Below are positions 1 through 64,000 of a stretch of DNA of 64,000 nucleotides, piece by piece (the stretch's first letter is position 1; each line of letters starts with the position of its first letter). Made by a program: the position numbers and the translations under genes. The notes beneath the pieces are model-generated. The model had not been told where the DNA came from. It did no database searches and saw only the letters and a program-made list of their open reading frames with translations. This stretch comes from Candidatus Uhrbacteria bacterium (GTDB taxonomy: Bacteria > Patescibacteriota > Patescibacteriia > UBA9934 > GWF2-40-263): positions 7,363 through 71,362 of the forward strand of contig JACPHU010000002.1 of assembly GCA_016188495.1 (NCBI GenBank), in the 5' to 3' direction.

Positions 1-47
1 CAACGGGAACATCTGTAAATAAACAAAACGAGGCTCGTTATTGGGTT

Positions 48-746
48 GTGTATGAAGAAACGCAATGCAATCCCTTTCCTTGGGAGCGAGGACAACAGTC
101 TGATACCGTCGACGCTTCGGCAGTTATGCAGTTGTATCAAAATCGTTACGGTCTTTCTCTTCTTTCTCTTGATGTGATTGATGGAGAGAATCCAGACACT
201 TCTTGCGAGGCATGCGGATGCAAAACAGGTCGGAAAATACAGGCAGGCGTGGCGACCCAGGAAGTCGTTGATTTTCTTCTTGCAAGCGGATTTTCGGACC
301 AAGAAAAAAAATCCTTACTGAAAACAAAAAAAGAAGAGAACGAAAATTCCTCTTCTAATTCGGTGGTTGATGATGTATTGAGCCAGCGCGCCCAGAAGCT
401 TGGAAAAGAATATAAGCCCGAATCCTCATCAACGTCCTCAGATTCCAGCGTTTCTTCCAAAGATAAACCTGTTGTCGATATTCCCGACGCCATGGCAGAT
501 AATTCTACCAGCCGCCATTCAGGCGACGATGGAATGATCGAGCAGACAGCCAAGTACCTTCAACAGATGTTCTGGGTCTTCTCGTTGGAGGGTGGGTCTT
601 ATCCAGAGAAGATAGAAGAGATAGATCTGACCGGCGTTGATTTGAAAGGGATTCAATATAACCCCATTGAACAAAACGGGGTATTTGCCAGTTATGAATT
701 GCGCGTGGAATATTCCGATGTGATCGAAATCATGCATCCTCTTTAA
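48..746 (+). CDS. hypothetical protein with Ser/Glu/Lys-rich low-complexity central region
   Basis: 232-aa ORF from the six-frame track; no recognisable family motif. Confidence 0.4.
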   Translation: MYEETQCNPFPWERGQQSDTVDASAVMQLYQNRYGLSLLSLDVIDGENPDTSCEACGCKTGRKIQAGVATQEVVDFLLASGFSDQEKKSLLKTKKEENENSSSNSVVDDVLSQRAQKLGKEYKPESSSTSSDSSVSSKDKPVVDIPDAMADNSTSRHSGDDGMIEQTAKYLQQMFWVFSLEGGSYPEKIEEIDLTGVDLKGIQYNPIEQNGVFASYELRVEYSDVIEIMHPL

Positions 747-1399
747 AGATGAAAGTTCTTTTTGAGATCCGCCAGCTTTCCTGTAATCAAGAGTTGGCGT
801 TCGCTTTCCTTGTCCAGTTGAAATGTTTGTGAACCTGATTCTGTGTATTTTGCAGCTGTGATTCCATGAAGATTTGCTTCTGTTGGAGTCAATGGCTGAT
901 TGAGTGTCTGGAACAAAATTTGACACACACGTTCACCTGGATAAATACGGATGACCTGGTTTCCGGCTTCGTTTTGCATGGGGAAAATAAGATGGCCCTT
1001 GTAGCCTGTATCAATAATTCCTGACAGAGAAAGGTCAATACCACGACGGTTAGTTGAGGTACGTGGAAAAAGTACCCCCATCAGATCCATGGCATTAAGC
1101 TCAATTCTCTCGAGACTGGTTCCAATCACAAATTCGTTTGGTAAGAGCTCGAAGTATTGCCCTGGCTGCAGTTGAACTTCGTCGAATTGTTCTTGATGGG
1201 TCTCAACATCATCGATCGCCACTTTTATGGCTCGACGGCCTTTTTCGTCCACAGTCCAGTTACGAGGAATAAGGAATTTATACCCTAATCTTAAATCAAC
1301 GGCATGAGGCTGAATTTGAAATTGATCTAAGGCAGGAGTGAAGACAAGAGCTTTCGTTTCGATCAAGGAAAGGATTTCTTGTCGTATTAAAACAGACAT
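743..1399 (-). CDS. dcd: dCTP deaminase (dUTPase-fold)
   Basis: 218 aa; VDLRLG motif and overall resemblance to the dCTP deaminase/dUTPase family. Confidence 0.75.
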   Translation of the reverse strand: MSVLIRQEILSLIETKALVFTPALDQFQIQPHAVDLRLGYKFLIPRNWTVDEKGRRAIKVAIDDVETHQEQFDEVQLQPGQYFELLPNEFVIGTSLERIELNAMDLMGVLFPRTSTNRRGIDLSLSGIIDTGYKGHLIFPMQNEAGNQVIRIYPGERVCQILFQTLNQPLTPTEANLHGITAAKYTESGSQTFQLDKESERQLLITGKLADLKKNFHL

Positions 1400-1507
1400 A
1401 GGAGAGAGAGGTAGCTATTTCTTGACAAAGGATTCATTTCTGATATCTTTTTGAGTCATCTAACATCAGGATGATGTCAAACAAACGCATGAGACAGGAG
1501 TAAAGAC

Positions 1508-1927
1508 ATGGATGAAGAACATCCTATCAAGCTTTCGTGGGGTATGCGAGCCGGGCTTATGCTTGGAAGACTTTTTTGCGGATTCATGGCTATTGTGTCT
1601 GCCATAAGTGGGATGCTGCTTCTTGTTTGTGAAATAGCTTCATTTGTCATCATGCTCTCGATTCTTGGGGTCGGGATGGCGAAATTATTTAATCCCGTTG
1701 ATTTTATTCAGATCACTTGGGGAGAAATCATTATCGTTCAGTTCTTCATGGTCCTTGCCGCAGTTCTTATTGCTGTTATTGGTGCATTGGTGGCTATTCT
1801 GGGGACGTTTATTTACCTGAGCGGACATTTGATGGAACCAGCGGTCATCGGCGAGGTGCGTTTCCTTGTACGTGATTTGGTTCACGGATATTGTGAAAAC
1901 CGAAAGATGAAAAAGGAGAAAGAGTAA
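1508..1927 (+). CDS. hypothetical integral membrane protein
   Basis: 139 aa, three to four hydrophobic helices; no family assignment. Confidence 0.5.
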   Translation: MDEEHPIKLSWGMRAGLMLGRLFCGFMAIVSAISGMLLLVCEIASFVIMLSILGVGMAKLFNPVDFIQITWGEIIIVQFFMVLAAVLIAVIGALVAILGTFIYLSGHLMEPAVIGEVRFLVRDLVHGYCENRKMKKEKE

Positions 1928-1928
1928 C

Positions 1929-1957
1929 GAACATCTGTAAACGACAGATGTTTTTAA
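1929..1957 (+). terminator. stem-loop aacatctgt/acagatgtt followed by a T-run, after ORF 1508-1927
   Basis: 9-bp inverted repeat plus TTTT immediately 3' of the stop codon. Confidence 0.5.
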
Positions 1958-1960
1958 ATA

Positions 1961-2002
1961 GAAAAACACCTCTTACGCTTTGCGTTAAGAGGTGTTTTTT
2001 TA
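1961..2002 (-). terminator. rho-independent terminator of rplA (bidirectional hairpin)
   Basis: cacctcttacgc / gcgttaagaggtg stem flanked by A-run and T-run, directly 3' of the rplA stop. Confidence 0.6.
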
Positions 2003-2686
2003 TTAAATGGTTGTATCAATTTTTATTCCAGGACCAATCGTTGAAGTAATCGTTGCATTTCTAATGTAGATTCCTTTAGAAGACTGTGGCTTCAAACGTC
2101 GGATCTGTTCTAAAAGGGCACGAAGATTTTCTTCCAGTTGAGCATCGGTAAATGATTTTCGGCCGAAGATTTGGTGAACGTTTCCTGTCGTGTCGTTTTT
2201 AAAGCTTTCTTTACCCGCCTTTTGTTCCTCAACCATTTTTTTCACGTTCGGGCTTACTGTGTCTGTTTTTGGATTTGGCATGAGTCCGCGTGGTCCAAGC
2301 AAACGAGCGAGTTTGGCGAGTTTAGGCATCATTACTGGAGTGGCAACAGCGACGTCAAAATCAATTTCTCCTTTTTGTGCGATCAGGGCAATGAGTTCTT
2401 CGCCTCCGATAAGGTCGGCTCCCGCTGCCTTTGCTTCCGCTTCTTTATCTCCTTCAACAAAAGCCGCCACGCGTTTGGTTTTTCCTGTCCCATGAGGGAA
2501 GGCAATGGTTCCACGAACCTGCTGGTCGGATTTTGTAGCATCAATTCCTAGACGGACATGGAGTTCGATGGACTCGTTGTATTTGGCTGTGGCTGCCTTT
2601 TTACATAAAGCAATCGCCTCAGGGATGGAATAGATCTTCTTTTTATCAACCAATTTTTTGGCTTCTTCAAAACGTTTACTTGGCAT
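2003..2686 (-). CDS. rplA: 50S ribosomal protein L1
   Basis: MPSKRFEEAKK...VRLGIDATKSDQQVRG matches L1; start trimmed to internal Met (ATG at 2684-2686). Confidence 0.9.
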   Translation of the reverse strand: MPSKRFEEAKKLVDKKKIYSIPEAIALCKKAATAKYNESIELHVRLGIDATKSDQQVRGTIAFPHGTGKTKRVAAFVEGDKEAEAKAAGADLIGGEELIALIAQKGEIDFDVAVATPVMMPKLAKLARLLGPRGLMPNPKTDTVSPNVKKMVEEQKAGKESFKNDTTGNVHQIFGRKSFTDAQLEENLRALLEQIRRLKPQSSKGIYIRNATITSTIGPGIKIDTTI

Positions 2687-2745
2687 AGTGGTACGGTCGG
2701 TCCTGTTAAATGGACCTCCCACGATTAAATTTTTATTATTTATTT

Positions 2746-2940
2746 TTTGTAAATCTTCTTAAAATCGATGAGATTGCGGTGCACGTCATGCCGAAGGCAG
2801 ATCCGCCTCTGGCGGAGGCTGCCCGCCCGATCGTCGAACGTTCGTTCGGGCGGGTTGAGCCCCGAGAACCCTACTCAGAGTAGGGAGAACGGGGTCAACG
2901 GGCGCCCGTAAGCCGCAAGATCACTATTTTAAGAAGATTT
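2746..2940. repeat. family-1 palindromic MITE-like repeat, long form (copy A)
   Basis: perfect 15-bp TIR aaatcttcttaaaat/attttaagaagattt; internal gcccgcccga...tcgggcggg hairpin; ccctactcagagtaggg hairpin; similar to copies at 12834, 19406, 38033 and others. Confidence 0.8.
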
Positions 2941-3367
2941 ACTTTATTTCTACACCCATCTGACGTGCCGTTCCCGCAATAATATTCATGGCTGCATCAA
3001 CACTTTGGGTATTCAGATCAGGCATTTTCTTTTCTGCGATTTCTTTCAGCTGTGCCTTGGTAATGGAACCAACTTTGTTGGTGAGAGGATTGGCAGAACC
3101 GGACTTAATCCCAGCAGCTTTTTTGATCATGTCAGAAGCCGGAGCTGTTTTGGTAATGAAATCGAATGTGCGGTCATCGTAGACACTGATCACAACCGGA
3201 ACGGTTTCACCTCGTCGATCCTGTGTTTCGTTATTGAAACGGCTGACAAATTCTCCGATAGGGAGTCCGTGTTGACCCAGAGCTGGTCCGATAGGAGGGG
3301 CTGGTGTTGCGGCACCTCCTGGTACTTGTAATTTGATCTGTGTGACGAGTTTTTTGACTTTTGCCAT
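2939..3367 (-). CDS. rplK: 50S ribosomal protein L11
   Basis: [34 protein letters not shown] is the canonical L11 N-terminus. Confidence 0.92.
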
Positions 3368-3432
3368 ACTTTTTATAGTGGATTCCCTTGTTTAAGGGCA
3401 ACCACGGCTACGAATAATGCGAATCTTATACC

Positions 3433-3978
3433 TTAGATTTTTTTAATTTGCAAGAAATCGAGCTCAACAGGAGTTTCGCGACCAAACAAATTAACCAGAA
3501 CTTTGATTTTGCCGCGTTCTTCATCAATTTCAGAAACTTTTCCTTCCTGGCCTTTGAAAGGACCGTCTGTAATGGTGACGGAAGAACCTTTTTCAACATC
3601 AAGTTTATATTCCGGTTCATTTACGCCCATGCGTTTTTGAAGAGCTTCCATTTCCGTTTCTGCAATAGGAGTTGGGGTTGTTCCCGTTCCGATAAACCCG
3701 GTGACGTTTGGTGTATTGCGCACGACATACCAAGAGTCGTCTGTTACAACCATTTCTACGAGAACGTATCCCGGAAAGATTTTTTCTTCCACGGTTTTGC
3801 GTTTTCCGTTTTTAATTTTGATCTTTTTTTCCTTTGGAACCAAGACATTGAAGATTTTGTCCTCCATGTCCATGGTCTCGATACGTTGGGTCAGGTTTTC
3901 CGCTACGTTTTCTTCATATCCTGAATACGTATGGATCGCAAACCAACGTCGTCCAAAATTCGCTGTCTGTTTTGCCAT
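3433..3978 (-). CDS. nusG: transcription termination/antitermination factor NusG
   Basis: 181 aa; NGN and KOW regions (ITDGPFKGQEGKVSEID); conserved secE-nusG-rplK-rplA order. Confidence 0.88.
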   Translation of the reverse strand: MAKQTANFGRRWFAIHTYSGYEENVAENLTQRIETMDMEDKIFNVLVPKEKKIKIKNGKRKTVEEKIFPGYVLVEMVVTDDSWYVVRNTPNVTGFIGTGTTPTPIAETEMEALQKRMGVNEPEYKLDVEKGSSVTITDGPFKGQEGKVSEIDEERGKIKVLVNLFGRETPVELDFLQIKKI

Positions 3979-3982
3979 AGGA

Positions 3983-4207
3983 TTAATTTGTTTTAAGAAT
4001 GAGCCATTCCACTCCCTGAGAAAGCAGAATATCTAAGCCTCCTAAAAATAAGGCAAGAATAACGCATAAGCCGATCACGACGATCGAGTACTTCAGTGTC
4101 TCTTGTTTGCTTGGCCAAGTGACTTTGCGCAGTTCTTCGGTTGATTCTTTCAGATAACGGAATAACCAACGAATCGGATTTTCTTTCTTGTGCGTAATAG
4201 AGGACAT
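3983..4207 (-). CDS. secE: preprotein translocase subunit SecE
   Basis: 74 aa, single C-terminal TM helix; position immediately upstream of nusG. Confidence 0.75.
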   Translation of the reverse strand: MSSITHKKENPIRWLFRYLKESTEELRKVTWPSKQETLKYSIVVIGLCVILALFLGGLDILLSQGVEWLILKTN

Positions 4208-4287
4208 AAGCGTATTTTAAAAGGCCCGCTTGAGGGGCCATTTACTCAAACTATAAAGCAAACACTTCTTTTTTGCAAGACTCATCC

Positions 4288-4320
4288 ATGAAATAAAAAA
4301 ATGACCACGAAAGTGGTCAG
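4288..4320 (-). terminator. rho-independent terminator of ORF 4317-5126
   Basis: tgaccacgaaagtggtca hairpin overlapping the stop codon with an A/T run. Confidence 0.55.
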
Positions 4321-5126
4321 AAAGGGTTTTTTGTAGTGATGGCCCGTTCATAGGCTGGGGTCAGTCTATTTCGAAAAAGTCGGTAAACAAAGGCATCATC
4401 GATTTTTGGAGGTACGATGATCGTCAAGATGTGAGAACGATGGATATTGTCGAATAAAATTTCCCCCATTTCTCGAATAGCTTTTGTACTTTTCAGACAC
4501 ACCAGATAGAGACTTGTCTGGTCTCCTGTCAAACGGATCACTGTCTCTGTTGCTGATTCAAAAAATGGGGTCATGCATACGTCCTTGAGCCAGGACTCTT
4601 TTGAGGATGTTGCTTGGATGGCTGTGAGAAGCTTTTGGGCGCCCACAGGATCCATCTGTCCTTCTTTGAGTTTGAGGGAGATTTTTTGAAGTTCAAACAA
4701 ATCTGCTTGAGAGCGTTTCCAATACTCCATTCCTAAGGTTGAAAGAATCTCTCTGAGCTGGGTCAATTGTTCTTTGAGTTCCTCCATGATCGATTCGTCT
4801 GATCGCCAGAGATGTACTTTTATCGTAATCACGGGAATGATTCCGTAAAAACCTTTCTTGTAGGTGTGTAAGTACTTTCTCAGACCCGCTGTTGAGCTTT
4901 TGACCTGCACATACAGCTGGATTCCATCGGTTGTATCGCAGACAATATCGATCCCTTGTTGATCCTCTTCTTGCGAGGCCATACGAACATTCGTCAACCA
5001 ACCTAGCTCTTCTTTCATTCTCCCGATAATGGTGAGAGCTCGTTTTTCGTTGTGGATACCAAGTAAGTGAGCCGCCCGCAGACGACTCACCGGCAAATGT
5101 CCGATGCGTCTACGGTATTCTTTCAT
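4317..5126 (-). CDS. hypothetical protein
   Basis: ORF trimmed to MKEYRRR start (ATG 5124-5126) preceded by aggagt RBS; no family recognised. Confidence 0.5.
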   Translation of the reverse strand: MKEYRRRIGHLPVSRLRAAHLLGIHNEKRALTIIGRMKEELGWLTNVRMASQEEDQQGIDIVCDTTDGIQLYVQVKSSTAGLRKYLHTYKKGFYGIIPVITIKVHLWRSDESIMEELKEQLTQLREILSTLGMEYWKRSQADLFELQKISLKLKEGQMDPVGAQKLLTAIQATSSKESWLKDVCMTPFFESATETVIRLTGDQTSLYLVCLKSTKAIREMGEILFDNIHRSHILTIIVPPKIDDAFVYRLFRNRLTPAYERAITTKNPF

Positions 5127-5247
5127 GACCGTTACTCCTGCAATTACAAGGAACAATTTTCTATTTAAGGAAAGGGTTTTGAGATGGATTCTCTTACTGA
5201 AGAATCCCGTTTGATCACCCTACGCATCCAGAGAAATGATGTCAATG

Positions 5248-5277
5248 AAAAAACGAGAGTCAAGACTCTCGTTTTTT
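5248..5277 (-). terminator. rho-independent terminator of gyrB
   Basis: aaaaaacgagagtcaagactctcgtttttt, perfect stem with flanking A/T runs. Confidence 0.65.
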
Positions 5278-5278
5278 A

Positions 5279-7378
<2,100 letters not shown>

Positions 7379-7458
7379 TCAGATTCTTTGTCATTTCGTC
7401 ACAAGTTTACAGGAAACCTTCTGTTTATCCAAGTGAGGTCATCTGTGAGCTGTTTTGC

Positions 7459-8397
7459 ATGGTATACTTTGAGTATATGAATGAAGGAGGGTTTCTCCTG
7501 GAAGAAAAAAAGGAGGACAAGCGTTTTTTTCGCCTGTCTTTTTGGTGGGTCGAACATCGTGCGGGGTTACAACGGTTAGGATATCTTTTTTTTATTCTGA
7601 TCGATGCGTGTTTGCTTCTGTTTGTTTTTTGGAATTTGCTAGACGCCTTTGCGATTAGTTCTTTAAAGGAAGAACGTGCTGTTGCCCAGATGGTTGCGTA
7701 TGGTCAATCAGATTTAAATGCGTATACGCGCGCTCATCGCGCGCAGGATCTGGTCGAAGGCCGTCCTCAGGTTTTTTCTACAGGATCAGGTCGGTATGAC
7801 GTATATACGACGCTCCAAAATCCAAATACGGATTGGTGGGCTGAATTTACGTATTCATTTGCGACCAATAGTGGATCAACTGATTCTCAAAAGGGATTTA
7901 TTCTTCCAGGAGAAGAAAAACCCGTTGTTGTTCTTGGAATAGAATCCGGAACACCTCTTACTTCCACATCTCTTTCCCTTGAAACGGTTCGCTGGCACCG
8001 GATCGATCATCATCTCGTGGCCGATTATCAAACATGGATAAAAGATAGATCAGCGATCGACGCTCTAGATACTCAGTTTTCTCAAGAATCTTATGTTGAC
8101 GGAAAAACGTATGGAAGAGCGACGTTTTCTCTGAAAAATGATACAGCTTTCAGTTATTATGATTTAGGTTTATTTGTTCTGTTAAAACGCGGTTCAGCGG
8201 TAGTGGGTATTAATAGAACAACACTTTCTGTCATAGAAAGTGGAGAAAAAGTTGATGTAACACTGAATTGGTTTGGTACGTTGCCGTCGGTTACCCAAGT
8301 GGAAGTGATTCCTGAGTTAAATGTATTTGATTTAGATGCGTATAAGCCGTTAAGTGGAGAAACAACTCGTGATACACGTACGCGCGTCTTTAGATAA
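7459..8397 (+). CDS. hypothetical membrane-anchored protein
   Basis: 312 aa with N-terminal TM helix; no family recognised. Confidence 0.45.
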   Translation: MVYFEYMNEGGFLLEEKKEDKRFFRLSFWWVEHRAGLQRLGYLFFILIDACLLLFVFWNLLDAFAISSLKEERAVAQMVAYGQSDLNAYTRAHRAQDLVEGRPQVFSTGSGRYDVYTTLQNPNTDWWAEFTYSFATNSGSTDSQKGFILPGEEKPVVVLGIESGTPLTSTSLSLETVRWHRIDHHLVADYQTWIKDRSAIDALDTQFSQESYVDGKTYGRATFSLKNDTAFSYYDLGLFVLLKRGSAVVGINRTTLSVIESGEKVDVTLNWFGTLPSVTQVEVIPELNVFDLDAYKPLSGETTRDTRTRVFR

Positions 8398-8400
8398 ATC

Positions 8401-9549
8401 ATGTTTAAAATACAAACTCAACGTTTTTTTCGATTTTTTTATCCGTTGCGATCGATAGATTGGCTTTTATTTTTGTCGATTTTTTCCCTTCTTTTGATAG
8501 GTCTCTCCGCTATTTACTCCGTCGAACTTTCACAGGACGTTTCAGAATTTATTCATGTACAAAAACAGGTTTTGGCCATTTTTTTGGGTATCGCTGTTTT
8601 TTTCTGTATCGCTCCTTCTAATTACAAACTTCTTCAGAATTATGCGCTGGTTTTGTATTTTTTATGCGCATTGCTTTTGATCGGCGTGTTGGTTCTGGGT
8701 GAGACGATTCGTGGTTCGACCGGTTGGTTTGTGATCGGTTTTGTGAGTTTCCAACCTGTTGAATTAATGAAAGTGAGTTTGGTGATTGCCCTAGCAACCT
8801 ATTTTTCACGTCAGGGGAGACGTCCGTTCGACGCCAGAATGTTTTTGGAAAGCGGGTTCATCAGTTTTATTCCTGTCATGCTTGTTTTACTTCAACCGGA
8901 TTTTGGATCTGCGTCTATCCTATTAGGAATTTGGTTTTTCTTTCTTTTTTTTGCAGGAATTCCTTGGAGATATCTTTTTTATCTCGCGCTAGCGGGCTGT
9001 GTTCTTTTTTTTATCAGTTGGAATTTCCTTTTCGCCGATTATCAAATAGCCCGTATCATGACGTTTCTTGATCCAAGTTTGGACCCATTGGGAAAGGGAT
9101 ATAACGTCACACAAGCCATCATTGCGGTTGGATCCGGAGGATGGTTTGGCAGCGGATTGGGGTTTGGGACCCAGAGTCAGCTGAAGTTTCTTCCCGAAAG
9201 CCAAACAGATTTTATTTTTGCTGTTATTGCGGAAGAATTAGGGTTTTTTGGAGTGTTTCTGTTACTATCCGCTTTCGGTCTATGTCTTTTCCGATTAGGA
9301 CGTCAGGTTTCGCATTCCAGAGATGATTTCACGGCATATCTGGTGTTGGGAATTGCCACCGTTTTTTTTCTTCAAATAGTAGTAAATATCGGAATGAATC
9401 TAGGACTTTTCCCTGTCACGGGAATTGGACTGCCTTTTGTCAGTTACGGGGGAAGCTCGCTTATTGTGATGTTTAGTTTGTTCGCGATCGCTCAGAGCGT
9501 TGCCATTCACTATCGCAGTGGTCATGCGGATGTGGGTGTGTTATCGTAA
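8401..9549 (+). CDS. ftsW: SEDS family peptidoglycan polymerase FtsW/RodA
   Basis: 382 aa polytopic; LQPDFGSA, FIFAVIAEELGF and GLPFVSYGGSS motifs typical of FtsW/RodA. Confidence 0.85.
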   Translation: MFKIQTQRFFRFFYPLRSIDWLLFLSIFSLLLIGLSAIYSVELSQDVSEFIHVQKQVLAIFLGIAVFFCIAPSNYKLLQNYALVLYFLCALLLIGVLVLGETIRGSTGWFVIGFVSFQPVELMKVSLVIALATYFSRQGRRPFDARMFLESGFISFIPVMLVLLQPDFGSASILLGIWFFFLFFAGIPWRYLFYLALAGCVLFFISWNFLFADYQIARIMTFLDPSLDPLGKGYNVTQAIIAVGSGGWFGSGLGFGTQSQLKFLPESQTDFIFAVIAEELGFFGVFLLLSAFGLCLFRLGRQVSHSRDDFTAYLVLGIATVFFLQIVVNIGMNLGLFPVTGIGLPFVSYGGSSLIVMFSLFAIAQSVAIHYRSGHADVGVLS

Positions 9550-9604
9550 TCTTGATGAGGCTGTTCTTGTTATGATTTATTGTTCATCTGTTATTTACTA
9601 TTTT

Positions 9605-10018
9605 ATGTCTTCAATTCTTGGTTCAGAATCTTGGAACGAGGGACTCAAACTCGTCTCTTTTTGTCCGATCTGTGAGACCCGGTATAATCCCATGGAGGCA
9701 CGAATGCTTGGAAAACAAGCAGATGCACATCTTTTGTATATCCAATGTCGTAAATGTGAACATTCCATTCTAGCTCTTGTTTTGGTGAATCAAGTGGGAG
9801 CCAGTTCTATAGGTCTGCTTACAGACTTGGCTTATGAAGATATCCTTCGATTCCGTTCAAATCAAAAAGTCACCGTTGACGATGTGATTGCGACGCATGC
9901 TCTATTGGAATCAAATGATTGGGAAAACGTTCTTGGAGTTTTTTCTGAAAAAAAGAAACATCCTTCTGTTTTACAAAAACGTGAAAAAAAGGAACAAAAG
10001 AATAAAGCCACGCGATAA
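9605..10018 (+). CDS. hypothetical zinc-ribbon protein
   Basis: CPIC...CRKC pair; start trimmed to internal ATG 9605. Confidence 0.4.
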   Translation: MSSILGSESWNEGLKLVSFCPICETRYNPMEARMLGKQADAHLLYIQCRKCEHSILALVLVNQVGASSIGLLTDLAYEDILRFRSNQKVTVDDVIATHALLESNDWENVLGVFSEKKKHPSVLQKREKKEQKNKATR

Positions 10019-10081
10019 ATCAGTTCTCCTTGACTTTTCTTTCGAGATTAAGCACAATGCTGGCGAAATTATTGGATTTTT

Positions 10082-10747
10082 ATGAGTCAAAATATTCTTG
10101 AAGCAAAAATACGTTCTGAAAAAGGACGTAAAACAGGTGTTTTACGCTCTGTTGGATCTGTCCCAGCCGTTGTGTATGGAGTAAACACAAAACCACAAAT
10201 GATCACTGTGGATAGAAATCAGTTTATTAAAATGTACCAAGCGGCAGGAGAGAGTTCTATTGTTGAATTAAAGATTGATCAGGGTGAAGCCCTTCACGTC
10301 TTGATTCAAGATTATCAAATCGATCCGATGCGAAGTGAAATTTCTCACGTCGATTTTCGTTCGATCGATATGAATAAGGAGATCGAAACAGAAGTAGATC
10401 TCGAATTTGTGGGACAAGCTCCGGCTGTCAAAGTACTGGGTGGTATCCTCGTCACTTCACGCGAATCTGTAGGAATACGTTGTTTACCTTCACACTTTGT
10501 TCGTTCTATCGCGGTAGATTTAGGCAAGCTCGTGACATTTGATGATGTGATTCGTGTGTCTGATCTCGTCATTTCCGAAGGGATAAAGATTATGGAAGAA
10601 CCAACACTGTCTATCGCTGTTGTGATGCCTCCACGATCAGACGCTGAGTTAGAAGCATTGAATGCCGCTGTTGAAGAAAATGTGACTTCTGTAGAAACCG
10701 TAGAAAAGAAAAAGGAAGAACCTGCAGATGAACAACCATCAAAGTAA
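10082..10747 (+). CDS. rplY: 50S ribosomal protein L25 / general stress protein Ctc
   Basis: 221 aa; N-terminal L25 beta-barrel (KTGVLRSVGSVPAVVYG) plus Ctc-type C-terminal extension. Confidence 0.82.
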   Translation: MSQNILEAKIRSEKGRKTGVLRSVGSVPAVVYGVNTKPQMITVDRNQFIKMYQAAGESSIVELKIDQGEALHVLIQDYQIDPMRSEISHVDFRSIDMNKEIETEVDLEFVGQAPAVKVLGGILVTSRESVGIRCLPSHFVRSIAVDLGKLVTFDDVIRVSDLVISEGIKIMEEPTLSIAVVMPPRSDAELEALNAAVEENVTSVETVEKKKEEPADEQPSK

Positions 10748-11849
10748 CATGTCTGGTATCCAGAAAAGATCCATCGACTTAATCCATTGGTTTAAGTCTT
10801 TAAAGAAAACTGACCGGCTTCTGTTGGTCGGTTTTCTTATTGCTGTCGTTCTTAGTGTATTTTGTTTGATGTTAATACCTCAGTTTTTTTATCAAACATC
10901 AAAAATCCAACCTTCTGACGACAAACAAACACAGGCAGTGATTGAACCCACCTATCGCCATCCGTTGACAGGTTCTCTTCTTTACGAAGAGAAGATAAGT
11001 CTTCCGCAGGTTTTTAGTGTCATGATCGATAATCACGAGGATGCTTGGCCACCTTCTGGATTAGAGGAAGCTTTTTTGGTGATTGAAGCACCCGTAGAGG
11101 GGGGTATTTCGCGGACGCTGGCTTTTTTTAGTAACGAACAGGAGGTAGAAAAAATTGGTCCTGTACGTTCTGCGCGTCCTTATTTTCTCGATTGGGCCAA
11201 TGAGTTAGACGCTGTCTATACGCATGTGGGTGGGTCTAATGCCGCTTTGGATTTAATTGCTTCTGGGGGAACATTTGATTTGAATGAGTATTGGTGGGGA
11301 GATTATTTTTGGAGGTCGAACGATCGTTACGCTCCTCATAACGTCTATACTTCCACGAAACTTCTTAATGAGTATTATGAGTTTCGAGAAGAGCAAGGAA
11401 AAACGCCAGAACGTCTTTATGGATTTTGGAAGTTTAAAGATCCTGAGTCCGTTCCAACGGTTGTCTCTCAGATACATATAGATTTTTCAACGCCTGTGTA
11501 CGTGGTTGATTGGGTTTATGACTCTCAGACACAAACGTATACACGATCTCAGTTTCACCAACGTCACCTTGCATCCTCTGGGAAGCAGATAAACGCGAAT
11601 AATATTGCTGTTGTCATCACAGACATTGATGTGATTGATTCCATTGGACGTCGTGAAATTCGAACGCTCGGAGAGGGGCAGGCGATTATTTTTCAAGATG
11701 GACAGATGATAAAGGCTTTATGGAAGAAGTCATCACACACAGAACGTTTGGCGTTTTATGATGCACAAAGCCAGAAGGAAATTTTTATGAATGCAGGAGT
11801 AACCTGGATTGAGGTGATCGAAAGTGAGGATGAATTGATGTATCAATAA
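10728..11849 (+). CDS. DUF3048-like (YerB-like) secreted/membrane-anchored protein
   Basis: N-terminal TM/signal; central region resembles DUF3048 lipoproteins; recalled similarity only. Confidence 0.4.
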   Translation: MNNHQSNMSGIQKRSIDLIHWFKSLKKTDRLLLVGFLIAVVLSVFCLMLIPQFFYQTSKIQPSDDKQTQAVIEPTYRHPLTGSLLYEEKISLPQVFSVMIDNHEDAWPPSGLEEAFLVIEAPVEGGISRTLAFFSNEQEVEKIGPVRSARPYFLDWANELDAVYTHVGGSNAALDLIASGGTFDLNEYWWGDYFWRSNDRYAPHNVYTSTKLLNEYYEFREEQGKTPERLYGFWKFKDPESVPTVVSQIHIDFSTPVYVVDWVYDSQTQTYTRSQFHQRHLASSGKQINANNIAVVITDIDVIDSIGRREIRTLGEGQAIIFQDGQMIKALWKKSSHTERLAFYDAQSQKEIFMNAGVTWIEVIESEDELMYQ

Positions 11850-11905
11850 TAACTGTTTAAATTTAAAAGCCGATCGTTTTGGAATGGTCTCAAAACGATC
11901 GGCTT

Positions 11906-12823
11906 TTAAATTTCGATGCTCATCACACGATCGTCTTGATGTAAATCCTGGTGTGTTTTTATTCGCGCTTCTGGGAAATTGTGTAAGACCATTTTTTCCG
12001 CTCGAGGACGTTGTTCAGGATCGATCTCTATGAACACAAGTATTTCGCGAGGAAGAACCACTTGATGGGTTCTAAGTTGTCGGAACAGTTCCCAGTAAGC
12101 ATCTAATCCATCTACGCCAGATACCAAGGCAAGCCGAGGTTCGAATTTTTGGACTTCCGGTTGGAGTGTTTCCATGCGATGTTCTGCCAGATAGGGGAGG
12201 TTTGCCGTGATAACAAGAGTTTTGAATGGATAGACAGAGGAAGTCTGTCTATTTTTTTGAGCCCGGATCATTTTAAATAATTTAATGAGAGGCTCTGCTA
12301 GATTTCCGCATTGGAATTCAACCGCATTTTCTGGAATAAGTTTTGCGGCGTTTTGTTCGGCTATGAAGAGAGCGTTGGAATCAATATCGGTTGCTATTAC
12401 AGGTCGTTGGGTTTCGGCCGCAATCGTGATCGCGATAGCGCCCGAACCTGTTCCAATATCAGCAACGAGTGTGCGTTCAGGATCCTTTTCTTGAAGGGCT
12501 GCCAGAACATGCTCAACGAGGATTTCTGTTTCTGGGCGCGGAATTAACACATGAGTGCTGACCTCAAATTCTCGGCCATAGAAGGCTTTTTTTCCTATGA
12601 GATAGGCGACAGGTTCCCGGGAGGCTCGCCGGCTCACCAACTCACAAAAACGTTCGTGATGATGAGTCTTGAGAGGTTCATTGAATCGTGAAAAGAGTTT
12701 TGCTTTAGATATTTCTAAGACAAATGCAAGGAGAATCTCTGCATCCAACATGGGTGAATCGACGTTTGATTTGCGCAACTTGTTATTCGCCCATTGAAGG
12801 GCTTCCATGATTGTCATAAGCAC
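11906..12823 (-). CDS. prmC: release factor glutamine N5-methyltransferase PrmC/HemK
   Basis: DIGTGSGAIAI SAM motif, NLPY variant of the NPPY motif; directly downstream of prfA. Confidence 0.8.
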   Translation of the reverse strand: MLMTIMEALQWANNKLRKSNVDSPMLDAEILLAFVLEISKAKLFSRFNEPLKTHHHERFCELVSRRASREPVAYLIGKKAFYGREFEVSTHVLIPRPETEILVEHVLAALQEKDPERTLVADIGTGSGAIAITIAAETQRPVIATDIDSNALFIAEQNAAKLIPENAVEFQCGNLAEPLIKLFKMIRAQKNRQTSSVYPFKTLVITANLPYLAEHRMETLQPEVQKFEPRLALVSGVDGLDAYWELFRQLRTHQVVLPREILVFIEIDPEQRPRAEKMVLHNFPEARIKTHQDLHQDDRVMSIEI

Positions 12824-12833
12824 TTCCTTTTAT

Positions 12834-13016
12834 TGAGATTCTTGTAAAACTCGATGAGATTGTCTGCCTACCGGCAGGTAGGCCTTGAATGGGCTGCCCG
12901 CCCGACCGTCGAACGTTCGTTCGGGCGGGTCGAGTACCGAGAACCCTATTCACATAGGGAGAACGGGATCGACGGGCGCCCGTGAAAGGCAAGATCGCGA
13001 GTTTTACAAGAATCTT
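12834..13016. repeat. family-1 palindromic MITE-like repeat, long form (copy B)
   Basis: perfect 18-bp TIR agattcttgtaaaactcg/cgagttttacaagaatct; contains the 35-nt gcccgcccga...cgggcggg module; abuts the prfA stop and prmC leader. Confidence 0.85.
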
Positions 13017-14089
13017 TATTCTTTTTGCGACAAGGCTTCCGTGATCTCTGCACGTTTGAGATCGTTGATGATTTCATCCAAATTTCCATTCATAATAGAA
13101 GGAATATTATGAAAGTTCTGATTGATTCTGTGATCAGTAATGCGATCTTGGGGAAAATTGTAGGTTCTGATTTTTTCTGATCGATCTCCGGTTCCGATCT
13201 GTCCACGTCTTGCATCCTCTCGTTCTTTACGTGCACGTTCTTGTTCTACGGCATAGACACGCGCTCGGATAATAGAGAGCGCTCGTTCTTTATTTTGTTT
13301 TTGAGAACGTTCTTCCTGACAGTACACCATGATGCCTGTAGGAATGTGGGTGATACGTACCGCGGAATAGGTGGTGTTCACGCTTTGTCCTCCCGCCCCT
13401 GTTGAGGTTGTCGCTTCGATTTTTAAATCTTGTGGCTGGATGTCGATATCAACTTCTTCTACTTCGGGGAGAATAGCTACCGTGACCGTAGATGTGTGGA
13501 CTCGTCCCTGTTTTTCTGTTTCTGGAACACGCTGAACTCGATGAACTCCGCTTTCATATTTGAGGCGGCTATAGGCGTTTTGACCTTTGATCTGTACCAC
13601 AACTTCCTTAAAGCCGTTTACATCGCTTCTATTGGCAGAAATCAATTCCGTTTTCCATCCGTGGGATTCTGCGTACAAGGTGTAACAACGCAAGAGCTCT
13701 GAAGCAAATAACGAAGATTCATCGCCTCCAGCGCCTGCGCGAATTTCCACGATCACATTTTTCTTATCCATGGGATCAGGGGGAATGAGGGCGACGGTGA
13801 GTTCTTGTTCTAGTGTTGGAATATGTGTTTCGAGTTCTTTTAATTCCTCTTCAGCCAGAAGGACAAGATCCTCGTCTTTGGTTGTAGCGAGTGTTTCTTT
13901 GGCCCCTTCAAGATCTCGCATCGCTTTGGTATAACGCTCTCCAATTTCAACGATTTCTTTTTCGTGAGCGTACGCTTCGTTGACTTCACGAATTTTTTGG
14001 GGACTTGAAAGAACCTCTTGTGAGGATAGTTTGGATTCAAGTTCTTTTAATCGTTCTTGATGATTGTTGAGTTGTTCAATGAGGTTCAT
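13016..14089 (-). CDS. prfA: peptide chain release factor 1
   Basis: GGQ motif ([10 protein letters not shown]), PxT-type tripeptide (PET) and RF1 domain order. Confidence 0.92.
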
Positions 14090-14111
14090 ATCTCTCTAAC
14101 TGTATCTAATC

Positions 14112-14148
14112 AAAAAGCGTTCTTCAATTCGAAGAACGCTTTTTTTTC
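14112..14148 (-). terminator. rho-independent terminator of rpmE (bidirectional)
   Basis: gcgttcttc/gaagaacgc 9-bp stem with A5 and T8 flanks. Confidence 0.6.
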
Positions 14149-14152
14149 TTGC

Positions 14153-14446
14153 TTAACTTTCAATCTTTTCTTTTTCTTCCCGTTTGGTCACTTTTTGAGC
14201 GTGGCGCTTTTGCGCTTTTGCTTTTTTCCCTGTGCTACTGGCTGTTTTTTGTGTAAGACGTTCCTGGAATTTCTCTACACGACGAGCCGTATCGAGAATT
14301 TTTTGTTTACCGGTATAGAATGGATGGCACTGCGCACACAATTCCGTCTGAATTTCGTTACTTGTTGAACCAATCGTGTAGACGGCCCCACAAGCGCACG
14401 TAATCGTCGCGTTATCTGTGTAATTTGGATGGATTCCTTTTTTCAT
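14153..14446 (-). CDS. rpmE: 50S ribosomal protein L31 (zinc-ribbon type) with Lys-rich C-terminal tail
   Basis: MKKGIHPNY start, CxC...CxxC Zn ligands, HPFYTGKQ motif. Confidence 0.88.
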   Translation of the reverse strand: MKKGIHPNYTDNATITCACGAVYTIGSTSNEIQTELCAQCHPFYTGKQKILDTARRVEKFQERLTQKTASSTGKKAKAQKRHAQKVTKREEKEKIES

Positions 14447-14553
14447 AGTGATTGCACGCTTTGTATACGTGCTGGTTAATTTGACCGCTGGAGAATACCA
14501 ATCAGCGTTCTATTTGTCAATCCTTATAGAGTATCGCATGATGGTGTTTACGT

Positions 14554-15624
14554 ATGTCTACCCCCACTTCTTTTTTCGATTATCACCTTCCAAAAGAGTT
14601 GATTGCTCAATCTTCCATAGAGCCACGCGATCATTCTCGTTTGATGTTGATTGACCGAAAGACTGGTCGTTGGCAGCATAAGCTATTTTACGAAATTCTC
14701 CATGAGTTATATGGCGGGGATGTGCTTGTAATGAACAACACAAAAGTGTTTCGAGCTAGGTTGCAAGCCGTTGTTCATGGAAGGAGAATTGAGTTATTTC
14801 TTCTTCGTCCGCGAGAAGACGGTGTGTGGGACGCGCTTGTGAAACCAGGGAAGTATGTAAACGTAGGCGATATTGTTGAGTTGGGAGAAATACAGGGAGA
14901 TGTTTTAAGTAAGACCGACGTCGTGCGCATTCGGTTTAATCAATCCGATACGCAGGTTATTGAGTATGCGAACGCACATGGAGAGATTCCCATTCCACCT
15001 TACGTAGAAGAAATTCCGTCGCGGCTGGATCAGTATCAGACGGTCTATGCCCAAGAAACAGGTTCTGTGGCTGCTCCCACCGCTGGATTTCATTTCACGA
15101 AAGAGTTGTTAGAGAAGATTCAAGAGAAAGGAATCGAGATTCACTATGTCACCCTTCATGTAGGCCTTGGAACGTTTCGTCCTATGAAAAGCCCTACGAT
15201 TGAAGAGCATCAAATGCATAGTGAATTTGTCAGCATCGATCCCAGCGTGGCGCAAGCTATCAATCAAGCAAAAGAAGAGGGAAGGCGTGTCATCGCCGTT
15301 GGAACGACAACTGTGAGAACTTTAGAAGGCGTGGCAGCGCAGGATGCTGATATGCGCATTTCAAACGTTATACCGGTTTTGCCTTCCAAAGGTTTTTCAG
15401 GAGACATCAATATTTTTATCACACCCGGATTTCGTTTCCGTGTTGTTGATGCTCTCATCACCAATTTTCATCTTCCTAAATCTACGTTACTGGTCTTGGT
15501 AAGCGCATTCGCCGGGCGCGAACGAATGCTCGCTGCGTATCAAGAGGCCGTTGACCAGAACTATCGATTCTTTTCTTTTGGAGACGCAATGTTTCTTTAT
15601 GGAAAAGACGAGATACATGGGTAA
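14554..15624 (+). CDS. queA: S-adenosylmethionine:tRNA ribosyltransferase-isomerase
   Basis: FDYHLPKELIAQ...HSRLM N-terminus and C-terminal FFSFGDAM region typical of QueA. Confidence 0.88.
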   Translation: MSTPTSFFDYHLPKELIAQSSIEPRDHSRLMLIDRKTGRWQHKLFYEILHELYGGDVLVMNNTKVFRARLQAVVHGRRIELFLLRPREDGVWDALVKPGKYVNVGDIVELGEIQGDVLSKTDVVRIRFNQSDTQVIEYANAHGEIPIPPYVEEIPSRLDQYQTVYAQETGSVAAPTAGFHFTKELLEKIQEKGIEIHYVTLHVGLGTFRPMKSPTIEEHQMHSEFVSIDPSVAQAINQAKEEGRRVIAVGTTTVRTLEGVAAQDADMRISNVIPVLPSKGFSGDINIFITPGFRFRVVDALITNFHLPKSTLLVLVSAFAGRERMLAAYQEAVDQNYRFFSFGDAMFLYGKDEIHG

Positions 15625-15670
15625 TACTTGGAGAGATTTTAAATGATCAAAAGGGATAAATAAATGAAAC

Positions 15671-17659
15671 ATGATGAGTATGTTAAAGGAAAATACCAAG
15701 CATTCCTTCCCGTTTTTTGAAGATGCTTATGGAGATTGGGAAACGGATATGGAAGAGCAAAAACATCCACAAAAAAATACCTTAGAAATCGAAAAAAAAC
15801 TTGAAGGTTTGGAATGGGTCGCAAATCCTCCGCTTGAGAACACATCGTTCGTTTATTCTGTACCGATACGTGGAGAATGGAATAATGGCCAAGCGGCTCG
15901 CCTGCTCCAAGGGATGTTGGCACAGCGTATCGCGCCCGGGCAAGCACTTGAAGTAAATTTGTTTGCTAATATTAGCGGTTTATCATCGGGAATAGAGATT
16001 AAAGATGCAGGATCACTTGAAAAGGTGAGAGAAACCGGCGAGGTTGTTCAATTCATACGGGATATCGTGGATGTGCAGAGACTTGCACGGGAGGCCAATC
16101 GCGCTAGATCACGTGCAGACAAAAAAATAAAAAAACAAGAACTCGAACAAAAGATTCAATCCATCCCCGATCCTCTTTCACGTGAACTTCTTCGTCAATC
16201 AGCCGTACGAGCAGAACAGATTTCTATCGCGCTTGTGGATGCTCAGAAGGTTGAAGTGCCCAACATCGGACATGCGCGTACCCTTGGGATTGATGCTGTT
16301 TATGCTCGTTTCCAAAACAATAAAAACATCGTTGTATCGCTTTTTGATGCTGATACAGTACCGCTTGATAATCATACGGTGCAGCAATTGCAAGCGTTGT
16401 ATGCGACCAATCCACGTCTCATGTATGTTTTTTCTTCGATGTCTGACCAAGCCAAAGGAACCAACCGTACTGTCGTCAGTAATACAACCATGGGTCGGCA
16501 TATTTCCTATAACACCACGTGGGGGCATGGGAGTCCGCAAATTTCCTTCCGTCTCCATGCCTATGAGACGCTCAATCGCATAAAAAAATTTGGAATCATC
16601 GGTGACGAAGATCGTGATACGGCTGTGCGATTGGCCTACCATTTCAACGACCTCCAAGACGGTCTTTTGTTTGAATCTAGTCAAATTGCCAATATTGATT
16701 CTTCCCCGCGTGTGCTTACGGCCGATCGCATAGATGGTTTTGTTGACGGTTACGGAGAGCGACATGGCGGTTCGCCTGAAAATATTTTAAATAATAATAT
16801 CAAGGATATTTGGTCATGGCGCAAAAAACTTCTTGAGAAAATCGATCAGCTCCCCGCACAACAAAAAGCAATCACGCTTCGTGTGTTGGAACAGGCACGG
16901 GAAACGGAACTTCACCGGGAAAAAGTACAACAACGGCTCAATAAAACCGTGGTTCGCAGTCTGTTGCGTGCGCACGAGCAAGGGTGGGTCACGATGAGCG
17001 ACCAGGGTCAGAAACTCGTTGTGAATGAAGAGAAAGTATTAGGTTTGCCCGGAGGAAAAGCGTTGACGCATTTTTTGCGCATGAACCGACCTTTGGTTCT
17101 GGATGTTCTTCAGTCACCTGAGGATCTTCAGTGTCTTTCGTATTACACAGGTCTTACGAAGGCCTTTCCTGAACAGATTAAAACGCTTTCCCCGCTCCAA
17201 CATGCATTTCGGGAATACTTGGGCGACGTCGAAGATTTAGGCGCCTCACCTGATTTGCAGGTGAGACACAAAGAAACATTTGATCCAAACGAATACGCCA
17301 ATGTAGAGACGGTCGAAGATAAACGACTGATCGAATCTAAACTTTCGTTTTGGCATGGCATGACCGCGGAATTGCTCGCTTTTGCCCATGTGGATCGAAC
17401 GCTCTTCCAGTCCGCAGCCTTTGCAGAGTATCAAAAACAGTCCAGTCATTGGAATCCGGAAACAAAACAAGAGTTTCACCGACAAGATCGTCTTGGATCC
17501 GATGCCGAGGCGGCCTTTGCGGCACGAATAGATGAAATGACACAACGACATGGGGAACAGGTGCGTACGCAAGAGAAAAAAGCCGAAGAACATTCATTCG
17601 TAAAATTTCTCTCCCGTTTTCTACCTTTCGCCGCCTTGCTTTATCGATTCAAGAATTAA
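15671..17659 (+). CDS. large hypothetical protein (662 aa)
   Basis: long uninterrupted ORF with normal composition; no recognised motifs. Confidence 0.5.
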   Translation: MMSMLKENTKHSFPFFEDAYGDWETDMEEQKHPQKNTLEIEKKLEGLEWVANPPLENTSFVYSVPIRGEWNNGQAARLLQGMLAQRIAPGQALEVNLFANISGLSSGIEIKDAGSLEKVRETGEVVQFIRDIVDVQRLAREANRARSRADKKIKKQELEQKIQSIPDPLSRELLRQSAVRAEQISIALVDAQKVEVPNIGHARTLGIDAVYARFQNNKNIVVSLFDADTVPLDNHTVQQLQALYATNPRLMYVFSSMSDQAKGTNRTVVSNTTMGRHISYNTTWGHGSPQISFRLHAYETLNRIKKFGIIGDEDRDTAVRLAYHFNDLQDGLLFESSQIANIDSSPRVLTADRIDGFVDGYGERHGGSPENILNNNIKDIWSWRKKLLEKIDQLPAQQKAITLRVLEQARETELHREKVQQRLNKTVVRSLLRAHEQGWVTMSDQGQKLVVNEEKVLGLPGGKALTHFLRMNRPLVLDVLQSPEDLQCLSYYTGLTKAFPEQIKTLSPLQHAFREYLGDVEDLGASPDLQVRHKETFDPNEYANVETVEDKRLIESKLSFWHGMTAELLAFAHVDRTLFQSAAFAEYQKQSSHWNPETKQEFHRQDRLGSDAEAAFAARIDEMTQRHGEQVRTQEKKAEEHSFVKFLSRFLPFAALLYRFKN

Positions 17660-17677
17660 ATAGGGATAGAGAACTCT

Positions 17678-17712
17678 GCCGTTCCTGCACAAAGGAACGG
17701 TTTTATTTTTTA
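17678..17712 (+). terminator. rho-independent terminator after ORF 15671-17659
   Basis: ccgttcct/aggaacgg stem followed by ttttatttttt. Confidence 0.6.
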
Positions 17713-17746
17713 CTAAAAGAGTAAATGTTTATAGAATGAGTTTTAT

Positions 17747-19279
17747 ATGCGAAGAAGTTTTGAACAATCATTAGGAGGTTATAACGAAATTGCTCGACAA
17801 TACGAACAGGCAAAAAAAGAGGCGGGGTTTATTGAGGCTGAGCGGATGGCCCACGTCGTAGATTTTCGTTTGGATCAGGAAGCACGTCGAAATAGGACAG
17901 ATAAACAAACCCAAGAAGCGGTTCTTGAAACACAAAAATATAAACAGGAAATCATGACCGCTTTGCACGAGCGTTTTAAAGCCATTGAGCGTAAGGAACA
18001 ACAGGAGGTTCGTAAGGGTCAGCGTCTAATTACCATGAAGGAAGGGAAATTCGTTTGGGATGCGGGGACAGATAAAGGAGAAATTCAGGTGACCCTTGGT
18101 GAATTGCTGACAGACCAGGAATGGGGAGTCGAGTACGTCTTAGACATGGAAAGTGTACCTCGACAGATTCAAAAGCGTTTTGCGGTAGAACAGGCAAAGT
18201 TTCAATTAAGAGAGTTGCTCAATGAGCAGATCATCCTCAATGAGACCGGGAGAACGGATACCCCTTACTATTTGCACGATATCTATAATCAACTTGCTCA
18301 GAAGACAGGCGAAACACAATCAGGTTTTTTAGCCGAACGAGGCGTGAGGACCTTTTTAAAAAAGATGGTGATCGATTACGGGTTACCCGTTGAGATTATT
18401 GATGCGGATGTTTTTCAGGATGTAATGGAGAAAATCGATTTTTCCATTCGTTCAAATACGCGCCATCGCGGAGTAGAAGTCGAACCCGGATCTGAACATC
18501 AAAAATATTTGGGATTTCAATTTACGACATTGGATCCGCGTTCAAGTGAACCCGAGGCTGTGCAACGTCTGGAAAAGAAAAAGAAACAAATCAAAGACGT
18601 AAAACAGAGATTGGATCTTGAGGTTGATGATATCTTGCTTATCACGGTTCCTTCCAGGGTCTATGGGTGGGCTTTCAGAAGCTGGAAGGAATCCGGGTCC
18701 CCGCCAGGGGGTCCGGATCGTTTGTGGCCAAAGGAGGTTCGTATTCAGATTCTGCATTATGCCCTCGTGAATTTTATTGGTGAAGAACAGGCGGATCAAT
18801 TTGCCGCTCGAGTATTAGGAATCCAACAGAAAGATGTCCAGAAAATCTTTTCGCAAACACAAGAGGGATACGTGCAAGAGAGGACAGGTGGGGCAACAGA
18901 GGAGTCAAAAGACCGTTCGAGGTTTTCTGTTATGGGGTCTAGACGTTTTTCTGTGGCTCCACAACTAGTAGCCGCTCTTTCCGCTATGCAAAAAAGAGCC
19001 TCTGGAAAGCGTGATATGCAAGTGAAATTTCAAGAGAGCATTGATTCTTCTGAACAAAGAAAGACACAACGAGATTACAAAGGGATAAAAGCTAGCGAAC
19101 TTTTTGATCGTTTAAATAGAGTGTTGTCAGAAGCAGGTCTAAGAGAGATTGATCCAGAACAGGCAGATTCTATTCCACCCGAATTATCAGATTTTCTATC
19201 CAAAGCGGCATCTTATTCTGACCCTCGTGTGCGTAAGGATTTCGTGATCAATAAATTATTTCCGTCCAGATCGGGATAA
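17747..19279 (+). CDS. large hypothetical protein (510 aa)
   Basis: long ORF; Lys/Glu/Arg-rich; no recognised motifs. Confidence 0.5.
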   Translation: MRRSFEQSLGGYNEIARQYEQAKKEAGFIEAERMAHVVDFRLDQEARRNRTDKQTQEAVLETQKYKQEIMTALHERFKAIERKEQQEVRKGQRLITMKEGKFVWDAGTDKGEIQVTLGELLTDQEWGVEYVLDMESVPRQIQKRFAVEQAKFQLRELLNEQIILNETGRTDTPYYLHDIYNQLAQKTGETQSGFLAERGVRTFLKKMVIDYGLPVEIIDADVFQDVMEKIDFSIRSNTRHRGVEVEPGSEHQKYLGFQFTTLDPRSSEPEAVQRLEKKKKQIKDVKQRLDLEVDDILLITVPSRVYGWAFRSWKESGSPPGGPDRLWPKEVRIQILHYALVNFIGEEQADQFAARVLGIQQKDVQKIFSQTQEGYVQERTGGATEESKDRSRFSVMGSRRFSVAPQLVAALSAMQKRASGKRDMQVKFQESIDSSEQRKTQRDYKGIKASELFDRLNRVLSEAGLREIDPEQADSIPPELSDFLSKAASYSDPRVRKDFVINKLFPSRSG

Positions 19280-19405
19280 AGTCTGTTTATTTCTTGACCT
19301 TTCTCCTTTATTTCTGTAGAGTCCGATCATAATTTATCTATACAGGTGGAATAACCAATAACCAGTTCCTCCCGCTTATCGGGTCTGGTATTGCCACTGA
19401 CGTTA

Positions 19406-19568
19406 GAGACCTCTACAAAACTCGCGATCTTGCCTTTCACAGGCGCCCGTCGATCCCGTTCTCCCTATGATGAATAGGGTTCTCGGGATTCGACCTGCCC
19501 GAACGAACGTTCGACGGTCGGGCGGGCAGCCCGTTCAAGGCAATCTCATCGAGTTTTACAGAGGTCTC
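19406..19568. repeat. family-1 palindromic MITE-like repeat, long form, inverted orientation (copy C)
   Basis: 19-bp TIR gagacctctacaaaactcg/cgagttttacagaggtctc (1 mismatch); internal ccctatgatgaataggg hairpin and the 35-nt GC module; ends 18 nt before the rpsB start. Confidence 0.85.
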
Positions 19569-19586
19569 ATAAAAGGAAATCAATTT

Positions 19587-20357
19587 ATGGCGAATCTCCC
19601 TTCTTTAGTAGACATGCTCAAATCGGGCATGCACTTTGGTCACACCACTAGTCGCTGGCATCCAAAAATGAGTAAATTTATTTTTGGTTCCCGACAAGGT
19701 GTTCACATTATCAATTTAGAAAAAACACAAGAATATCTTCAAGAAGCTTTAGAAACCGTGAAAGGTATCACTGCTCGTGGGGGCATTGTCTTATTTGTCG
19801 GAACCAAGCTTCAGGCAAAAGCCAATATTCAAAAATATGCGCAAGCCTGCGAAATGCCTTACGTGGTTAACCGTTGGCTTGGAGGAACGCTGACCAACTT
19901 TGATCAGATCAAGAAGACTCTGAAAAAGATGAAGACCTTGAAAGATCAGCGCGATAAAGGTGAGTTGAAAAAATATACCAAGAAAGAACAGCTCATGATT
20001 TCTCGTGAGATCGAAGAAATGGAAGACAAGCTTGGTGGTATGCAACAAGTCACTCGTACGCCAGACGCTATTTTCATTATTGATGTACGAACAGAAAAAA
20101 CAGCTTTGAAAGAAGCTGTGGTGACTGGAATTCCTGTGATTGCTTTGTGCGACACTAACGTGAATCCGGATGGGGTGACCAGAATCATTCCTGGAAATGA
20201 TGACGCGGTAAAGTCCATTGAACTTGTGTGTAAATTAGTCTGTGACGCGGTGAAAGAAGGAAAATCTTCAGCAGCGAAAGTGGCTGCCGATGCTCGTGCG
20301 AAAACCGTTAAAAAAACGTCTGAGACAACCTCTGCAAAAACCTCAGCCGCTTCTTAA
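19587..20357 (+). CDS. rpsB: 30S ribosomal protein S2
   Basis: MANLPSLVDMLKSGMHFGHTTSRWHPKM is a classic S2 N-terminus; the track ORF start at 19467 lies inside the repeat, so trimmed to ATG 19587 with an aaaaggaaa RBS. Confidence 0.92.
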   Translation: MANLPSLVDMLKSGMHFGHTTSRWHPKMSKFIFGSRQGVHIINLEKTQEYLQEALETVKGITARGGIVLFVGTKLQAKANIQKYAQACEMPYVVNRWLGGTLTNFDQIKKTLKKMKTLKDQRDKGELKKYTKKEQLMISREIEEMEDKLGGMQQVTRTPDAIFIIDVRTEKTALKEAVVTGIPVIALCDTNVNPDGVTRIIPGNDDAVKSIELVCKLVCDAVKEGKSSAAKVAADARAKTVKKTSETTSAKTSAAS

Positions 20358-20384
20358 TTTATTCATTTCTGTTCTTTAAACTGT

Positions 20385-20972
20385 ATGAACATTGACGCAA
20401 AGCTTGTGGCGCAGCTTCGTTCCATGACGAGTGCTGGAATGATGGATGCAAAAAAAGCCTTAGAGGAATCTTCCGGTGATTTAGAAAAAGCGGTACAGAT
20501 CCTTCGAGAGAAGGGGATTGCCAAAGCGGCAAAAAAAGCTGACCGTGAAACCAACGAAGGTCGCGTGCACTGCTATATTCATTCAAATGCAAAATTAGGA
20601 GCGATGGTAGAAATATTGTGTGAAACAGATTTTGTCGCACGCAACGAAGCCTTCATCGATTTTTGTAACGATATCGCTTTGCACGTGAGTGCTTCTGATC
20701 CGCTTTATCTCACTCGCGCAGATGTCCCTACGGACGTGATTGAAAAAGAAAAAGAAATTTATACGAAAGAAATGGAGAATCAGGCCAAACCCGCAGAGGT
20801 GATTGCAAAAATTGTGGAAGGGAAATTGAATAAATGGTATTCCAACATTGTATTAATGGAACAACCTTTCATCAAAGACGAAGACAAAACGATTGAAGAG
20901 TATCTCAAGGAAAAAATTTCTTCTTTGGGAGAGAATATGCAAATCAAACGTTTTTCTCGATTCGTTATCTAG
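20385..20972 (+). CDS. tsf: elongation factor Ts (short form)
   Basis: LRSMTSAGMMDAKKALEES...TDFVARNE motifs; 195 aa; adjacent to rpsB. Confidence 0.88.
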   Translation: MNIDAKLVAQLRSMTSAGMMDAKKALEESSGDLEKAVQILREKGIAKAAKKADRETNEGRVHCYIHSNAKLGAMVEILCETDFVARNEAFIDFCNDIALHVSASDPLYLTRADVPTDVIEKEKEIYTKEMENQAKPAEVIAKIVEGKLNKWYSNIVLMEQPFIKDEDKTIEEYLKEKISSLGENMQIKRFSRFVI

Positions 20973-20996
20973 AAACAGGGCTTATGCCCTGTTTTT
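20973..20996 (+). terminator. rho-independent terminator after tsf
   Basis: cagggc ttat gccctg stem followed by ttttt. Confidence 0.55.
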
Positions 20997-21050
20997 GGTT
21001 GTTGTTTCAAAAAATGTTAAAATAAGAAAAATATTTTTCTTAATTTTTTT

Positions 21051-22061
21051 ATGTTGCGAATTGGGATTAATGGATTCGGCCGTATTGGTCGAACAGCGCT
21101 GCGTGCGGGATGGGAACGAAAAGAACTTTCTTTTGTCGCAATTAATGATCTGACAGAGCCCAACACCCTTGCTCATTTGTTGAAGTATGATTCCGTTTTT
21201 CGTACATGGAATCTAGATATACAGGCCGGAAAAGACCATCTTAAAATAAATGGCCAGAGAATCCCTGTTTTTAATCAAACAGATCCAACACTCATTCCCT
21301 GGGGTTCTCAAGGAGTTGATGTCGTCATTGAATCAACAGGACGCTTCACAAAGCTTGTCGATGCCCGAAAACATCTGGAAGCAGGAGCGAAGAAAGTGGT
21401 GATTTCTGCCCCCTCTGACGAAGCCCCTACGTTTTTAATGGGTGTGAATCAGACTCTTTGCAAAAAAACGGATACCGTTGTCAATAACGCGTCCTGCACA
21501 ACAAACTCTGTTGCGCCCGTTGCTCAAATTCTTTCAGAAACCATTGGCGTGAAAAAAGCCATGATGACCACGATCCATTCCGTTACCGCCGAACAAAATA
21601 TCGTTGACAGTTTGCCTCCAAAACTTAAGCCAGATTTGCGGCGTGCTCGTTCCGCTCTTATTAACATCGTCCCCACCTCTACAGGAGCTGCGAAAGCAAC
21701 GACCGAAGTGGTCACAAGCTTGAAAAATAAATTTGACGGGATCGCTGTACGTGTGCCGACGATCGATGTGTCATTAACGGATTTCACGTTCGTTCTTAAA
21801 AAGAAGACTTCTGTTGATGAGGTGAATACACTCTTTAAGAATGCCGCCAAGAGCAAACGTTGGAAAGGGATTTTGGGTGTCACGGACGAACCTCTTGTTT
21901 CCACGGATTTTATCGGAAGTTCCTACGGTTCCATTGTTGATTTGGCAATGACAAGAGTCGTCGATGGCGATCTTCTTAAGGTGTTGGCCTGGTATGACAA
22001 TGAATGGGGATATACCCAGCGTTTATTAGATTTAGTCACCTATGTTGGAAAGCTTTCTTAA
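21051..22061 (+). CDS. gap: glyceraldehyde-3-phosphate dehydrogenase
   Basis: INGFGRIGR Rossmann motif; catalytic ASCTTNS motif; C-terminal WYDNEWGY. Confidence 0.92.
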   Translation: MLRIGINGFGRIGRTALRAGWERKELSFVAINDLTEPNTLAHLLKYDSVFRTWNLDIQAGKDHLKINGQRIPVFNQTDPTLIPWGSQGVDVVIESTGRFTKLVDARKHLEAGAKKVVISAPSDEAPTFLMGVNQTLCKKTDTVVNNASCTTNSVAPVAQILSETIGVKKAMMTTIHSVTAEQNIVDSLPPKLKPDLRRARSALINIVPTSTGAAKATTEVVTSLKNKFDGIAVRVPTIDVSLTDFTFVLKKKTSVDEVNTLFKNAAKSKRWKGILGVTDEPLVSTDFIGSSYGSIVDLAMTRVVDGDLLKVLAWYDNEWGYTQRLLDLVTYVGKLS

Positions 22062-22070
22062 GAAACAGAT

Positions 22071-22574
22071 ATGAGAAAATCTACATCGCTTGATCTATTC
22101 ATAAAGGGATCCTATTTGGGAGGTGTCTCTTTGGCTCTTGTTCTTCTTCGTTTGGTGATGGGAATTCTTTTTTTTCTCGCAGGATGGTCAAAACTGATGA
22201 CCGATGGTGGATGGAGTGCTGCAGGCTATCTTCAGCATGCAACCGGTCCTTTTGCCTCTTGGTTTGTATCATTGGCAGGTAATCCTGTTGTCGACCAGTT
22301 AAACATCTGGGGACTTTTGTTGATTGGTCTGGCATTTATCTCTGGTTTATTTATGCGTCCTGCAGCTTTTTTTGGCATATTGATCATGCTGCTCTATTAT
22401 TTTTCTGATTTCGTCGGCAATACCGTTCATGGACTGATCGACGAACATATTGTCTATGCAACTGTCCTTTTTTTGTTTTTGGTCGGCGGATTTGGCCATG
22501 TGTTTGGAATCGACGGATTGATCCAAAGACGACTAGACCAAAGACACAAATGGACTCGAATCTTTTTTGGGTAG
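22071..22574 (+). CDS. DoxX-like small membrane protein
   Basis: 167 aa, four TM helices; LAGWSKL segment resembles the DoxX family. Confidence 0.4.
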   Translation: MRKSTSLDLFIKGSYLGGVSLALVLLRLVMGILFFLAGWSKLMTDGGWSAAGYLQHATGPFASWFVSLAGNPVVDQLNIWGLLLIGLAFISGLFMRPAAFFGILIMLLYYFSDFVGNTVHGLIDEHIVYATVLFLFLVGGFGHVFGIDGLIQRRLDQRHKWTRIFFG

Positions 22575-22596
22575 AGTGAGATCTCTCATGTTCGTT

Positions 22597-23784
22597 ATGA
22601 AATTACGCAAACTTGGAAATGCGATAAGTGTAAAAGGGAAACGAGTGCTTATTCGTATTGATGCCAACGTTCCTGTTGTCAAAGGTCGTGCTCAAGATGG
22701 TCCTCATGGACGGATTGCACGTTCTGCTGTTGATATTAACTGGCTGTCACAGCGTGGGGCAAAGGTGATTGTGATGGCTCATCTTGGCAGACCAAAAGGA
22801 AGGCGTGTTCCGGCCTATTCCCTTAAGCCCGTTGCTAAACGTCTCTCAGGATTACTCGGAAGTAAAATTAAACTTACCCGATCTGTCGTTGGGAAAGATG
22901 TCGAGAAATCTGTTGTGGCCATGCAAGAAGGAGATATTCTTTTATTGGAAAATTTACGTTTTGATTCAAGAGAAGAGGAAAACGCGCCGTCATTGGCTGA
23001 AGCTCTGGCCAGGCTAGGAGATTTATATGTGAATGACGCCTTCTCGGTTTCGCATAGGGCGCATGCCTCTGTTGATGCTCTTACCTCCAATCTTCCTTCT
23101 TATGCCGGACCATTGCTTGCTCAAGAAATAAGCGTGTTGAGCCGTCTAGAACAGAAAGCAAAACATCCATTTATTTTAGTGCTCGGAGGATTAAAAATGA
23201 GCACCAAACTTCCTATCATTAAGAGATTTATCGATCAGCTGGATTTCGTTCTTATCGCAGGAGCTTTGGCAAATATTTTTTTGGTCGCACAAGGATTCTC
23301 TGTTGGGAAATCTGTGTTTGAAGAGGGTGTTCTTGAAGAAGCAAAATGGTTGCTCAGTACGCATGGCGAAAAGATCGTCCTGCCGGTGGATGTGTTGTGT
23401 GTGCGTTCATTGCGTAAAGACGCAAAGAGAACTGTTTGTTCTATCGATCAAATTCACGAAAAAGACCGTGTCGTCGATATTGGTCCACAGACGCAAAAAC
23501 AGTTTGAGCAAATTCTTCATCAAGCCAAAACGATCGTCTGGAACGGACCCCTTGGCTACTGTGAAATACCTGCCTTTGCCCAGGCAACTGAGCAAATCGC
23601 AAAAGTTATTGCTCATCAAACAAGTCACGCAACCACGATTGTGGGCGGAGGAGATACGCTTCCCGTCATTGAATCACTCCATTTAGCTGATAAATACACG
23701 CTTCTTTCAACCGGAGGCGGGGCTCTTCTCCAATTTCTCTCAGGGGAATCGCTTCCGGGTATTGATGCGCTTAAAACTTCATAG
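22597..23784 (+). CDS. pgk: phosphoglycerate kinase
   Basis: KGKRVLIRIDANVPV N-terminal motif; hinge and C-terminal GGGDT-like region; start trimmed to MKLRK. Confidence 0.9.
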   Translation: MKLRKLGNAISVKGKRVLIRIDANVPVVKGRAQDGPHGRIARSAVDINWLSQRGAKVIVMAHLGRPKGRRVPAYSLKPVAKRLSGLLGSKIKLTRSVVGKDVEKSVVAMQEGDILLLENLRFDSREEENAPSLAEALARLGDLYVNDAFSVSHRAHASVDALTSNLPSYAGPLLAQEISVLSRLEQKAKHPFILVLGGLKMSTKLPIIKRFIDQLDFVLIAGALANIFLVAQGFSVGKSVFEEGVLEEAKWLLSTHGEKIVLPVDVLCVRSLRKDAKRTVCSIDQIHEKDRVVDIGPQTQKQFEQILHQAKTIVWNGPLGYCEIPAFAQATEQIAKVIAHQTSHATTIVGGGDTLPVIESLHLADKYTLLSTGGGALLQFLSGESLPGIDALKTS

Positions 23785-23901
23785 AACTTCCTCACTTGGC
23801 GCATAGCTTTGTCGAAATCTACGTTTTTTGTTCACTGTATGTGAATACAGCTCATAAAAAGCCTCGATTTCTTCGCGCTCTGCATCCAATTGAGAAAGTT
23901 C
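23784..23901. repeat. family-2 palindromic repeat (copy K1) between pgk and eno
   Basis: TIR gaacttcctcacttgg/ccaattgagaaagttc; about 95% identical to the copy at 40861-40979. Confidence 0.8.
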
Positions 23902-23910
23902 TACATCATT

Positions 23911-25191
23911 ATGAAGATTGAATCTATACACGCCCATGAGATCCTCGATTCTCGCGGCAACCCGACACTCAACGTGACGGTTCTGTTGGAGAATGGTCTA
24001 TCTGGAAGCGCTTCTGTTCCAAGCGGAGCCTCTACGGGAGTCCATGAAGCGCTTGAGTTACGCGATGCGGATCCTAAACGCTATCATGGCAAAGGAGTGC
24101 TTAAGGCTCTTGCGAACGTGCATAAGAAGATTGCTCCAGCGCTTGTCGGCATGGATGTCACGCGTCAGCGCGATATTGATGCAGCAATGAATTTACTCGA
24201 TGGCAGTGCCAATAAATCCAACCTTGGTGCCAACGCCATTTTAGGTGTTTCTCTTGCGTGCGCCCATGCGGGGGCTCGGGCAAAACAAATGCCTTTGTAT
24301 GCCTACGTTCGCCATACATTTGATCTCCCTTTTGAAACATATCGGATGCCTGTTCCCACAATGAATGTATTAAATGGGGGAGCTCATGCAGGATGGATTC
24401 TTGATTTTCAAGAATTCATGATCGTTCCAAAACAATCGACCTTTCGAGAACGCGTAAGAGCCGGAGCAGAAATTTTTTATGAGTTAGGGCTTTTGTTAAA
24501 GAAAAAGGGTTTTTCGACTCTAAAAGGCGATGAAGGAGGATATGCTATTTCTCTTAAACGTAATGAAGACGCCTTTAAACTAATCATACAAGCGATTAAA
24601 AACGCTCAGTACCAACCAGGGAAAAATGTCTTCTTAGCCATGGATCCAGCGGTTTCTGAACTTTATGACGAAAAGTCGAAGCGTTATCATCTTAAAACGG
24701 AAGGAAAATCCCTTACCAGCACGCAAATGATTGTGATGTGGGAACGCTGGATCAAAAAGTATCCTATTATTTCTCTTGAAGATGGTTTGGATCAAGATGA
24801 TTGGGACGGATGGATTGAGATGACCAAAAAACTGGGAAAGAAAATGATTTTAGTCGGAGATGATTTTTTGGTGACGAATGTAGAGCGCCTGACACAGGCC
24901 ATTGAACGCAAAGCGGGAAACGCCATTTTGATCAAAGTTAATCAGATCGGCACGCTTTCGGAGACGATTGATGCCATTATGCTCGCCAAGCAGTATGGGT
25001 ATAAGATCAGCGTCTCGCACCGTTCAGGAGAGACCGTCGATACAACGATTGCTGACTTGGCTGTCGCCGTAAACGCTGACTATATTAAAACAGGTTCCCT
25101 GTCTCGTTCTGAACGTTTAGAAAAATATAATCGACTCATGGAGATTGAAGAGGAGGTTTCTGCCTATGCCAGACAAAATAAAAAAACCTAG
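23911..25191 (+). CDS. eno: enolase
   Basis: MKIESIHAHEILDSRGNPT canonical N-terminus; SHRSGETVDT active-site region. Confidence 0.93.
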   Translation: MKIESIHAHEILDSRGNPTLNVTVLLENGLSGSASVPSGASTGVHEALELRDADPKRYHGKGVLKALANVHKKIAPALVGMDVTRQRDIDAAMNLLDGSANKSNLGANAILGVSLACAHAGARAKQMPLYAYVRHTFDLPFETYRMPVPTMNVLNGGAHAGWILDFQEFMIVPKQSTFRERVRAGAEIFYELGLLLKKKGFSTLKGDEGGYAISLKRNEDAFKLIIQAIKNAQYQPGKNVFLAMDPAVSELYDEKSKRYHLKTEGKSLTSTQMIVMWERWIKKYPIISLEDGLDQDDWDGWIEMTKKLGKKMILVGDDFLVTNVERLTQAIERKAGNAILIKVNQIGTLSETIDAIMLAKQYGYKISVSHRSGETVDTTIADLAVAVNADYIKTGSLSRSERLEKYNRLMEIEEEVSAYARQNKKT

Positions 25192-26746
25192 CGTCCTTAT
25201 TGTGATTGATGGATTTGGCGTTGCTCCCGATGGAGAGGGGAACGCGATTACTCAATCACAGACGCCAAATTTTGATCGTTTTATTCGTACCTATCCAACC
25301 ATGACATTACGCGCTTCAGGAGAAGAGGTAGGTCTCTCTTGGGGAGAAATGGGAAATTCAGAGGTGGGACATCTCACCATCGGTGCCGGACGTGTGTATT
25401 ATCAAACCTTCCCAAGAATCAATCGAGCCATGGAGACGGGTGAATTTGCAAGCAATGAGGCGTTCGTTCATGCCTTTGAACATGCCAAGCAATATAACAG
25501 TCGTTTGCATTTGATCGGCATGGTTTCACAAGGCAGGGTTCACTCCATGGATTTGCATTGCCATGCGCTTTTGCAGGCAGCAAAAGAAGCAGGGGTGAAG
25601 GAGGTTTTTATTCAGGCAATCTTAGACGGACGCGACACGCTTTATAATGTCGGAATTGATTTTGTCACAACGCTTCAAGAAAAAATTCAAGAATACGGTA
25701 TTGGGAAAATAGCTTCTGTCTCTGGACGTTATTACGCGATGGATCGCGATACCCGTTGGGATCGTATCAATAAAGCCTATAACGCCATGGTTTTGGGTGA
25801 AGGCGAACAGGCAGAGGATGCGCTTTCGGCGATCAAGGCTTCTTACCAGAGGGAAGTGTATGATGAAGAATTCGTCCCCACAGTCATTGTTGAACATGGC
25901 CAGCCCGTTGGTTTGGTGCAGGATAACGATGCAGTGATCTTTTTTAATTTTAGGCCTGACCGCATGCGCGAGTTAGTCAAGGCTTTTGTATTGCCATCGT
26001 TTGATGGATTTCCTCGCAAGACTCTCCTGAATCTTTTCCCTGTCACCTTTGTCGAATATGAGAAAGGTCTTCCTGTTGAGATTGCCTTTGCTCCCGAACA
26101 GATACAGCAGTGCTTGGCACAGGTACTTTCTGAAGCAGGGATGACACAGCTTCATATTGCGGAAACGGAAAAATACGCCCATGCCACGTTTTTTTTAAAT
26201 GGAACCAAAGAAGATCCTTTTCTCGGTGAGGAACGCATTATTATTCCTTCGCCCAGCGTTGCGGCCTATAATCAGGTTCCGGAAATGAGCGCCCGTAAGA
26301 TTACGGAGCGAGTCATTAAAGAAATGCAGGACAATACATTTGATTTTATTGTCATGAATTTTGCCAATCCGGATATGGTCGGGCACACGGGAGATTTGGA
26401 AGCAACGATCAAGGCTGTGACCGTAGTCGATGAGTGTTTAGGAAAGATCGTCGAGGAAACCCTTGCGCGTGACGGGCGTGTCTTTATCACTGCTGATCAC
26501 GGAAACGCCGAAGAGATGCGTAATTTACGCACAGGCGAAATGGATAAAGAGCACGCGACCAACCCAGTTCCGTTTGTCATCATCGGCAATGCCTACGAGG
26601 GCCAGCCCTCTATTGCGGGCGAAGTGCCAGAAGGGAACCTTTCGCTTATGTCTCCGGTGGGAATGCTCTCAGACGTCGCTCCTACCATTTTAGCGGTGAT
26701 GGGAATTCAACAGCCTCCTGAAATGACCGGACAGCCTTTGATTTGA
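25166..26746 (+). CDS. gpmI: 2,3-bisphosphoglycerate-independent phosphoglycerate mutase
   Basis: VLIVIDGFGVAP, SEVGHLTIGAGR and ADHGNAE motifs of iPGM. Confidence 0.9.
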   Translation: MPDKIKKPSVLIVIDGFGVAPDGEGNAITQSQTPNFDRFIRTYPTMTLRASGEEVGLSWGEMGNSEVGHLTIGAGRVYYQTFPRINRAMETGEFASNEAFVHAFEHAKQYNSRLHLIGMVSQGRVHSMDLHCHALLQAAKEAGVKEVFIQAILDGRDTLYNVGIDFVTTLQEKIQEYGIGKIASVSGRYYAMDRDTRWDRINKAYNAMVLGEGEQAEDALSAIKASYQREVYDEEFVPTVIVEHGQPVGLVQDNDAVIFFNFRPDRMRELVKAFVLPSFDGFPRKTLLNLFPVTFVEYEKGLPVEIAFAPEQIQQCLAQVLSEAGMTQLHIAETEKYAHATFFLNGTKEDPFLGEERIIIPSPSVAAYNQVPEMSARKITERVIKEMQDNTFDFIVMNFANPDMVGHTGDLEATIKAVTVVDECLGKIVEETLARDGRVFITADHGNAEEMRNLRTGEMDKEHATNPVPFVIIGNAYEGQPSIAGEVPEGNLSLMSPVGMLSDVAPTILAVMGIQQPPEMTGQPLI

Positions 26747-26747
26747 T

Positions 26748-27461
26748 ATGGTCTCCAAACAACAGATTATTCAGATATTAAAACGATTGAAGAAATATTG
26801 GCCAAACCCTGGAGCCATGGAGATTGGTAATCCATATCAGAATCTTGTGGGAGTCCTTTTATCTGCGCGCACAAGAGACGAACAGGTGTTGAAGTTAATG
26901 CCTGGATTTTTTGAGGCGTTTCCAACGGTTTACGTCCTTGCACAAGCAAGCGAAAAACAGATTGAATCTCACATCAATACGATCGGGATGTTCCATCAAA
27001 AAGCCAAGAATCTTAAAAAGATGGCAACGGATGTGGTGAATACATACGATGGTTCCATCCCCAGTACCATGGAGGATCTTGTTTCCCTTGCGGGAGTGGG
27101 TCGCAAGACGGCAAGCGTCGTTCTGGTCGCTTCTTTCCAGACGCCTGCCATTGCCGTAGACACGCATGTGCATCGCGTGACAAATCGGTTAGGATGGGTA
27201 AAGACGCAGACGCCTGAAAAAACGGAACAAGCGCTTTTGAAGATGATTCCAGACAAGTGGAAACACACCGTGAATCAGGTGTTTGTGAAGCATGGGCGCT
27301 ATCTTTGCATCAGCAAACCGCGTTGTTGGGCATGTCCCGTGCGTGATCTTTGCGCGTTTAAAAAGAAAAATCTCACCGCTCCCAAAAATGCCGATGAGAT
27401 TCTGACAGATATTCAACGTCGGGAACGAACACTCGAACAACTTCGGGAACACGCGGTATGA
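26748..27461 (+). CDS. nth: endonuclease III (DNA glycosylase/AP lyase)
   Basis: HhH-GPD region (GVGRKTASVVL), catalytic Lys/Asp context, C-terminal CX6CX2CX5C 4Fe-4S cluster loop. Confidence 0.88.
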   Translation: MVSKQQIIQILKRLKKYWPNPGAMEIGNPYQNLVGVLLSARTRDEQVLKLMPGFFEAFPTVYVLAQASEKQIESHINTIGMFHQKAKNLKKMATDVVNTYDGSIPSTMEDLVSLAGVGRKTASVVLVASFQTPAIAVDTHVHRVTNRLGWVKTQTPEKTEQALLKMIPDKWKHTVNQVFVKHGRYLCISKPRCWACPVRDLCAFKKKNLTAPKNADEILTDIQRRERTLEQLREHAV

Positions 27462-28021
27462 TATCTATGTCTTTTGACCAAACACTAAGTAGAAATATTT
27501 ATCGCATCGCCAAGGATTCCTGGATATTACGTCCGTTGGCTATTTTTTGTGCAAACACGCTTTTGTTTATCATGATCACTGCCATTGTGTTTACCTGTTC
27601 GGCTCTGGATTGTGATGCGGACTTTTGGAGGCGTACGCAAGGTCATGCATTTACGTTAGGTTTGCCCTTGTTTATCACTTGGCTTGTGACGTTTTTTTTA
27701 CAAAAAACAATAAAACGGGCTCGACCGTTTGAACAGGGAAGAGACGAACCACTCATAAAAATGGTCTGGATCGAACCGTCTTTTCCTTCGGCTCATTCTG
27801 CTGTGGCTTTTGCGACCGCTGTGGTCGGATCTTATTTCTATTGGGAACTGTTTGGTCCGTGGTTATTTTTTGTCGCGATCGCTGTGGCGATAAGTCGGGT
27901 GGCCGTTGGTGTCCACTACATGAGCGATGTCTTTTTTGGGGCGCTTCTTGGTGTGATGATCGGTAGCTCGTCGCTGTTTGCCTTATTGTGGCTTGTGTTT
28001 TTTTCACCTTTTTTACATTAA
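27458..28021 (+). CDS. PAP2-family lipid phosphatase (undecaprenyl-diphosphatase/PgpB-like)
   Basis: KRARPF, PSAHS and SRVAVGVHYMSD motifs form the PAP2 signature. Confidence 0.75.
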   Translation: MISMSFDQTLSRNIYRIAKDSWILRPLAIFCANTLLFIMITAIVFTCSALDCDADFWRRTQGHAFTLGLPLFITWLVTFFLQKTIKRARPFEQGRDEPLIKMVWIEPSFPSAHSAVAFATAVVGSYFYWELFGPWLFFVAIAVAISRVAVGVHYMSDVFFGALLGVMIGSSSLFALLWLVFFSPFLH

Positions 28022-28025
28022 TACT

Positions 28026-28508
28026 ATGAGTAAAAAAATCATTGCCGTTTCAGGAGGGTTCGATCCTATTCACGTAGGCCATGTTCGTATGATCCAAGAA
28101 GCGGCAGCGCTCGGGGATCAATTGGTGGTTATTTTGAACAACGATCATTGGCTCATGAAGAAAAAAGGATATGTCTTTATGCCTCAGGAACAACGTAAGG
28201 AGATCATCGAAGCGATCGCTGGAGTTTCGGCTGTCGTCCTGACAAACCATGAACCGGATTGTGCGGATATGAGCGTGTGTGATGCGTTGAAGGAAATAAA
28301 GCCCGACATCTTTGCCAACGGAGGCGATCGTTTTGCCGATAACATTCCCGAGGCCGTGCTTGCACGCGAACTTGGAATTGAAACCATTTTTAATATCGGC
28401 CACGGAGGAAAAGTTCAATCAAGCTCCTGGCTCACCGCCGAAGATCGTGACGTACGCGAATGTTTTTGCCGATCCGGATTAAAATACGTTCAGTGTCACG
28501 GAAAATAA
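28026..28508 (+). CDS. cytidylyltransferase-like nucleotidyltransferase (TagD/RfaE-domain-II-like)
   Basis: AVSGGFDPIHVGHVRMI contains the (H/T)xGH nucleotidyltransferase motif; about 160 aa. Confidence 0.65.
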   Translation: MSKKIIAVSGGFDPIHVGHVRMIQEAAALGDQLVVILNNDHWLMKKKGYVFMPQEQRKEIIEAIAGVSAVVLTNHEPDCADMSVCDALKEIKPDIFANGGDRFADNIPEAVLARELGIETIFNIGHGGKVQSSSWLTAEDRDVRECFCRSGLKYVQCHGK

Positions 28509-28522
28509 TTTTTGAGTATCTT

Positions 28523-29545
28523 ATGTTGCGACTTATTGGAATTATTTTAGGAATACTCTTGATTGTCGGTGTGGTTGTTTCCGGTTCTTACCTTTTTGAT
28601 GCCTATTTCGCCAAGCCGGACGATCAAGCTCAACCAATAGCATTTTCTATCGCAGAAGGAAGTTCTACCGAGGCGATTGCCAGTGGTCTTGAAGATCGGG
28701 GGCTCATCACAAGCAAGCTTTTTTTTAAAACGTACGTACGTTTTTCCAAAGCCACGCTTCAAGCCGGAGAATTTCAGTTGACTCAAGGGATGAGTCTGCG
28801 GACATTAGTTTCTGCATTGAGTTTTGCTCGCGCCCGCGAGGTACAGATCACGATTCCGGAAGGGTACACCGCTTCAGAAATAGGAAAGACCGTGACAGAG
28901 GTTTTACCTGGAATTTCGACTGAACAATGGGAAGAAGTGGTGGGCACTAGTGGCAAAGGAATGTCCTCCGTCAGTGATATTCTCGCAGGTATTCCAAGCG
29001 GACAAGGACTAGAAGGATATCTGTTTCCTGACACGTATCGGTTCCGAGAGGATGCTGACGCAGAAACCGTTGCACAAACGATGGTTTTAACACTCAAGCG
29101 TCGACTCGCAGAAAACGACATTACGATTCCTCGCAATCTTATTTTTGAAGGAGGCTTAACGTTTCATGAAATGTTGACCTTGGCCTCAATAGTGGAACGG
29201 GAAGTCAGGGGCCCCGAAGACATGAAAATCGTCGCAGGGATTTTTTATACAAGACTCAAAATCGGCATGGCTTTGCAAGCCGATTCGACGGTGAATTACG
29301 TGACCGGAGGCAACACGCCATCTATTAGTCTGGATGATAGTTATATCGATTCCCCCTACAACACCTATCGGAATTTAGGGCTTCCACCGGGACCCATTAG
29401 CAATCCGGGAATGAATGCCATTTTGGCGACCCTTCATCCTGTGGATTCAGATTATCTTTATTTCCTGACAACTCCAGAAGGGAAAGTCATTTATAGCAAG
29501 ACCTTTGATGAGCATGTTGCGAATAAGTATCAGTATTTGAAATAA
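28523..29545 (+). CDS. mltG: endolytic murein transglycosylase MltG (YceG family)
   Basis: N-terminal TM anchor; EGYLFPDTYRF and LTLASIVEREV motifs typical of YceG/MltG. Confidence 0.8.
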   Translation: MLRLIGIILGILLIVGVVVSGSYLFDAYFAKPDDQAQPIAFSIAEGSSTEAIASGLEDRGLITSKLFFKTYVRFSKATLQAGEFQLTQGMSLRTLVSALSFARAREVQITIPEGYTASEIGKTVTEVLPGISTEQWEEVVGTSGKGMSSVSDILAGIPSGQGLEGYLFPDTYRFREDADAETVAQTMVLTLKRRLAENDITIPRNLIFEGGLTFHEMLTLASIVEREVRGPEDMKIVAGIFYTRLKIGMALQADSTVNYVTGGNTPSISLDDSYIDSPYNTYRNLGLPPGPISNPGMNAILATLHPVDSDYLYFLTTPEGKVIYSKTFDEHVANKYQYLK

Positions 29546-29565
29546 GTTTTATCCAGAAACGACAA

Positions 29566-29592
29566 GACCCATCCAATGTGTTTGGATGGGTC
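29566..29592 (+). terminator. stem-loop after mltG (no T-run, so a weak terminator)
   Basis: gacccatccaa...ttggatgggtc 11-bp stem. Confidence 0.35.
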
Positions 29593-29990
29593 CGTGGGTG
29601 AGCCACCTTCATTTGGTGAGGTAGCTCGATTTGCAGAAGTCTCCGTCGGGCCCGAACCCGCGGAGATTTTCGTTTCGGCTGTATCGCGCGACCTGGTCGG
29701 TCGCGGGCAGTCGAAAGAGAGTGATTCCTCCCCTCCGGTGCGTGGTCCAGGTGAGGATACGCATGGACGAATCCTCGAATGCACCGACGCATTCCTTCCT
29801 CGTTCGAACGGTCAGGAAGGTATCATCGTCCGACGACGCTCTTGTTTCAGATACGATTCCCAAACCAAGAACGAGGATGATAAGAAGCTTGCGCATGGGA
29901 TTCCTCCTGATTGCGCGTTTTTCCGACCTTTTTCGGTAATCGAAAAAGGTATAAACTGTCAAATTAACCCTGAAATAATATCATAAAATT
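29593..29990. ncRNA. GC-rich, hairpin-dense noncoding region (candidate structured RNA of unknown class)
   Basis: series of tight stems (cgcgacc/ggtcgcg, gaggat/atcctc, gaatgc/gcattc, ccttcct/aggaagg, accttttt/aaaaaggt); only short overlapping ORFs in several frames; local GC well above the window average. Confidence 0.3.
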
Positions 29991-30049
29991 AGCATTTTGT
30001 CAATGATTTATGTATATTTTACGTTAATTTTGGTAGACATTCTTGTTCT

Positions 30050-30215
30050 ATTTACTGCCTGAGCCTGCCTACCGTGAGCTGTTTGCCATGAGCTTGTCGA
30101 ATGGTCGAACGGTCGAAGGCCGCAAATACACCCTTCGACTCCGACTCGTCGGACGAGTCTCCGCTCAGGGAATATACAGCTTGATACTGCGTAAGCTTGG
30201 CTCGCGGGGAGGTTT
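30050..30215. repeat. family-3 repeat (copy L1)
   Basis: shares ctgagcttgtcgaa, cccttcgact and cgctcagggaatat blocks with 63043-63117 and with the interior of the repeat at 61806-62000. Confidence 0.65.
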
Positions 30216-30297
30216 ATTGACGTAGAGAGTTTTTTTGATTAAGTTGATGTTCTCAGATTTTTGAGAAAGAAGGTTCTTTATACAAAGGAGGTCATTC

Positions 30298-31593
30298 GTG
30301 GATGAGCGATATCGATTCTCGTGGCCGGATCCGGAATATCCAAACATAGTTACTCGGGATTTGACGATTCTCAGAAAAGGGAAAAAGGAAACCTCAGTAA
30401 AGCTCACAGGAGTGAAACTGAGGGAATTGATTCCGTATTGTTTGTATGAAGTCCCCGAATCCTCGCATGAGCAAGCGGGAGCGATTCCCGAACTGCGGCC
30501 AGGGCGAATTCTTTCGCGCAATCTGAAAATAAGTGAAGGAGTTTATGGAGGATCTGTTGAAGAGGAGATGGATCAGTGTTTTATCTCTTACGACGGTATC
30601 TACAAAGCCCGACGAGGATTGAGTCATATAGAACGGCGATATATTTCTACAGAAATTCCCGGCTTGCGCAAATGGTCTGCCGCTCTGGATTCTTTAACAC
30701 GTTTCTCCTGGGATTTGGAAAAATCAAACCAAGAAGGCCGACAGATACTTACGTCTGTGTCCGCACACACGGCTATCGAACATGGGTCCGTGATTGACTC
30801 GCATAAGGTTGCGGCTCGTGAACGGACAGTTCAGGCAGGAACGCTTGAGGATTCCAATGGGAGATTTAATCCAGGCCGGATTCCACTGATTTGTTTTGCT
30901 GGTGAAAGGAAGCTCCGCAAACGGACTCAAATTGTTCGTGGTATCGGACGGAAGATGAGTTTCAGGGAAGTGGTGCTGGAACAGATGATCGATGGTTTGC
31001 GAGATATTTGTATTAGCGTATCTCGATCACAGGAATATCGTTTGCGTTCCGGTTGGCTTACCCAATCTCTGGAGCGAACTCCTAGGAAGGTAAAACAAGA
31101 AGCTGATCGATTGCTTCAAGAAGCCATGCGTCTGCGGCACATCGTGACTCGGCCTTTTGCCCGTTCATTCAATCGCTGTGCCGTTGATTTGGAAGACGCG
31201 GCTCAGTTTCTTCAAGAGGCGGCGAACAATCGACGAAGCGAGCTGATTTCTCAGGCAAAGGAAAAGATCGGACAAGTGTACAGAGCCATGAAGCAATTAG
31301 AGTGTCATTGGCGTCTGGAAGAGGTATTATTTGAGATCTCCATTCTTCGGGATCGTAAACAAACCGTATCTGCTTTACAGCAACGGCTTTGGCATCGCGC
31401 TCTTGAGTCTGTACATCACCAACTTACAGCAGAGGAACCTCTCACTGGTAAACATTTAGAACATGGTTTCAAACGTCCTGTGTTACAGCGAGTCCGTCCG
31501 CATATTCAATTGGCTGATAAGTCTTTGATGCAAGATCCTCCTGATTTCAGGAGTGTTTATAAAGAATTGAAGACCGCTTGCGATCCCATCTGA
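30298..31593 (+). CDS. hypothetical Arg-rich protein, compositionally atypical
   Basis: 431-aa ORF, too long to be spurious at this GC; higher GC and Arg content than neighbours; no motifs recognised. Confidence 0.5.
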   Translation: MDERYRFSWPDPEYPNIVTRDLTILRKGKKETSVKLTGVKLRELIPYCLYEVPESSHEQAGAIPELRPGRILSRNLKISEGVYGGSVEEEMDQCFISYDGIYKARRGLSHIERRYISTEIPGLRKWSAALDSLTRFSWDLEKSNQEGRQILTSVSAHTAIEHGSVIDSHKVAARERTVQAGTLEDSNGRFNPGRIPLICFAGERKLRKRTQIVRGIGRKMSFREVVLEQMIDGLRDICISVSRSQEYRLRSGWLTQSLERTPRKVKQEADRLLQEAMRLRHIVTRPFARSFNRCAVDLEDAAQFLQEAANNRRSELISQAKEKIGQVYRAMKQLECHWRLEEVLFEISILRDRKQTVSALQQRLWHRALESVHHQLTAEEPLTGKHLEHGFKRPVLQRVRPHIQLADKSLMQDPPDFRSVYKELKTACDPI

Positions 31594-31622
31594 CCCGTAT
31601 TCGGGTCTTTTTTTCTATTCGT

Positions 31623-33746
31623 ATGTTAAACTATGGCCGTATGCAAGAGTTTACCCTTCATGATGATTTTGATCTCTCCAAAGCTCGTATTGATTATCAA
31701 AAAGAGCTGAATCCTCAGCAATTAGAGGTTGTTTTAAATGGAGAAGGGTCTGTGTTAGTTTTGGCTGGGGCGGGATCGGGAAAAACTCGAACGATTACCT
31801 ACCGTGTTTCTTATTTGCTCGAACGTGGAGTCAGCCCAGATAACATTTTATTACTGACTTTTACCAATAAAGCGGCTCAGGAAATGCTTTCGCGTGTAGA
31901 AGCTCTTTTGGGTTGGTATCCCAAGGGGCTTTGGGGAGGGACGTTTCACTCTGTTGCCAATCGGCTTTTAAGAATCTATGCGCCTGAGTTGGGATATTCA
32001 TCCAACTTTACGATTCTGGATCAAGAAGATACCAAAGCCCTCGTCAAGGTTTGTATTAAACTTCTTCAGGTAGATACAACCTCTCGTCGCTTTCCTTCAC
32101 CTTCTAAAATTCACGGACTTATTAGTTATGTTCAAAATTCAGGTAAGTCCATTTCAGAGGTTATTGAATCTAAATATCCTCAATTGAGTGAATTAACTGG
32201 TGTGATCGAACGTATCGCACAGATGTATGCTCAGAGGAAAAAAGAAGCGGACGCCATGGATTTTGATGATTTATTATTAACACTAAGGGAACTTCTTTCA
32301 ACCAACGAAGGTATTCGGCGTCGATTGTCACAGCAATTTGAATACGTCCTGGTAGATGAATATCAGGACACGAACGTCGTTCAGGCGGATCTCATTCGAC
32401 TTCTTTCACGCGAACACGGAAATCTTCTTGTTGTGGGGGATGATGCGCAATCTATTTATTCGTTTCGAGCCGCGGACATTCAAAATATTCTTGGTTTTCC
32501 ACAAACCTATTCAAACACGAAAACCTTTCGATTAACCACCAACTACCGTTCCACTCCGGAAATTTTGGCCATTGCCAATGCTTCTATTATTCAAAACAAA
32601 AATCAATTTGAAAAAGAATTGGTGTCCGTCCAACCTTCCTTAGAGCTTCCTCATCTTGTACCTGCCAATAATTCTGCACAGGAAGCGCAATTTATTTCTC
32701 AGAGAATTTTAATGTTAAGGGAAGAGGGAGTTCCCTTAAGAGAGGTTGCGGTGTTATTTCGTGCGGCTTTCCATTCTCAAGCACTTGAATTTGAACTGAT
32801 GAAACGTGATATTCCTTATGAGTATCGTGGTGGACTAAAGTTTTTTGAGCGAGCGCATATTAAAGATGTTCTTTCTTATTTGCGGATTAAAAGTAATCCT
32901 AAAGATGAAATGGCTTGGATACGTATTTTGGGATTACTCAGCGGAATAGGGCTTACTACAGCGCAGACGATTGCTGTACAGATGAAGATGCTCGGGTCAT
33001 TAAGTGATCTGTTTTCTTCACCGATAAAAATCCCAAAACGAGCGCAACCAGGTTGGACTGTTTTGCTAAAAACCCTCGAAGAGCTCGTCACGCAAGATCT
33101 TCCTTCGGATTTGATTCGATCGGTTGTGTCGGGTGATTATCGAAATTATTTAGAGGCTGAGTATCCAGATTTTATGGATCGTTTGGAAGATTTGGAACAG
33201 TTTGCGTTGTTTGCGCAAGGGTATATGAGTCTTCAGGTTTTTTTGGATGAGATTTCATTGAGTCTGGATTATGGGGCTCTTCGCGAAGAAGGAGGATTAC
33301 GCGAAGAAGAAAAAATTGTTCTTTCTACCATTCATCAAGCCAAAGGATTGGAATGGACAGCTGTTTTTGTCATGCATCTGATTGATGGAAAGTTTCCTAA
33401 TGATCGGGCGCTTGAAGAAGATGGAGGTCTGGAGGAAGAACGTCGGCTTTTTTATGTCGCAGCCACTCGTGCGCGCAAACAGCTTTTTTTTACCTATCCC
33501 ATAACATCCGGGTACGATACACTTGTGTTGAGTCAACCTTCCATTTTTTTACAAGAATTACCTGATAAATTGTTTGAGAAAATTCTTTTAAAGACAGCGG
33601 TAAATTCTTTTTCCTCTCGCACGTCTTCGTACCAATCCTCGTGGGACGATGACGGTCCTACCATCGTATTTGACGAGTTAGGAGAGCGTGTTCAAAAAGA
33701 AATGCCAAAAGGAATGAGTTTTTTAAGAAATATTGATGAATTATGA
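31623..33746 (+). CDS. pcrA: ATP-dependent DNA helicase, UvrD/PcrA/Rep family
   Basis: LNPQQLEVV...AGAGSGKTRT (motif I), TFTNKAAQEM, DEYQDTN, VVGDDAQSIY, TIHQAKGLEW, YVAATRAR motifs. Confidence 0.88.
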   Translation: MLNYGRMQEFTLHDDFDLSKARIDYQKELNPQQLEVVLNGEGSVLVLAGAGSGKTRTITYRVSYLLERGVSPDNILLLTFTNKAAQEMLSRVEALLGWYPKGLWGGTFHSVANRLLRIYAPELGYSSNFTILDQEDTKALVKVCIKLLQVDTTSRRFPSPSKIHGLISYVQNSGKSISEVIESKYPQLSELTGVIERIAQMYAQRKKEADAMDFDDLLLTLRELLSTNEGIRRRLSQQFEYVLVDEYQDTNVVQADLIRLLSREHGNLLVVGDDAQSIYSFRAADIQNILGFPQTYSNTKTFRLTTNYRSTPEILAIANASIIQNKNQFEKELVSVQPSLELPHLVPANNSAQEAQFISQRILMLREEGVPLREVAVLFRAAFHSQALEFELMKRDIPYEYRGGLKFFERAHIKDVLSYLRIKSNPKDEMAWIRILGLLSGIGLTTAQTIAVQMKMLGSLSDLFSSPIKIPKRAQPGWTVLLKTLEELVTQDLPSDLIRSVVSGDYRNYLEAEYPDFMDRLEDLEQFALFAQGYMSLQVFLDEISLSLDYGALREEGGLREEEKIVLSTIHQAKGLEWTAVFVMHLIDGKFPNDRALEEDGGLEEERRLFYVAATRARKQLFFTYPITSGYDTLVLSQPSIFLQELPDKLFEKILLKTAVNSFSSRTSSYQSSWDDDGPTIVFDELGERVQKEMPKGMSFLRNIDEL

Positions 33747-35346
33747 TAAACCTATGAGTGAAGGCAGAGGTAAGAACTCGGTTTCCCCACCTTTCATGGA
33801 AGGTCTAAGAGAAAAACATCAAGAGGCCAATTTTGAAAGACGTGAACAAAAAACCAGTGTGTTGGTTTTTTGTGAGATTCCTCAGACTCTCCAAGAAGCA
33901 TTACCCAAGAGTACAGATAAGAAACGAGCGCAAATGGATGAAAAGCGTTTTACCGCTCGGAGTAAAGCTTTTACAGAGTTGATAAAGGAACTTGCTAAAG
34001 AAGGAGGAGAACAGGAAAAAAAAGGAATCGGGAATATTTCAGCAACGCTTGCTCGATTGATGGAGTTGCATGTTTTAGATCAACCTAAAATGATTCGTCC
34101 TAAAGATGAAACGCCTTATATCTGTCTCACCACAAGAAGAGCTGATACCGCTTTTGATCAAAAATCACTCATTCTTCAACGAGGATCAGATGGAACATTG
34201 TATTATACGTGTTCTGTTTCACGTCTTACCTCGGTTTATAACCGATTACCGGTGATCGAATCTTCGGGCGGAGATTTTACAAAATGGATTAAACAGCTGT
34301 TTGTTGGTTTAGACGTGTCTGTTGAAGTAGACCATTCCCGTCCAGGCGGAGTGAGTCTGGAAGGCGGTTATCCTGCACAGATAGAAAAAGTGAATGTTTC
34401 TGCAAAACTTTCAACAAAAGAAGAAGCTTTTGAACTTTTTCAAGCATTAGAATTGAGTCAGATTTTTATGCGTGGCATGGAATCTGAAGTGAAACATCGT
34501 ACGGAAAAGGTTTTAAATACAGATTGGAAAAGAAATCGTGCCTATGTTGTAGAAGGCGAAACTTATCTTTATGATGTTGTTCATGAAAAAGCATTGGAAG
34601 CATTTAAAGCGTTTTTTGAAACAACACAGGGGAAACAACGCATCCCTGATATCGTTGATGTGAATGTTCTTTTGAGAGAAGATTCCATGACACCTATTAT
34701 TTATGTTCAGCAGAAAGAAGAAATTCTTGGACAGGCATGGACATTTCACAAAACACTCGAATTAAAACCAATCCCTTTGGGTTTCAGTATTCCAGAGTTG
34801 CATATTGAATCACTCGAACTTTCCCCTTTGCCCGTCTATGGACAAGAATCAGCCAAGCGTCAGCGGGTCCAATTACCTAGAGACCAACAGCCCTCTATTG
34901 CTGTTCCTTTTTATGCAGCTATGCATGAACCGAGTTTTGATCGTCGACCAAAACTTGAACTGCTTCACGCTCTTGGAAAATGGTTTAAAGCTCAGGCAGG
35001 AAAGGAATCGAAGCGGTATCACGCAGAAAAGAATTTGCAAGACATAGAAAAACATTTAACGACATTAGGAATAAGGATAGATGAATTGCATGGTAAAACG
35101 AGATCTGAACAAGAGATGTTTTTAAAGAAAACCTATCGGCAACTTTCTCGACAGTATCATCCGGATTTTCATCCGAATGATCCAAACGCGGAATCAAAAA
35201 TGAAAGAATTAACACAGGCCAAGCGTTTCTTTTTTGATGAATTTGGATTAGATCTTTTACCTAGCAGCTATGAAGAACCGTTAGATATTGAGCGTGATGA
35301 TGAAATACATAACACACCGTCAGAGACGTTAAGGCTTGTTTCTTGA
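33733..35346 (+). CDS. protein with C-terminal J-domain (DnaJ-like HPD motif) and uncharacterised N-terminal region
   Basis: C-terminal YRQLSRQYHPDFHPNDPNAESKMKELTQAKRFF is a J-domain with the HPD tripeptide; N-terminal 450 aa match nothing known. Confidence 0.6.
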   Translation: MMNYDKPMSEGRGKNSVSPPFMEGLREKHQEANFERREQKTSVLVFCEIPQTLQEALPKSTDKKRAQMDEKRFTARSKAFTELIKELAKEGGEQEKKGIGNISATLARLMELHVLDQPKMIRPKDETPYICLTTRRADTAFDQKSLILQRGSDGTLYYTCSVSRLTSVYNRLPVIESSGGDFTKWIKQLFVGLDVSVEVDHSRPGGVSLEGGYPAQIEKVNVSAKLSTKEEAFELFQALELSQIFMRGMESEVKHRTEKVLNTDWKRNRAYVVEGETYLYDVVHEKALEAFKAFFETTQGKQRIPDIVDVNVLLREDSMTPIIYVQQKEEILGQAWTFHKTLELKPIPLGFSIPELHIESLELSPLPVYGQESAKRQRVQLPRDQQPSIAVPFYAAMHEPSFDRRPKLELLHALGKWFKAQAGKESKRYHAEKNLQDIEKHLTTLGIRIDELHGKTRSEQEMFLKKTYRQLSRQYHPDFHPNDPNAESKMKELTQAKRFFFDEFGLDLLPSSYEEPLDIERDDEIHNTPSETLRLVS

Positions 35347-36497
35347 AACATATGATGAACTACAATGAAAAATCACTTGAATTGCACAGACAAAAAAGGG
35401 GGAAATTAGAAGTTGTTTCCACAGTCCCTCTTGATTCGCGAGAAGATTTATCTGTTGCGTATACTCCCGGAGTGGCAGCGGCGTGTTTGGCGATTGCGAA
35501 AGACCCACAGTGCGCGCAAGAGCTCACCATTAAAGGACACATGGTTGCCGTGGTTACGGACGGCTCTGCCGTGTTGGGATTAGGCAATATTGGTGCGTTA
35601 GCAGGATTGCCTGTCATGGAAGGGAAAGCGATTCTGTTTAAAAAATTTGCTGGAATCGATGCTTTTCCTATCTGTTTAAACACCCAAAACGTGGATGAGA
35701 TTGTAGAGACGGTCAAACGGATTGCTCCGGGGTTTGGAGGGATCAATCTTGAGGATATTGCTGCTCCTGCGTGTTTTGAGGTTGAACGTCGGCTGATCGA
35801 AGAACTAGATATTCCCGTGATGCATGACGATCAGCACGGAACAGCCGTTGTTGTTTTAGCAGGACTGTTAAATGCTCTTAAGGTGGTGGAAAAAAAGATG
35901 GAAGACGTCTTTGTTGTTATTTCTGGAGCAGGAGCAGGAGGAATGGGAATTGCCCATCTCTTATTTGAGGCAGGACTTAAACACGTTGTTATGCTTGATT
36001 CCAAAGGGATTATTGCCTCAGGTCGTGAAGGAATGAATATCTATAAAGAAGAATTGGCCGCGCGTATTAATCCTGAAGGACGTACCGGCACACTTGCTGA
36101 TGCGCTTCAGGGTGCAGATGTCTTTATTGGGGTGAGTCAACCTAATCTGGTGACACGCCAAATGGTTCAGACGATGGCTGCGAAAGCGATTATTTTTGCT
36201 CTTGCCAATCCTATTCCTGAAATTATGCCTGAAGAGGCACTTGCAGGGGGTGCACTGGTTGTTGCTACAGGGCGTTCTGATTTTCCTAATCAAGTAAACA
36301 ATGTGTTGGCATTTCCTGGTATTTTTAAAGGGGTTCTTGAAGGCGGATTAAAGAAAATTACACCAAAGATGCGCGTGGCTGCTGCTCATGCTCTTGCGCA
36401 AATGGTGACTCATCCAACTCCTGAAAAAATTATGCCGTCACCTTTTGACGAAGGCGTTGCAGAAACTGTTGCGCAAGCGGTAAAAGCAGCTATGTAA
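35343..36497 (+). CDS. maeB: NAD(P)-dependent malic enzyme (short form)
   Basis: LSVAYTPGVA, VVTDGSAVLGLGNIG, GINLEDIAAPACF and VISGAGAGGMGIA motifs. Confidence 0.85.
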   Translation: MKHMMNYNEKSLELHRQKRGKLEVVSTVPLDSREDLSVAYTPGVAAACLAIAKDPQCAQELTIKGHMVAVVTDGSAVLGLGNIGALAGLPVMEGKAILFKKFAGIDAFPICLNTQNVDEIVETVKRIAPGFGGINLEDIAAPACFEVERRLIEELDIPVMHDDQHGTAVVVLAGLLNALKVVEKKMEDVFVVISGAGAGGMGIAHLLFEAGLKHVVMLDSKGIIASGREGMNIYKEELAARINPEGRTGTLADALQGADVFIGVSQPNLVTRQMVQTMAAKAIIFALANPIPEIMPEEALAGGALVVATGRSDFPNQVNNVLAFPGIFKGVLEGGLKKITPKMRVAAAHALAQMVTHPTPEKIMPSPFDEGVAETVAQAVKAAM

Positions 36498-36500
36498 TGT

Positions 36501-37061
36501 ATGGTACGTTCAGCAACAAAACGAAACATCCGTTGGGGATCGAGTGTGGGAACAGGAATTATTGTTCTTTGTTTATTTCTTCTTTTTATTTTGGGTGTTA
36601 AGTGGTTTCGTTCTGAGCCTGTCGAAGAAAAAAATACCGTTCCTTCTCTTGTGAATGTGTTGACACCGGATCCTATTTCTCAAACGCTTATAAACGGATC
36701 TGTTGATACGAAAAGTCAGGAAGCAAAGCTTGTCTGGACCGCAACAGGAGAATCGGTTGGAATGGCCGTGCGAGGAAAAAAGGATGAGAAATATTACCTT
36801 GATTTAAAGGCTGTCTTGCCTGAAATCGATTCAGAGCAGGTGTATTATCAGATATGGCTTCTACGTCGCTTGCCTTATGATTTTTTTTCTTTAGGAGCAA
36901 TGATTGTGCAGGAAGACGGATCTTTTGTTTTTCAATGGGAGGCTCCTTCCGATGATGAAGACTATTTGAACTATACAGAGATTGTTATTACAGCCAATCA
37001 ATATACCGGTAGTGCTGATCCTGGAGCCCATTTAGTTGAAGGGACTTTTGGAAAGTACTAA
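36501..37061 (+). CDS. hypothetical membrane-anchored protein
   Basis: 186 aa, single N-terminal TM helix. Confidence 0.45.
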   Translation: MVRSATKRNIRWGSSVGTGIIVLCLFLLFILGVKWFRSEPVEEKNTVPSLVNVLTPDPISQTLINGSVDTKSQEAKLVWTATGESVGMAVRGKKDEKYYLDLKAVLPEIDSEQVYYQIWLLRRLPYDFFSLGAMIVQEDGSFVFQWEAPSDDEDYLNYTEIVITANQYTGSADPGAHLVEGTFGKY

Positions 37062-37107
37062 TGGTAGCGATTCCCTCTAAAATTCATTGAGTGGGTTAGA
37101 GAGCTTT

Positions 37108-37356
37108 CTATCCATCTGTATAGAGTTCAACCAGTCGCCATTCAAGAAATTCTGAATCCAGTTTGAGTTTGAAGTAATTGTTTACATCCGAGACGGAAAA
37201 ATAGTAGATACGTTTGTGCCCCTCATGAGAACTTTGGACAAGATTTACGGTTTTAATGACGTAGTTTTGTTCGTTCCATCTGAGTGAACAGGGGAGAATA
37301 CGATTATCTTTAAACGAAACGACGACATCGATAGGGTCGTTAAGTAGTTCGTGCAT
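37108..37356 (-). CDS. small hypothetical protein (82 aa)
   Basis: ORF only; lies downstream of lexA and flanked by a repeat copy. Confidence 0.3.
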   Translation of the reverse strand: MHELLNDPIDVVVSFKDNRILPCSLRWNEQNYVIKTVNLVQSSHEGHKRIYYFSVSDVNNYFKLKLDSEFLEWRLVELYTDG

Positions 37357-37371
37357 AGGAAAAGATGTTTA

Positions 37372-37497
37372 AACCTCTGCAAAACTCGCGATCTTGCCTT
37401 TCACGGGCGCCCGTTGACCACACTCTCCCTATTCTGAATAGGGTTCGTGCGGCTCAACAGCCCGTTCAAGGCAATCTCATCGAGTTTTGCAAAGGTC
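37372..37497. repeat. family-1 repeat, short form (copy D)
   Basis: TIR acctctgcaaaactcg/cgagttttgcaaaggtc; lacks the 35-nt GC module. Confidence 0.8.
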
Positions 37498-37938
37498 TTA
37501 TTATATGTGAAAGAAGTTCACGGAGAGTTCGTTTGATTTGACGGCGGCTTGTGCGGATACGAAATAAACGCAATCCTTTTGCCATTCGTTGATCGCGTCG
37601 ACGTGGAAGAAAGCAAAACGTATTAAAGTGATGACGAAGGATGGAGGTAGACATAATAAAGAGGGTTTAGATGAATGATTGGGATCAATCGTCTAAGACA
37701 ACGGCTCGGCCGCAAAAAGGATCAAGGACGTGATCTCTTCTATTCCGCTCAGATTGAATAGAAGAACGATCTTTCCTTTTTCCAGCTTTGTAGCAGAGTC
37801 GTTATCTTGGACACATGAAGGATAAGATCAGAGAGATTTTTCCGGCCTAGTTGCTCTCCGATCTTTCCTTTATTACAATAAAAAAGCTGCCATACGTCTG
37901 GGATTTCGTTCCCGCACGTAACCGGTGGTTTTTGTAAG

Positions 37939-37981
37939 GAACACTGTTTTGTCTTGCCGGACGCCAGTGTTCTTTTTTTTG
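37939..37981 (+). terminator. rho-independent terminator in an ORF-free region
   Basis: gaacactg...cagtgttc stem followed by T8. Confidence 0.5.
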
Positions 37982-38032
37982 CACAGACTGTTGTGTGATC
38001 CCGTTCACAACAGAATGCACATGAAATCTCTC

Positions 38033-38190
38033 CATAAATCGATGAGATTGCGGTGCACGGGCTGCCCGCCCGACTGAACGACGAGCAATCCTGTTCAGTC
38101 GTTCGGGCGGGTCGAGCTCCGCGAACCCTACTCACAGTAGGGAGAGTGGAGTCGACGGGGCCCGTAAGCCGCAAGATCGCGATTTCTGGA
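38033..38190. repeat. family-1 repeat, long form (copy E)
   Basis: aaatcgatgagattgcggtgcacg start identical to copy A; gcccgcccga...cgggcggg module; ends 10 nt from the lexA stop. Confidence 0.8.
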
Positions 38191-38199
38191 GGGATTTCT

Positions 38200-38814
38200 C
38201 TACACAGGTTGGAATTTTCGTATAACAGCTCTTACTACTCCTTGGATGATGCAGTCTTGGACATAAATAGGATCCATTGAACTGTTTGCTGGTTGGAGAC
38301 GGATTCTATTTTTTTCTCGGTAGAAGCGTTTGAGTGTGGCAAAGGCGTTGTCCATGAGAGCAACGACCACCTCGCCGTTTCTGGGAGAGGGATTGCGTTC
38401 GATCACCACAAAGTCTCCGTTGAGAATCCCGTCTTCGATCATTGAACGTCCTTTGACCCGCAGAACATAAGAGTTAGCACCATCTAGGACAAAGTCTGCA
38501 GGAACGGCCATGGCTTCGTTGTCTTGTACGGCTTCGATAGGTTCTCCGGCTGTGATGAGTCCCAACAGAGGGAGCATGATTGATGATTCGGATGGAGATT
38601 CTTGTACAAGTTCGATAGATCGGGCTTCGCCGTCTTCTCCGTTGGTAATAAGACCTTTTTCTAAAAGCATTTGAACGTGCCCATGTACCGTTGCAGGAGA
38701 GGATAATCCAAAATGGTCGGCAATTTCACGATAGGATGGAGCATAACCATTTTCGCTCAGGTGTTCGCGAATGAATTCCAGAACTTCAGCCTGTTTTTTT
38801 GTGAGTGGTGGCAT
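38200..38814 (-). CDS. lexA: SOS transcriptional repressor LexA (S24 peptidase)
   Basis: N-terminal wHTH (LSENGYAPSYREIA), Ala-Gly cleavage region, GRSM Ser-nucleophile motif and the catalytic Lys in the C-terminal region. Confidence 0.9.
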   Translation of the reverse strand: MPPLTKKQAEVLEFIREHLSENGYAPSYREIADHFGLSSPATVHGHVQMLLEKGLITNGEDGEARSIELVQESPSESSIMLPLLGLITAGEPIEAVQDNEAMAVPADFVLDGANSYVLRVKGRSMIEDGILNGDFVVIERNPSPRNGEVVVALMDNAFATLKRFYREKNRIRLQPANSSMDPIYVQDCIIQGVVRAVIRKFQPV

Positions 38815-38825
38815 AGGGGAGTAAG

Positions 38826-38953
38826 GAGACCTCTACAAAACTCGCGATCTTGCCTTTCACGGGCACCCGTCGATCCCGTTCTCCCTATGTGAATAGGGTT
38901 CTCGGGACTCGACAGCCCGTTCAAGGCGATCTCATCGAGTTTTGTAGAGGTCT
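38826..38953. repeat. family-1 repeat, short form (copy F) in the lexA 5' leader
   Basis: perfect 19-bp TIR gagacctctacaaaactcg/cgagttttgtagaggtctc; begins 12 nt upstream of the lexA start codon. Confidence 0.85.
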
Positions 38954-38972
38954 CTAAGTGAAGTGGATAACT

Positions 38973-39014
38973 GTTCGCTTTCTGTTCGTATTATATTGCG
39001 AACAAAAACCGAAC
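38973..39014. promoter_or_regulatory. candidate LexA operator: composite palindrome TGTTCG-N6-GTTCG-N10-CGAAC-N6-CGAACA
   Basis: two GTTC-N7-GTTC / GAAC-N7-GAAC half-sites arranged as a 17-bp inverted repeat in the lexA/metK divergent region. Confidence 0.3.
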
Positions 39015-39115
39015 ACAAGAGAAGGGTGTGGATATCGTTTTTTATTCACCTAACATCCCCAAGTTTTGCGATGACAGTCGAGTAAAATTTTGGTATTCTG
39101 AGGCAGTATTTCTTT

Positions 39116-39314
39116 GGAGATCTTTGTAAAACTCGATGAGACCTACTTGCCGGTAGGCAGGTAGCCTTGCCTGCCTGTCGGCAGACAGGAATGGGGAAAC
39201 CCGTCCGAACGGACATAAGGCCGGGCGGGTCGGCGACAGAGTCGTACCTAAACGTACGGCGACAAGCCGATGAGGCCCCATGAAATGAAAGATCGCGAGT
39301 TTTGCAAAGATCTC
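39116..39314. repeat. family-1 repeat, variant subfamily (copy G), abutting the metK start
   Basis: TIR agatctttgtaaaactcg/cgagttttgcaaagatct; interior shares gaatggggaaacccgtccgaacggacataaggccgggcgggt with the repeat at 61806-62000. Confidence 0.8.
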
Positions 39315-39315
39315 T

Positions 39316-40362
39316 ATGAAGAAAACGGTCGAGTCTGTCACACAAGGTCATCCGGACAAAATCTGCGATCAGATCGCTGATGCGATCGTGGATGAGTATT
39401 TGCGTCGGGATAAACACGCACAAGTAGATGTAAATGTTTTGGGGTCCCATGGCATGGTAATGATCGCGGGAGAGGTAACCTCTACGGCTGATTTTGATAT
39501 CGGAGCGCTTGCTCAAAAAGTGTACGAAGAGATCGGATATAAAGATGATATAGAAGTCTTTGTAAATATCGAAACGCAATCCGACGAAATGAAACGCATT
39601 ACCAATGGGGTAATGGACAACGTTGTGGTGAATGGATATGCCACACAGGAGACCCGTGAATTGTTACCAAGATCACTTGTCTATGCTCATAATCTCGCTC
39701 GTCGTTTAGATGATTTGCGAAAATCAGACCCGGCTTTTTCTTGGCTCAAACCAGATGGAAAGATACAGCTTACGATGGAGGGGGATCGTGTGTGTGCGGT
39801 GACGGTTCTTGCCTCTCATCACGTCAGTATTCAAGAGAAAGAAGTGAAGACCGCTCTATTGGATCGTTTATTGGTTCCTGTCGTGGGAGAAGAAGGCGTC
39901 CAAATATATATCAATCCTGTCGGTTCGTTTCATCAAGCAGGTTTTCGATCCGACTCAGGAGCCAGTGGTCGTAAATTAACGGTAGATACCTACGGAGGTC
40001 TTGTTCCGCAAGGAGACAAATCTCTTTCGGGGAAAGACCCCACAAAAGTAGATCGCGCCGCTGCTTACATGGCCCGGTTTGCTGCACGATTTATTGTGGA
40101 ACAAGGTCTTGCGACCTCCGCGATGGTGACATTGGTTTATTCGATGGGGCAACCGCAGCCGATTTATCTTCAAGCATTGGGAATGGGGGAAAAATCTCGA
40201 GGAAGCAAGATGGATCTCACCAATGTGTTAAAACAAACTTTCGATTTTCGTCCTCAAGCGATTGTAGAGTTTTTGGATCTGATTCAGCCGCTGTATCGCG
40301 CTACAGCGGCTTATGGACATTTTGGGAGACAGGGATTCCCTTGGGAAGATAAAGTGTTATAG
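39316..40362 (+). CDS. metK: S-adenosylmethionine synthetase
   Basis: ESVTQGHPDKICDQIADAIVD N-terminal signature; 348 aa, shorter than the typical 380-400 aa. Confidence 0.85.
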   Translation: MKKTVESVTQGHPDKICDQIADAIVDEYLRRDKHAQVDVNVLGSHGMVMIAGEVTSTADFDIGALAQKVYEEIGYKDDIEVFVNIETQSDEMKRITNGVMDNVVVNGYATQETRELLPRSLVYAHNLARRLDDLRKSDPAFSWLKPDGKIQLTMEGDRVCAVTVLASHHVSIQEKEVKTALLDRLLVPVVGEEGVQIYINPVGSFHQAGFRSDSGASGRKLTVDTYGGLVPQGDKSLSGKDPTKVDRAAAYMARFAARFIVEQGLATSAMVTLVYSMGQPQPIYLQALGMGEKSRGSKMDLTNVLKQTFDFRPQAIVEFLDLIQPLYRATAAYGHFGRQGFPWEDKVL

Positions 40363-40373
40363 TAAAATCATCT

Positions 40374-40847
40374 ATGGCAGGGAGGAAACAGCAGAAAAAA
40401 GAATCAGGTTGGTCAATCGCGATTGTGGTCGCGATTGTTTTTGTTGCGAGTTTGTTTTTGATTGTGCGATCTGCTCCGGAACAGGTGTTTGCTTTTTCTC
40501 AAGACGCAAGAGTACAGCTCACAGGTGTGACACGGTCTTCTGGATCTGTTGAAATTCAACGGCTCGATGACGTTGAAAAATCTGTTCGATATCTTTTGAG
40601 TCCCGTGTATGAAATCACGCTGACAAGCCAGGGAACGATTCAGAACGGAGAATTACTTTTTTTCTTTGAAAGAACAGCAGAACATAACCCGACGCAGGAG
40701 ATCGTTCTTTATACGTTTAATACGGATACTCTTGATTGGGAATCCATCCCTGCTTTTTTTGATTTTTCTACGCAGTCATTCACTGCGCCTATAGAATTTT
40801 CGGGCAGTCTGTTGGTTGCGGTTGGATCACGTGTTAAAAGTGAATAA
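40374..40847 (+). CDS. hypothetical membrane-anchored protein
   Basis: 157 aa; N-terminal TM helix. Confidence 0.45.
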   Translation: MAGRKQQKKESGWSIAIVVAIVFVASLFLIVRSAPEQVFAFSQDARVQLTGVTRSSGSVEIQRLDDVEKSVRYLLSPVYEITLTSQGTIQNGELLFFFERTAEHNPTQEIVLYTFNTDTLDWESIPAFFDFSTQSFTAPIEFSGSLLVAVGSRVKSE

Positions 40848-40860
40848 CTTAGGACTTCCT

Positions 40861-40979
40861 CACTTGGCGCATAGCTTTTCGAAATCTACGTTTTTTGTTC
40901 ACTGTATGTGAATACAGCTCACAAAAAGCCTCGATTTCTTCGCGCTCTGCATCCAATTGAGAAAGTCCTATAACTTCGA
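40861..40979. repeat. family-2 palindromic repeat (copy K2)
   Basis: TIR aggacttcctcacttgg/ccaattgagaaagtcct; near-identical to the copy at 23784-23901. Confidence 0.85.
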
Positions 40980-41081
40980 GAACTTTTGTTTTGTAGCTCA
41001 GAAATACGTGTGCTATAATTGAGGCAACAAATTTATAACGTTCTTTTTTCTCGAAGGGAGACCTACCGAGGAGAGAAGTCT

Positions 41082-41585
41082 ATGTCAACCAAAACACAAA
41101 TCGATTCCGCAATCCCTGAGATGAAAACCGTAAAGAAACCGGTGGCTAAAAAGAGTCTTGCTGCGAAAAAGAAATCGCCAGTGAAAAAGACCGTAAACAC
41201 AACAAAGCCATCTGTAAAAAAAGCTTCGCCAAAGAAGGTTTCTTCCAAAAAAACCGTTGTCAAAAAAAGTGGTTCCATCTCCATTGCCAAAGAAGAGCCC
41301 ATGATGTTCTCGGCTCCATCAGTTGCTATTTTAGAAAACGAAATTCATCATGCGAACAAGCCCGTTGAAATTCAACGGAAGATCATTTTAGTGGGTACCT
41401 GTCGTAACTGCGATCATATGCCCATGGGAGTAAATAAGCTCGTAGCCGTGTTGTCTCTTGCTATCGCCCTTCTTTCAGGAATGCTTATTTATTCTTCTTC
41501 TCCCATGCAATTTAGAATGCCGTCTCTTTCTATGAACTCGCTGACGCAGTGGGTGACTCCGAATTCTCATGTCAAAAATTTGTAA
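41082..41585 (+). CDS. Lys-rich (histone-H1-tail-like) protein with C-terminal TM helix
   Basis: KKPVAKKSLAAKKKSPVKKTVNTTKPSVKKASPKKVSSKKTVVKK repeats followed by a hydrophobic C-terminal segment; aggagag RBS before ATG 41082. Confidence 0.5.
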   Translation: MSTKTQIDSAIPEMKTVKKPVAKKSLAAKKKSPVKKTVNTTKPSVKKASPKKVSSKKTVVKKSGSISIAKEEPMMFSAPSVAILENEIHHANKPVEIQRKIILVGTCRNCDHMPMGVNKLVAVLSLAIALLSGMLIYSSSPMQFRMPSLSMNSLTQWVTPNSHVKNL

Positions 41586-41587
41586 AT

Positions 41588-42193
41588 ATGAAACGATCGT
41601 TTCTCGCTCTCTCAGGTCTCTTTCTTCTTTTGGGAGCCGGATGTACTCCAGCCGCGCAAGAGTCATCTTCAATCACTTTTACCTATCCAGATTCTGTGGA
41701 ACAAACAACGCAAAACCCAACATGGACGTTTCCTGGTACGCTTCCAGAAGCGCAAATTCAACAGAAGCAAATCCGTCTTTCAACGAGCAAAGGCGAGATC
41801 GTCTTTGAGCTTTTTGACGATACCGCTCCCCAAACCGTTTCAAATTTTGTGTACCTCACCCAAGGCGGATTTTATAACGGTCTTACGTTTCATCGTCGCG
41901 AAGAAGGATTCGTTATTCAAGGAGGAGATCCAAATGGAAACGGCACTGGTGGTCCAGGATATAAGTTTTCCGATGAATTGAATGATTCCTACACCTACGA
42001 ACGAGGGATTGTGGCGATGGCCAACAGTGGTCCTAATACAAACGGTTCTCAATTTTTTATCATGTTGGATGATACACCTTTACCAAAAGCCTATTCGATC
42101 TTTGGTCGCGTGACACAAGGAATGGATGTGGTAGATACTATTGCTGTAGGGGATGTGATGACGCAAGTCACGGTTGAAGACCAAACAAAGTAA
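41588..42193 (+). CDS. ppiB: cyclophilin-type peptidyl-prolyl cis-trans isomerase, lipoprotein
   Basis: lipobox LLLGAGC; FHRREEGFVIQGGDP and GIVAMANSGPNTNGSQFFI cyclophilin motifs. Confidence 0.88.
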   Translation: MKRSFLALSGLFLLLGAGCTPAAQESSSITFTYPDSVEQTTQNPTWTFPGTLPEAQIQQKQIRLSTSKGEIVFELFDDTAPQTVSNFVYLTQGGFYNGLTFHRREEGFVIQGGDPNGNGTGGPGYKFSDELNDSYTYERGIVAMANSGPNTNGSQFFIMLDDTPLPKAYSIFGRVTQGMDVVDTIAVGDVMTQVTVEDQTK

Positions 42194-42218
42194 TACAGAA
42201 AAAAATAAGAAAGAAGTA

Positions 42219-42248
42219 AAAACACAGAGCATAAAACTCTGTGTTTTT
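42219..42248 (+). terminator. rho-independent terminator after the PPIase gene
   Basis: aaaaacacagagc...gctctgtgttttt. Confidence 0.6.
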
Positions 42249-42262
42249 GATTCAAGGAAAAC

Positions 42263-42292
42263 AAAAAACCGCCAAACACGTTTTGGCGGTTA
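42263..42292 (-). terminator. rho-independent terminator of ORF 42308-43150
   Basis: aaccgccaaaacgtgtttggcggtt hairpin with a T-run on the minus strand. Confidence 0.55.
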
Positions 42293-42307
42293 CAAGGCGC
42301 ACGAGAG

Positions 42308-43150
42308 TTACCTCGCGAATACCTCCATTCGGGCGGCGATCTTGCCGGAGAGTTCATGGAGTTCTTTCTGATGTTCCACAATCTCCGTAAGACGTCCGTC
42401 GATCTGATCAACGATTTCGTCTGCGGATCGGTTTGCTCCAATGGAAGTTCCGAGTTTTCCTTCCAACAAAAGCCTGCGCGCGTATTCCATGTTGTCGCAC
42501 AGATACTTTTCATCTGCTCGCAGTTCCGCGATCAGACTCGCGATATCTTCCAAAGGAATGAGTCCAAGCTCTGCCTGGTCGATCAGGCGATTGATCATCT
42601 TCACATTGAAATCCCAAGCTTCCATGTTGTGGAAGAAGGAACGCAAGGCAGGAAGACGATCGTCTTGGAGTTCTCTTGGGCTTTTGAGTTCCTCTGCTTT
42701 CAATTTGAGCATTTGTCCGTATCGATAGATCCAATGAGGGAATCCGAAGGTTTTCCAGATGATTGTTGACAGCATCGTTATTTCTTTAAAACGTACCGAT
42801 GAATCTTCCTCAGGATAGATCGACTTGCGAATGCGAATACCTCCAGGTGTGACCTTTCTGTTATCCTCATATATACACACGAGAATTTGAGAAATCCAGA
42901 ACAATAGTATAAGAATCCAGGTCCACATTGGAAGATCAAGAATAAAAATGAGACATGGACCCAATGCGTTGACGCTCAAATAACAGAGGATAAGTCCGAA
43001 GGCATCATCTTCCTTAAATTTTTCCCATTTTTTAAGACATGCTTTTCGTTCGTTTTCTGTTTCCTCGGCCAATTCAATGGCGTTCTTTGCTTGGATAAGT
43101 TCGTGAGGAAGGCGTTCTTTCAAGGCAAGAAATTTTTCCGGAAGTTCCAC
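42308..43150 (-). CDS. hypothetical membrane protein
   Basis: 280 aa with central TM helices. Confidence 0.45.
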   Translation of the reverse strand: MELPEKFLALKERLPHELIQAKNAIELAEETENERKACLKKWEKFKEDDAFGLILCYLSVNALGPCLIFILDLPMWTWILILLFWISQILVCIYEDNRKVTPGGIRIRKSIYPEEDSSVRFKEITMLSTIIWKTFGFPHWIYRYGQMLKLKAEELKSPRELQDDRLPALRSFFHNMEAWDFNVKMINRLIDQAELGLIPLEDIASLIAELRADEKYLCDNMEYARRLLLEGKLGTSIGANRSADEIVDQIDGRLTEIVEHQKELHELSGKIAARMEVFAR

Positions 43151-43295
43151 GTGGTTCTCCTTTTGAGGTGTGGGGATTGATGTAAAGAACGACTTTAGAA
43201 ACTACTGTAAAACAACCCAAACGTCAATGGTTTAACAAAAATCCGCCTCATCTTTTTTGAAGATTTGGCGGAATAGATTCCTCCTGACGCACAGG

Positions 43296-43829
43296 TTACT
43301 GATGGTTAGTACCTGTTTTTTTGATCGTGGGTTTTGCACCTGTGGCTTGCGCAACGGGCGGGGCTGTAATCAGTTTCAGACCAGATTCCCCAGTAATCTC
43401 CTGGAGAATCTTTCGAGAGGAACAATGTATATCAGGACAACGTCCTTCTGTTCGCGGGACGTGTTTTTCACACTCGATGCATTTCCAGTCTCGATGAGAC
43501 GCCGTTTTTTTCCGGTGGCACCATTCCATCCACCAAGCCGTCAGTGCAAGCGTTTCCTCCGTTTCTTCAGACAAGTCCTTCAGAAGATCGTTCTTTTGAG
43601 GAACTAACTGATAGAAGGGTATTTGGTTTGGAGTCAATCGTAGAATTTGGATCTCTCCTTCAAAGAGACAGGATACAAGCGGGTGTAAACGCATCCACAA
43701 CACAGAGGGAAGTTCTTTTGGCGTAAGAACATGTCCTATTCCACCATAAATATGGGTGAATTCCATCCCGTCTTGATCCATCTTTATTTGGAGAGGGAAA
43801 AGGGTGATACCACGGGTTTGTGTACTCAT
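43296..43829 (-). CDS. hypothetical Cys-rich protein
   Basis: 177 aa; CxxC...C cluster near the C-terminus (CIECEKH...CPDIHC). Confidence 0.4.
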   Translation of the reverse strand: MSTQTRGITLFPLQIKMDQDGMEFTHIYGGIGHVLTPKELPSVLWMRLHPLVSCLFEGEIQILRLTPNQIPFYQLVPQKNDLLKDLSEETEETLALTAWWMEWCHRKKTASHRDWKCIECEKHVPRTEGRCPDIHCSSRKILQEITGESGLKLITAPPVAQATGAKPTIKKTGTNHQ

Positions 43830-43875
43830 GCGTCTCCTATCTGTGGTGAGTGCCAGAACCTGTTATAATACTAAC

Positions 43876-45276
43876 ATGCAAGGAACAATAAGTGAAAAAA
43901 CATTCTATCAATATCTCAAGTGCCCAAATTGGGTGTATTTTGACGCATACGCGCAAGCTGCCCGTCCGCATGATGCACTGATGTCTAAGCTTCAAGACGA
44001 CGGACTTATCGAAGAAAAAGAACGGGATCTTCTTACGGATCGTCAGGATTTGGTTGAAGTGACCGCTGAAGATCCTGACGAAGCGTTTGCTCAAACGCTG
44101 ACGTTTATGCGTGAGGCGCGCCAGACGATTTATCATGGAGTGCTCGTGGATAAACATTGGGTAGGGCATCCTGATATTTTAGAGAAAGTTGAGGGACGCT
44201 CTCACTTGGGGAATTATTACTATGTTGCCGCTGATATTAAACGATCTCGAGAAGTTCGTGATGATTATAAGTTTCAGGGATGTTTTTATGCCGAGCTTTT
44301 GGAACGTATTCAGGGCGTTAAGCCTGTTCAGGGATACATCCTAACACCCGAGAATCAGAGTCTGTCTTATTTAATTGAAGAGTTTGAGGCCAAGTATGAA
44401 CTGACACTGACCGAAATCGAGAAGATTATTGCCGGCAAACGTCCGGCACATTTTGTGACTTCAGGATGTAAGCAGTCGCCTTGGTACAAAGAATGCCGGC
44501 ACGAATCGGAGAGTTGCGAAGATCTTTCTTTATTGAACCGCGTCTGGCGGGACGAAGTGTCTAAACTCGAAGAAGCGGGGATTAAGACGATTGGACAGCT
44601 TGCCCTGAAATCTATTCCGGAATTAGAAAAGATTGCACCAGAGGTCAGTTCTTCTCGTCTTGAAATGATGCGCGACCAAGCCATCGCGATTAAAGAAAAT
44701 CGTTATATTATTCGTGGAACGGTAGATTTGCCAGAGTCCAATATTGAACTCTATTTTGATATTGAAAGCGATCCGTTGCGTGATTTTGATTACTTGTTTG
44801 GAGTTTTGGAAGTAACCCCGCAAGGAGAGCACTATCATTCTTTTTTTGCTCAGACTCCTGAACAAGAGGGAGCGATGTGGGCAGAGTTCGTTCAATTCAT
44901 TGAACGCCATATCGATGCGCCGATCTATCATTATGGCTGGTTTGAAGAAGAAGTCGTTCATCGATTCGCTGCCAAATATGGTATCGGAGAAATAGCTCGT
45001 GAAGCCCTTGAACGTAACATGATCGATCTTCTTTCCGTGATTCGTCCGGCTATTATTTTCCCCCTCTCTTTCTATTCATTGAAAGACATTGCTGGGTATA
45101 TTGGGTTTGAATGGCGGAGCAAAGATGCCTCTGGGGCTAATTCCGTTGTCTGGTTTGAAGAGTGGCTTCAGAAAAAGAGTCCGAAACTTATTCAGAAGAT
45201 TTTGGAATATAATGAAGATGATGTCCGCGCAACGTATCGGCTTCAACGTTGGGTACGCGAACATGTGATGTTATGA
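43876..45276 (+). CDS. RecB-family nuclease of the TM0106 type (Cas4-like PD-(D/E)xK N-domain plus RNase-H-like C-domain)
   Basis: N-terminal ISEKTFYQYLKCPNWVYFD resembles the Cas4/DUF83 start; a 4-Cys cluster in the middle; C-terminal YFDIESDP exonuclease-like motif; the start coordinate is approximate because the ORF track and my base count differ by 1 nt. Confidence 0.45.
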   Translation: MQGTISEKTFYQYLKCPNWVYFDAYAQAARPHDALMSKLQDDGLIEEKERDLLTDRQDLVEVTAEDPDEAFAQTLTFMREARQTIYHGVLVDKHWVGHPDILEKVEGRSHLGNYYYVAADIKRSREVRDDYKFQGCFYAELLERIQGVKPVQGYILTPENQSLSYLIEEFEAKYELTLTEIEKIIAGKRPAHFVTSGCKQSPWYKECRHESESCEDLSLLNRVWRDEVSKLEEAGIKTIGQLALKSIPELEKIAPEVSSSRLEMMRDQAIAIKENRYIIRGTVDLPESNIELYFDIESDPLRDFDYLFGVLEVTPQGEHYHSFFAQTPEQEGAMWAEFVQFIERHIDAPIYHYGWFEEEVVHRFAAKYGIGEIAREALERNMIDLLSVIRPAIIFPLSFYSLKDIAGYIGFEWRSKDASGANSVVWFEEWLQKKSPKLIQKILEYNEDDVRATYRLQRWVREHVML

Positions 45277-45617
45277 AACACCCGTTTCTTTTATTCACTA
45301 TTTTTCTTCTCCTGATCTTGATCGCTTTTCTTTTTTGGAAAAAGCCTTTTTCAGAACCGATGGAACAGAGCGCTCCACCTGCACAAGAATCTGTGAGGAC
45401 ACCTCCTGTAGATCAGTCAACATCGACAGAACTTACACCGTCTTCTTGTGAAGATTCCGGAGGCCGTTGGAATGAGTGCGGTTCGGCGTGCCGTACGCAG
45501 CCGGGGGTTCCTTGTATTGAGCTATGCGTTCCTTATTGCGAATGTCAGGCTTCCAATGAATGTCCTACGGGATTTTCCTGTACAGATTTTGTTCAAGGAA
45601 TAGGTATTTGTGTATGA
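45249..45617 (+). CDS. small secreted Cys-rich hypothetical protein
   Basis: 122 aa; signal/TM start; nine Cys in the C-terminal 60 aa. Confidence 0.35.
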   Translation: MGTRTCDVMKHPFLLFTIFLLLILIAFLFWKKPFSEPMEQSAPPAQESVRTPPVDQSTSTELTPSSCEDSGGRWNECGSACRTQPGVPCIELCVPYCECQASNECPTGFSCTDFVQGIGICV

Positions 45618-46534
45618 ATACATTTCGAAAAGGTTCTATCATTTTTATCGTAATCATCGCCGTTGCTGGGGGGCTTTATGTTCAGCGTGCACAGATTTTG
45701 GAGCGGTATAGAGCTATGAGCAAGCCCGCGTTGCCTGTTCCGGTAGAGTATCAAGAGATGCTTCTCCAGGAACAAAAAGAGAGAAAAGAAAAAGAAACAT
45801 TTGAAGATTCAATCCCTCAAGAACAGGAAGAAGTAACAGAAGAATTAACAGAAGATGAGGAAAATATTCCCTCTGAGCAAGAGGTACCTATTGTTGAGGA
45901 GGAAGTCGTCCCAACCCAACCTCAGGAACCTGTGCCTGTAGAGGAACCCGAAATCGTTCCTTCCTCCCTTAATTTAGCGGTCCCTTTTACCTCCCAAGCT
46001 CCTCATGGAAATTGGGATGAGCCTTATCAAGAAGCCTGCGAAGAAGCCAGTCTGTATATGGTTCAACAGTATTATGTCGGACAACCTGAAGGGAATATCG
46101 ACGCGGATCGCGCAGATGCAGATTTGCTCAATATCGTTGCTTTTGAGCGGGAACTTTTTGGATATTATGAAGATACAACAGCACAACAGACGGGCTTATT
46201 AGCGGAAGCCATGTTTGGACTCACTGCCAGACTTATTCAAGATCCATCCGTTGACGATATTAAAAATGAGCTCGCACTTGGGCACCCTGTGATTGTTCCA
46301 GCCGCAGGTCGTTTATTGGGAAATCCTTATTTTACCGCTCCCGGTCCTCTCTATCACATGCTTGTTATTCGCGGATATACCACTGACAATCAGTTCATTG
46401 TCAACGATCCGGGAACTTCCCGTGGAGAAGCATTTTTGTACGATGTTGATACCCTTTTTTATGCCATGCATGATTGGAATAATGGAGAGGAAATCACTCA
46501 GGGAGCAAAAACCGTCTTAATTCTTTCTCCCTAA
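45560..46534 (+). CDS. membrane-anchored protein with C39-like (papain-fold) peptidase domain
   Basis: VPFTSQAPHGNWDEPYQEACEEASLYMV resembles Peptidase_C39_2 with a candidate catalytic Cys; acidic linker after the N-terminal TM helix. Confidence 0.4.
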   Translation: MSYGIFLYRFCSRNRYLCMNTFRKGSIIFIVIIAVAGGLYVQRAQILERYRAMSKPALPVPVEYQEMLLQEQKERKEKETFEDSIPQEQEEVTEELTEDEENIPSEQEVPIVEEEVVPTQPQEPVPVEEPEIVPSSLNLAVPFTSQAPHGNWDEPYQEACEEASLYMVQQYYVGQPEGNIDADRADADLLNIVAFERELFGYYEDTTAQQTGLLAEAMFGLTARLIQDPSVDDIKNELALGHPVIVPAAGRLLGNPYFTAPGPLYHMLVIRGYTTDNQFIVNDPGTSRGEAFLYDVDTLFYAMHDWNNGEEITQGAKTVLILSP

Positions 46535-46563
46535 CGTTTTCCTTTTTAACGGAGTATAAATGT

Positions 46564-47037
46564 ATGTTGACCGATTATATTCTTGGAGGATCATTGGGCG
46601 GCCTCATTGCGTTTGTTTTTGCTATTCCTGCTATCGTGTTAGAAATGACTGAATCAGGCAAGGTGAAAAACGCTCCTCTCTTGGTTGATGTAAAAACGAT
46701 TTTTGGATTGAAGATTATTCATAAACACGAAGTTTTTTTTATCGGATTGCTTCTTCATCTTGTGTTTGGTTTTCTGTTTGGGATTGTCTACGTTTTGTTC
46801 GTGGAACAAGGATGGCTTTTTGTCACACATGCTCCTTATACCGTTTTTTCTCTTGTTGTCTTTGCTTTTTTAAGTTGGGTTGTTGTAGGGGTGATTATTT
46901 ATCCGTTGTTAGGTTTAGGTATTTTTGGATTAAAAGAAGGTCCACGTGTATGGCTTGAAACACTTACCTCTCATTTGATTTTAGCTTTTTCTTTGTGGCT
47001 TTTAGTACGGTATTTTCAGCCATTCTTTTTTAATTAG
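46564..47037 (+). CDS. hypothetical polytopic membrane protein
   Basis: 157 aa, four to five TM helices. Confidence 0.45.
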   Translation: MLTDYILGGSLGGLIAFVFAIPAIVLEMTESGKVKNAPLLVDVKTIFGLKIIHKHEVFFIGLLLHLVFGFLFGIVYVLFVEQGWLFVTHAPYTVFSLVVFAFLSWVVVGVIIYPLLGLGIFGLKEGPRVWLETLTSHLILAFSLWLLVRYFQPFFFN

Positions 47038-47158
47038 GACTTTCTCATTTGGCGATCTACTTGCGCTTCGCCCATAAAAACCTGCGTCGTATATCTGTAT
47101 ACGCCTCCGGTTTTTATGGACTCCAGCGCGGCGCATCTCATCCAAATGAGAAAGTCCT
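47036..47158. repeat. family-2-related palindromic repeat (copy K3, divergent interior)
   Basis: TIR aggactttctcatttgg/ccaaatgagaaagtcct matches K1/K2 termini; the interior differs. Confidence 0.7.
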
Positions 47159-47181
47159 ATTAATCCTCCATTATAGCAAGC

Positions 47182-48390
47182 ATGTCAGCACAGGTTATTT
47201 CCGTTGGTGAGTACTTAGAGCTCGTCAATCAGACATTAAAATATATTCCTTCCGCAACCCTTCAGGTAGAAGGGGAGGTTTCTGATTATCGAGTGGCTCA
47301 AGGAAAGTGGGTGAGTTTTGATTTGAAAGATGAAACTACAGAGGCTGTATTGAAGTGTTTTATGACCACCTGGCAGCTCAAGACGCCTTTGGAGGATGGA
47401 ATGCGTGTACAGGTCAAAGGGTATCCCAAAGTGTATGAACGTTTTGGAACGTTTAAAATGAACGTTCAAGAGGTTGAGTTGGTAGGCGAAGGGGCTTTGC
47501 GCCGCGCTTATGAACTTTTAAAAAAGAAACTTGAGACCGAAGGGTTATTTGAAATTTCTCGAAAGCGACCCTTAACCAGATTTCCCCAGCGAATCGGTCT
47601 TATTACTTCTCGCGATGCCGCGGCTTACGGAGATTTTATTCGTATTCTGAATAATCGTTGGGGAGGCGTTCATTTGTTATTTGCCCATGTTCACGTGCAA
47701 GGCAAAGAGGCTGTGGGGGAAATCGTAGAGGCATTCTCTTTTTTTAATAAGCTTTCTCAAGAAGAACGACCCGATGTGCTCGTATTGACCCGAGGCGGGG
47801 GAGGTCTTGAAGATCTCCATGCGTTTAATGATGAAGAGGTCGCGCGTGCGATCTACGCGTCTGTTATTCCCGTGGTGTGTGCTGTTGGGCACGAACGCGA
47901 TGAATCGCTCGCGGATTTTGTGGCCGACGTCCGTGCCTCCACTCCTTCTAATGCAGCGGAGAGAGTTGTTCCTTCTCGCCAGGATGTTCTCTATGAAATT
48001 GAGACGTTGACTCGACATATGGAATCCCGTCTATCTGATGTGATCCAAGATTTTAGTTATGTGATTGAACGGGCCACTCAGTTAATCGGATTTATTCTTG
48101 AACAACAAAAACAACATCTTGCACGTGCAACGGAAGGGGTTGTTTTGACCACTCAGCAATGGCTTACGCGTCTGGATGCCAAGCGCGAAGCTGCCCAAAG
48201 GTTGTTGCGTCAAGTTGATCCAAAGCGTGTGCTTGCCAGAGGGTATAGTCTGGTTTTTTCTGATGGAATGGTTGTGAAAGAAGCAGAACAACTTGAAGTT
48301 GGGGGCGAAATTACGGTACAATTTGCCACAAGCCTCGCTGACGCACGGGTAGTAAGGATTAATGGAAGAGGGCAGCAAAAGTTGATGTAA
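47182..48390 (+). CDS. xseA: exodeoxyribonuclease VII large subunit
   Basis: N-terminal OB-fold (SVGEYLELVNQTL...VEGEVS) and the catalytic domain pattern of XseA. Confidence 0.85.
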   Translation: MSAQVISVGEYLELVNQTLKYIPSATLQVEGEVSDYRVAQGKWVSFDLKDETTEAVLKCFMTTWQLKTPLEDGMRVQVKGYPKVYERFGTFKMNVQEVELVGEGALRRAYELLKKKLETEGLFEISRKRPLTRFPQRIGLITSRDAAAYGDFIRILNNRWGGVHLLFAHVHVQGKEAVGEIVEAFSFFNKLSQEERPDVLVLTRGGGGLEDLHAFNDEEVARAIYASVIPVVCAVGHERDESLADFVADVRASTPSNAAERVVPSRQDVLYEIETLTRHMESRLSDVIQDFSYVIERATQLIGFILEQQKQHLARATEGVVLTTQQWLTRLDAKREAAQRLLRQVDPKRVLARGYSLVFSDGMVVKEAEQLEVGGEITVQFATSLADARVVRINGRGQQKLM

Positions 48391-48399
48391 CTAAAACGT

Positions 48400-48612
48400 A
48401 TGAGTGTAAAGAAAAAATCGATTCATTTTACCACCGCATTTGAGGAGCTGGAACAAATTACAAAATGGTTTGATTCAGAAGAGCAACTTGATCTGGATAT
48501 GGGGCTCAAAAAATTTGAACGAGGTCTTGAGTTGGCAGATGAGTTGAAGAAAAAACTGGTAGAAGTTGAAAATAAAGTAGAGGAAATTAAAACAAAGTTT
48601 TTAAACGAATGA
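48400..48612 (+). CDS. xseB: exodeoxyribonuclease VII small subunit
   Basis: 70 aa; FEELEQITKWFDSEEQLDLDMGLKKFERGLELADELKKKL is the XseB signature; follows xseA. Confidence 0.8.
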   Translation: MSVKKKSIHFTTAFEELEQITKWFDSEEQLDLDMGLKKFERGLELADELKKKLVEVENKVEEIKTKFLNE

Positions 48613-48618
48613 TCATTT

Positions 48619-48972
48619 ATGGCTTATCTTCTTTTTCGATGGGTCATCAATGGACTGGCCCTGCTCTTGGTTGCCAATATTGTTCCTGGGTTTGCTATTG
48701 ATTCATTTTATAGCGCATTGATTGCTTCTTTGGTCTTGGGTTTGGTTAATGCTCTGGTTCGTCCTCTGTTTTTGATCCTCACGTTGCCTGTGACCATTTT
48801 AACTCTTGGTCTTTTTACTTTCGTCATTAATGCATTCATGATTTGGCTTGTTTCAACGGTTGTCAAAGGATTTACGGTTGATGGATTTGTTCCGGCACTG
48901 TTAGCCGCTTTGCTGTTATGGGTTTGTTCTCTCATTACCAATTGGCTTATTAAACAATCTAAAGAAAGTTAA
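48619..48972 (+). CDS. DUF360 / phage-holin-family-4-like small membrane protein
   Basis: 117 aa, four TM helices; WVINGLALLLVANIVPGF pattern typical of YvlD/DUF360. Confidence 0.55.
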   Translation: MAYLLFRWVINGLALLLVANIVPGFAIDSFYSALIASLVLGLVNALVRPLFLILTLPVTILTLGLFTFVINAFMIWLVSTVVKGFTVDGFVPALLAALLLWVCSLITNWLIKQSKES

Positions 48973-48976
48973 CATC

Positions 48977-48998
48977 GACGCCTGTGGGCGTCTTTTTT
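48977..48998 (+). terminator. rho-independent terminator
   Basis: gacgcctgtgggcgtc followed by tttttt. Confidence 0.65.
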
Positions 48999-49003
48999 AA
49001 ACT

Positions 49004-49717
49004 ATGTCCCATTCAAATTCTCTTAAACCTTCCACACTTGTTATTTCGGTTGGCGGATCGCTAGTAGTTCCCAATGGTGGTATCGACCATGTCTTTTTGA
49101 AAGATTTTAAAAGCATGGTAACAAAACACGTAAAAAAAGGCTGGAGATTTGTGATTGTGGTGGGTGGCGGAGGAACCGCTCGGGCTTATCAGGAGGCGTC
49201 TAGAAAAGTAGGGAAGTTAACACGTGATGATCTTGATTGGTTGGGCATTCATTCCACACGTTTGAATGGTCATTTGGTACGTACGATTCTTCGTGAATTG
49301 GCACACCCTGTCATGATTAAAGATCCAACGAGTGAGTTCAAACATTGGAAGAAACCGATTCTCGTGGCGGCAGGCTGGAAGCCGGGATGGTCTACCGATT
49401 ATGTGGCGACGCGTTTGGCTAAGCGATTGAAAAGTCCTTTGGTCGTGAATCTTTCCAATATTGATTACGTCTACGATAAAGATCCAAACAAACATAAGGA
49501 TGCTGAAATTATTTGTAGTATTTCTTGGAAAGATTTTCGTAAAATGGTCGGCAACGAATGGGATCCTGGTATGAACGTCCCGTTTGATCCGGTTGCCTCA
49601 CGTCTGGCCCATCGTTCAGGCATTAACGTTGCCATCTTAAACGGAAAAAATATGAAGAATTTGGACGGACTCCTCAAAGGAGATCGATTTGTTGGAACCG
49701 TCATCGGTGGAAATTAA
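49004..49717 (+). CDS. pyrH: amino-acid-kinase-fold protein, archaeal-type UMP kinase-like
   Basis: LVISVGGSLVVP, VIVVGGGGTAR and GWKPGWSTD motifs resemble archaeal-type uridylate kinases. Confidence 0.55.
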   Translation: MSHSNSLKPSTLVISVGGSLVVPNGGIDHVFLKDFKSMVTKHVKKGWRFVIVVGGGGTARAYQEASRKVGKLTRDDLDWLGIHSTRLNGHLVRTILRELAHPVMIKDPTSEFKHWKKPILVAAGWKPGWSTDYVATRLAKRLKSPLVVNLSNIDYVYDKDPNKHKDAEIICSISWKDFRKMVGNEWDPGMNVPFDPVASRLAHRSGINVAILNGKNMKNLDGLLKGDRFVGTVIGGN

Positions 49718-49762
49718 AAAAGAGCGTTTTAACGCTCAAAGAGGGAAGAGAACCGAAAGAGA

Positions 49763-50464
49763 CTAAGAGGAAAGGATGATAAATTCCAGTAAGACGATCG
49801 TAAGGGTCGTGTAGATACCCATGACGTAAAGAAACTCTCTCAGATTTAGCCTTATTCTTGGAGTCTGAAGCTTACCTTCCTCCTCTGCCTGCTGCGTATC
49901 CATTTCTTTTTTAATTTGCACGACGGCTATCACGCTCAAGAATATAAACATAATGGGTGAAACCCCAATGATTCTCAGGAAAGCGAAACAGATGATAGCC
50001 AAGGGAATCATTCCTACCCATGCCTTTTGGAAGGCAGAAACCATCAAGGCTTGCATGGCCCTTCCTCCATCTAACGGAGACAAAGGAATTAAATTGAAGA
50101 GATTGATAACGGCAACAACGCCTGCGGCGGCTATCGCCACTTCGGAGTTTATTACGTAACCAATTCCATAAAGTAGTGCGGTATTTATGACTCCAGCAAA
50201 CGGACCAGCGAGACTTACCATGGCCATTTGCCATAAGTTATCCTGCTCAATACCGATAGGCTCCACAGCTCCCAACAGAGGAATAAAGTAAATGCCGCTC
50301 GTCTTCATTCCGTAGTGGCGTGCCACAAGGATGTGTCCCATTCCATGGATCCACAATCCCGACATGGCAATCAGAGTTACTTTCCAACCGATCAGAGCTG
50401 ACCAGACAACAAAAGCTACGAGGGTGAGAATGAGTTTTTTCATTGCTGAATTAGGTTGTCCCAT
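49763..50464 (-). CDS. site-2-protease (M50) family membrane protein with HGxxH in place of HExxH
   Basis: WIHGMGHILVARHYG aligns with the M50 HExxH helix but Glu is replaced by Gly; the LSPLDGG third-ligand motif is retained. Confidence 0.65.
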   Translation of the reverse strand: MGQPNSAMKKLILTLVAFVVWSALIGWKVTLIAMSGLWIHGMGHILVARHYGMKTSGIYFIPLLGAVEPIGIEQDNLWQMAMVSLAGPFAGVINTALLYGIGYVINSEVAIAAAGVVAVINLFNLIPLSPLDGGRAMQALMVSAFQKAWVGMIPLAIICFAFLRIIGVSPIMFIFLSVIAVVQIKKEMDTQQAEEEGKLQTPRIRLNLREFLYVMGIYTTLTIVLLEFIILSS

Positions 50465-50562
50465 GTTGTTCGTACTCCTTTCGGTTGTGGAATTTTGGAA
50501 CAGTTGACCGTATCAGAGTTATTCTCGTAGGTCAATAGTTTATTTGATATTTTTCTTTATTC

Positions 50563-50591
50563 TTGACACAAACTCTTTCTTTTTCTATACT
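50563..50591 (+). promoter_or_regulatory. sigma-70-like promoter for rplJ-rplL (TTGACA-17 nt-TATACT)
   Basis: consensus -35 hexamer, 17-nt spacer and near-consensus -10, about 290 nt upstream of rplJ. Confidence 0.5.
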
Positions 50592-50743
50592 TTTCCTCGA
50601 ACTGAAGATTTACCGTAGACCACGGGCGGCTCTGTTGAAGAGTGGAAGTCCTGTGCAGGTGAGTATTTCCTTATGGTATTAAGGAAGTAGATCATTACTA
50701 CGGCATAAATCCGTAGTTTATTTATTTTTAAAGGTCGAACATA

Positions 50744-50873
50744 GAGATCTCTCAAAAAATCATGATCTTACGGCTTACGGGCGCCCGTCGACCCCACTCT
50801 CCCTATTCTGAATAGGGTTCGCGGGGCTCGACAGCCCGTGCACCGTAATCTCATCGATTTTTTGAGAGATCTC
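50744..50873. repeat. family-1 repeat, short form (copy H) inside the rplJ leader
   Basis: TIR gagatctctcaaaaaatc/gattttttgagagatctc; the core gggcgcccgtcgaccccactctccctattctgaatagggttcgcggggctcgacagcccg is shared with copies at 37372 and 56314. Confidence 0.85.
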
Positions 50874-50883
50874 AACATTCATT

Positions 50884-51408
50884 ATGCCAAAAACACGTGC
50901 ACAAAAATCTGAAATTATTGACGAGTTAGGCGATAAGTTTACTCACATGAAATCCGCGGTGTTTACCAAAGTGTCTGGATACACCATGGAAGACGCAAAC
51001 AAACTTCGAGAAAAAGGACGTGCGGTCGGAGTTGAAGTGATTGTTGCTAAAAAGACTCTTCTGGTCCGTGCGCTCGAGAATAATGGTTTCAAGATCGATC
51101 GAAATGATCTCGAAGGCAGTATTCTTACTACGTTTGGATTCAACGATGAGGTGGCAGCTGCCAAACTTATTGCTGAATTTGCCAAAGAGCGTGAGCAAAT
51201 GGTTATTGTCGGAGGAATCCTTGAAGGAGCCTTTGTTGGATCTTCTGCCATAAAGCAGCTGGCCACACTGCCAAGCAAAGAACAATTACTCGGACAATTG
51301 GTGCGAACACTCAACAATCCGTTGTCAGGATTCGTCCAAGTCCTTGCTGGAAACCTGCGCAATTTCGTTTCCGTACTCAATGCGGTTAAAGACGCAAAGA
51401 ACGCTTAA
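50884..51408 (+). CDS. rplJ: 50S ribosomal protein L10
   Basis: MPKTRAQKSEIIDEL... L10 N-terminus; followed by rplL. Confidence 0.9.
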   Translation: MPKTRAQKSEIIDELGDKFTHMKSAVFTKVSGYTMEDANKLREKGRAVGVEVIVAKKTLLVRALENNGFKIDRNDLEGSILTTFGFNDEVAAAKLIAEFAKEREQMVIVGGILEGAFVGSSAIKQLATLPSKEQLLGQLVRTLNNPLSGFVQVLAGNLRNFVSVLNAVKDAKNA

Positions 51409-51433
51409 TTTATTCATTATTATTTAAAAGAAT

Positions 51434-51844
51434 ATGTCAGAAGAAACAACCAAGGAGGCTGTTGTCGTTCCAGAAAAGTTTAAGAGTTTAGTAGAAACCA
51501 TCGAAAAAATGTCCGTATTGGATCTTGCAGATCTCGTAAAGGTTCTTGAAGACAAGTTTGGTGTCAGTGCTGCTGCCCCTGCCATGATGATGGCCATGGG
51601 TCCTGCCGCAGGTGCTGCCGCTGTAGAGGAACAAACTGAATTTACCGTTGAAATCACCAATTCTGGAGCCAACAAAATCAATGTGATCAAAGCTGTTCGC
51701 GCTATCACAGCCCTTGGACTGAAAGAAGCAAAGGATCTTGTGGATGCTGCTCCTTCTGTTGTAAAAGAAGGCCTTTCAAAAGAACAAGCAGCAGAGATGA
51801 AGAAACAACTCGAAGATGCTGGTGCTACCGTCACCTTGAAGTAA
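51434..51844 (+). CDS. rplL: 50S ribosomal protein L7/L12
   Basis: Ala/Met-rich hinge then [24 protein letters not shown]...GATVTLK C-terminal domain. Confidence 0.92.
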
Positions 51845-51854
51845 AGAGGAAATT

Positions 51855-51895
51855 TAAAAAAATCCCCAGAGTACGTACTCTGGGGATTTTTTTAT
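51855..51895. terminator. bidirectional rho-independent terminator after rplL
   Basis: aaaaaaatccccagagtac gtactctggggattttttt. Confidence 0.7.
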
Positions 51896-52281
51896 TTTAC
51901 TCGATTAAGTTGGACACCTTCTAAAAAGAGGACGTCGGGATCATCTGTGGTTCTTATGACCATCGTGTAAGTTTTTTGATTATTATCAAACGTTTTTTCT
52001 ACTTCAATAGAACCATCCAAATAGCGTTGCGTAATGCGGTAGGTTCCTTCTTCTTTGTAATCCGTTCCGGTGTTGAGGCGATAAGAACCGTTGGAGAATT
52101 CGTACTCCATAAACCATTCAAAACCATCTGTATTTGTCCCTCCTGCGTGCCAGCGACCTATCAGTTCATCTTTTACGACGAGATTAACCGTTGTTTGTTC
52201 AGAATGGAATTTAGGCCATAAGAATAACCCCCCTACAATAAATATTCCTACAATCAGAACGAATAGGTGATGTTGTTTCAT
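51892..52281 (-). CDS. hypothetical membrane-anchored small protein
   Basis: 129 aa; N-terminal TM helix. Confidence 0.45.
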   Translation of the reverse strand: MKQHHLFVLIVGIFIVGGLFLWPKFHSEQTTVNLVVKDELIGRWHAGGTNTDGFEWFMEYEFSNGSYRLNTGTDYKEEGTYRITQRYLDGSIEVEKTFDNNQKTYTMVIRTTDDPDVLFLEGVQLNRVK

Positions 52282-54500
52282 AATGATTTTATATGACTAG
52301 CGGCAATAGAATAAAGTTTTGATCCTGCCAGCAGATAGATGGTGTATCCTGCTTCATCCACACTGAAATCTGTGAGTCCAACAAAGGCGTCAGAACGATA
52401 TTGGACAACAAACGTTCCGGTTTGTTTATCAAAAACAATTACTCGTTGTGTAGAAGGTTCCAGGACATAGATAAATGGACTTTGAGCATTCGTCCAAATT
52501 TTTGTTGCATCGGCAATTCTTGGATCTACCGTTCCTGTTGCCCATTCTTCCTCGCTTCCATTTGAGAATTTTACAACCGTTCCATCTTTTTTCAGAACGA
52601 AAATAGTTCCGTCAATAGCCAAAGAAACAGCCTGATTCAAAGACGATGTTTTTGATTTAATCCAGGAAGATTCATCTGTAAAGGATGAACCGTTTCGATT
52701 GAAACGAATGATTTGGCCGTCTGTTCCGTTTGGGTCCTGTCGTAAAAGATAGAGTCTATTTGCGTAAGTTTCAAGATCAACCCATGGGTCATCTCCAATG
52801 GAAAGGGATGACACCTCTTTTTTTTCTAAAGAAACTCCATACACAGACCCGTTTTCGCTCAGTACAAAGAATTGTCCATTTTCTTGATTTGTTGTGGCTA
52901 TAGAGGAGGCTAGTCCATCTGTTGATGTCACCACGACGTCAAATTGTTTCTGTGAGGAACTATAGGTATAGACACGACCATCTGAGGCAACAACAGAAAT
53001 AGTTCCAGAATTGAGAACCATACTATTTCCGAAAACCCCGTCTGCCACGGTTTCCAGATCCGCAAGTAAAGGAGGGTTCGGGATCGTAATTAAATGGCGA
53101 ATTTCATTCAGGGCTGTCTGGAGGGTTTGAGTGAGCTCTTTGTTTTTTTCTTCTCTTTGAGGAGTGTCTGATGGAAGAAGTTCAATGAGCGTTTGGGCAT
53201 TCACATACAGGCTGCGTGCTTGATTTTCGTCTTTGTAAATGACGGCGCCTGCGGCACGTTCCATAAGATCCTCAATTTGTACGATTTTTGCTTGATACGC
53301 CGCTTCTTCTTGTGAACGGGCTTGTGATTTTGTCATTGTAGAAATTCCTCCTATCAGAATAAGAACCCCAACGACGATGCCACCCATAAGATATTTTGTT
53401 GATCGTGGCAAAGTGCGCATGCGTTCAAACAAAGACCTCAGTTTTCCTCGGATATGGACTCGTTTCATTTCAACCTTTTTTTGGAGTGTTTCCCGTTGAT
53501 CTTTATTTTTTAAGATAGAGATTGTATAGGAAGCATGCTTTAAACCCATTTTTGTGAAGAAAGAAATCACTTTCCATACGCTTCTGCCCGTTCGTTTTAA
53601 AAGGTCTGGAAACGTTCCTTGGTTTTGAAGATCTTTTAAAATCCGTGATCTTGAATCGGTTTTCGATTGAATGAAACTAAATAGTTTTTTTAGCCAATGA
53701 AAGACGTTGGGACGCCGGTCGTCTAAGAGCCATTCCGTGGTTTGTTCCGTAGAATTCATTTTTTCTACAGAGAGATTTGATTGTGGAATAGCTAGTAGTT
53801 GTCTTTGTTCAGTGGCGGGGGTGGGGTTTTCTTCTCCTATTTTTATAACAGTGAGAAGAACGTCCTCATTATGTGCAAAATACTGGCGAATTTTTTCGAC
53901 AGCACTCACTGGTGGAAGGGTGGAAAGAATTTCATTGAGTTCATCAACAGGCAGTATACGTTGAAGATCCTTGTCGGTGATACAAAAAATGTCGCCTGGA
54001 TGAAGGTCTCCATCCAAAACAACAGCAAATGTTTTTTCCCATGTGGGAAGAGATTGTTCTGTTTGTAAACCACGAAAGAGATTGAATACTTGATATCGTT
54101 GGGAAGGTTTCTTATGAAGGAAAAGCGCGACAAGTTCTCCTGTACCAGACAGATACATCTCTTGAGAGGAAGTAATCCCTACAATCGCGTGAAGTTGCTC
54201 GATAGGAATATTCCAATGGCCTTCTCGTACCTGTTCTGCTAAGGTTTCATTTAATGCACCCAGGAATTGTTCAAAGCGGTGTTGAAGATTCGCTTCCTTT
54301 CCAAAAGACTCAGCGAGTCTGCGTGTTTGGTCTCCAAGAACTTGTAAGAGTAGATCCGAGTCCGCATTTTCTTTTTTTGTATAGGCAATAAGGAAGGCAA
54401 ATCCACTCCGTTCCTGTACGGGAAGGAGTAATGAAATTCCCCGGACATGCTCATCTGGGGTTTGGGGATTATAAGAGGCACCTTTGATTTCACCTGACAT
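52278..54500 (-). CDS. large hypothetical protein with central TM helix and beta-rich C-terminal region
   Basis: 740 aa; TM segment MGGIVVGVLILIGGI; C-terminal Ser/Thr/Gly/Val-rich repeats suggest a beta-propeller-like fold. Confidence 0.5.
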   Translation of the reverse strand: MSGEIKGASYNPQTPDEHVRGISLLLPVQERSGFAFLIAYTKKENADSDLLLQVLGDQTRRLAESFGKEANLQHRFEQFLGALNETLAEQVREGHWNIPIEQLHAIVGITSSQEMYLSGTGELVALFLHKKPSQRYQVFNLFRGLQTEQSLPTWEKTFAVVLDGDLHPGDIFCITDKDLQRILPVDELNEILSTLPPVSAVEKIRQYFAHNEDVLLTVIKIGEENPTPATEQRQLLAIPQSNLSVEKMNSTEQTTEWLLDDRRPNVFHWLKKLFSFIQSKTDSRSRILKDLQNQGTFPDLLKRTGRSVWKVISFFTKMGLKHASYTISILKNKDQRETLQKKVEMKRVHIRGKLRSLFERMRTLPRSTKYLMGGIVVGVLILIGGISTMTKSQARSQEEAAYQAKIVQIEDLMERAAGAVIYKDENQARSLYVNAQTLIELLPSDTPQREEKNKELTQTLQTALNEIRHLITIPNPPLLADLETVADGVFGNSMVLNSGTISVVASDGRVYTYSSSQKQFDVVVTSTDGLASSIATTNQENGQFFVLSENGSVYGVSLEKKEVSSLSIGDDPWVDLETYANRLYLLRQDPNGTDGQIIRFNRNGSSFTDESSWIKSKTSSLNQAVSLAIDGTIFVLKKDGTVVKFSNGSEEEWATGTVDPRIADATKIWTNAQSPFIYVLEPSTQRVIVFDKQTGTFVVQYRSDAFVGLTDFSVDEAGYTIYLLAGSKLYSIAASHIKSL

Positions 54501-54552
54501 AGAGTTGCCCTGATATGCTCATTTGTGTACATTATACCTATATGTTTAGGGG

Positions 54553-55173
54553 GTGCAAATGAAGAATATGAACAAAAAACCTTTTAAACTCGAACAGATG
54601 TTTGGCTCTAAGACACGAGCCAGGCTTATGGCGTTGTTTCTTCAACAACCCCAGGATACTTTTTTTGTTCGTGAATTGACACGTAGAATAGATGCCCAGC
54701 TTAATTCCGTGAGGCGTGAACTCAAAAATCTGGTTCAATTAGGATTTTTATCTGAAAAACAAGCTTTACAGAAGGAATCAAACCGTCTTTCAGACAAAAA
54801 GAAATATTATTGCGTGAACCAAGATTTTATTCTTTTTGAAGATCTTCGATCGCTTTTTCAAAAAGTTCAAATTTTGGTGAAACAAAACCTTGTCCAAGAT
54901 ATTCAGGAAAGAGGACATATTGATTATTTTGCTTTTACAGGAAGGTTTGTTGACGCTTCGGATATCCCGACAGATATTTTTATTGTGGGTTCCATTATGC
55001 AAGATGATTTAGAAAAAATGATCAGCAAATTTGAAGAAGAGATTCCTTATGAAATCAATTATACTCTTATGACCAAAGAGGAATTTCTTGACCGTCGTCA
55101 GGTTGCTGACCGCTTTTTAATGTCTATTTTAAATGGAGAACGGGTCGTCATGATCGATCGGATTCGTTCTTAA
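54553..55173 (+). CDS. hypothetical protein with N-terminal winged-HTH-like region
   Basis: TRARLMALFLQQPQDTFFVRELTRRI resembles ArsR/wHTH; the C-terminal half has a weak resemblance to minimal nucleotidyltransferases. Confidence 0.35.
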   Translation: MQMKNMNKKPFKLEQMFGSKTRARLMALFLQQPQDTFFVRELTRRIDAQLNSVRRELKNLVQLGFLSEKQALQKESNRLSDKKKYYCVNQDFILFEDLRSLFQKVQILVKQNLVQDIQERGHIDYFAFTGRFVDASDIPTDIFIVGSIMQDDLEKMISKFEEEIPYEINYTLMTKEEFLDRRQVADRFLMSILNGERVVMIDRIRS

Positions 55174-55176
55174 TGT

Positions 55177-55587
55177 ATGTTTCTCGTCATTTGTGCCCAG
55201 GACATTCAGAACATTTCTTTCGGAATAGTTGAAGAAGGTTGTTTGATAAAACAGAAACAGTTTGTTTCGTCTTTCCCTGAAGATTATCTGCTTCTATTAA
55301 ATGACACATTGGGAGAATGGGGGATGAAAGATCATGAACAAGAGTTTGAAGGGGTGATTGTCGTGACGGGTCCTGGTTCTTTTACTGCTAGTCGGGTCAG
55401 TACAACCATTGCAAATGGCTTTGCGTTCACGAGATCGATTCCTGTCATCGGTCTTTCCAATCCTCAACGTCTAGATTTAGCGTCACTGCTGTCTGTAAAC
55501 CGTTCTACAAATTTGGGAGCAGATTTCGTTCTCCCAACATATAACCGACCCCCAAACATTACAGCGCAAAAAATAGGTAATAGCTAG
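55177..55587 (+). CDS. tsaB: tRNA threonylcarbamoyladenosine biosynthesis protein TsaB (YeaZ), truncated single-domain form
   Basis: VVTGPGSFTASRVSTTIANGFA matches the TsaB GPGSFTG.R motif; 136 aa. Confidence 0.55.
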   Translation: MFLVICAQDIQNISFGIVEEGCLIKQKQFVSSFPEDYLLLLNDTLGEWGMKDHEQEFEGVIVVTGPGSFTASRVSTTIANGFAFTRSIPVIGLSNPQRLDLASLLSVNRSTNLGADFVLPTYNRPPNITAQKIGNS

Positions 55588-55634
55588 AATCATTAATCTT
55601 TTACCATCCCTTTTATTTTTTAACTTCATTTTTT

Positions 55635-56306
55635 ATGTCTTTCACCCAACAAATTCTTCAGGGGCCTTTGTTAGAACTTTGGGAGAATGTCGTAGCTTAT
55701 TTGCCAAACGTGATCGGAGCCATTTTTGTTTTTTGTATCGGTGTAGCCCTTGCTCTTGTATTGCGTAGCGTTGTGGTGAATGTGATCGCGTTATTGCGTA
55801 TCGACGAACTTTCAAAACGTCTTGAAATTACAGGTCAGTTTCAGCGTTTTGGTCTGCGTTTGCATATAGGAGAACTGTTGGGTTGGATTGTAAAGTGGTT
55901 TTTTATTATTATCGCTCTTATCGCGGCAACAGACATTCTCGGATGGGATCAAGTAACCGATTATTTACAAAGAGTGGTGTTATTTATTCCAAACGTCATT
56001 ATCGCGGTCATTATTTTGTTAGCGGGAATTCTGTTGGGAAATTTCGTTCAGCGCGTGGTTAAAACAGCGGTAGAGACGGCACATCTTGCCTCTGCGGATC
56101 TTCTTTCTGGAATTGCAAAATGGGCCATCTTAGTCTTCAGTTTCATGGCGGCACTCGTTCAGCTTCAGATTGCTCCAGAACTTATTCGAGTGTTATTTAC
56201 AGGGCTTGTTGCCATGATTTCTATTGCCGGAGGTTTAGCCTTTGGTCTTGGTGGCAAAGAGCATGCGAATCGGTTGTTGGATCGACTTAAAAAAGATATT
56301 TCTTAA
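55635..56306 (+). CDS. membrane protein with repeated conserved-TM-helix motifs (MscS-associated type)
   Basis: 223 aa, four to five TM helices with internally repeated pattern. Confidence 0.35.
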   Translation: MSFTQQILQGPLLELWENVVAYLPNVIGAIFVFCIGVALALVLRSVVVNVIALLRIDELSKRLEITGQFQRFGLRLHIGELLGWIVKWFFIIIALIAATDILGWDQVTDYLQRVVLFIPNVIIAVIILLAGILLGNFVQRVVKTAVETAHLASADLLSGIAKWAILVFSFMAALVQLQIAPELIRVLFTGLVAMISIAGGLAFGLGGKEHANRLLDRLKKDIS

Positions 56307-56313
56307 GACATAA

Positions 56314-56425
56314 GTAAAACTCGCGATCTTGACGTTTTCGGGCGCCCGTCGACCCCACTCTCCCTATGGTGAATAGGGTTCGCGGGGCTCGACAGCCCGA
56401 AAACGTCAATCTCATCGAGTTTTAC
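56314..56425. repeat. family-1 repeat, short form (copy I) upstream of the GT2 gene
   Basis: gtaaaactcgcgatcttgacgttttcgggcgcccg...cgggcgcccgaaaacgtcaatctcatcgagttttac. Confidence 0.85.
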
Positions 56426-56444
56426 ATATGCCTCTCTTCATAAA

Positions 56445-57929
56445 ATGCGTAAACCCTATCATTACGGTCAACGGCGCTTTTGGGAAATGTTCCCCGGCCT
56501 CTTGGTTTGGGGAACTTTTTCCATTGCGTTCATCCTCACGTTCATTAAACCTCTTTGGTTGGTGGTCTTTATTCTCATTTTTGACCTTCTTTGGTTGTAT
56601 CGAGTGATTTATTTTAATATTTTTGTTCTTATTTCTTGGAGACGGTATAAAAACGTCCAGAAGAAGGATTGGCAGGCGCTTTTACCATCCATTCCGGCAG
56701 CGAAGCATATTTATCATCTTATTTTTTTGCCAACGTATAAGGAAGGTTACGAGATTATTCGGTCAACTCTTTGTGCATTAAAAGACAATCATTTTCCCAA
56801 TGAACGATTGATGATTGTTTTGGGAGGGGAAGAAGCAGATAAAGAAGCATTTGAGAAAGTCAGTCGTCGGGCTGAACAGGAATTTGGTTTAACCTTTAAG
56901 TATTTTGGCATAACACTCCATCCAAAAGGTCTTTCGGGTGAGATTCCAGGTAAGGGTTCTAATCTCAATTGGATGGGCCACGAAATGGAAAAAACGCTCA
57001 CGCATGAGTTTCCTGAAATTCCAGATGAGAACATCGTTGTTTCCGCTTTTGATATTGATACGGTTGCCCATCCATCCTATTTTTCTTATCTAACCTATCT
57101 TTATTGCACGGTTCCCAATCCTACACGTTCTTCCTATCAACCTATCGCTCTTTTTTCCAATAATATTTGGACTGCTTCCGCTCCGGTTCGCATTGGTGCC
57201 TTTGGTACGACCTTTTGGCTTTTTGGAGAACTTGCTCGTGCGGATCGTCTTTGGACATTTTCATCGCACTCCATGCCATGGAAAATGTTGAAGGATGTGC
57301 GTTTTTGGCAGAAAGATATCGTGAGCGAGGACTCTCGGATTTTTATGCAGGCCTTTTTGCATTACCATGGTGATTATCGTGTGACCCCTATGTTTTTGCC
57401 CGTTTCTATGGATGCGGTCATGGGTAAATCGTACCTTGAATCTCTCAGAGGACTCTATGTTCAGATGCGCAGATGGGCATGGGGCGTTGAACACCTTCCT
57501 TACATCATTGACGGGTTTGCCCATGACAAGCAGATTCCTTTGGGTAAAAAGATTCGTTACGTGTTTAATCACATCGAGGGAATGTATACTTGGGCTACGG
57601 CCCCGATTATCATGTTTGTGTTGGGATGGCTTCCGCTCACTCTTGCCAGAGGACAAACAAATGTTCTGATTCAATCAGCACCGTTTACCCTCGAACAGCT
57701 CATGCAGTTGGCCATGATTGGAATTTTTACTTCTGCGAGTATCTCTCTCACGCTTCTTCCAAGACGTCCTGAGGGAGTAGGAAAACACACATGGTTCATT
57801 ATGGTTTTGCAATGGGTGTTGCTTCCTGTTACGTTTATTCTTTTCGGTTCTTTTCCAGCCATTGATGCACAAACTCGTTTGATGTTAGGAAATTATTTGG
57901 GATTTAACGTGACGAAAAAGAATAGATAA
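56445..57929 (+). CDS. processive family-2 glycosyltransferase (cellulose/chitin-synthase-like) with TM domains
   Basis: PTYKE start of the GT-A domain, DxD-like AFDIDT, and QMRRWAWG (QxxRW) processivity motif; multiple TM helices. Confidence 0.7.
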   Translation: MRKPYHYGQRRFWEMFPGLLVWGTFSIAFILTFIKPLWLVVFILIFDLLWLYRVIYFNIFVLISWRRYKNVQKKDWQALLPSIPAAKHIYHLIFLPTYKEGYEIIRSTLCALKDNHFPNERLMIVLGGEEADKEAFEKVSRRAEQEFGLTFKYFGITLHPKGLSGEIPGKGSNLNWMGHEMEKTLTHEFPEIPDENIVVSAFDIDTVAHPSYFSYLTYLYCTVPNPTRSSYQPIALFSNNIWTASAPVRIGAFGTTFWLFGELARADRLWTFSSHSMPWKMLKDVRFWQKDIVSEDSRIFMQAFLHYHGDYRVTPMFLPVSMDAVMGKSYLESLRGLYVQMRRWAWGVEHLPYIIDGFAHDKQIPLGKKIRYVFNHIEGMYTWATAPIIMFVLGWLPLTLARGQTNVLIQSAPFTLEQLMQLAMIGIFTSASISLTLLPRRPEGVGKHTWFIMVLQWVLLPVTFILFGSFPAIDAQTRLMLGNYLGFNVTKKNR

Positions 57930-57942
57930 AAGAGAAAGGTTT

Positions 57943-58995
57943 ATGAATGATCCAATCATCAGTCTCCATATCGTAACCTGGAATTCGATGCGATTTCTTC
58001 CAGATTTATTATCATCGATCAAAGAACAGACTTTTAAAGAAATAAATATTCTTATCATTGATAATGCTTCAAGTGATGGTGTTGAAGATTTTGTCAAAGA
58101 GCACTATCCGGAGATTGTATTTATACGTAATGCCAGAAATCTTGGTTTTTCAGCAGCTCATAATCAGGGTATTCGTTATGCGATTGAACATTGGCCGAAG
58201 GAAGCGCTCCAAGATCGGTTTATCCTGTTAACCAATCCGGACATCATTTTTACCCCAACGTATCTTGAAGAACTCATCGCCTCTGCACGTGTGCATCCAG
58301 AAGTGGCAAGTTTTGGAGGAAAACTGTTGAGGGCTTTTGGAGAAAACATTGGGGATGAAGTATTTAAACAAACCGTTCGTTCTGATCGTTTGGATTCCGT
58401 AGGACTTAATCCACATAGAAATTATACGGTCACTGACCGTGGAGCTGGAGAACTAGATCAGGGTCAGTATGATGAAGAAGCCTTTGTCTTTGGTATTTCT
58501 GGGGCCCTTGTTTTATTTCGGGCTTCCTCACTAGAGGATGTTCGTTATCAAGATGAAATTTTAGATCATCATTTTTTTGCCTATAAAGAGGATGTGGATC
58601 TTGCTTGGCGTTTACAGCAGGCAGGTTGGGACGCTTTCTATGTTCCTCGTGCGGTTGCCTATCATTATCGCGGAATGTATGGACCAGAAAAAAGCGGTCT
58701 GTGGCAGCGATTGCGCAATCATCGTTCAAAATCTTCTTTACGGAATTTTTTTTCAACAAGAAACCATTGGTTAATGCTCATCAAGAATATTCATAGCCGT
58801 CATTTTTTTCTCGCTCTTCCCTGGATTGCTTTCTATGAAGGGGGAAGACTGATATATGTCTTATTTTTCGAACATTCCGGACTTCGAACAATAAAAGAAA
58901 CGTGTTCATTGTTTCCCGTGATGTTAAAAAAACGTGCACACGTGTTTAAAAAAGCAAAACGTTCAGCGAAAGATCTTCGCCATTGGTTTGTATGA
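57943..58995 (+). CDS. family-2 glycosyltransferase
   Basis: LHIVTWNS...ILIIDNASSDG...NLGFSAAHNQG GT2 signature. Confidence 0.8.
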   Translation: MNDPIISLHIVTWNSMRFLPDLLSSIKEQTFKEINILIIDNASSDGVEDFVKEHYPEIVFIRNARNLGFSAAHNQGIRYAIEHWPKEALQDRFILLTNPDIIFTPTYLEELIASARVHPEVASFGGKLLRAFGENIGDEVFKQTVRSDRLDSVGLNPHRNYTVTDRGAGELDQGQYDEEAFVFGISGALVLFRASSLEDVRYQDEILDHHFFAYKEDVDLAWRLQQAGWDAFYVPRAVAYHYRGMYGPEKSGLWQRLRNHRSKSSLRNFFSTRNHWLMLIKNIHSRHFFLALPWIAFYEGGRLIYVLFFEHSGLRTIKETCSLFPVMLKKRAHVFKKAKRSAKDLRHWFV

Positions 58996-59825
58996 TTGAC
59001 GTCTCTATTCTCATTGTTCACTACAATACCCCGGGACTGTTGCGGCAGACGCTCAAAGGAATTCGTCGGGCTGCTCCCAAACTTTCTTATGAAGTGATCG
59101 TGGTTGATAATAATCCTGCCATGCGCGTTGGGGAAATGATCACACGAGAATTTCCTGAAACGATTTGTCTTGTTCAAGAACAAAACGTTGGTTTTGGTTC
59201 TGGAATGAATGCAGCAATGGAGAGAGCGAAGGGAAGTTATTTTTTTATTTTTAATCCTGACATGATTCTCATGCCAGAGGCTCTTGAAAAGCTTAAGGCG
59301 TTTATGGATCTTCACCCGAAGGTTGGGGTTTTGGGGCCTCGACTTTCTCACCCCGATGGCTCTTTGCAATACAGCAGCTATCGTTTTATGGATCCTTTGG
59401 TGATTTTCTATCGCCGTATTCCTTTTTTAAGATCCCTTTCTTTTGCGAAACGTTGTGTGGACCAGTATTTGATGGTTGGGGAAGATGCAAATAAAACGCG
59501 AGATGTTGATTATCTTTTAGGGGCCGCCTTATTTGTTCGTGCTAAGGCTGTGACGGAAGTCGGTGGGTTTGATCCAGCTTTTTTTGTGTATTTTGAAGAT
59601 CAAGATTGGTGTCGCCGTTTTTGGGAAGCCGGATGGAGAGTCGTTTATTACCCTCAGGTCAACCTTATTCATTACCATCGTCGCGAGACCGCGGAAGGGG
59701 GTTTTTTAAAACAGCTGTTAAATCCGTTAACCTGGATCCAGGTAAAAAGTGCTCTTTATTATTATAAGAAGTATCATAAGAGACATGTCGCACACAACAA
59801 ACTTTCTTCATCACACACAGACTGA
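58983..59825 (+). CDS. family-2 glycosyltransferase
   Basis: ILIVHYNTP...VIVVDNNP...NVGFGSGMNAA GT2 signature. Confidence 0.8.
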   Translation: MVCMIDVSILIVHYNTPGLLRQTLKGIRRAAPKLSYEVIVVDNNPAMRVGEMITREFPETICLVQEQNVGFGSGMNAAMERAKGSYFFIFNPDMILMPEALEKLKAFMDLHPKVGVLGPRLSHPDGSLQYSSYRFMDPLVIFYRRIPFLRSLSFAKRCVDQYLMVGEDANKTRDVDYLLGAALFVRAKAVTEVGGFDPAFFVYFEDQDWCRRFWEAGWRVVYYPQVNLIHYHRRETAEGGFLKQLLNPLTWIQVKSALYYYKKYHKRHVAHNKLSSSHTD

Positions 59826-61803
59826 TGTCGTTAAGCAAAAAAGGAGACGCACGCGTCTTGTGCGAATGATTTTGTTGTTCGTTTTTTTCGCGATTCTTTT
59901 CTGGACGATGGCCCTTCTGGCGGCTTCTGCTTACGTTGCCGTTCACATGTTTGATGCAAAGCAAGACATGCTTGAGGCAAAAGAGTTTGCTCAAGAGTTA
60001 ATCTTCGAAGACGCACAGGTTGCTTTACAGCACGCCGTAGATTCGTTTGATTCTGCAAGAGTAGGTTTGTCGGTTATTGCCTCCGTGCAATGGATTCCTG
60101 TTGTGGGTCGTTCTGTTGAATTGTTTGTCGATAGTATTCATTCGAGCGAGTTGTTTATTGAGGCGTTGATTCCTTTGTTTGATTTAGGCGACGATCTAGT
60201 GCGTTTATCAGGTTTGTCAAAGGAAGAGCTGATGAAGATGCAGCAAGGTATGACTCCTGAGATCACGTTTGGCGATCTTTCTTCGGAAACCAAGCAGGCA
60301 ATTTTGGCCCGCCTAAGCGCTTCTGCCGAAGACCTGGATTTACTCCTTGCACGCATGGATATCGTAAATGAAGAACTGCTTTTATTATCAGAAGATGTCC
60401 AGATACAACCCTTTCTCGTTTTTTTGGATCCCATAAAACAGCAGTTGGATCAAATGCGAGCATCTTTAAGTATTCTTTCTATTGGAGCACGCCTTTTGCC
60501 TGATTTTGCTGGATTAGATCAACCAGCCACGCTATTGCTCCTTTTTTTGAATAATACAGAACTTAGACCTGCCGGAGGTTTTATCGGTTCTTACGGTGTT
60601 CTTAAAACATTTTCTGGAGATATTTCCCAGTTGGAAACAGCAGACGTTTACACTCTTGACGATGCAGCCGCATCCAAGATTCAACGGACGGCCCCTACAC
60701 CTTTGCAAACCTATAACGCGACAACGAAATGGTTTTTCCGAGATGCGAATTGGTCTCCGGATTTTCCTGCTTCCTCCCAAGCAGCAATGTCTCTTTTTCT
60801 TGAAGAGGTAGGTTTTATTGAGGATCTTACCGAAATTCCTTCATCAAAAGCGTTTGACGGAGTCATTGGGATCACTCCAGATTATGTCGCTGATCTTTTG
60901 GTTCTGACGGGTCCTATCACGATCGGGTCTCAAACGTTTACGAGCGAAAATATTATTGACGCGCTCGAATATCAGGTTGAATTTGGCTATAAAACTCAAG
61001 GAATTCCTGTTCATCAGCGAAAAGCTCTTTTAGCTGATTTGGTGAATGAGCTTAAATCACGTCTCTATCAGCTTCCTTCCAAGCGTTGGGAAGAAGTGCT
61101 TCGTGTGACCCAGAAAGCCCTCAAAGAAAAACAGCTTTTGCTTTACAGTACAAACAGTCAAACTCAAGAAATGTTGCAGAGTGTGGGATGGGCAGGTTCG
61201 GTAGCTTCTTCCACGAGCGATACACTCATGGTGGTGGACGCCAACCTCGCCAGTTTAAAATCAGATCCAGCGGTTGAGCGTTCTGTGCAGTATGAGCTGT
61301 TTAAAAATGCTTCAGAGCAGTGGATTGGAAGAGTCTCTATTACCTATAACCATAAGGGAGTATTTGATTGGAAAACGACTCGTTATCGAACGTATACCAG
61401 AGTTTATCTTCCCCTTGGATCAACGCTTATTCGCTCTCGTGGAAGCTGGCTAAATGACAAAACACAAAATCCAACCAAGGCCGTGGGTCCTGTAGATCAA
61501 GTGGACGAATTGGGTTTTACTTCATTTGGAACATTTACGTCTGTGGAGCCAGGCGAACAAAGTATGCTGGTATTTGAGTTTCAGCCCTCCACTCAAGTGA
61601 TCCAACAAATTGAAGTAGATCAGTATGATTTAACGGTTCTGAAACAGGCCGGGGCTCAGAATAATGCGTTGACGATCGACCTCGATTTTGATAAGAATGT
61701 GACACACGCGAGACCTTCCGAGGATGCTCAACAATGGGGAGATGATAGATATCGTTTGAACACCATTTTAGATCAAGACCTAGAAATTTACGTGTCATTG
61801 TAA
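59749..61803 (+). CDS. DUF4012-like membrane-anchored protein
   Basis: N-terminal TM helix; FLNNTELRPAGGFIGSYG motif recalled from DUF4012 proteins in polysaccharide loci. Confidence 0.45.
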   Translation: MLFIIIRSIIRDMSHTTNFLHHTQTDVVKQKRRRTRLVRMILLFVFFAILFWTMALLAASAYVAVHMFDAKQDMLEAKEFAQELIFEDAQVALQHAVDSFDSARVGLSVIASVQWIPVVGRSVELFVDSIHSSELFIEALIPLFDLGDDLVRLSGLSKEELMKMQQGMTPEITFGDLSSETKQAILARLSASAEDLDLLLARMDIVNEELLLLSEDVQIQPFLVFLDPIKQQLDQMRASLSILSIGARLLPDFAGLDQPATLLLLFLNNTELRPAGGFIGSYGVLKTFSGDISQLETADVYTLDDAAASKIQRTAPTPLQTYNATTKWFFRDANWSPDFPASSQAAMSLFLEEVGFIEDLTEIPSSKAFDGVIGITPDYVADLLVLTGPITIGSQTFTSENIIDALEYQVEFGYKTQGIPVHQRKALLADLVNELKSRLYQLPSKRWEEVLRVTQKALKEKQLLLYSTNSQTQEMLQSVGWAGSVASSTSDTLMVVDANLASLKSDPAVERSVQYELFKNASEQWIGRVSITYNHKGVFDWKTTRYRTYTRVYLPLGSTLIRSRGSWLNDKTQNPTKAVGPVDQVDELGFTSFGTFTSVEPGEQSMLVFEFQPSTQVIQQIEVDQYDLTVLKQAGAQNNALTIDLDFDKNVTHARPSEDAQQWGDDRYRLNTILDQDLEIYVSL

Positions 61804-61805
61804 AA

Positions 61806-62000
61806 TTTTTTTCTAAAATTGATGAGATTTCGTTGAATGGGGAAACCCGTCCGAACGGACATAAGGCCGGGCGGGTTGGCGACAGAGCTGTATTCACATA
61901 CAGTGACCCTTCGATAGACTCAGGATCAGTCTGAGCTTGTCGAAGACTGACGAGCCAATGGGGCCCCATGAAACGAAAGATCGCAATTTTAGAAAAAATT
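61806..62000. repeat. family-1 variant repeat (copy J) with nested family-3 motif, abutting the mreB start
   Basis: TIR ttttttctaaaattg/caattttagaaaaaa; shares a 50-nt core with the repeat at 39116-39314; the interior contains ctgagcttgtcgaag and cccttcga blocks of family 3. Confidence 0.8.
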
Positions 62001-62006
62001 TGTATT

Positions 62007-63011
62007 ATGTTTCAAAGAAAAATTGGTATTGATTTGGGAACAACGACAGTATTGGTGTATGTCCCTAAGCGAGGGATTATTATTCACGAACCTTCTGTCG
62101 TTGCTGTTTCATGTATAGATAAGAAGGTACTAGCTGTAGGAAAAGAGGCAAAAGACATGTTGGGGCGCACTCCTGACACAATCGTCGCTCGTCGCCCTCT
62201 TAAAGATGGGGTCATTGCAGACTATCGAACGACCGAGGCGATGCTGCGTTATTTTATTAACAAAGCGTTGGGTGGCGTCCGATTATTCCGTCCCGAGGTT
62301 ATGGTGGCTGTTCCGGGGGGTATTACTTCTACAGAACGTCGTGCAGTGATTGATGCCACCTTGGCGGCCGGTGCCAAAGCGGCGTACATCATTAAAGAAC
62401 CGATCGTGGCGGCGATTGGAGCCAATATCCCTATCGGTTCTCCTTCGGGGCATATGATTATTGATATCGGAGGAGGGACTTCTGAAATGGCCGTGATTTC
62501 TCTTGGGGGAATTGTCGCTTCGGAATCTGTGCGTATCGGAGGCGTGAAATTTGACTCTTCTATTTCTGAGTATATTCGTCGAAAGTATGGACTTGCGGTA
62601 GGAGAGCGCACTGCGGAAGATATTAAAATCCAAATTGGCGCCGCTATGTATTTACCAGATAAGCTGGTCATGGAAGTAAAAGGTCGCGATATGGTGACGG
62701 GGCTGCCAAAAATCATTGAAGTCACCTCAGACGATGTGACAGCAGCCATTCAAAATGAGCTCGAAGGAATCATTAACACTGTCAAGGAGGTGCTTCATAA
62801 AACCCCTCCGGAGCTTTCCGCCGATGTGATGGATAAAGGAATTGTTCTTTCTGGTGGATCTTCTCAGTTGCGGAATTTAGATATGTTGATTGCCGAAGCC
62901 ACAGGTGTTCCAACCTTTTTGGCCGAGGATCCTCAGCAGTGCGTGGCAAAGGGAACAGGGATTGCTCTAGAGAATTTGGAGGCGTATAAGCGATCTATTT
63001 TTACGTCTTAG
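62007..63011 (+). CDS. mreB: rod shape-determining actin homolog MreB
   Basis: IGIDLGTTT phosphate-1 motif, DIGGGTSE phosphate-2 motif, adenosine motif LSGGSS; the track ORF start lies inside the repeat, so trimmed to ATG 62007. Confidence 0.9.
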   Translation: MFQRKIGIDLGTTTVLVYVPKRGIIIHEPSVVAVSCIDKKVLAVGKEAKDMLGRTPDTIVARRPLKDGVIADYRTTEAMLRYFINKALGGVRLFRPEVMVAVPGGITSTERRAVIDATLAAGAKAAYIIKEPIVAAIGANIPIGSPSGHMIIDIGGGTSEMAVISLGGIVASESVRIGGVKFDSSISEYIRRKYGLAVGERTAEDIKIQIGAAMYLPDKLVMEVKGRDMVTGLPKIIEVTSDDVTAAIQNELEGIINTVKEVLHKTPPELSADVMDKGIVLSGGSSQLRNLDMLIAEATGVPTFLAEDPQQCVAKGTGIALENLEAYKRSIFTS

Positions 63012-63042
63012 TATTATTTTTTAAATTTTTTTTATACCCTGA

Positions 63043-63117
63043 GCTTGTCGAAGGGGCAAAGTATTTTTTACTATTCACCCTTCGACTACGCTCCCTTGGG
63101 TCGCTTCGCTCAGGGAA
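63043..63117. repeat. family-3 palindromic repeat (copy L2)
   Basis: ccctgagcttgtcgaagggg...cacccttcgac...gctcaggg inverted arms. Confidence 0.6.
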
Positions 63118-63129
63118 TATTCACATTTT

Positions 63130-64000
63130 ATGGATTCAGAATTAAATTTTCTTGATTCAAAAGCTTCTGTCATCTACGGAATTGATGCTCTTTCTGCAAA
63201 TAAAGAGAATCGAACAGGTGTAGAAAATTACAGCCGTTCTTTGATTCAATCCTTAAAAAACCACCCGCTTCAAAAGGATGAACGGGTGGTTTTATATTCG
63301 CTTTCTTCACTTGATGAGGAATTAAACAAGCTCCCTCAAGGGTGGTCTGCAAAGATTCTTTCTTGGTTTTTAAAACGTGGGTGGATGTCGATCCGGATGA
63401 GTTGGGAAATGATTTTTCATGCCCCTACCGTGTTGTTTGTTCCCGGTCAAGCGTTGCCTATTTTTTGTCCTCGCAGGGTTCTGACCACGATTCATGATGT
63501 GGCCTTTGCTCGCCGTCCTGATCTGTATGACCCTGTGGTACGCAAACGTCTCACACGAGTGACTAAACAAGCCGTAAAAAAAGCCACGCGCATTCTCGTT
63601 CCCTCACAGGCAACCAAGGACGATTTGGTTGAACTTTATAACGTTGATCCAGATCGGGTGACAGTGGTTCATTTGGCGGCGGACACGACTTTGTATCACC
63701 CCTACACCTCCCAGGAAGCCGCTTCTGTTTTGCAGAAATATCGACTCGGAACCAATTTTTTTCTTGTTGTGGGCCGATTAGAAAAAAAGAAAAATATCAC
63801 CACACTTATTCGGGCTTTTGAATTGTTTAAAAGCCGTCGTGGTGTTGGGGATCCCTTTGAACTTGTCTTTGCCGGGGAGCCGGGTTATGGCTATGAAAAG
63901 ATGAAGGCTTACTTTGATCTTTCTCCTGTTAAGTCTCACATTCGCCAGCTTGGCTATGTTCCAGATGAGGACCTGGCTCCTTTGATGAGCCAGGCGACGG
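63130..64000 (+). CDS. family-4 (GT-B, group 1) glycosyltransferase, 3' end truncated by the window edge
   Basis: manual translation gives 290 aa without a stop; FLVVGRLEKKKN and EPGYGYE segments are typical of GT4. Confidence 0.7.
   Translation, partial: MDSELNFLDSKASVIYGIDALSANKENRTGVENYSRSLIQSLKNHPLQKDERVVLYSLSSLDEELNKLPQGWSAKILSWFLKRGWMSIRMSWEMIFHAPTVLFVPGQALPIFCPRRVLTTIHDVAFARRPDLYDPVVRKRLTRVTKQAVKKATRILVPSQATKDDLVELYNVDPDRVTVVHLAADTTLYHPYTSQEAASVLQKYRLGTNFFLVVGRLEKKKNITTLIRAFELFKSRRGVGDPFELVFAGEPGYGYEKMKAYFDLSPVKSHIRQLGYVPDEDLAPLMSQAT

Follow-up and report, generated by a model that had tools for sequence, protein, structure and literature searches.

What separates the long from the short copies of a dispersed hairpin-forming repeat, and what kind of element places such copies between the genes of a bacterial chromosome? 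Both questions are raised by the repeat at positions 12835–13016 (minus strand) of a 64-kb stretch of Candidatus Uhrbacteria DNA (hereafter the window, to which coordinates refer unless a locus is named). A sequence-only reading had described the repeats of this group (family-1) as modular, with long copies equal to short copies plus a 35-nt GC-rich hairpin cassette at a fixed internal position, and had offered two origins for this architecture, namely nested insertion of a smaller palindromic unit or precise deletion. The window (~43% GC) is bacterial chromosome, and Pfam searches identify gyrB, rplK, rplA, prfA, prmC, lexA, metK, mreB, rpsB, glycolysis genes, a uvrD-like gene and other housekeeping genes along it.

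The copy at 12835–13016 occupies the whole spacer from the stop codon of prfA to the ribosome-binding site of prmC (flanking genes assigned by Pfam), scores 175 bits with a covariance model of the family (R1, built from ten copies) and folds with a predicted energy of −84 kcal/mol (z = −7.9). Comparison of its sequence with its flanks places the termini at GAGATTCTTG...CAAGAATCTT, directly bordered by a 4-bp target-site duplication (TSD) TATT (12831–12834 on the left and 13017–13020 on the right; AATA on the element's own strand). The GC-rich stem-loop that distinguishes it from short copies is 33 nt long and occupies 12897–12929 (minus strand). A second accessory hairpin of 20 nt (12863–12882, minus strand; CTGCC-TACC-GGCAG type) separates the inner stem from the conserved core, and hairpins of this type recur in the copy at 39115–39316 and in a distant copy at another locus (L008).

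Exactly 10 family-1 copies are detected in the window by R1 (E = 1e-27 to 1e-42), including all eight that had been listed from the sequence, each of which lies where it had been placed, and two divergent copies added by a repeat scan and motif searches (39115–39316 and 61801–62004). All are intergenic, with five on each strand of a window whose GC skew is uniform. Long forms other than that between prfA and prmC lie between rplK and rplA (2749–2942, minus strand; cassette 2822–2854, with an extra 31-nt double hairpin at 2786–2816), upstream of rpsB (19406–19568, plus strand; cassette 19494–19526) and downstream of lexA (38023–38198, minus strand, hereafter L38033; cassette 38065–38111, expanded in its loop to 47 nt in total). 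Short forms, all on the plus strand, lie at 37370–37499, 38826–38954 (4-bp TSD TAAG; 95% backbone identity with the long copy at 19406), 50744–50873 (flanking repeat AACAT, with a 1-nt offset) and 56305–56433 (TSD TCTT). The two divergent copies, both on the minus strand and termed variant X, lie upstream of metK (39115–39316; a diverged homologous cassette CCCGCCCGG...TCGGACGGG and a 41-nt block with an extra hairpin) and upstream of mreB (61801–62004; identified by an R1 match and motif search). Some large ORFs adjoining elements (17747–19279, 56445–57929, 52278–54500 and 15671–17659; 494–740 amino acids) have no Pfam match.

We consider it probable, with good confidence, that the family-1 repeats are non-autonomous DNA transposons (MITEs) and that the cassette is a within-family module shuffled among copies. 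The elements are ~85 to 215 bp long (266 bp in a nested composite), contain no ORF and are fully occupied by hairpin structure; they are bounded by TIRs of the type GAGACC...GGTCTC (GAGACCTCTNCAAAAC...GTTTTGNAGAGGTCTC and variants; consensus GAGAYCTCTNYAAAAC). Small size and lack of coding capacity are thus combined with TIRs, TSDs and dispersed copies that show presence/absence polymorphism. The strongest evidence for mobility comes from a set of 54 copies, comprising those of the window and of related MAG loci (designated by L numbers), in which termini were set by alignment to the model and direct repeats were counted immediately outside the GAGACC...GGTCTC ends: a flanking repeat of at least 4 bp is present in 28 of the 54 copies, as compared with 1.9 expected when left and right flanks are paired from different copies, and about half of the copies have no recognisable TSD. 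In the main subfamily, these duplications are 4–5 bp long and varied in sequence (TAAG, TCTT, GTCT, GGTA, GAAGT, TCAAT and others); in a subfamily with TCTTGAATTACG arms, the flanking repeats reach 6–8 bp. The active mechanism that the sequence-only reading had postulated is therefore borne out, in the form of transposition with target-site duplication.

Comparisons between loci point in the same direction. At L097 (3977–4261), one element is nested, in reversed orientation, within the apical stem of another, with a TSD CCTA. At window positions 48972–49003, there is only a terminator-like hairpin (GACGCC TGTG GGCGTC TTTTTT), and L007 has a MITE at that spacer, which appears to take the place of the intrinsic terminator. 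The site upstream of mreB carries the X copy in the window and a short-form copy in the opposite orientation in L104, and in L087 (~70% identity) the orthologue of the 56305 site also holds an element. The same long form is found at two loci with different TSDs (TAAAC at L112 and AAATG at L113), which indicates that long forms are transposition-competent as whole units and move as such. We envision that the element inserts into short intergenic spacers and duplicates 4–5 bp of target (6–8 bp in one subfamily), and that a DDE-type transposase, whose action the target duplications suggest, would be supplied in trans.

The internal structure of the elements is unusually constrained. Proceeding inwards from the termini (GAGACC..AAAACTCGCGATCTT / AATCTCATCGAGTTTT..GGTCTC, when read together with the core), each copy contains an invariant and asymmetric subterminal core (..TCGCGATCTT.. 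in the left arm and ..ATCTCATCGA.. in the right arm), and its interior comprises an inner stem, a 12-nt palindrome ACGGGCGCCCGT and an apical hairpin, P2. In the core, left 5'-CG|C|GA|TC|TT faces right AA|TC|TC|AT|CG, giving a 1-nt bulge, a 2-bp helix and a 2x2 mismatch; a GCCC bulge and a 3x3 loop in P2 are also conserved. A reading of the core as a hammerhead or K-turn (CGAUGAGAU / AAGAUCGCG) was rejected on comparison by hand with the consensus motifs, as the required U4 and the GA beside the C-stem are absent. Each short copy is predicted to fold into a single long, imperfect hairpin, with energies of −67 to −83 kcal/mol and z-scores of −10 to −12 relative to dinucleotide-shuffled sequences. 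Across the 54 copies, 95.7% of the pairs of the model are formed, as opposed to 73% in shuffles and 34–42% in controls with slid partners, and helix 1, which joins the termini, is 96.5% paired. Double-sided changes fill 505 cells spread over all helices, from termini to apex, and the pairs consist of 2359 Watson–Crick, 24 G:T, 55 A:C and 51 others. Terminal sequence varies widely between copies in one genome and left and right arms nevertheless stay complementary, which may reflect amplification from master copies and/or correction between arms. In an element at L059 (2789–2939), the left-type core (TCGCGATCTT) stands on both arms, so that the asymmetry is erased; this copy provides what seems to be evidence that arm conversion occurs.

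Covariation that extends beyond the TIRs, together with invariant internal loops, is not predicted by a plain MITE made of two IS ends, and hints at constraint on a folded single strand. It could be argued, then, that the element is mobilised as a folded strand recognised by its shape instead of by classical TIR binding, with the conserved bulge, the 2x2 mismatch and the GCCC bulge acting like the extrahelical bases of attC sites or like IS200/IS605 ends. Arms that vary as pairing and loop geometry are kept, across MAGs of at least five assigned phyla and in a sister family (family-2, below), would fit such a mechanism, as would pairing that is almost strictly Watson–Crick, with tandem G.A-type loops and commoner wobbles on one strand, and the fact that no transposase was found. 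Nonetheless, we consider it improbable: TSDs of 4–5 bp are the signature of a staggered DDE-type cut and known hairpin systems of HUH enzymes and integrases make none; orientation is unbiased between the strands of the window despite its uniform GC skew; and the L059 copy carries the left-type core on both arms. If it were true, structure-specific mobilisation would be combined with target duplications, a combination undescribed for HUH/integrase hairpin systems, and optional hairpins would be tolerated since only stem geometry near the core would matter. Under the preferred reading of the elements as MITEs, the core would be where the transposase binds, at left and right ends that differ slightly, and the tips would be the part at which cleavage takes place.

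The same structural data could be taken to mean that the repeats are structured RNAs (cis-regulatory or sRNA) selected for their fold, with the cassette as an optional helix and mobility as an incidental property. The very strong covariation along the whole hairpin and the invariant asymmetric internal loops are in line with this, as are the GNRA (GUGA) and UUCG loops of some copies and the position of elements inside operons (rplK–rplA and prfA–prmC) and, for one element, in place of a terminator hairpin in a relative. We find this distinctly unlikely, however, given that G:U pairs are rare in the tally above, unlike in typical RNA helices, and that the strand evidence is inconsistent: the complementary strand (B) has purine-rich loops (tandem GA) and commoner wobbles and folds 1–13 kcal/mol more stably, whereas the GNRA and UUCG loops and a slight gene-sense majority favour the opposite strand (A). 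Both orientations relative to co-directional flanking genes occur (20 sense and 13 antisense, without bias), and TSDs, nesting and site polymorphism show DNA mobility. Rfam, moreover, has no match at gathering score over the window and only chance-level matches at E<5 over 37300–39400.

With the family thus circumscribed, the difference between long and short forms can be defined exactly. Multiple alignment and pairwise global alignments uphold the modular architecture that had been proposed: instead of scattered indels, the alternative that would have spoken against it, what sets the forms apart is one contiguous block, always found at one site. The block is discrete, as claimed, and its true length is 33 nt and not 35, because the flanking ctg/cag belongs to the backbone and is present in short forms too. 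When the short copy at 38826 is aligned with the long copy at 19406, one 33-nt gap (CCTGCCCGAACGAACGTTCGACGGTCGGGCGGG) is opened, and the remaining differences are 6 substitutions and an indel of 1 nt in a loop. The cassette reads CC(C/T)GCCCGA-ACGAACGTTCGACGG-TCGGGCGGG, forms a perfect 9-bp stem and is always found between ..CTCGA and CAGCCCG.., in one orientation; only in L38033 is it lengthened, by the loop expansion noted above. Both X variants carry a homologous, diverged cassette (CCCGCCCGG...TCGGACGGG) at the same site. Folding predictions for the long form pair the cassette's 3' end with GCCC(G), which is bulged in short forms, so that a fully paired three-way junction results. A long form would be the same element with a 33-nt stem-loop added where P2 meets the 3' strand, by which a rod is turned into a three-way junction. 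Besides the cassette, further hairpins, likewise discrete and inserted at fixed points elsewhere in the element, are present in three long copies (20 nt at 12863–12882, 31 nt at 2786–2816 and 41 nt in 39115–39316); these other accessory hairpins are singletons or recur only within elements.

Whether the cassette has ever moved on its own was addressed by looking for it outside elements. The window and 0.88 Mb of related loci contain no free-standing cassette, and a metagenome collection scanned for the exact pattern yielded none either. All occurrences in the first two sets lie inside elements (four in the window and two at L079), and so do five of five matches in the metagenome scan, four of which come from the LBWG01 genome, with two of these re-sampling the L079 copies. 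Position and orientation are identical in all nine distinct L-type copies, and the alignments reveal no duplication at the cassette borders. The idea that a smaller palindromic unit was inserted into an older element is hence unsupported, and we regard the cassette as a structural module within one element sub-lineage and not as an independent mobile unit. That it is a small mobile palindromic unit of REP type, inserted repeatedly into older elements, is highly improbable, even though it is a discrete block with a perfect 9-bp stem that occurs on different backbones and although other small GC-rich hairpins are also found within elements, as it is confined to elements, to one position and to one orientation, leaves no border duplication and has only singletons for company among the other accessory hairpins.

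How, then, did long and short forms come to coexist? Precise deletion, the other origin that had been offered, is a possible explanation for some short copies. Overall, with long forms restricted to the window lineage, the cassette looks like a lineage-specific gain that copies have since exchanged or lost. That short forms with an identical junction are widespread in Uhrbacteria MAGs and that the cassette is globally rare speak for its gain in the window lineage with subsequent shuffling or loss, with the qualification that the genome-wide core search used a pattern limited to short-form spacing, which biases the sample towards short forms; an older origin of the cassette is suggested by the homologous cassette of the X variants. 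A tree built from the backbone only intermingles long and short forms, with the short copy at 38826 placed inside a clade of three long copies and that at 50744 as sister to L38033, and a table of modules contains every combination of inner stem (TTGCCTTTC or TTGCGGCTT), P2 (CCCGTTCTCC or CCCCACTCTCC) and presence of the cassette. One long form (L111, 3044–3224) has arms from two subfamilies (GAGACCTCTGC versus CTGTGAGTTAC) and is, to judge from these arms, an inter-element recombinant; a mini form at the same locus (1776–1880) is devoid of the entire apical hairpin P2. Exchange between copies, by recombination or gene conversion, combined with internal hairpins being gained and lost, accounts best for this mosaic. 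In this scenario, the cassette would have arisen in one sub-lineage and been carried along as long forms transposed, and copies would acquire or lose it when dispersed elements recombine or undergo gene conversion and/or when the hairpin is precisely lost. Arms, inner stems and apical hairpins may be shuffled in the same ways, which would also give rise to mini, chimeric and extra-hairpin variants.

A sister family (family-2) shares this architecture. Its copies in the window (23782–23903, 40850–40970 and 47031–47163), none of which is detected by R1, have termini TAGGACTT...AAGTCCTA and a variant core, TTGGCG.../...CATCCAA. Two of them are flanked by 5-bp TSDs (TAACT and TTAAT), and the copies at 23782 and 40850 are 97% identical. 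The apex of these last two (CTGTATGTGAATACAG) is also present in the family-1 variant at 61801–62004.

L104 (LBWG01000003; Candidatus Uhrbacteria GW2011_GWF2_39_13) is syntenic with window positions 56545–63998 at 83–86% identity, which identifies the host of the window, a tiny bacterium from groundwater, as a close relative of GW2011_GWF2_39_13 within the CPR/Patescibacteria. MreB (window 61968–63011) is 100% identical in protein sequence between the two, in surrounding DNA of ~83–86% identity, and the MITE directly upstream of it is of a completely different type and orientation. Matches to the core pattern with which the genome collection was scanned (TCGCGATCTT N72-102 ATCTCATCGA) are strongly enriched in Candidatus Uhrbacteria MAGs, and R1 confirms ~44 further copies in Uhrbacteria-type loci. 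Weaker but clear R1 matches occur in MAGs labelled as delta-proteobacteria, Syntrophorhabdales, gamma-proteobacteria and unclassified bacteria, and a copy in a Polaribacter MAG (L068) was found by a search for the core motif plus arms, not by R1. These distant copies (L008, L042, L045, L053, L063, L065, L046, L052, L068 and L083, with L117 an IMG/VR viral contig) share only the core and the hairpin architecture, their arms and interiors being unrelated, and binning errors are possible for some of them. A scan of viral contigs yielded one weak copy of the delta type, all other matches being at chance level, and BLAST of a short family-1 copy against plasmids gave no match. Copies of the Uhrbacteria type also occur on three contigs that were binned as 'Lentisphaerae GWF2_44_16', which may be due to mis-binning or to transfer.

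The enzyme that mobilises these elements was sought in several ways. Pfam searches of 40 window ORFs (nearly all above 200 amino acids) yielded housekeeping genes and no transposase; all-against-all BLASTP revealed no multicopy transposase-like ORFs in ~0.4 Mb of Uhrbacteria loci; and there were neither IS-sized pairs of ends (0.45–5 kb apart) nor solo ends beside ORFs in any of the loci searched, the search for ends having yielded only the L059 copy with its left-type core on both arms. No autonomous IS with family-1 TIRs was encountered in the window or in the ~0.4 Mb of Uhrbacteria loci. One protein with an RNase_H_2 domain (43804–45276) was considered as a transposase and rejected, being single-copy with a syntenic homologue in L007 (66% amino acid identity). 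The delta-proteobacterial and Syntrophorhabdales relatives were likewise set aside as ends of a larger element, as the repeat unit there is only ~170–230 bp. With no coding capacity, no transposase, no multicopy ORF and no IS-sized pair of ends, we regard family-1 as MITEs for which an autonomous partner was not found; the core common to MAGs assigned to other phyla points to a widespread transposase.

Of the previously known systems, the Correia elements of Neisseria (CREE/NEMIS) invite the closest comparison. They are dense intergenic MITEs with TIRs and hairpin RNA, often inside operons, and exist both in a long form and in forms shortened internally by one discrete block. The likeness to Correia elements that the sequence-only reading had drawn is accordingly apt as an analogy (that is, in the coexistence of long and internally deleted short forms), and we take these elements to be the closest functional analogues of family-1. 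In Correia elements, which are restricted to Neisseria, the target duplication is TA, the sequence of the 26-bp TIR is fixed and an IHF site is present; family-1, in contrast, duplicates 4–5 bp of no fixed sequence, has unrelated termini and an invariant asymmetric core, and resides in a CPR host. MITEs of the ERIC and RUP types are imperfect palindromes over their whole length of ~110–130 bp, with compensatory changes between arms, and ERIC contains inserts at fixed internal sites. Family-1 resembles both in its whole-length hairpin with compensatory changes, and ERIC in its fixed-site inserts, but has no sequence relation to them (no Rfam match and no plasmid BLAST match) and differs in host phylum, TSDs and accessory hairpins. 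Membership in Correia, ERIC or RUP is excluded by the type of TSD, the termini and the host.

Other systems share less with family-1. BIMEs and REPs, to which the repeats had also been likened, are similarly intergenic and built of GC-rich palindromic units in variable arrangements, but REPs are 35–40-bp units without TIRs or TSDs and linked to RAYTs, whereas family-1 is a bounded element with TIRs and a TSD and contains no REP units; the likeness to BIMEs does not hold, and identity with REP/BIME was rejected, as the small GC-rich hairpins occur only inside bounded elements. Integron attC sites have R''/L''–L'/R' boxes, stand in a single orientation in cassette arrays and make no target duplication; identity with attC was rejected, the copies being found between housekeeping genes, in both orientations and with TSDs. 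Some family-1 arms (GGGTCTGTTCCCGAA and GAGGCTGTCCCAAAAC, with a shared ..TGCAAAA.TCG..) seem to resemble, over a short stretch, the ends of IS6 elements, and one family-1 subfamily has repeats of 6–8 bp. The IS6 IR consensus has a GG tip and cTGTt and caaa motifs, with an 8-bp TSD (PMC7986276). Derivation of the MITEs from IS6 was nevertheless not adopted, given that the GAGACC tips and 4–5-bp TSDs of the main subfamily do not fit and that only caaa and partial TGT motifs are in common; nor was any IS6 transposase encountered, and the family is assigned to no IS family. No description of MITEs or repeats in Uhrbacteria, CPR, Patescibacteria or Parcubacteria was found in the searchable literature.

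In summary, CPR/Patescibacteria genomes are small, streamlined and usually called repeat-poor, yet hairpin MITEs of family-1 and its sister family cover ~3% of a 64-kb stretch of core genes. The interest of the family lies in this unusual, streamlined host, in the density of copies within core operons and in an invariant asymmetric core with covarying stems, a combination not expected of a plain MITE. Given that elements sit inside operons, where they directly separate a stop codon from the ribosome-binding site that follows, the transcripts of these operons must carry hairpins of −70 to −85 kcal/mol, and family-1 may in this respect offer a handle on effects on gene expression. It also provides a tractable marker of recent genome dynamics in the uncultivated Uhrbacteria, in which insertion, nesting, recombination between copies and the gain and loss of hairpins can be followed.

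Follow-up and report, generated by a model that had tools for sequence, protein, structure and literature searches.

A mobile, non-coding repeat of Candidatus Uhrbacteria with ~5-bp target duplications and a covarying hairpin fold conserved on one strand

Within a 64,000-nucleotide stretch of Candidatus Uhrbacteria DNA (the window), we identified a family of short intergenic repeats, here called family 1, that is a mobile element: orthologous sites are found both filled and empty, the spacer upstream of mreB was hit independently in two genomes, and T-rich duplications of ~5 bp flank many of the copies. It is probable (roughly 60%) that these are non-coding, non-autonomous elements of Uhrbacteria that depend on mobilisation in trans and are recognised in the form of one folded strand, whether ssDNA or RNA. 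Family 1 is unlike known kinds of repeat mainly in joining target duplications with a strand-specific fold that is conserved as a shape.

To define the family, an nhmmer profile was built from the ten intervals that an initial annotation of the sequence had grouped together. The profile returned exactly 10 homologous copies in the window (E 1e-34 to 1e-53), and a covariance model returned the same 10 and nothing else, in agreement with the proposal that the intervals form a single family. The copies are 131–202 nt long and together cover 1,652 bp, 2.6% of the window. AAAACTCG was counted 17 times in the window against 5.06 expected, a number reached by 0 of 100 shuffles. Every intact copy has a terminal inverted repeat in the form of an 18–19 bp stem. 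As the copies are asymmetric, each has a defined direction, and both orientations are present as had been claimed, with five copies per strand. No copy contains an ORF, and all ten are intergenic, again as annotated. The refined copies are listed below; the strand given is the one that carries the conserved fold (the B strand), defined as that reading 5'-...AAAACUCGAUGAGAUUGCC...GGCAAGAUCGCGAGUUUU...-3'.

2748-2943, strand +: copy at the rplK stop and rplA leader; 196 nt, with three extra hairpins
12834-13017, strand +: copy at the prfA stop and prmC start; 184 nt; direct repeat TTATT on its flanks
19405-19569, strand -: focal copy; 165 nt, short core plus one inserted hairpin; nhmmer E 1.8e-53
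37369-37500, strand -: short-form copy; 132 nt; 12 nt upstream of an 82-aa ORF (37108-37356)
38022-38199, strand +: copy directly after the lexA stop codon; 178 nt; its ortholog is the L073/L127 copy
38825-38955, strand -: short-form copy; 131 nt; 11 nt upstream of the lexA start, B sense
39116-39315, strand +: variant-subfamily copy; 200 nt; abuts the metK ATG (39316), B sense
50743-50874, strand -: short-form copy; 132 nt; 10 nt upstream of rplJ; direct repeat ATGTT on its flanks
56304-56435, strand -: short-form copy; 132 nt; between a channel-like gene and a 494-aa ORF
61802-62003, strand +: variant-subfamily copy; 202 nt; between the DUF4012 gene stop and mreB

The annotation had also placed copies over stop codons or close to start codons. 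Measurement of these distances showed overlaps of 2–5 nt with the stop codons of rplK, prfA, the channel-like gene (end 56306) and the DUF4012 gene, while copy ends lie 0–19 nt from the start codons of metK, mreB, rplJ, lexA, rpsB and prmC. Pfam searches agreed with the identity of the neighbours as rplA/rplK, prmC/prfA, rpsB, lexA, metK, rplJ, mreB and the DUF4012 gene. Of the neighbours named earlier, only the GT2 gene was misplaced: the ORF directly downstream of the copy at 56304 has no Pfam match, and GT2 genes start at 57943. The channel-like gene on the other side of this copy (55635-56306) matches Pfam MS_channel_1st_1. A promoter-like site (39071-39099) lies just upstream of the copy at 39116.

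The focal copy lies 18 nt upstream of the rpsB ATG at 19587 (Pfam S2) and scored 86.7 bits with the covariance model on strand - versus 39.4 bits on strand +. It has the following parts.

19406-19424: left arm of the outer stem P1, GAGACCTCTACAAAACTCG; pairs with 19550-19568
19425-19431: asymmetric segment CGATCTT (AAGAUCG on B), in near-invariant alignment columns; on B, 3' side of the motif made up of bulged A, U·G and tandem G·A
19494-19526: inserted hairpin module CCTGCCCGA...TCGGGCGGG, which turns the rod into a three-way junction; the module recurs in the copies at 2748, 12834 and 38022 and in GWF2_39_13 copies
19542-19549: asymmetric segment AATCTCAT (AUGAGAUU on B), seen in alignment columns and pair counts; on B, 5' side of the motif made up of bulged A, U·G and tandem G·A
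19550-19568: right arm of the outer stem P1, CGAGTTTTACAGAGGTCTC; pairs with 19406-19424

Comparison across genomes revealed a strict length and a structure that is maintained by covariation. Among 41 unique copies, 26 measure 131–133 nt. An alignment of these short forms fits a rod of 52 base pairs, in which 94.7% of cells are paired, compared with 77.8% in column shuffles (the observed level was reached by 0 of 500) and 35–47% when the partners were slid against each other. Folding and a covariance model had been suggested in the initial annotation as a check on the family, and these uncovered compensatory double changes, with both sides altered, in 34 of the 52 pairs. The outer stem of 18–19 bp is usually tipped by GAG...CTC, and its distal 11 bp vary freely between copies yet stay complementary. 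A derivation of this stem from the target was rejected, as the stems of different copies are related. Inward of the outer stem, the short forms carry a bulged A. Next come a 3-bp helix containing a U·G pair, a tandem G·A loop, a covarying helix of 7 bp, another G·A loop, ACGGGC/GCCCGU, a GGY bulge of 3 nt in which the Gs are invariant, a helix that includes a GAA/AGA loop and, finally, a terminal hairpin. Of 26 sequences, 23 retain the U·G pairs at columns 22/113 and 42/90.

Longer and shorter forms are variations on this plan. The long forms reach ~200 nt through extra hairpin modules at fixed insertion points, and the modules occur in varied combinations in different genomes; one of them, CCCGCCCGA...UCGGGCGGG, sits opposite the GGY bulge and creates a three-way junction. 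Minimal forms of 74–86 nt are without the inner hairpin. At the flanks of the inner module, the six bases that precede it are directly repeated (ACGGGC; AUGGGG for the variant subfamily), a pattern that fits either nested insertion or deletion between repeats. By-eye comparison with known RNA motifs led to the rejection of a hammerhead core (CUGAUGA/GAAA), given that CGAUGAGA is without the U of CUGAUGA and that the junction is two-way in the short forms; of hairpin-ribozyme loops, on comparison with the conserved loops; and of a C/D-box K-turn, for want of a 3-nt bulge next to the tandem G·A.

Divergent copies were informative about what is conserved at the base of the element. In the copy at locus L136, CUCG/CGAG has been replaced by GUG/CGC, while the bulged A, the U·G pair and the tandem G·A persist, and in the copy at locus L138 compensated pairs stand in place of AAAAC/GUUUU. 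The basal motif is therefore conserved as a shape on one strand. Orthologous copies in the rplK-rplA spacer of the window and of Candidatus Uhrbacteria bacterium GW2011_GWF2_39_13 (GWF2_39_13; locus L004, 4503-4634) are separated by at least five compensated pair changes, of which two fall within the outer stem specific to this locus. Such changes fit either selection in place or template switching within the quasipalindrome during replication; the latter is an established mutational route and could account for them instead of selection.

The initial annotation had described a MITE/REP-like palindrome. Family 1 is indeed an abundant repeat and this description was right in kind, but the element is not symmetric and its conserved structure resides on one strand. 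In 45 of 46 unique copies, B is the strand with the more stable fold (for example, -80.4 versus -62.4 kcal/mol with RNA parameters and -42.2 versus -34.5 kcal/mol with DNA parameters, with z scores of -8 to -13), and the covariance model scores B ~85 bits above the reverse complement. Sporadic mismatches, at pairs where a wobble is not the family consensus, show the same polarity: G·U outnumbers A·C on B by 86:38 overall and by 23:11 in the copies where B runs antisense to the neighbouring genes, although this excess is inflated by shared descent. Similarly, the asymmetry of B is partly inherited from a common ancestor with purine-rich/G·A loops and conserved wobbles, so the 45 copies are not independent observations. 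Mutational bias was rejected as the source of the G·U excess, the orientation of copies relative to replication and transcription being mixed. Since B is the stabler strand under both DNA and RNA folding parameters, these do not discriminate between ssDNA and RNA as the folded form.

Mobility was evident from several comparisons. Presence and absence at orthologous sites, which the annotation had put forward as a check, were both observed: empty sites occur at L114 (orthologous to the copy at 56304), at L127 (orthologous to the copy at 38825, which is flanked by CTTA/CTTA), and at L134/L135, L138 and L140. The rplK-rplA spacer holds a copy in the window, in GWF2_39_13 and at L136/L137, whereas it measures 50–62 nt and is without one in CG10_48_16, L138, L140 and one JGI contig. 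The spacer of ~10 nt that separates the DUF4012 stop from the mreB start carries different copies in opposite orientations in the window and in GWF2_39_13, although the flanks of these sister genomes are 83–86% identical. Within the window, the copies at 12834, 19405 and 38825 have segments that are 94–98% identical, with 97% identity between the copy at 38825 and parts of the other two.

Insertion was accompanied by duplication of the target. Direct repeats of at least 5 bp flank 22% of the 41 copies, versus 4% in flank-swapped controls, and repeats of at least 4 bp flank 39% versus 13%. The modal length is 5 bp (for example GTTTA, CATTT, TTTAT, TTATT, ATGTT and ATTGA), and older copies have no target duplication. 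On the B strand the target is T-rich, with T at -1 in 16/23 copies, at -4 in 15/23 and at +1 in 15/23, and 182 T versus 106 A in the left flank. Two copies lie in the loops of terminator-like hairpins. A second repeat family of the window, family 2, also has 5-bp duplications. Pfam searches of the ~60 window ORFs detected neither a transposase nor an integrase or reverse-transcriptase domain, and no autonomous copy, in the sense of two end motifs enclosing an ORF, was present in any of the family loci examined. Cruciform resolution was rejected as an excision route on topological grounds, as it gives hairpin-capped breaks and no excised element.

Outside the window, copies were recovered from GWF2_39_13 and from metagenomes. 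A scan of one genome per species with the hairpin-tip motif matched only GWF2_39_13, which has at least 13 copies at ten loci. A metagenome scan with two basal motifs gave ~27 true members among the 120 loci listed, the other ~90 of the listed pattern loci being chance matches; the metagenome contigs with related copies number about 25. Other Uhrbacteria have one copy or none per 20 kb, and family 1 is so far known only from Candidatus Uhrbacteria (CPR/Patescibacteria). The genome of the window is a MAG, and the L11 protein encoded there shows 100% identity to an NCBI protein of 'Candidatus Uhrbacteria bacterium'. Short-read assemblies of the same strain break inside copies (L001, L132, L133); an exact-protein look-up with LexA for strain variants returned no record. 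The annotation's author had not recognised the family, and our searches of reference collections gave the same result. Rfam had no match over the whole window at gathering thresholds, and a permissive Rfam scan of 37300-39400, which spans four copies, returned only noise (E of at least 0.25). BLAST against phages and plasmids found no match to the family, pattern scans of viral contigs yielded 0 matches and then 2 chance ones that were rejected by the covariance model, and the literature searched on Uhrbacteria/CPR repeats and on the literal motifs held no description of it. Family 1 thus appears to be previously undescribed.

The gene context of the copies bears on a possible effect on the host. 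Between co-directional genes, B is antisense in 12 cases versus sense in 4, and two of the four sense copies are truncated. This antisense bias is modest (two-sided binomial p ~0.08 for all copies and ~0.013 for intact copies), and T-rich target preference alone could produce it, since the sense strands of spacers are A-rich. With B mostly antisense, operon-internal transcripts would mostly carry the weaker-folding strand. The annotated placement of copies beside rplK/rplA, prmC, rpsB, lexA, metK, rplJ and mreB was correct, whereas the post-transcriptional role that the annotation suggested, as RNase III substrates for instance, is a hypothetical one. Closeness to start and stop codons is itself largely forced by the tiny spacers of a compact genome together with the T-rich target preference, and for this reason is not evidence of a leader function. 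B-sense copies lie directly upstream of lexA, metK and mreB. In other genomes, four tRNA genes are preceded at 3–5 nt by a copy (4/4 B-sense). Promoter and terminator scans of the window elements detected no consistent internal signal. The GC skew of the window is positive throughout and the orientations are nevertheless split 5:5, so that no replication-strand rule applies. In other Uhrbacteria, GGTGG/CCACC hairpins unrelated to family 1 fill the same two spacers; those spacers thus either tolerate or attract hairpin insertions.

Taken together, the basic unit is an imperfect hairpin of 131–133 nt, which inserts into short T-rich intergenic spacers with duplication of ~5 bp of target; longer copies have additional hairpin modules at fixed points. 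Since none of the copies contains or adjoins a transposase gene, mobilisation would be in trans. The propagating machinery most likely reads the folded single strand and not paired double-stranded terminal repeats, because the outer stem is free in sequence but obligatorily paired, and because covariation runs through the whole interior of an element of strict length with a basal motif on one strand. A staggered cut of duplex target DNA, in turn, is favoured by the duplication and by the precision of the GAG...CTC ends. An inserted copy would place a long hairpin in any transcript crossing it, with a possible effect on expression; the strongly folding strand may be under-represented in the sense orientation either because this orientation is harmful or because it is fixed by the T-rich target preference. 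The ~5-bp duplication also points to a DDE-type cut of a double-stranded target, and to that extent counts against recognition of a folded strand: known DDE-type systems of this kind read double-stranded ends, and we know of no system that pairs such a duplication with folded-single-strand recognition. Tentatively, the machinery might read the three-dimensional motif of bulged A, U·G and tandem G·A yet make a 5-bp staggered cut, or family 1 might be a mobile structured RNA with a CPR protein partner; we consider either possible, if on the unlikely side.

Several other explanations were weighed against recognition of the folded strand. Family 1 resembles MITEs in being short and non-coding, with many dispersed copies, terminal inverted repeats, duplications and presence/absence at orthologous sites. 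It could thus be an ordinary double-stranded-DNA MITE, for instance a derivative of a Tn3-family or other DDE element, with duplex ends of ~38 bp being bound and the hairpin and asymmetry arising as by-products. We judge this unlikely, though more plausible if the asymmetry came from inheritance plus chance. Each end has a conserved region of ~38 nt and is an imperfect match to the opposite end, the copies are devoid of ORFs, and the 5-bp duplications of family 2 in the same window also fit. A parallel is found in TIMEs, non-autonomous elements of 262 bp which, like Tn3-family elements, make AT-rich duplications of 5 bp (sometimes 6 bp; e.g. TTTATT, AACAT) and have well-conserved 38-bp repeats related to a known Tn3-family transposon (PMC4133298). 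Non-autonomy, the 5-bp AT-rich duplication and the conserved end regions of ~38 bp are shared by family 1, but unlike TIMEs its tips vary, the GGGG...TAAG pattern is missing, and the whole element is one covarying hairpin. The tip of an inverted repeat is normally its best-conserved part, whereas here, and unlike in a typical MITE, the outermost 11 bp are the most variable and change by paired substitutions. Covariation across the interior (34/52 pairs), the G·U excess on one strand and the retention of the basal motif as structure despite sequence change all sit poorly with duplex recognition. In a by-eye comparison with Tn3 repeats, AAAACTC-CG was common to both, but family 1 has neither the terminal GGGG nor the inner TAAG; no Tn3-type transposase was seen among the ~60 window ORFs, and none is known to us in these genomes. 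Correia/NEMIS elements of Neisseria and ERIC elements of enterobacteria are bacterial MITEs that fold as RNA hairpins and are often co-transcribed with their neighbours. Family 1 resembles them in its 100–200 bp length, intergenic location, inverted repeats, use of both orientations and size variants by internal insertion. It differs in having no sequence similarity to them, in consistently asymmetric arms with a structural motif on one strand, in a terminal stem whose sequence is not conserved, and in a T-rich duplication of ~5 bp and not TA; Correia/NEMIS elements combine the TA duplication with a conserved 26-bp inverted repeat. The Correia/REP/BIME likeness drawn in the annotation is accordingly apt at the level of a MITE/REP-like element and fails in detail, since REP/BIME units, at 20–40 nt, are also without a duplication.

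A cis-acting RNA useful to the host, such as an mRNA stabiliser, an RNase III stem or a terminator, might have spread by transposition and now be selected locally. The rplK-rplA copy has been kept in three lineages, with at least five compensatory changes between the window and L004; the equivalent spacers of other Uhrbacteria contain unrelated GGTGG/CCACC hairpins; B-sense copies precede lexA, metK, mreB and the four tRNA genes; and the stem closes with CUCG/CGAG followed by UUUU. Nevertheless, close relatives have empty sites with no replacement at the same operon positions, orientation to transcription is mixed with the conserved strand mostly antisense inside operons, the G·U excess on B extends to copies where the mRNA carries the other strand, and the terminator scan did not pick up the elements, all of which makes a host function of this kind quite unlikely as the explanation, judging from sequence comparisons. 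A REPIN-like element, moved by a single-copy tyrosine transposase (Y1/HUH, RAYT or IS200/IS605-type) acting on ssDNA hairpins at the replication fork, is in our view very unlikely, even though REPINs offer many parallels. They are intergenic hairpins of ~100 nt with conserved left and right ends and a fixed-length spacer, in which length and pairing are conserved over sequence; compensatory changes are frequent, folding is thought to occur in ssDNA or mRNA, and many copies have no adjacent transposase (PMC3116915). Family 1 shares these properties, including a high copy density with no transposase adjoining the copies and a strand-specific fold that also holds under DNA energy parameters. Its conserved blocks, however, are subterminal with the variable 11-bp stem outside them and are not REP-like palindromes of 20–40 nt; it has extra hairpin modules, no REP unit, no REP-like GTAG and no conserved flanking tetranucleotide; no RAYT or other Y1 transposase was found among the ~60 window ORFs; and no leading-strand bias is seen in the window (5:5 under uniformly positive GC skew). 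The hosts differ too, being Proteobacteria and Cyanobacteria for REPINs and CPR bacteria for family 1. In addition, family 1 has clear 5-bp target duplications of variable sequence, and IS200/IS605-type transposition is not known to make any. Finally, an RNA-mediated (retro)element or a set of dispersed small RNA genes, in which the B-strand RNA would be the functional or replicating molecule, appears extremely unlikely: there is no conserved promoter, terminator, poly(A) or T tail, truncations affect either end, B is antisense in most operon-internal copies, the GAG...CTC ends are precise, no reverse transcriptase is encoded nearby and Rfam holds no relative. The conserved U·G pairs, tandem G·A loops and strict length are nonetheless typical of structured RNAs, the flanking duplications are somewhat variable in length, and RNase P cleavage at the tRNA-proximal copies, all four of which are B-sense and 3–5 nt upstream, would release a defined RNA.

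The reading we prefer, in which a folded single strand is recognised, has a counterpart in integron attC sites, in which the folded form of one specific strand is recognised through extrahelical bases, unpaired spacers and a variable terminal structure. As in attC sites, the sequence of family 1 is poorly conserved while its shape is conserved, and the folded form is strand-specific. Unlike attC sites, which form arrays in a single orientation beside intI, family 1 has no RYYYAAC/GTTRRRY boxes (the R/L boxes), no cassette array and no adjacent integrase, and its copies are scattered among housekeeping genes in both orientations with target duplications.

The genomes of CPR bacteria are streamlined (~1 Mb), yet a single repeat family makes up 2.6% of this 64-kb stretch, wedged into ribosomal-protein, release-factor, lexA, metK, mreB and tRNA loci. 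As short-read assemblies break inside copies, Uhrbacteria MAGs become fragmented at these repeats; whether a site is filled or empty could in turn serve as a strain marker, and the covariance model built here makes a census of the family possible. Family 1 joins MITE-type target duplications with the strand-specific, covarying fold of REPINs or attC sites, and this mix of features could point to an unrecognised form of DNA mobilisation, or to a protein-binding nucleic-acid motif that is particular to these organisms. If true, the reading of a folded strand combined with a 5-bp staggered cut would represent a route outside both the duplex-end DDE and the IS200/RAYT single-strand classes.

A second hairpin repeat, family 2, is present in the window alongside family 1, measuring ~123 nt and bounded by the inverted repeats TAGRACTTYCTCAYTTGG...CCAAWTGAGAAAGTYCTA. 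As with family 1, one of its strands gives the better fold, and 5-bp duplications (TAACT, TTAAT) were found at its copies. A hairpin-tip module, CTGTATTCACATACAG, is common to two family-2 copies and to the family-1 copy upstream of mreB (61802), which indicates that modules move between the families.

Window 23782-23904: family-2 copy, CTGTATTCACATACAG at 23835-23850
Window 40850-40971: family-2 copy, CTGTATTCACATACAG at 40902-40917
Window 47035-47160: family-2 copy
Window 61888-61903: CTGTATTCACATACAG in family-1 copy 61802

Some family-1 copies also hold small GC-rich palindromes, CCTACCGGCAGGTAGG and CCTGCCTGTCGGCAGACAGG, nested within the covarying 7-bp helix that lies inward of the tandem G·A loop (window 12858-12880 and 39140-39190; also in the fetched locus L020). 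These look like another tiny inserted unit. Among the other genes, window 43804-45276 encodes a 490-aa protein with an RNase_H_2 domain (PF13482) at its C-terminal end, the only protein in the window that has a nuclease fold and no evident housekeeping function.

At rplK-rplA, the family-1 element lies between the rplK stop and a candidate leader directly upstream of rplA. This motif, GTGGGAGG...GACCGACCGAACC (window 2700-2745, - strand; L134 10120-10160), is kept across relatives and looks like an L1 autoregulatory leader; it received no Rfam call. In two relatives a long hairpin unrelated to family 1, built from GGTGG(A/G)AA / CCACCTT repeats, fills an intergenic spacer, between rplK and rplA in one case and upstream of mreB in the other (L139 10430-10515, L114 9505-9600). 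The L139 relative also has a gyrB that contains an intein (PF14890; 2228-5569). The prfA-prmC spacer, which holds an element in the window, is in a relative a stretch of ~1 kb without a called gene (L138 150-1187).

Around lexA, the ~520 nt between two family-1 copies (window 37501-38021) contain no convincing ORF; the 141-aa ORF found there extends into an element, and Pfam gave no match for it. Comparison by eye with the region downstream of lexA in the fetched locus L073 showed scattered conserved blocks, and blastn of the same two regions returned no long match. The interval may code for a small protein or RNA. Between lexA and metK, TGTTCGCTTTCTGTTCGTATTAT (window 38975-39000), which is conserved in the fetched locus L127 as TGTTCGCTTTATGTTCGTATTATGAAC, could be a LexA operator.

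For the same strain as the window, independent assemblies in Logan and ENA terminate inside family-1 elements (L001 1-47, L132 3543-3606, L133 606-671), and thus family 1 fragments short-read assemblies. A partial tandem was seen at L040 9100-9300, where a solitary 3' end motif is followed by a copy without the outer stem and the flanking sequence is repeated. In other Uhrbacteria, family-1 elements adjoin tRNA genes at a distance of 0-5 nt.

L010 2482-2777: tRNA-adjoining element
L010 3669-3910: tRNA-adjoining element
L007 4541-4693: tRNA-adjoining element
L085 261-470: tRNA-adjoining element

All copies upstream of a tRNA (4/4) are in the B-sense orientation, with the strand of conserved, better fold in the same sense as the gene, and the pre-tRNA leader would therefore include the hairpin.

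Follow-up and report, generated by a model that had tools for sequence, protein, structure and literature searches.

Four copies of one hairpin family surround lexA

We wondered what the repeats crowded around lexA in a 64-kb stretch of Candidatus Uhrbacteria DNA are (the window, that is, the whole stretch analyzed), and whether their position there bears on the SOS response. A sequence-only reading had proposed that four copies of a repeat bracket the gene, that one of them parts it from its presumed operator, and that this densest repeat cluster of the window might reflect stress-linked regulation or mobility. The first point was borne out by a covariance model derived from 47 copies, by the conserved boxes, and by the terminal stem: All four repeats flanking lexA (denoted A, B, C, and E) belong to a single family (Table 1). 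Copies E and B matched the model with 132 bits (37365–37504; E 7e-29) and 128 bits (38821–38959; E 7e-28), respectively, and copy C with 55 bits (38036–38185; E 7e-11). Copy A reached just 22 bits (39181–39319) because of large internal insertions; it does have the two conserved boxes as well as the terminal stem. The copy at 38826 does lie 12 nt from the lexA ATG, as had been reported, and the limits first given for copy C (38033–38190) were refined to 38023–38198.

RNA folding gave −80.4 kcal/mol for copy E on its better-folding strand (−62.4 on the opposite strand), −112.4 for copy C (−95.6), and −106.1 for copy A (−86.1); copy B folded at −81.1 kcal/mol. Copy C has an additional GC-rich hairpin module and copy A has two to three extra hairpin modules, with a promoter-like site (39071–39099) upstream of it. 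Copy B has the 4-bp direct repeat TAAG on both sides (38822–38825 and 38955–38958).

The genes of the locus are conserved in relatives. The lexA product is 90%–91% identical to Uhrbacteria LexA proteins with the Pfam domains LexA_DNA_bind and Peptidase_S24, and the syntenic gene of relatives at the metK position has S-AdoMet_synt domains. The small arginine-rich ORF of the lexA operon is kept as MSTxxLRHHxNTxxFLPRxRD... in four related loci (L083, L086, L089, and L091); in the window, its last 10 codons are supplied by copy E. A Pfam search with the 82-aa ORF of the same operon gave no match.

Table 1. Positions of genes, promoter, and hairpin copies in the window (S, better-folding strand)
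Feature	Positions	Strand	Remarks
82-aa ORF, conserved	37108–37356	minus	lexA operon
Copy E	37372–37497	minus (S)	between small basic ORF and 82-aa ORF, lexA operon
Small arginine-rich ORF, 62 aa	37466–37654	minus	lexA operon; C-terminus changed by copy E
Copy C	38023–38198	plus (S)	antisense to lexA; begins 1 nt past lexA stop
lexA	38200–38814	minus	204 aa; ORF call
Copy B	38826–38954	minus (S)	sense; lexA 5′ UTR; 129 nt
lexA promoter and presumed LexA operator	38973–39018	minus	from sequence conservation
Copy A	39116–39314	plus (S)	sense; metK 5′ UTR; ends 1 nt before metK ATG
metK (S-adenosylmethionine synthetase)	39316–40362	plus	divergent from lexA; ORF call
Family copy	2749–2945	plus	between rplK and rplA
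Family copy	12835–13016	plus	between prfA and prmC
Family copy	19409–19565	minus	upstream of rpsB
Family copy	50739–50878	minus	abuts rplJ start; compensated box variant; covariance model 119 bits
Family copy	56312–56430	minus	after MscS-like gene
Family copy	61820–61990	plus	upstream of mreB
Sister-family hairpin	23776–23909	minus	between pgk and eno; ends TAGGACTTTCTCA...
Sister-family hairpin	40844–40976	minus	5-bp flanking repeat TAACT
Sister-family hairpin	47029–47165	minus	retains core: bulged A, UGA/UCG, GA/GA

An invariant core within a variable stem

Each copy is one continuous, rod-like hairpin, an imperfect palindrome of 125–200 nt that carries the conserved motif pair CTCGATGAGAT / AGATCGCGAG. 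The terminal stem (18–19 bp) varies in sequence and keeps its complementarity. An asymmetric core, invariant among copies, is set ∼19 bp in from either tip. It reads CTCG-A-TGA-GA-T...A-GA-TCG-CGAG on one strand, and its parts are a bulged A, a helix of 3 bp with a closing T·G (U·G) pair, and a tandem G·A loop (GA/GA). Inner stems and an apical region follow, sometimes with extra GC-rich hairpin modules. Subfamilies are distinguished by their ends, one being GAGACC-ended (GAGACC...AAAACTCG) and another CTTGAATT-ended, and even divergent members retain the bulged A, the U·G helix, and the small loop. The element encodes nothing; the ORFs that read across the hairpin, the only ones it has, are spurious.

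In an alignment of 47 sequences, 96% of cells were paired versus 76% in shuffles, and compensatory changes occurred in 28 of 42 pairs, a count matched by none of 500 shuffles. Changes between subfamilies are compensated; within the young JAUYIW subfamily, 21 single changes were counted against zero compensated doubles. Because young copies decay uncompensated while subfamilies differ by compensated changes, stem pairing would seem to be needed for propagation and not for the host.

Compared by hand with the consensus motifs of kink-turns, C/D boxes, hammerheads, and hairpin ribozymes, the core fits none: It has no 3-nt bulge beside G·A pairs and no CUGANGA...GAAA. A resemblance of AAAACTCGCG to the Tn3 inverted repeat was dropped: The distance to the tip differs, and the ends are without GGGG.

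Insertion with target-site duplication

We searched 185,579 species genomes for the exact boxes and obtained 82 stretches, ∼71 of them true hairpins. Of the 82 copies, 22 are flanked by direct repeats ≥5 nt long (1.4 expected; maximum of seven in 2000 permutations), and eight by repeats ≥7 nt long (0.13 expected). Members of the CTTGAATT subfamily show 7-bp duplications, whereas those of both the GAGACC subfamily and the sister family show 5-bp ones; in older copies the duplication is degraded. The element therefore inserts into non-coding DNA, duplicating 5 or 7 bp of target. The two lengths imply two enzymes or one flexible enzyme.

Related genomes carry or lack the element at orthologous sites. 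The closest relative, GW2011_GWF2_39_13 (L083; 82%–86% nucleotide identity), is without copies A, B, C, and E and without the sister-family hairpin at 40844–40976, five copies missing at orthologous sites. Its metK–lexA spacer measures 162 bp versus 501 bp in the window. At the site of copy E its flanks overlap by 3 bp (TAA), and at the site of copy A it has GGAGATTTTTATG immediately before metK; for copies A and B, this comparison does not give a clean empty site. Copy B is also missing from the lexA leaders of L086 and L089 to L093, and the 5′ end of the window's lexA had no exact match in metagenome contigs, nor is the LexA protein of the window itself on record. We considered a further segment absent from the closest relative (37671–37868) as a fifth insertion and rejected it: The segment is common to L091 and partly to L090, and is therefore an older structured spacer that the closest relative lost.

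Taken with small size (125–200 nt, within the ∼600-bp bound of MITEs), terminal inverted repeats, target duplications of fixed length, and dispersed, polymorphic copies, these results indicate that the repeats probably represent a MITE-like mobile element that is non-autonomous and so far known only from Candidatus Uhrbacteria. We call it previously undescribed; literature on Uhrbacteria repeats, Patescibacteria/CPR MITEs, and Parcubacteria intergenic palindromes yielded no published description of the family. A transposase encoded elsewhere would move it in trans through a staggered target cut, presumably recognizing the conserved sub-terminal core.

Several observations sit less easily with such an element. 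Target duplications are visible in only about a quarter of copies and come in two lengths, and an autonomous partner with matching ends was not found. A search for paired boxes or complementary terminal arms within 6 kb of each other returned just separate copies and chance matches, and no box pair enclosed an ORF. Pfam scans detected no transposase among 50 window ORFs and, among 110 ORFs flanking copies in relatives, no enriched family and no transposase, integrase, HUH, or RT domain. No related autonomous IS with matching ends was found in the window, in ∼760 kb of related loci, or in plasmids and phages, and the plasmid and phage collections held nothing similar to the element; one viral-contig match was discarded as a chance match in an ORF-like stretch with no hairpin. 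Moreover, pairing over the whole length, insertions that are always hairpins, and a fixed difference between the arms are unexplained by simple recognition of terminal inverted repeats, and nearly all copies have one strand that folds better than the other.

These properties raise the idea that what moves is a single strand, either ssDNA or RNA, that is folded and read by its shape; this would refine the MITE-like explanation and not oppose it. An enzyme would recognize the bulged A, the U·G helix, and the G·A loop and would cut ∼19 bp away regardless of stem sequence. Terminal stems that differ wholly between subfamilies of one genome, yet remain complementary and constant in length, are consistent with this, as are the phylum-wide invariance of the core asymmetry (CGATCT on one arm, ATGAGAT on the other) and the self-complementarity of every internal insertion. 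So are an advantage of 8–20 kcal/mol for one strand in almost all copies, an excess of G·U over A·C on that strand (54:19), and its orientation bias, which runs against transcription (35:16) and toward the C-rich strand (45:25). However, the known single-strand hairpin systems (IS200/IS605, REP/RAYT, and integron attC) are not known to leave a target duplication, whereas these elements do leave one, and fixed duplication lengths are typical of staggered double-strand cuts. The G·U excess is not significant by column (16:7, p 0.09) and is gone in the young JAUYIW subfamily (14:8), and any long terminal inverted repeat shows such "covariation." We know of no bacterial repeat leaving target duplications for which shape-read transposition has been described, and on balance we think it unlikely here. 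Equally doubtful is the broader proposal of a new class of mobile element with ends set by structure, in which the bulge and G·A loop would be read on a folded strand, ∼19 bp measured off, and integration completed with a 5- or 7-bp stagger. If true, it would join attC/IS608-like shape recognition to target duplication of the DDE-transposase or retroelement type, long active across Uhrbacteria. With its free stem sequence and fixed asymmetric loop, the element is a candidate route to a new transposition enzyme.

Distribution and possible host function

Most exact-box stretches came from MAGs labeled Uhrbacteria, Parcubacteria, Patescibacteria, or unclassified, and at least two contigs labeled Gammaproteobacteria have Uhrbacteria-like genes. 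Judged from these sequences, the element appears to be known so far essentially only from Candidatus Uhrbacteria (CPR/Patescibacteria).

CPR/Patescibacteria genomes are held to be streamlined and poor in mobile DNA. The window contains 10 family copies and three sister-family copies, which explain most of its longer intergenic regions; the hairpin element makes up roughly 3% of the 64 kb and lies inside core operons (L11–L1, L10, and S2 ribosomal-protein operons; RF1–PrmC; lexA). For annotation this means spurious ORFs, and the element likely causes assembly breaks in Uhrbacteria MAGs.

Such positions suggest a different reading, in which the hairpins are cis-acting RNAs that serve the host, for instance as mRNA stabilizers, RNase III sites, or insulators, having been co-opted so that mobility is merely historical. 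Many copies start 0–5 nt past the upstream stop codon or abut start codons, and some occupy highly expressed operons (rplK–rplA, rplJ, rpsB, and prfA–prmC). The family persists over genomes of 39%–62% GC, and identical spacers are occupied in distant genomes: The spacer after the MscS-like gene (56312–56430) also holds a copy in L024, a genome ∼72% identical, and the spacer upstream of mreB holds one in L028, of another subfamily and in opposite orientation. Occupation of these two spacers in genomes just 72%–83% identical could reflect retention for host function rather than repeated insertion. Yet copies lie in both orientations to transcription, with the better-folding strand more often antisense; young copies accumulate uncompensated mismatches; and the closest relative does without copies at these genes. 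The elements are not followed by a T-run that would provide a U-tract for termination, and a scan of 37000–39500 for intrinsic (Rho-independent) terminators returned only a chance site inside metK. Rfam gave no match at gathering threshold in the whole window and only chance matches of ≤22 bits at E < 10 in 37300–39400; a tRNA/tmRNA scan was empty. All told, we regard a host-serving RNA as improbable. Classical bidirectional terminators are present elsewhere in the window.

This lineage has four copies at the locus that are missing from its closest relative: The lexA leader contains copy B, the lexA–sORF–82-aa operon copies C and E, and the metK leader copy A. Very stable hairpins (−80 to −110 kcal/mol) would be expected inside the lexA-operon and metK mRNAs, with copies A and B ending 1 and 11 nt before the start codons and copy A pairing with what was once the Shine-Dalgarno sequence of metK. 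Such hairpins could reduce translation, offer RNase III targets, or uncouple operon genes. Filled and empty alleles provide a natural test of the effect of stable leader hairpins on expression in genetically intractable organisms.

Position of the copies relative to lexA control

Upstream of lexA lies a promoter/operator of the form TTGCGTTCGGTTTTTGTTCG-N10-CGAACATAANNCGAACA, in which four half-sites (GTTCG/CGAAC) surround the −35 and −10 boxes; on the lexA strand the order is −35 TTGTGT, GTTCG-N6-GTTCG, −10 TATAAT, CGAAC-N6-CGAAC. This arrangement precedes lexA in 10 Uhrbacteria loci and has no other occurrence in 823 kb of Uhrbacteria DNA. In relatives, its end is 6–87 nt from the lexA ATG. 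In the window it is intact, and the distance from the last half-site base (38973) to the ATG (38814) is 158 nt with copy B intervening. The proposal that this copy separates lexA from its presumed operator thus stands, since the conserved operator lies beyond the 129-nt copy; the presumed operator is parted from the coding sequence and not from the promoter. Lying between promoter and ATG, copy B belongs to the 5′ UTR and should leave repression at the lexA promoter untouched. A by-product for SOS research is a well-supported lexA promoter/operator architecture for the phylum, LexA binding being presumed.

Is the clustering itself tied to SOS, by transposition targeted to or induced at lexA, or by selection of copies that tune lexA under stress? 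The locus is indeed the densest cluster of the window, with four of 10 family copies within 2 kb around lexA (p = 0.002–0.009, nominally significant, if each intergenic region is an equal target); copy B sits between operator and ATG, and L091 likewise has a copy within the lexA operon. When targets are weighted by non-coding length after element removal, that is, by ancestral spacer length, p rises to 0.23, and no clustering remains after correction for the long ancestral spacers at lexA. Whether repeat density at lexA exceeds the intergenic average, on which the sequence-only reading had staked the clustering, came out as roughly "not clearly higher," the answer depending on the null model.

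Comparison with relatives also speaks against a link to SOS. We examined eight lexA loci, seven scanned with the covariance model plus L012. A copy within the lexA operon occurs in L091 alone; in L012 a copy lies at the far end of that operon, and six loci have none near lexA. The nearest relative has none of the four copies. The operator motif (GTTCG-N6-GTTCG / CGAAC-N6-CGAAC) is absent from the elements, including the four flanking lexA, and occurs only in lexA promoters. Most copies lie at unrelated housekeeping genes, the neighbors in the window including genes for ribosomal proteins, translation factors, and cell shape. A link to SOS is accordingly unsupported, and we hold it to be very unlikely. 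Most simply, the position around lexA is incidental, because the locus offered some of the longest non-coding stretches available.

Comparison with known systems

The copies resemble integron attC sites in being imperfect palindromes of similar size whose loop is unpaired, in having an extrahelical base and a variable apex, and in often following stop codons; in both cases recognition would be structural (stem, unpaired spacer, extrahelical base, variable tip). On this view, gene cassettes would be marked by the copies, acting as recombination sites of an attC-like or Xer type. Yet RYYYAAC/GTTRRRY core sites (R and L core motifs) are missing, the corresponding positions reading GCAAAAC ... GTTTTGC. 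Copies lie in both orientations instead of a fixed one, are flanked by syntenic housekeeping genes instead of cassette arrays, duplicate their target, and are present or absent alone, without a gene, and the window has no integrase. We consider this reading already refuted, with practically no chance of being right.

With REP/REPIN–RAYT systems the element shares long-lived, vertically inherited intergenic hairpins, a short conserved motif beside a variable stem, and the lack of a transposase within the element; single-strand folding and strand asymmetry are plausible for both. REPINs, however, are doublets of 20- to 40-nt REPs with a conserved GTAG that flank a RAYT gene, and they are not known to duplicate their target, as the Uhrbacteria element clearly does. 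No RAYT-like (Y1 transposase) gene was found in the DNA examined (window ORFs and 110 flanking ORFs).

Correia/NEMIS of Neisseria, RUP of Streptococcus pneumoniae, and ERIC/IRU of enterobacteria are long-hairpin bacterial MITEs. Their general features recur here: a non-coding element of ∼100–200 bp with terminal inverted repeats that folds into a hairpin over its whole length, and copies that are dispersed between genes, co-transcribed, variably present, and flanked by target duplications. Size variants through internal insertions are likewise shared, as in ERIC. The Uhrbacteria element differs from these families in having no known parent IS, in duplicating 5 or 7 bp and not TA, in combining a free stem sequence with an invariant internal asymmetric loop, and in residing in a small-genome CPR host.

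Hairpin repeats flanking lexA

All four repeat copies that the sequence-only reading had placed around lexA (denoted A, B, C, and E) proved to belong to one family. Each folds as a single long rod-like hairpin, and all four have in common two invariant boxes, which on one strand read AAAACTCGCGATCTTG ... CAATCTCATCGAGTTTT. The sequences of the outer and inner stems vary among copies with complementarity kept; C and A owe their greater length, relative to E and B (126-129 nt), to GC-rich hairpin modules added in the inner half. In an alignment of 47 sequences, the 42 consensus pairs were 96% paired (column shuffles, 76%; slid partners, 32-47%), and 28 of the 42 had changes on both sides; none of 500 shuffles reached any of these measures. 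No Rfam family matched the element.

The two strands fold unequally. On the better-folding strand (S), the invariant asymmetric core, 5'-CUCG-A-UGA-GA-U ... A-GA-UCG-CGAG-3', yields a bulged A, a 3-bp helix closed by U.G, and a tandem G.A loop; at the same positions the complement has C.A and pyrimidine mismatches. Of the seven window copies folded, six favored S by 8-20 kcal/mol, and S also folded better in nearly all copies elsewhere. Outside the core, the G.U to A.C ratio on S was 54:19, but just 16:7 per column (p 0.09), and the cells are non-independent. In divergent members, where UUGG/CCAA or AACG/CGUU stands in place of even the CUCG/CGAG pairs, three features persist at 16-19 bp from the tip: the bulged A, the helix closed by U.G, and the small loop.

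Elements across the window

Simple pattern searches, then a covariance model trained on 47 copies (which added further copies), located 10 main-family copies in the window, four of them at lexA, and three copies of a sister family of related hairpins with different ends. Intergenic regions longer than ~130 bp are mostly explained by these elements, and the adjoining genes are housekeeping genes (rplK/rplA, prfA/prmC, rpsB, rplJ, pgk/eno, an MscS-like gene, mreB, lexA, and metK).

Hairpin elements, genes, and regulatory sites in the window
Feature	Position	Strand	Remarks
82-aa ORF	37108-37356	minus	no Pfam match; follows lexA in Uhrbacteria
Copy E, main family	37372-37497		flanks lexA
Arginine-rich small ORF, MSTxxLRHHxNTxxFLPRxRD...	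37466-37654	minus	follows lexA in Uhrbacteria
Copy C, main family	38023-38198		flanks lexA
lexA	38200-38814	minus	204-aa ORF
Copy B, main family	38826-38954		flanks lexA
lexA promoter/operator (presumed)	38973-39018		relatives: L083 5948-5990; L086 4313-4355; L089-L093; L012 5191-5240
Copy A, main family	39116-39314		flanks lexA
metK	39316-40362	plus	ORF
Main-family copy	2749-2945		rplK-rplA spacer
Main-family copy	12835-13016
Main-family copy	19409-19565		rpsB leader
Main-family copy	50739-50878		rplJ leader
Main-family copy	56312-56430		spacer after MscS-like gene
Main-family copy	61820-61990		mreB leader
Sister-family copy, ends TAGGACTTTCTCA...	23776-23909		more diverged
Sister-family copy, ends TAGGACTTTCTCA...	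40844-40976		more diverged; 5-bp duplication; not in L083
Sister-family copy, ends TAGGACTTTCTCA...	47029-47165		same bulged-A/UGA-UCG/GA-GA core kept

In other bacteria, the rplK-rplA spacer and the rpsB and rplJ leaders are sites of ribosomal-protein autoregulatory RNA structures; no Rfam leader of this kind was detected in the window, where elements occupy all three sites. Classical bidirectional intrinsic terminators, perfect GC-rich hairpins between A-runs and T-runs, are present at 1952-2009, 11849-11923, and 51854-51895, so the genome is not dependent on mobile hairpins for termination. A 753-bp gene-free gap was ruled out as a non-coding feature: 58983-59825 holds a 280-aa ORF that overlaps the predicted start of the next gene and resembles the preceding glycosyltransferase.

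Elements frequently start 0-5 nt past the upstream gene's stop codon or directly adjoin a start codon. Between co-directional genes, S was more often antisense to transcription than sense (35:16; p 0.011, with crude ORF calls), and it lay on the C-rich strand in a ratio of 45:25 (p 0.02). Two spacers are also filled in distant genomes, the mreB leader in L028 (5250-5390; another subfamily in the opposite orientation) and the spacer after the MscS-like gene in L024 (5194-5333; ~72% identical), which points to insertion hot-spots or replacement.

The cluster around lexA had raised the possibility of a link to the SOS response. As a description, the cluster is real. The chance of at least four of the 10 window copies falling in two adjacent spacers is 0.009 under equal targeting of all spacers, and 0.23 when each spacer counts by its length without the elements. 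Against the intergenic average, the comparison set beforehand, density around lexA is roughly "not clearly higher". Since the lexA spacers rank with the longest in the window, the clustering is not evidence for an SOS connection. Scanning the lexA loci of seven relatives with the covariance model (~110 kb non-redundant) placed a copy in the lexA operon only in L091; one further copy, in L086/L087, is distant from lexA. At an eighth locus, L012, a copy lies at the operon's far end.

Promoter, operator, and operon context

The region upstream of lexA is strongly conserved at ten Uhrbacteria loci as TTGCGTTCGGTTTTTGTTCG-N10-CGAACATAANNCGAACA. Four GTTCG/CGAAC half-sites form two GTTCG-N6-GTTCG direct repeats, inverted, around the -35 (TTGCGT/TTGTGT) and -10 (TATAAT/TACAAT/TACCAT) boxes, an arrangement unique to lexA upstream regions in the 823 kb searched. 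We presume it to be the LexA operator; its GTTC-N7-GTTC spacing resembles that of the alphaproteobacterial SOS box. The last half-site lies 6-87 nt from the ATG in relatives, compared with 158 nt in the window (38973; ATG 38814). Copy B fills 129 of these 158 nt and thus belongs to the lexA 5' UTR; the promoter/operator upstream of it is intact, and the copy does separate the gene from its presumed operator as first read. The GC-rich module of some copies holds CGAAC-N4-GTTCG (2830-2850, 12905-12925, and 19495-19515), the operator's half-site pentamers arranged like a Gram-positive SOS box; A, B, C, and E had no exact match to it.

On the metK side, a promoter-like site (39071-39099) precedes copy A, which occupies the place of GGAGATTTTTATG in L083, the lexA contig of the closest relative. 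The former Shine-Dalgarno bases are now paired in the foot of the copy A hairpin.

The operon in relatives consists of lexA, a structured spacer, the small ORF (57-62 aa), the 82-aa ORF, and, in some genomes, dinB. Both ORFs are always 3' of lexA in Uhrbacteria, often with dinB next, and may be uncharacterized SOS genes. In the window, C directly follows the lexA stop, and E lies where the two ORFs meet, replacing the last codons of the small one. The non-coding spacer between lexA and the small ORF (~370 nt; 37655-38022, minus strand) holds a ~130-nt rod-like hairpin at 37671-37868. This spacer is conserved in L091 (10616-10965) and partly in L090 (10616-10905) but absent from L083, and may represent either a leader/attenuator or an older hairpin element. 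Right after lexA, a conserved hairpin followed by a U-run is found instead in L086, L089, and L090. In L092, a diversity-generating retroelement (RVT_1 reverse transcriptase and a bAvd-like gene; 6211-7566) lies ~1.2 kb past the far end of metK and ~2.4 kb upstream of lexA.

Empty sites, duplications, and decay

The window and L083, which comes from Uhrbacteria GW2011_GWF2_39_13, are collinear over 31.6-45.3 kb of the window at 82-86% nucleotide identity; the four copies around lexA and the sister-family copy at 40844 are all absent from L083. The metK-lexA spacer is 501 bp in the window and 162 bp in L083. At the L083 junction corresponding to E, the two flanks share a 3-bp overlap (TAA); the junctions at A and B are blurred by divergence. 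Flanking direct repeats of at least 5 nt were found at 22 of 82 copies, compared with 1.4 expected from re-pairing left and right flanks (maximum 7 in 2000 permutations), and repeats of at least 7 nt at eight copies (0.13 expected). Near-identical copies in the MAG JAUYIW (ends YCTTGAATT...) have 7-bp repeats (e.g., AAACTTA, TCTTTTA, TCTCTTC, TGATATA, and TATAATA), and GAGACC-ended copies have 5-bp repeats (e.g., ACTTC, TCGCT, TCCCT, and GTTTA). The 40844 copy is flanked by TAACT and copy B by TAAG on either side.

The young JAUYIW subfamily had 21 single changes and no compensated doubles, and the wider subfamily had 14 G.U, eight A.C, and five other changes; changes between subfamilies are compensated. 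Pairing thus appears to be kept in propagating lineages and not in resident copies. A host function for these hairpins as RNA elements is less likely, given that copies lie in mixed orientations, that young ones decay neutrally, and that the nearest relative has empty sites.

Distribution and nature of the family

An exact-box scan (CTCGCGATCTT-N72-102-ATCTCATCGAG) across 185,579 species, each represented by a single genome, returned 82 stretches, ~71 of them true hairpins and the others chance matches in coding sequence of high-GC genomes. True matches were mostly in MAGs labeled Candidatus Uhrbacteria (locus GC 39-62%, several per genome), the rest in unclassified, Parcubacteria, or Patescibacteria MAGs and a few otherwise labeled. 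Two contigs labeled Gammaproteobacteria (L061 and L076) are probably binning errors, because their genes are 68-78% identical in protein sequence to Uhrbacteria genes. Further element-bearing contigs, possibly mis-binned, come from MAGs labeled Gammaproteobacteria or Lentisphaerae (L018, L021, L035, and L042). The LexA of the window is 90-91% identical to that of Uhrbacteria GW2011_GWF2_39_13, which assigns the window to an Uhrbacteria genome (Candidatus Uhriibacteriota, Patescibacteria group). Nothing similar to the element was found in viral contigs, plasmids, or phages, and no description of such elements in the literature on CPR bacteria. The family appears to be restricted to Uhrbacteria.

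No box pair or complementary arms enclosed an ORF, as an autonomous copy would, in the window and ~760 kb of relatives, and no transposase, integrase, HUH, or RT gene was among the 50 window ORFs or the 110 ORFs flanking copies elsewhere, which match 114 Pfam families with at most two members each. The evidence best supports a non-autonomous, MITE-like family of mobile hairpins, which has expanded in this genome and fills four lexA/metK sites left empty in the closest relative. Three features exceed what an ordinary MITE shows: a free terminal sequence together with a fixed asymmetric loop, insertions that are always hairpins, and the better folding of one strand. On their account, a single-strand mechanism that reads the structure is kept as a live, though unlikely, alternative.
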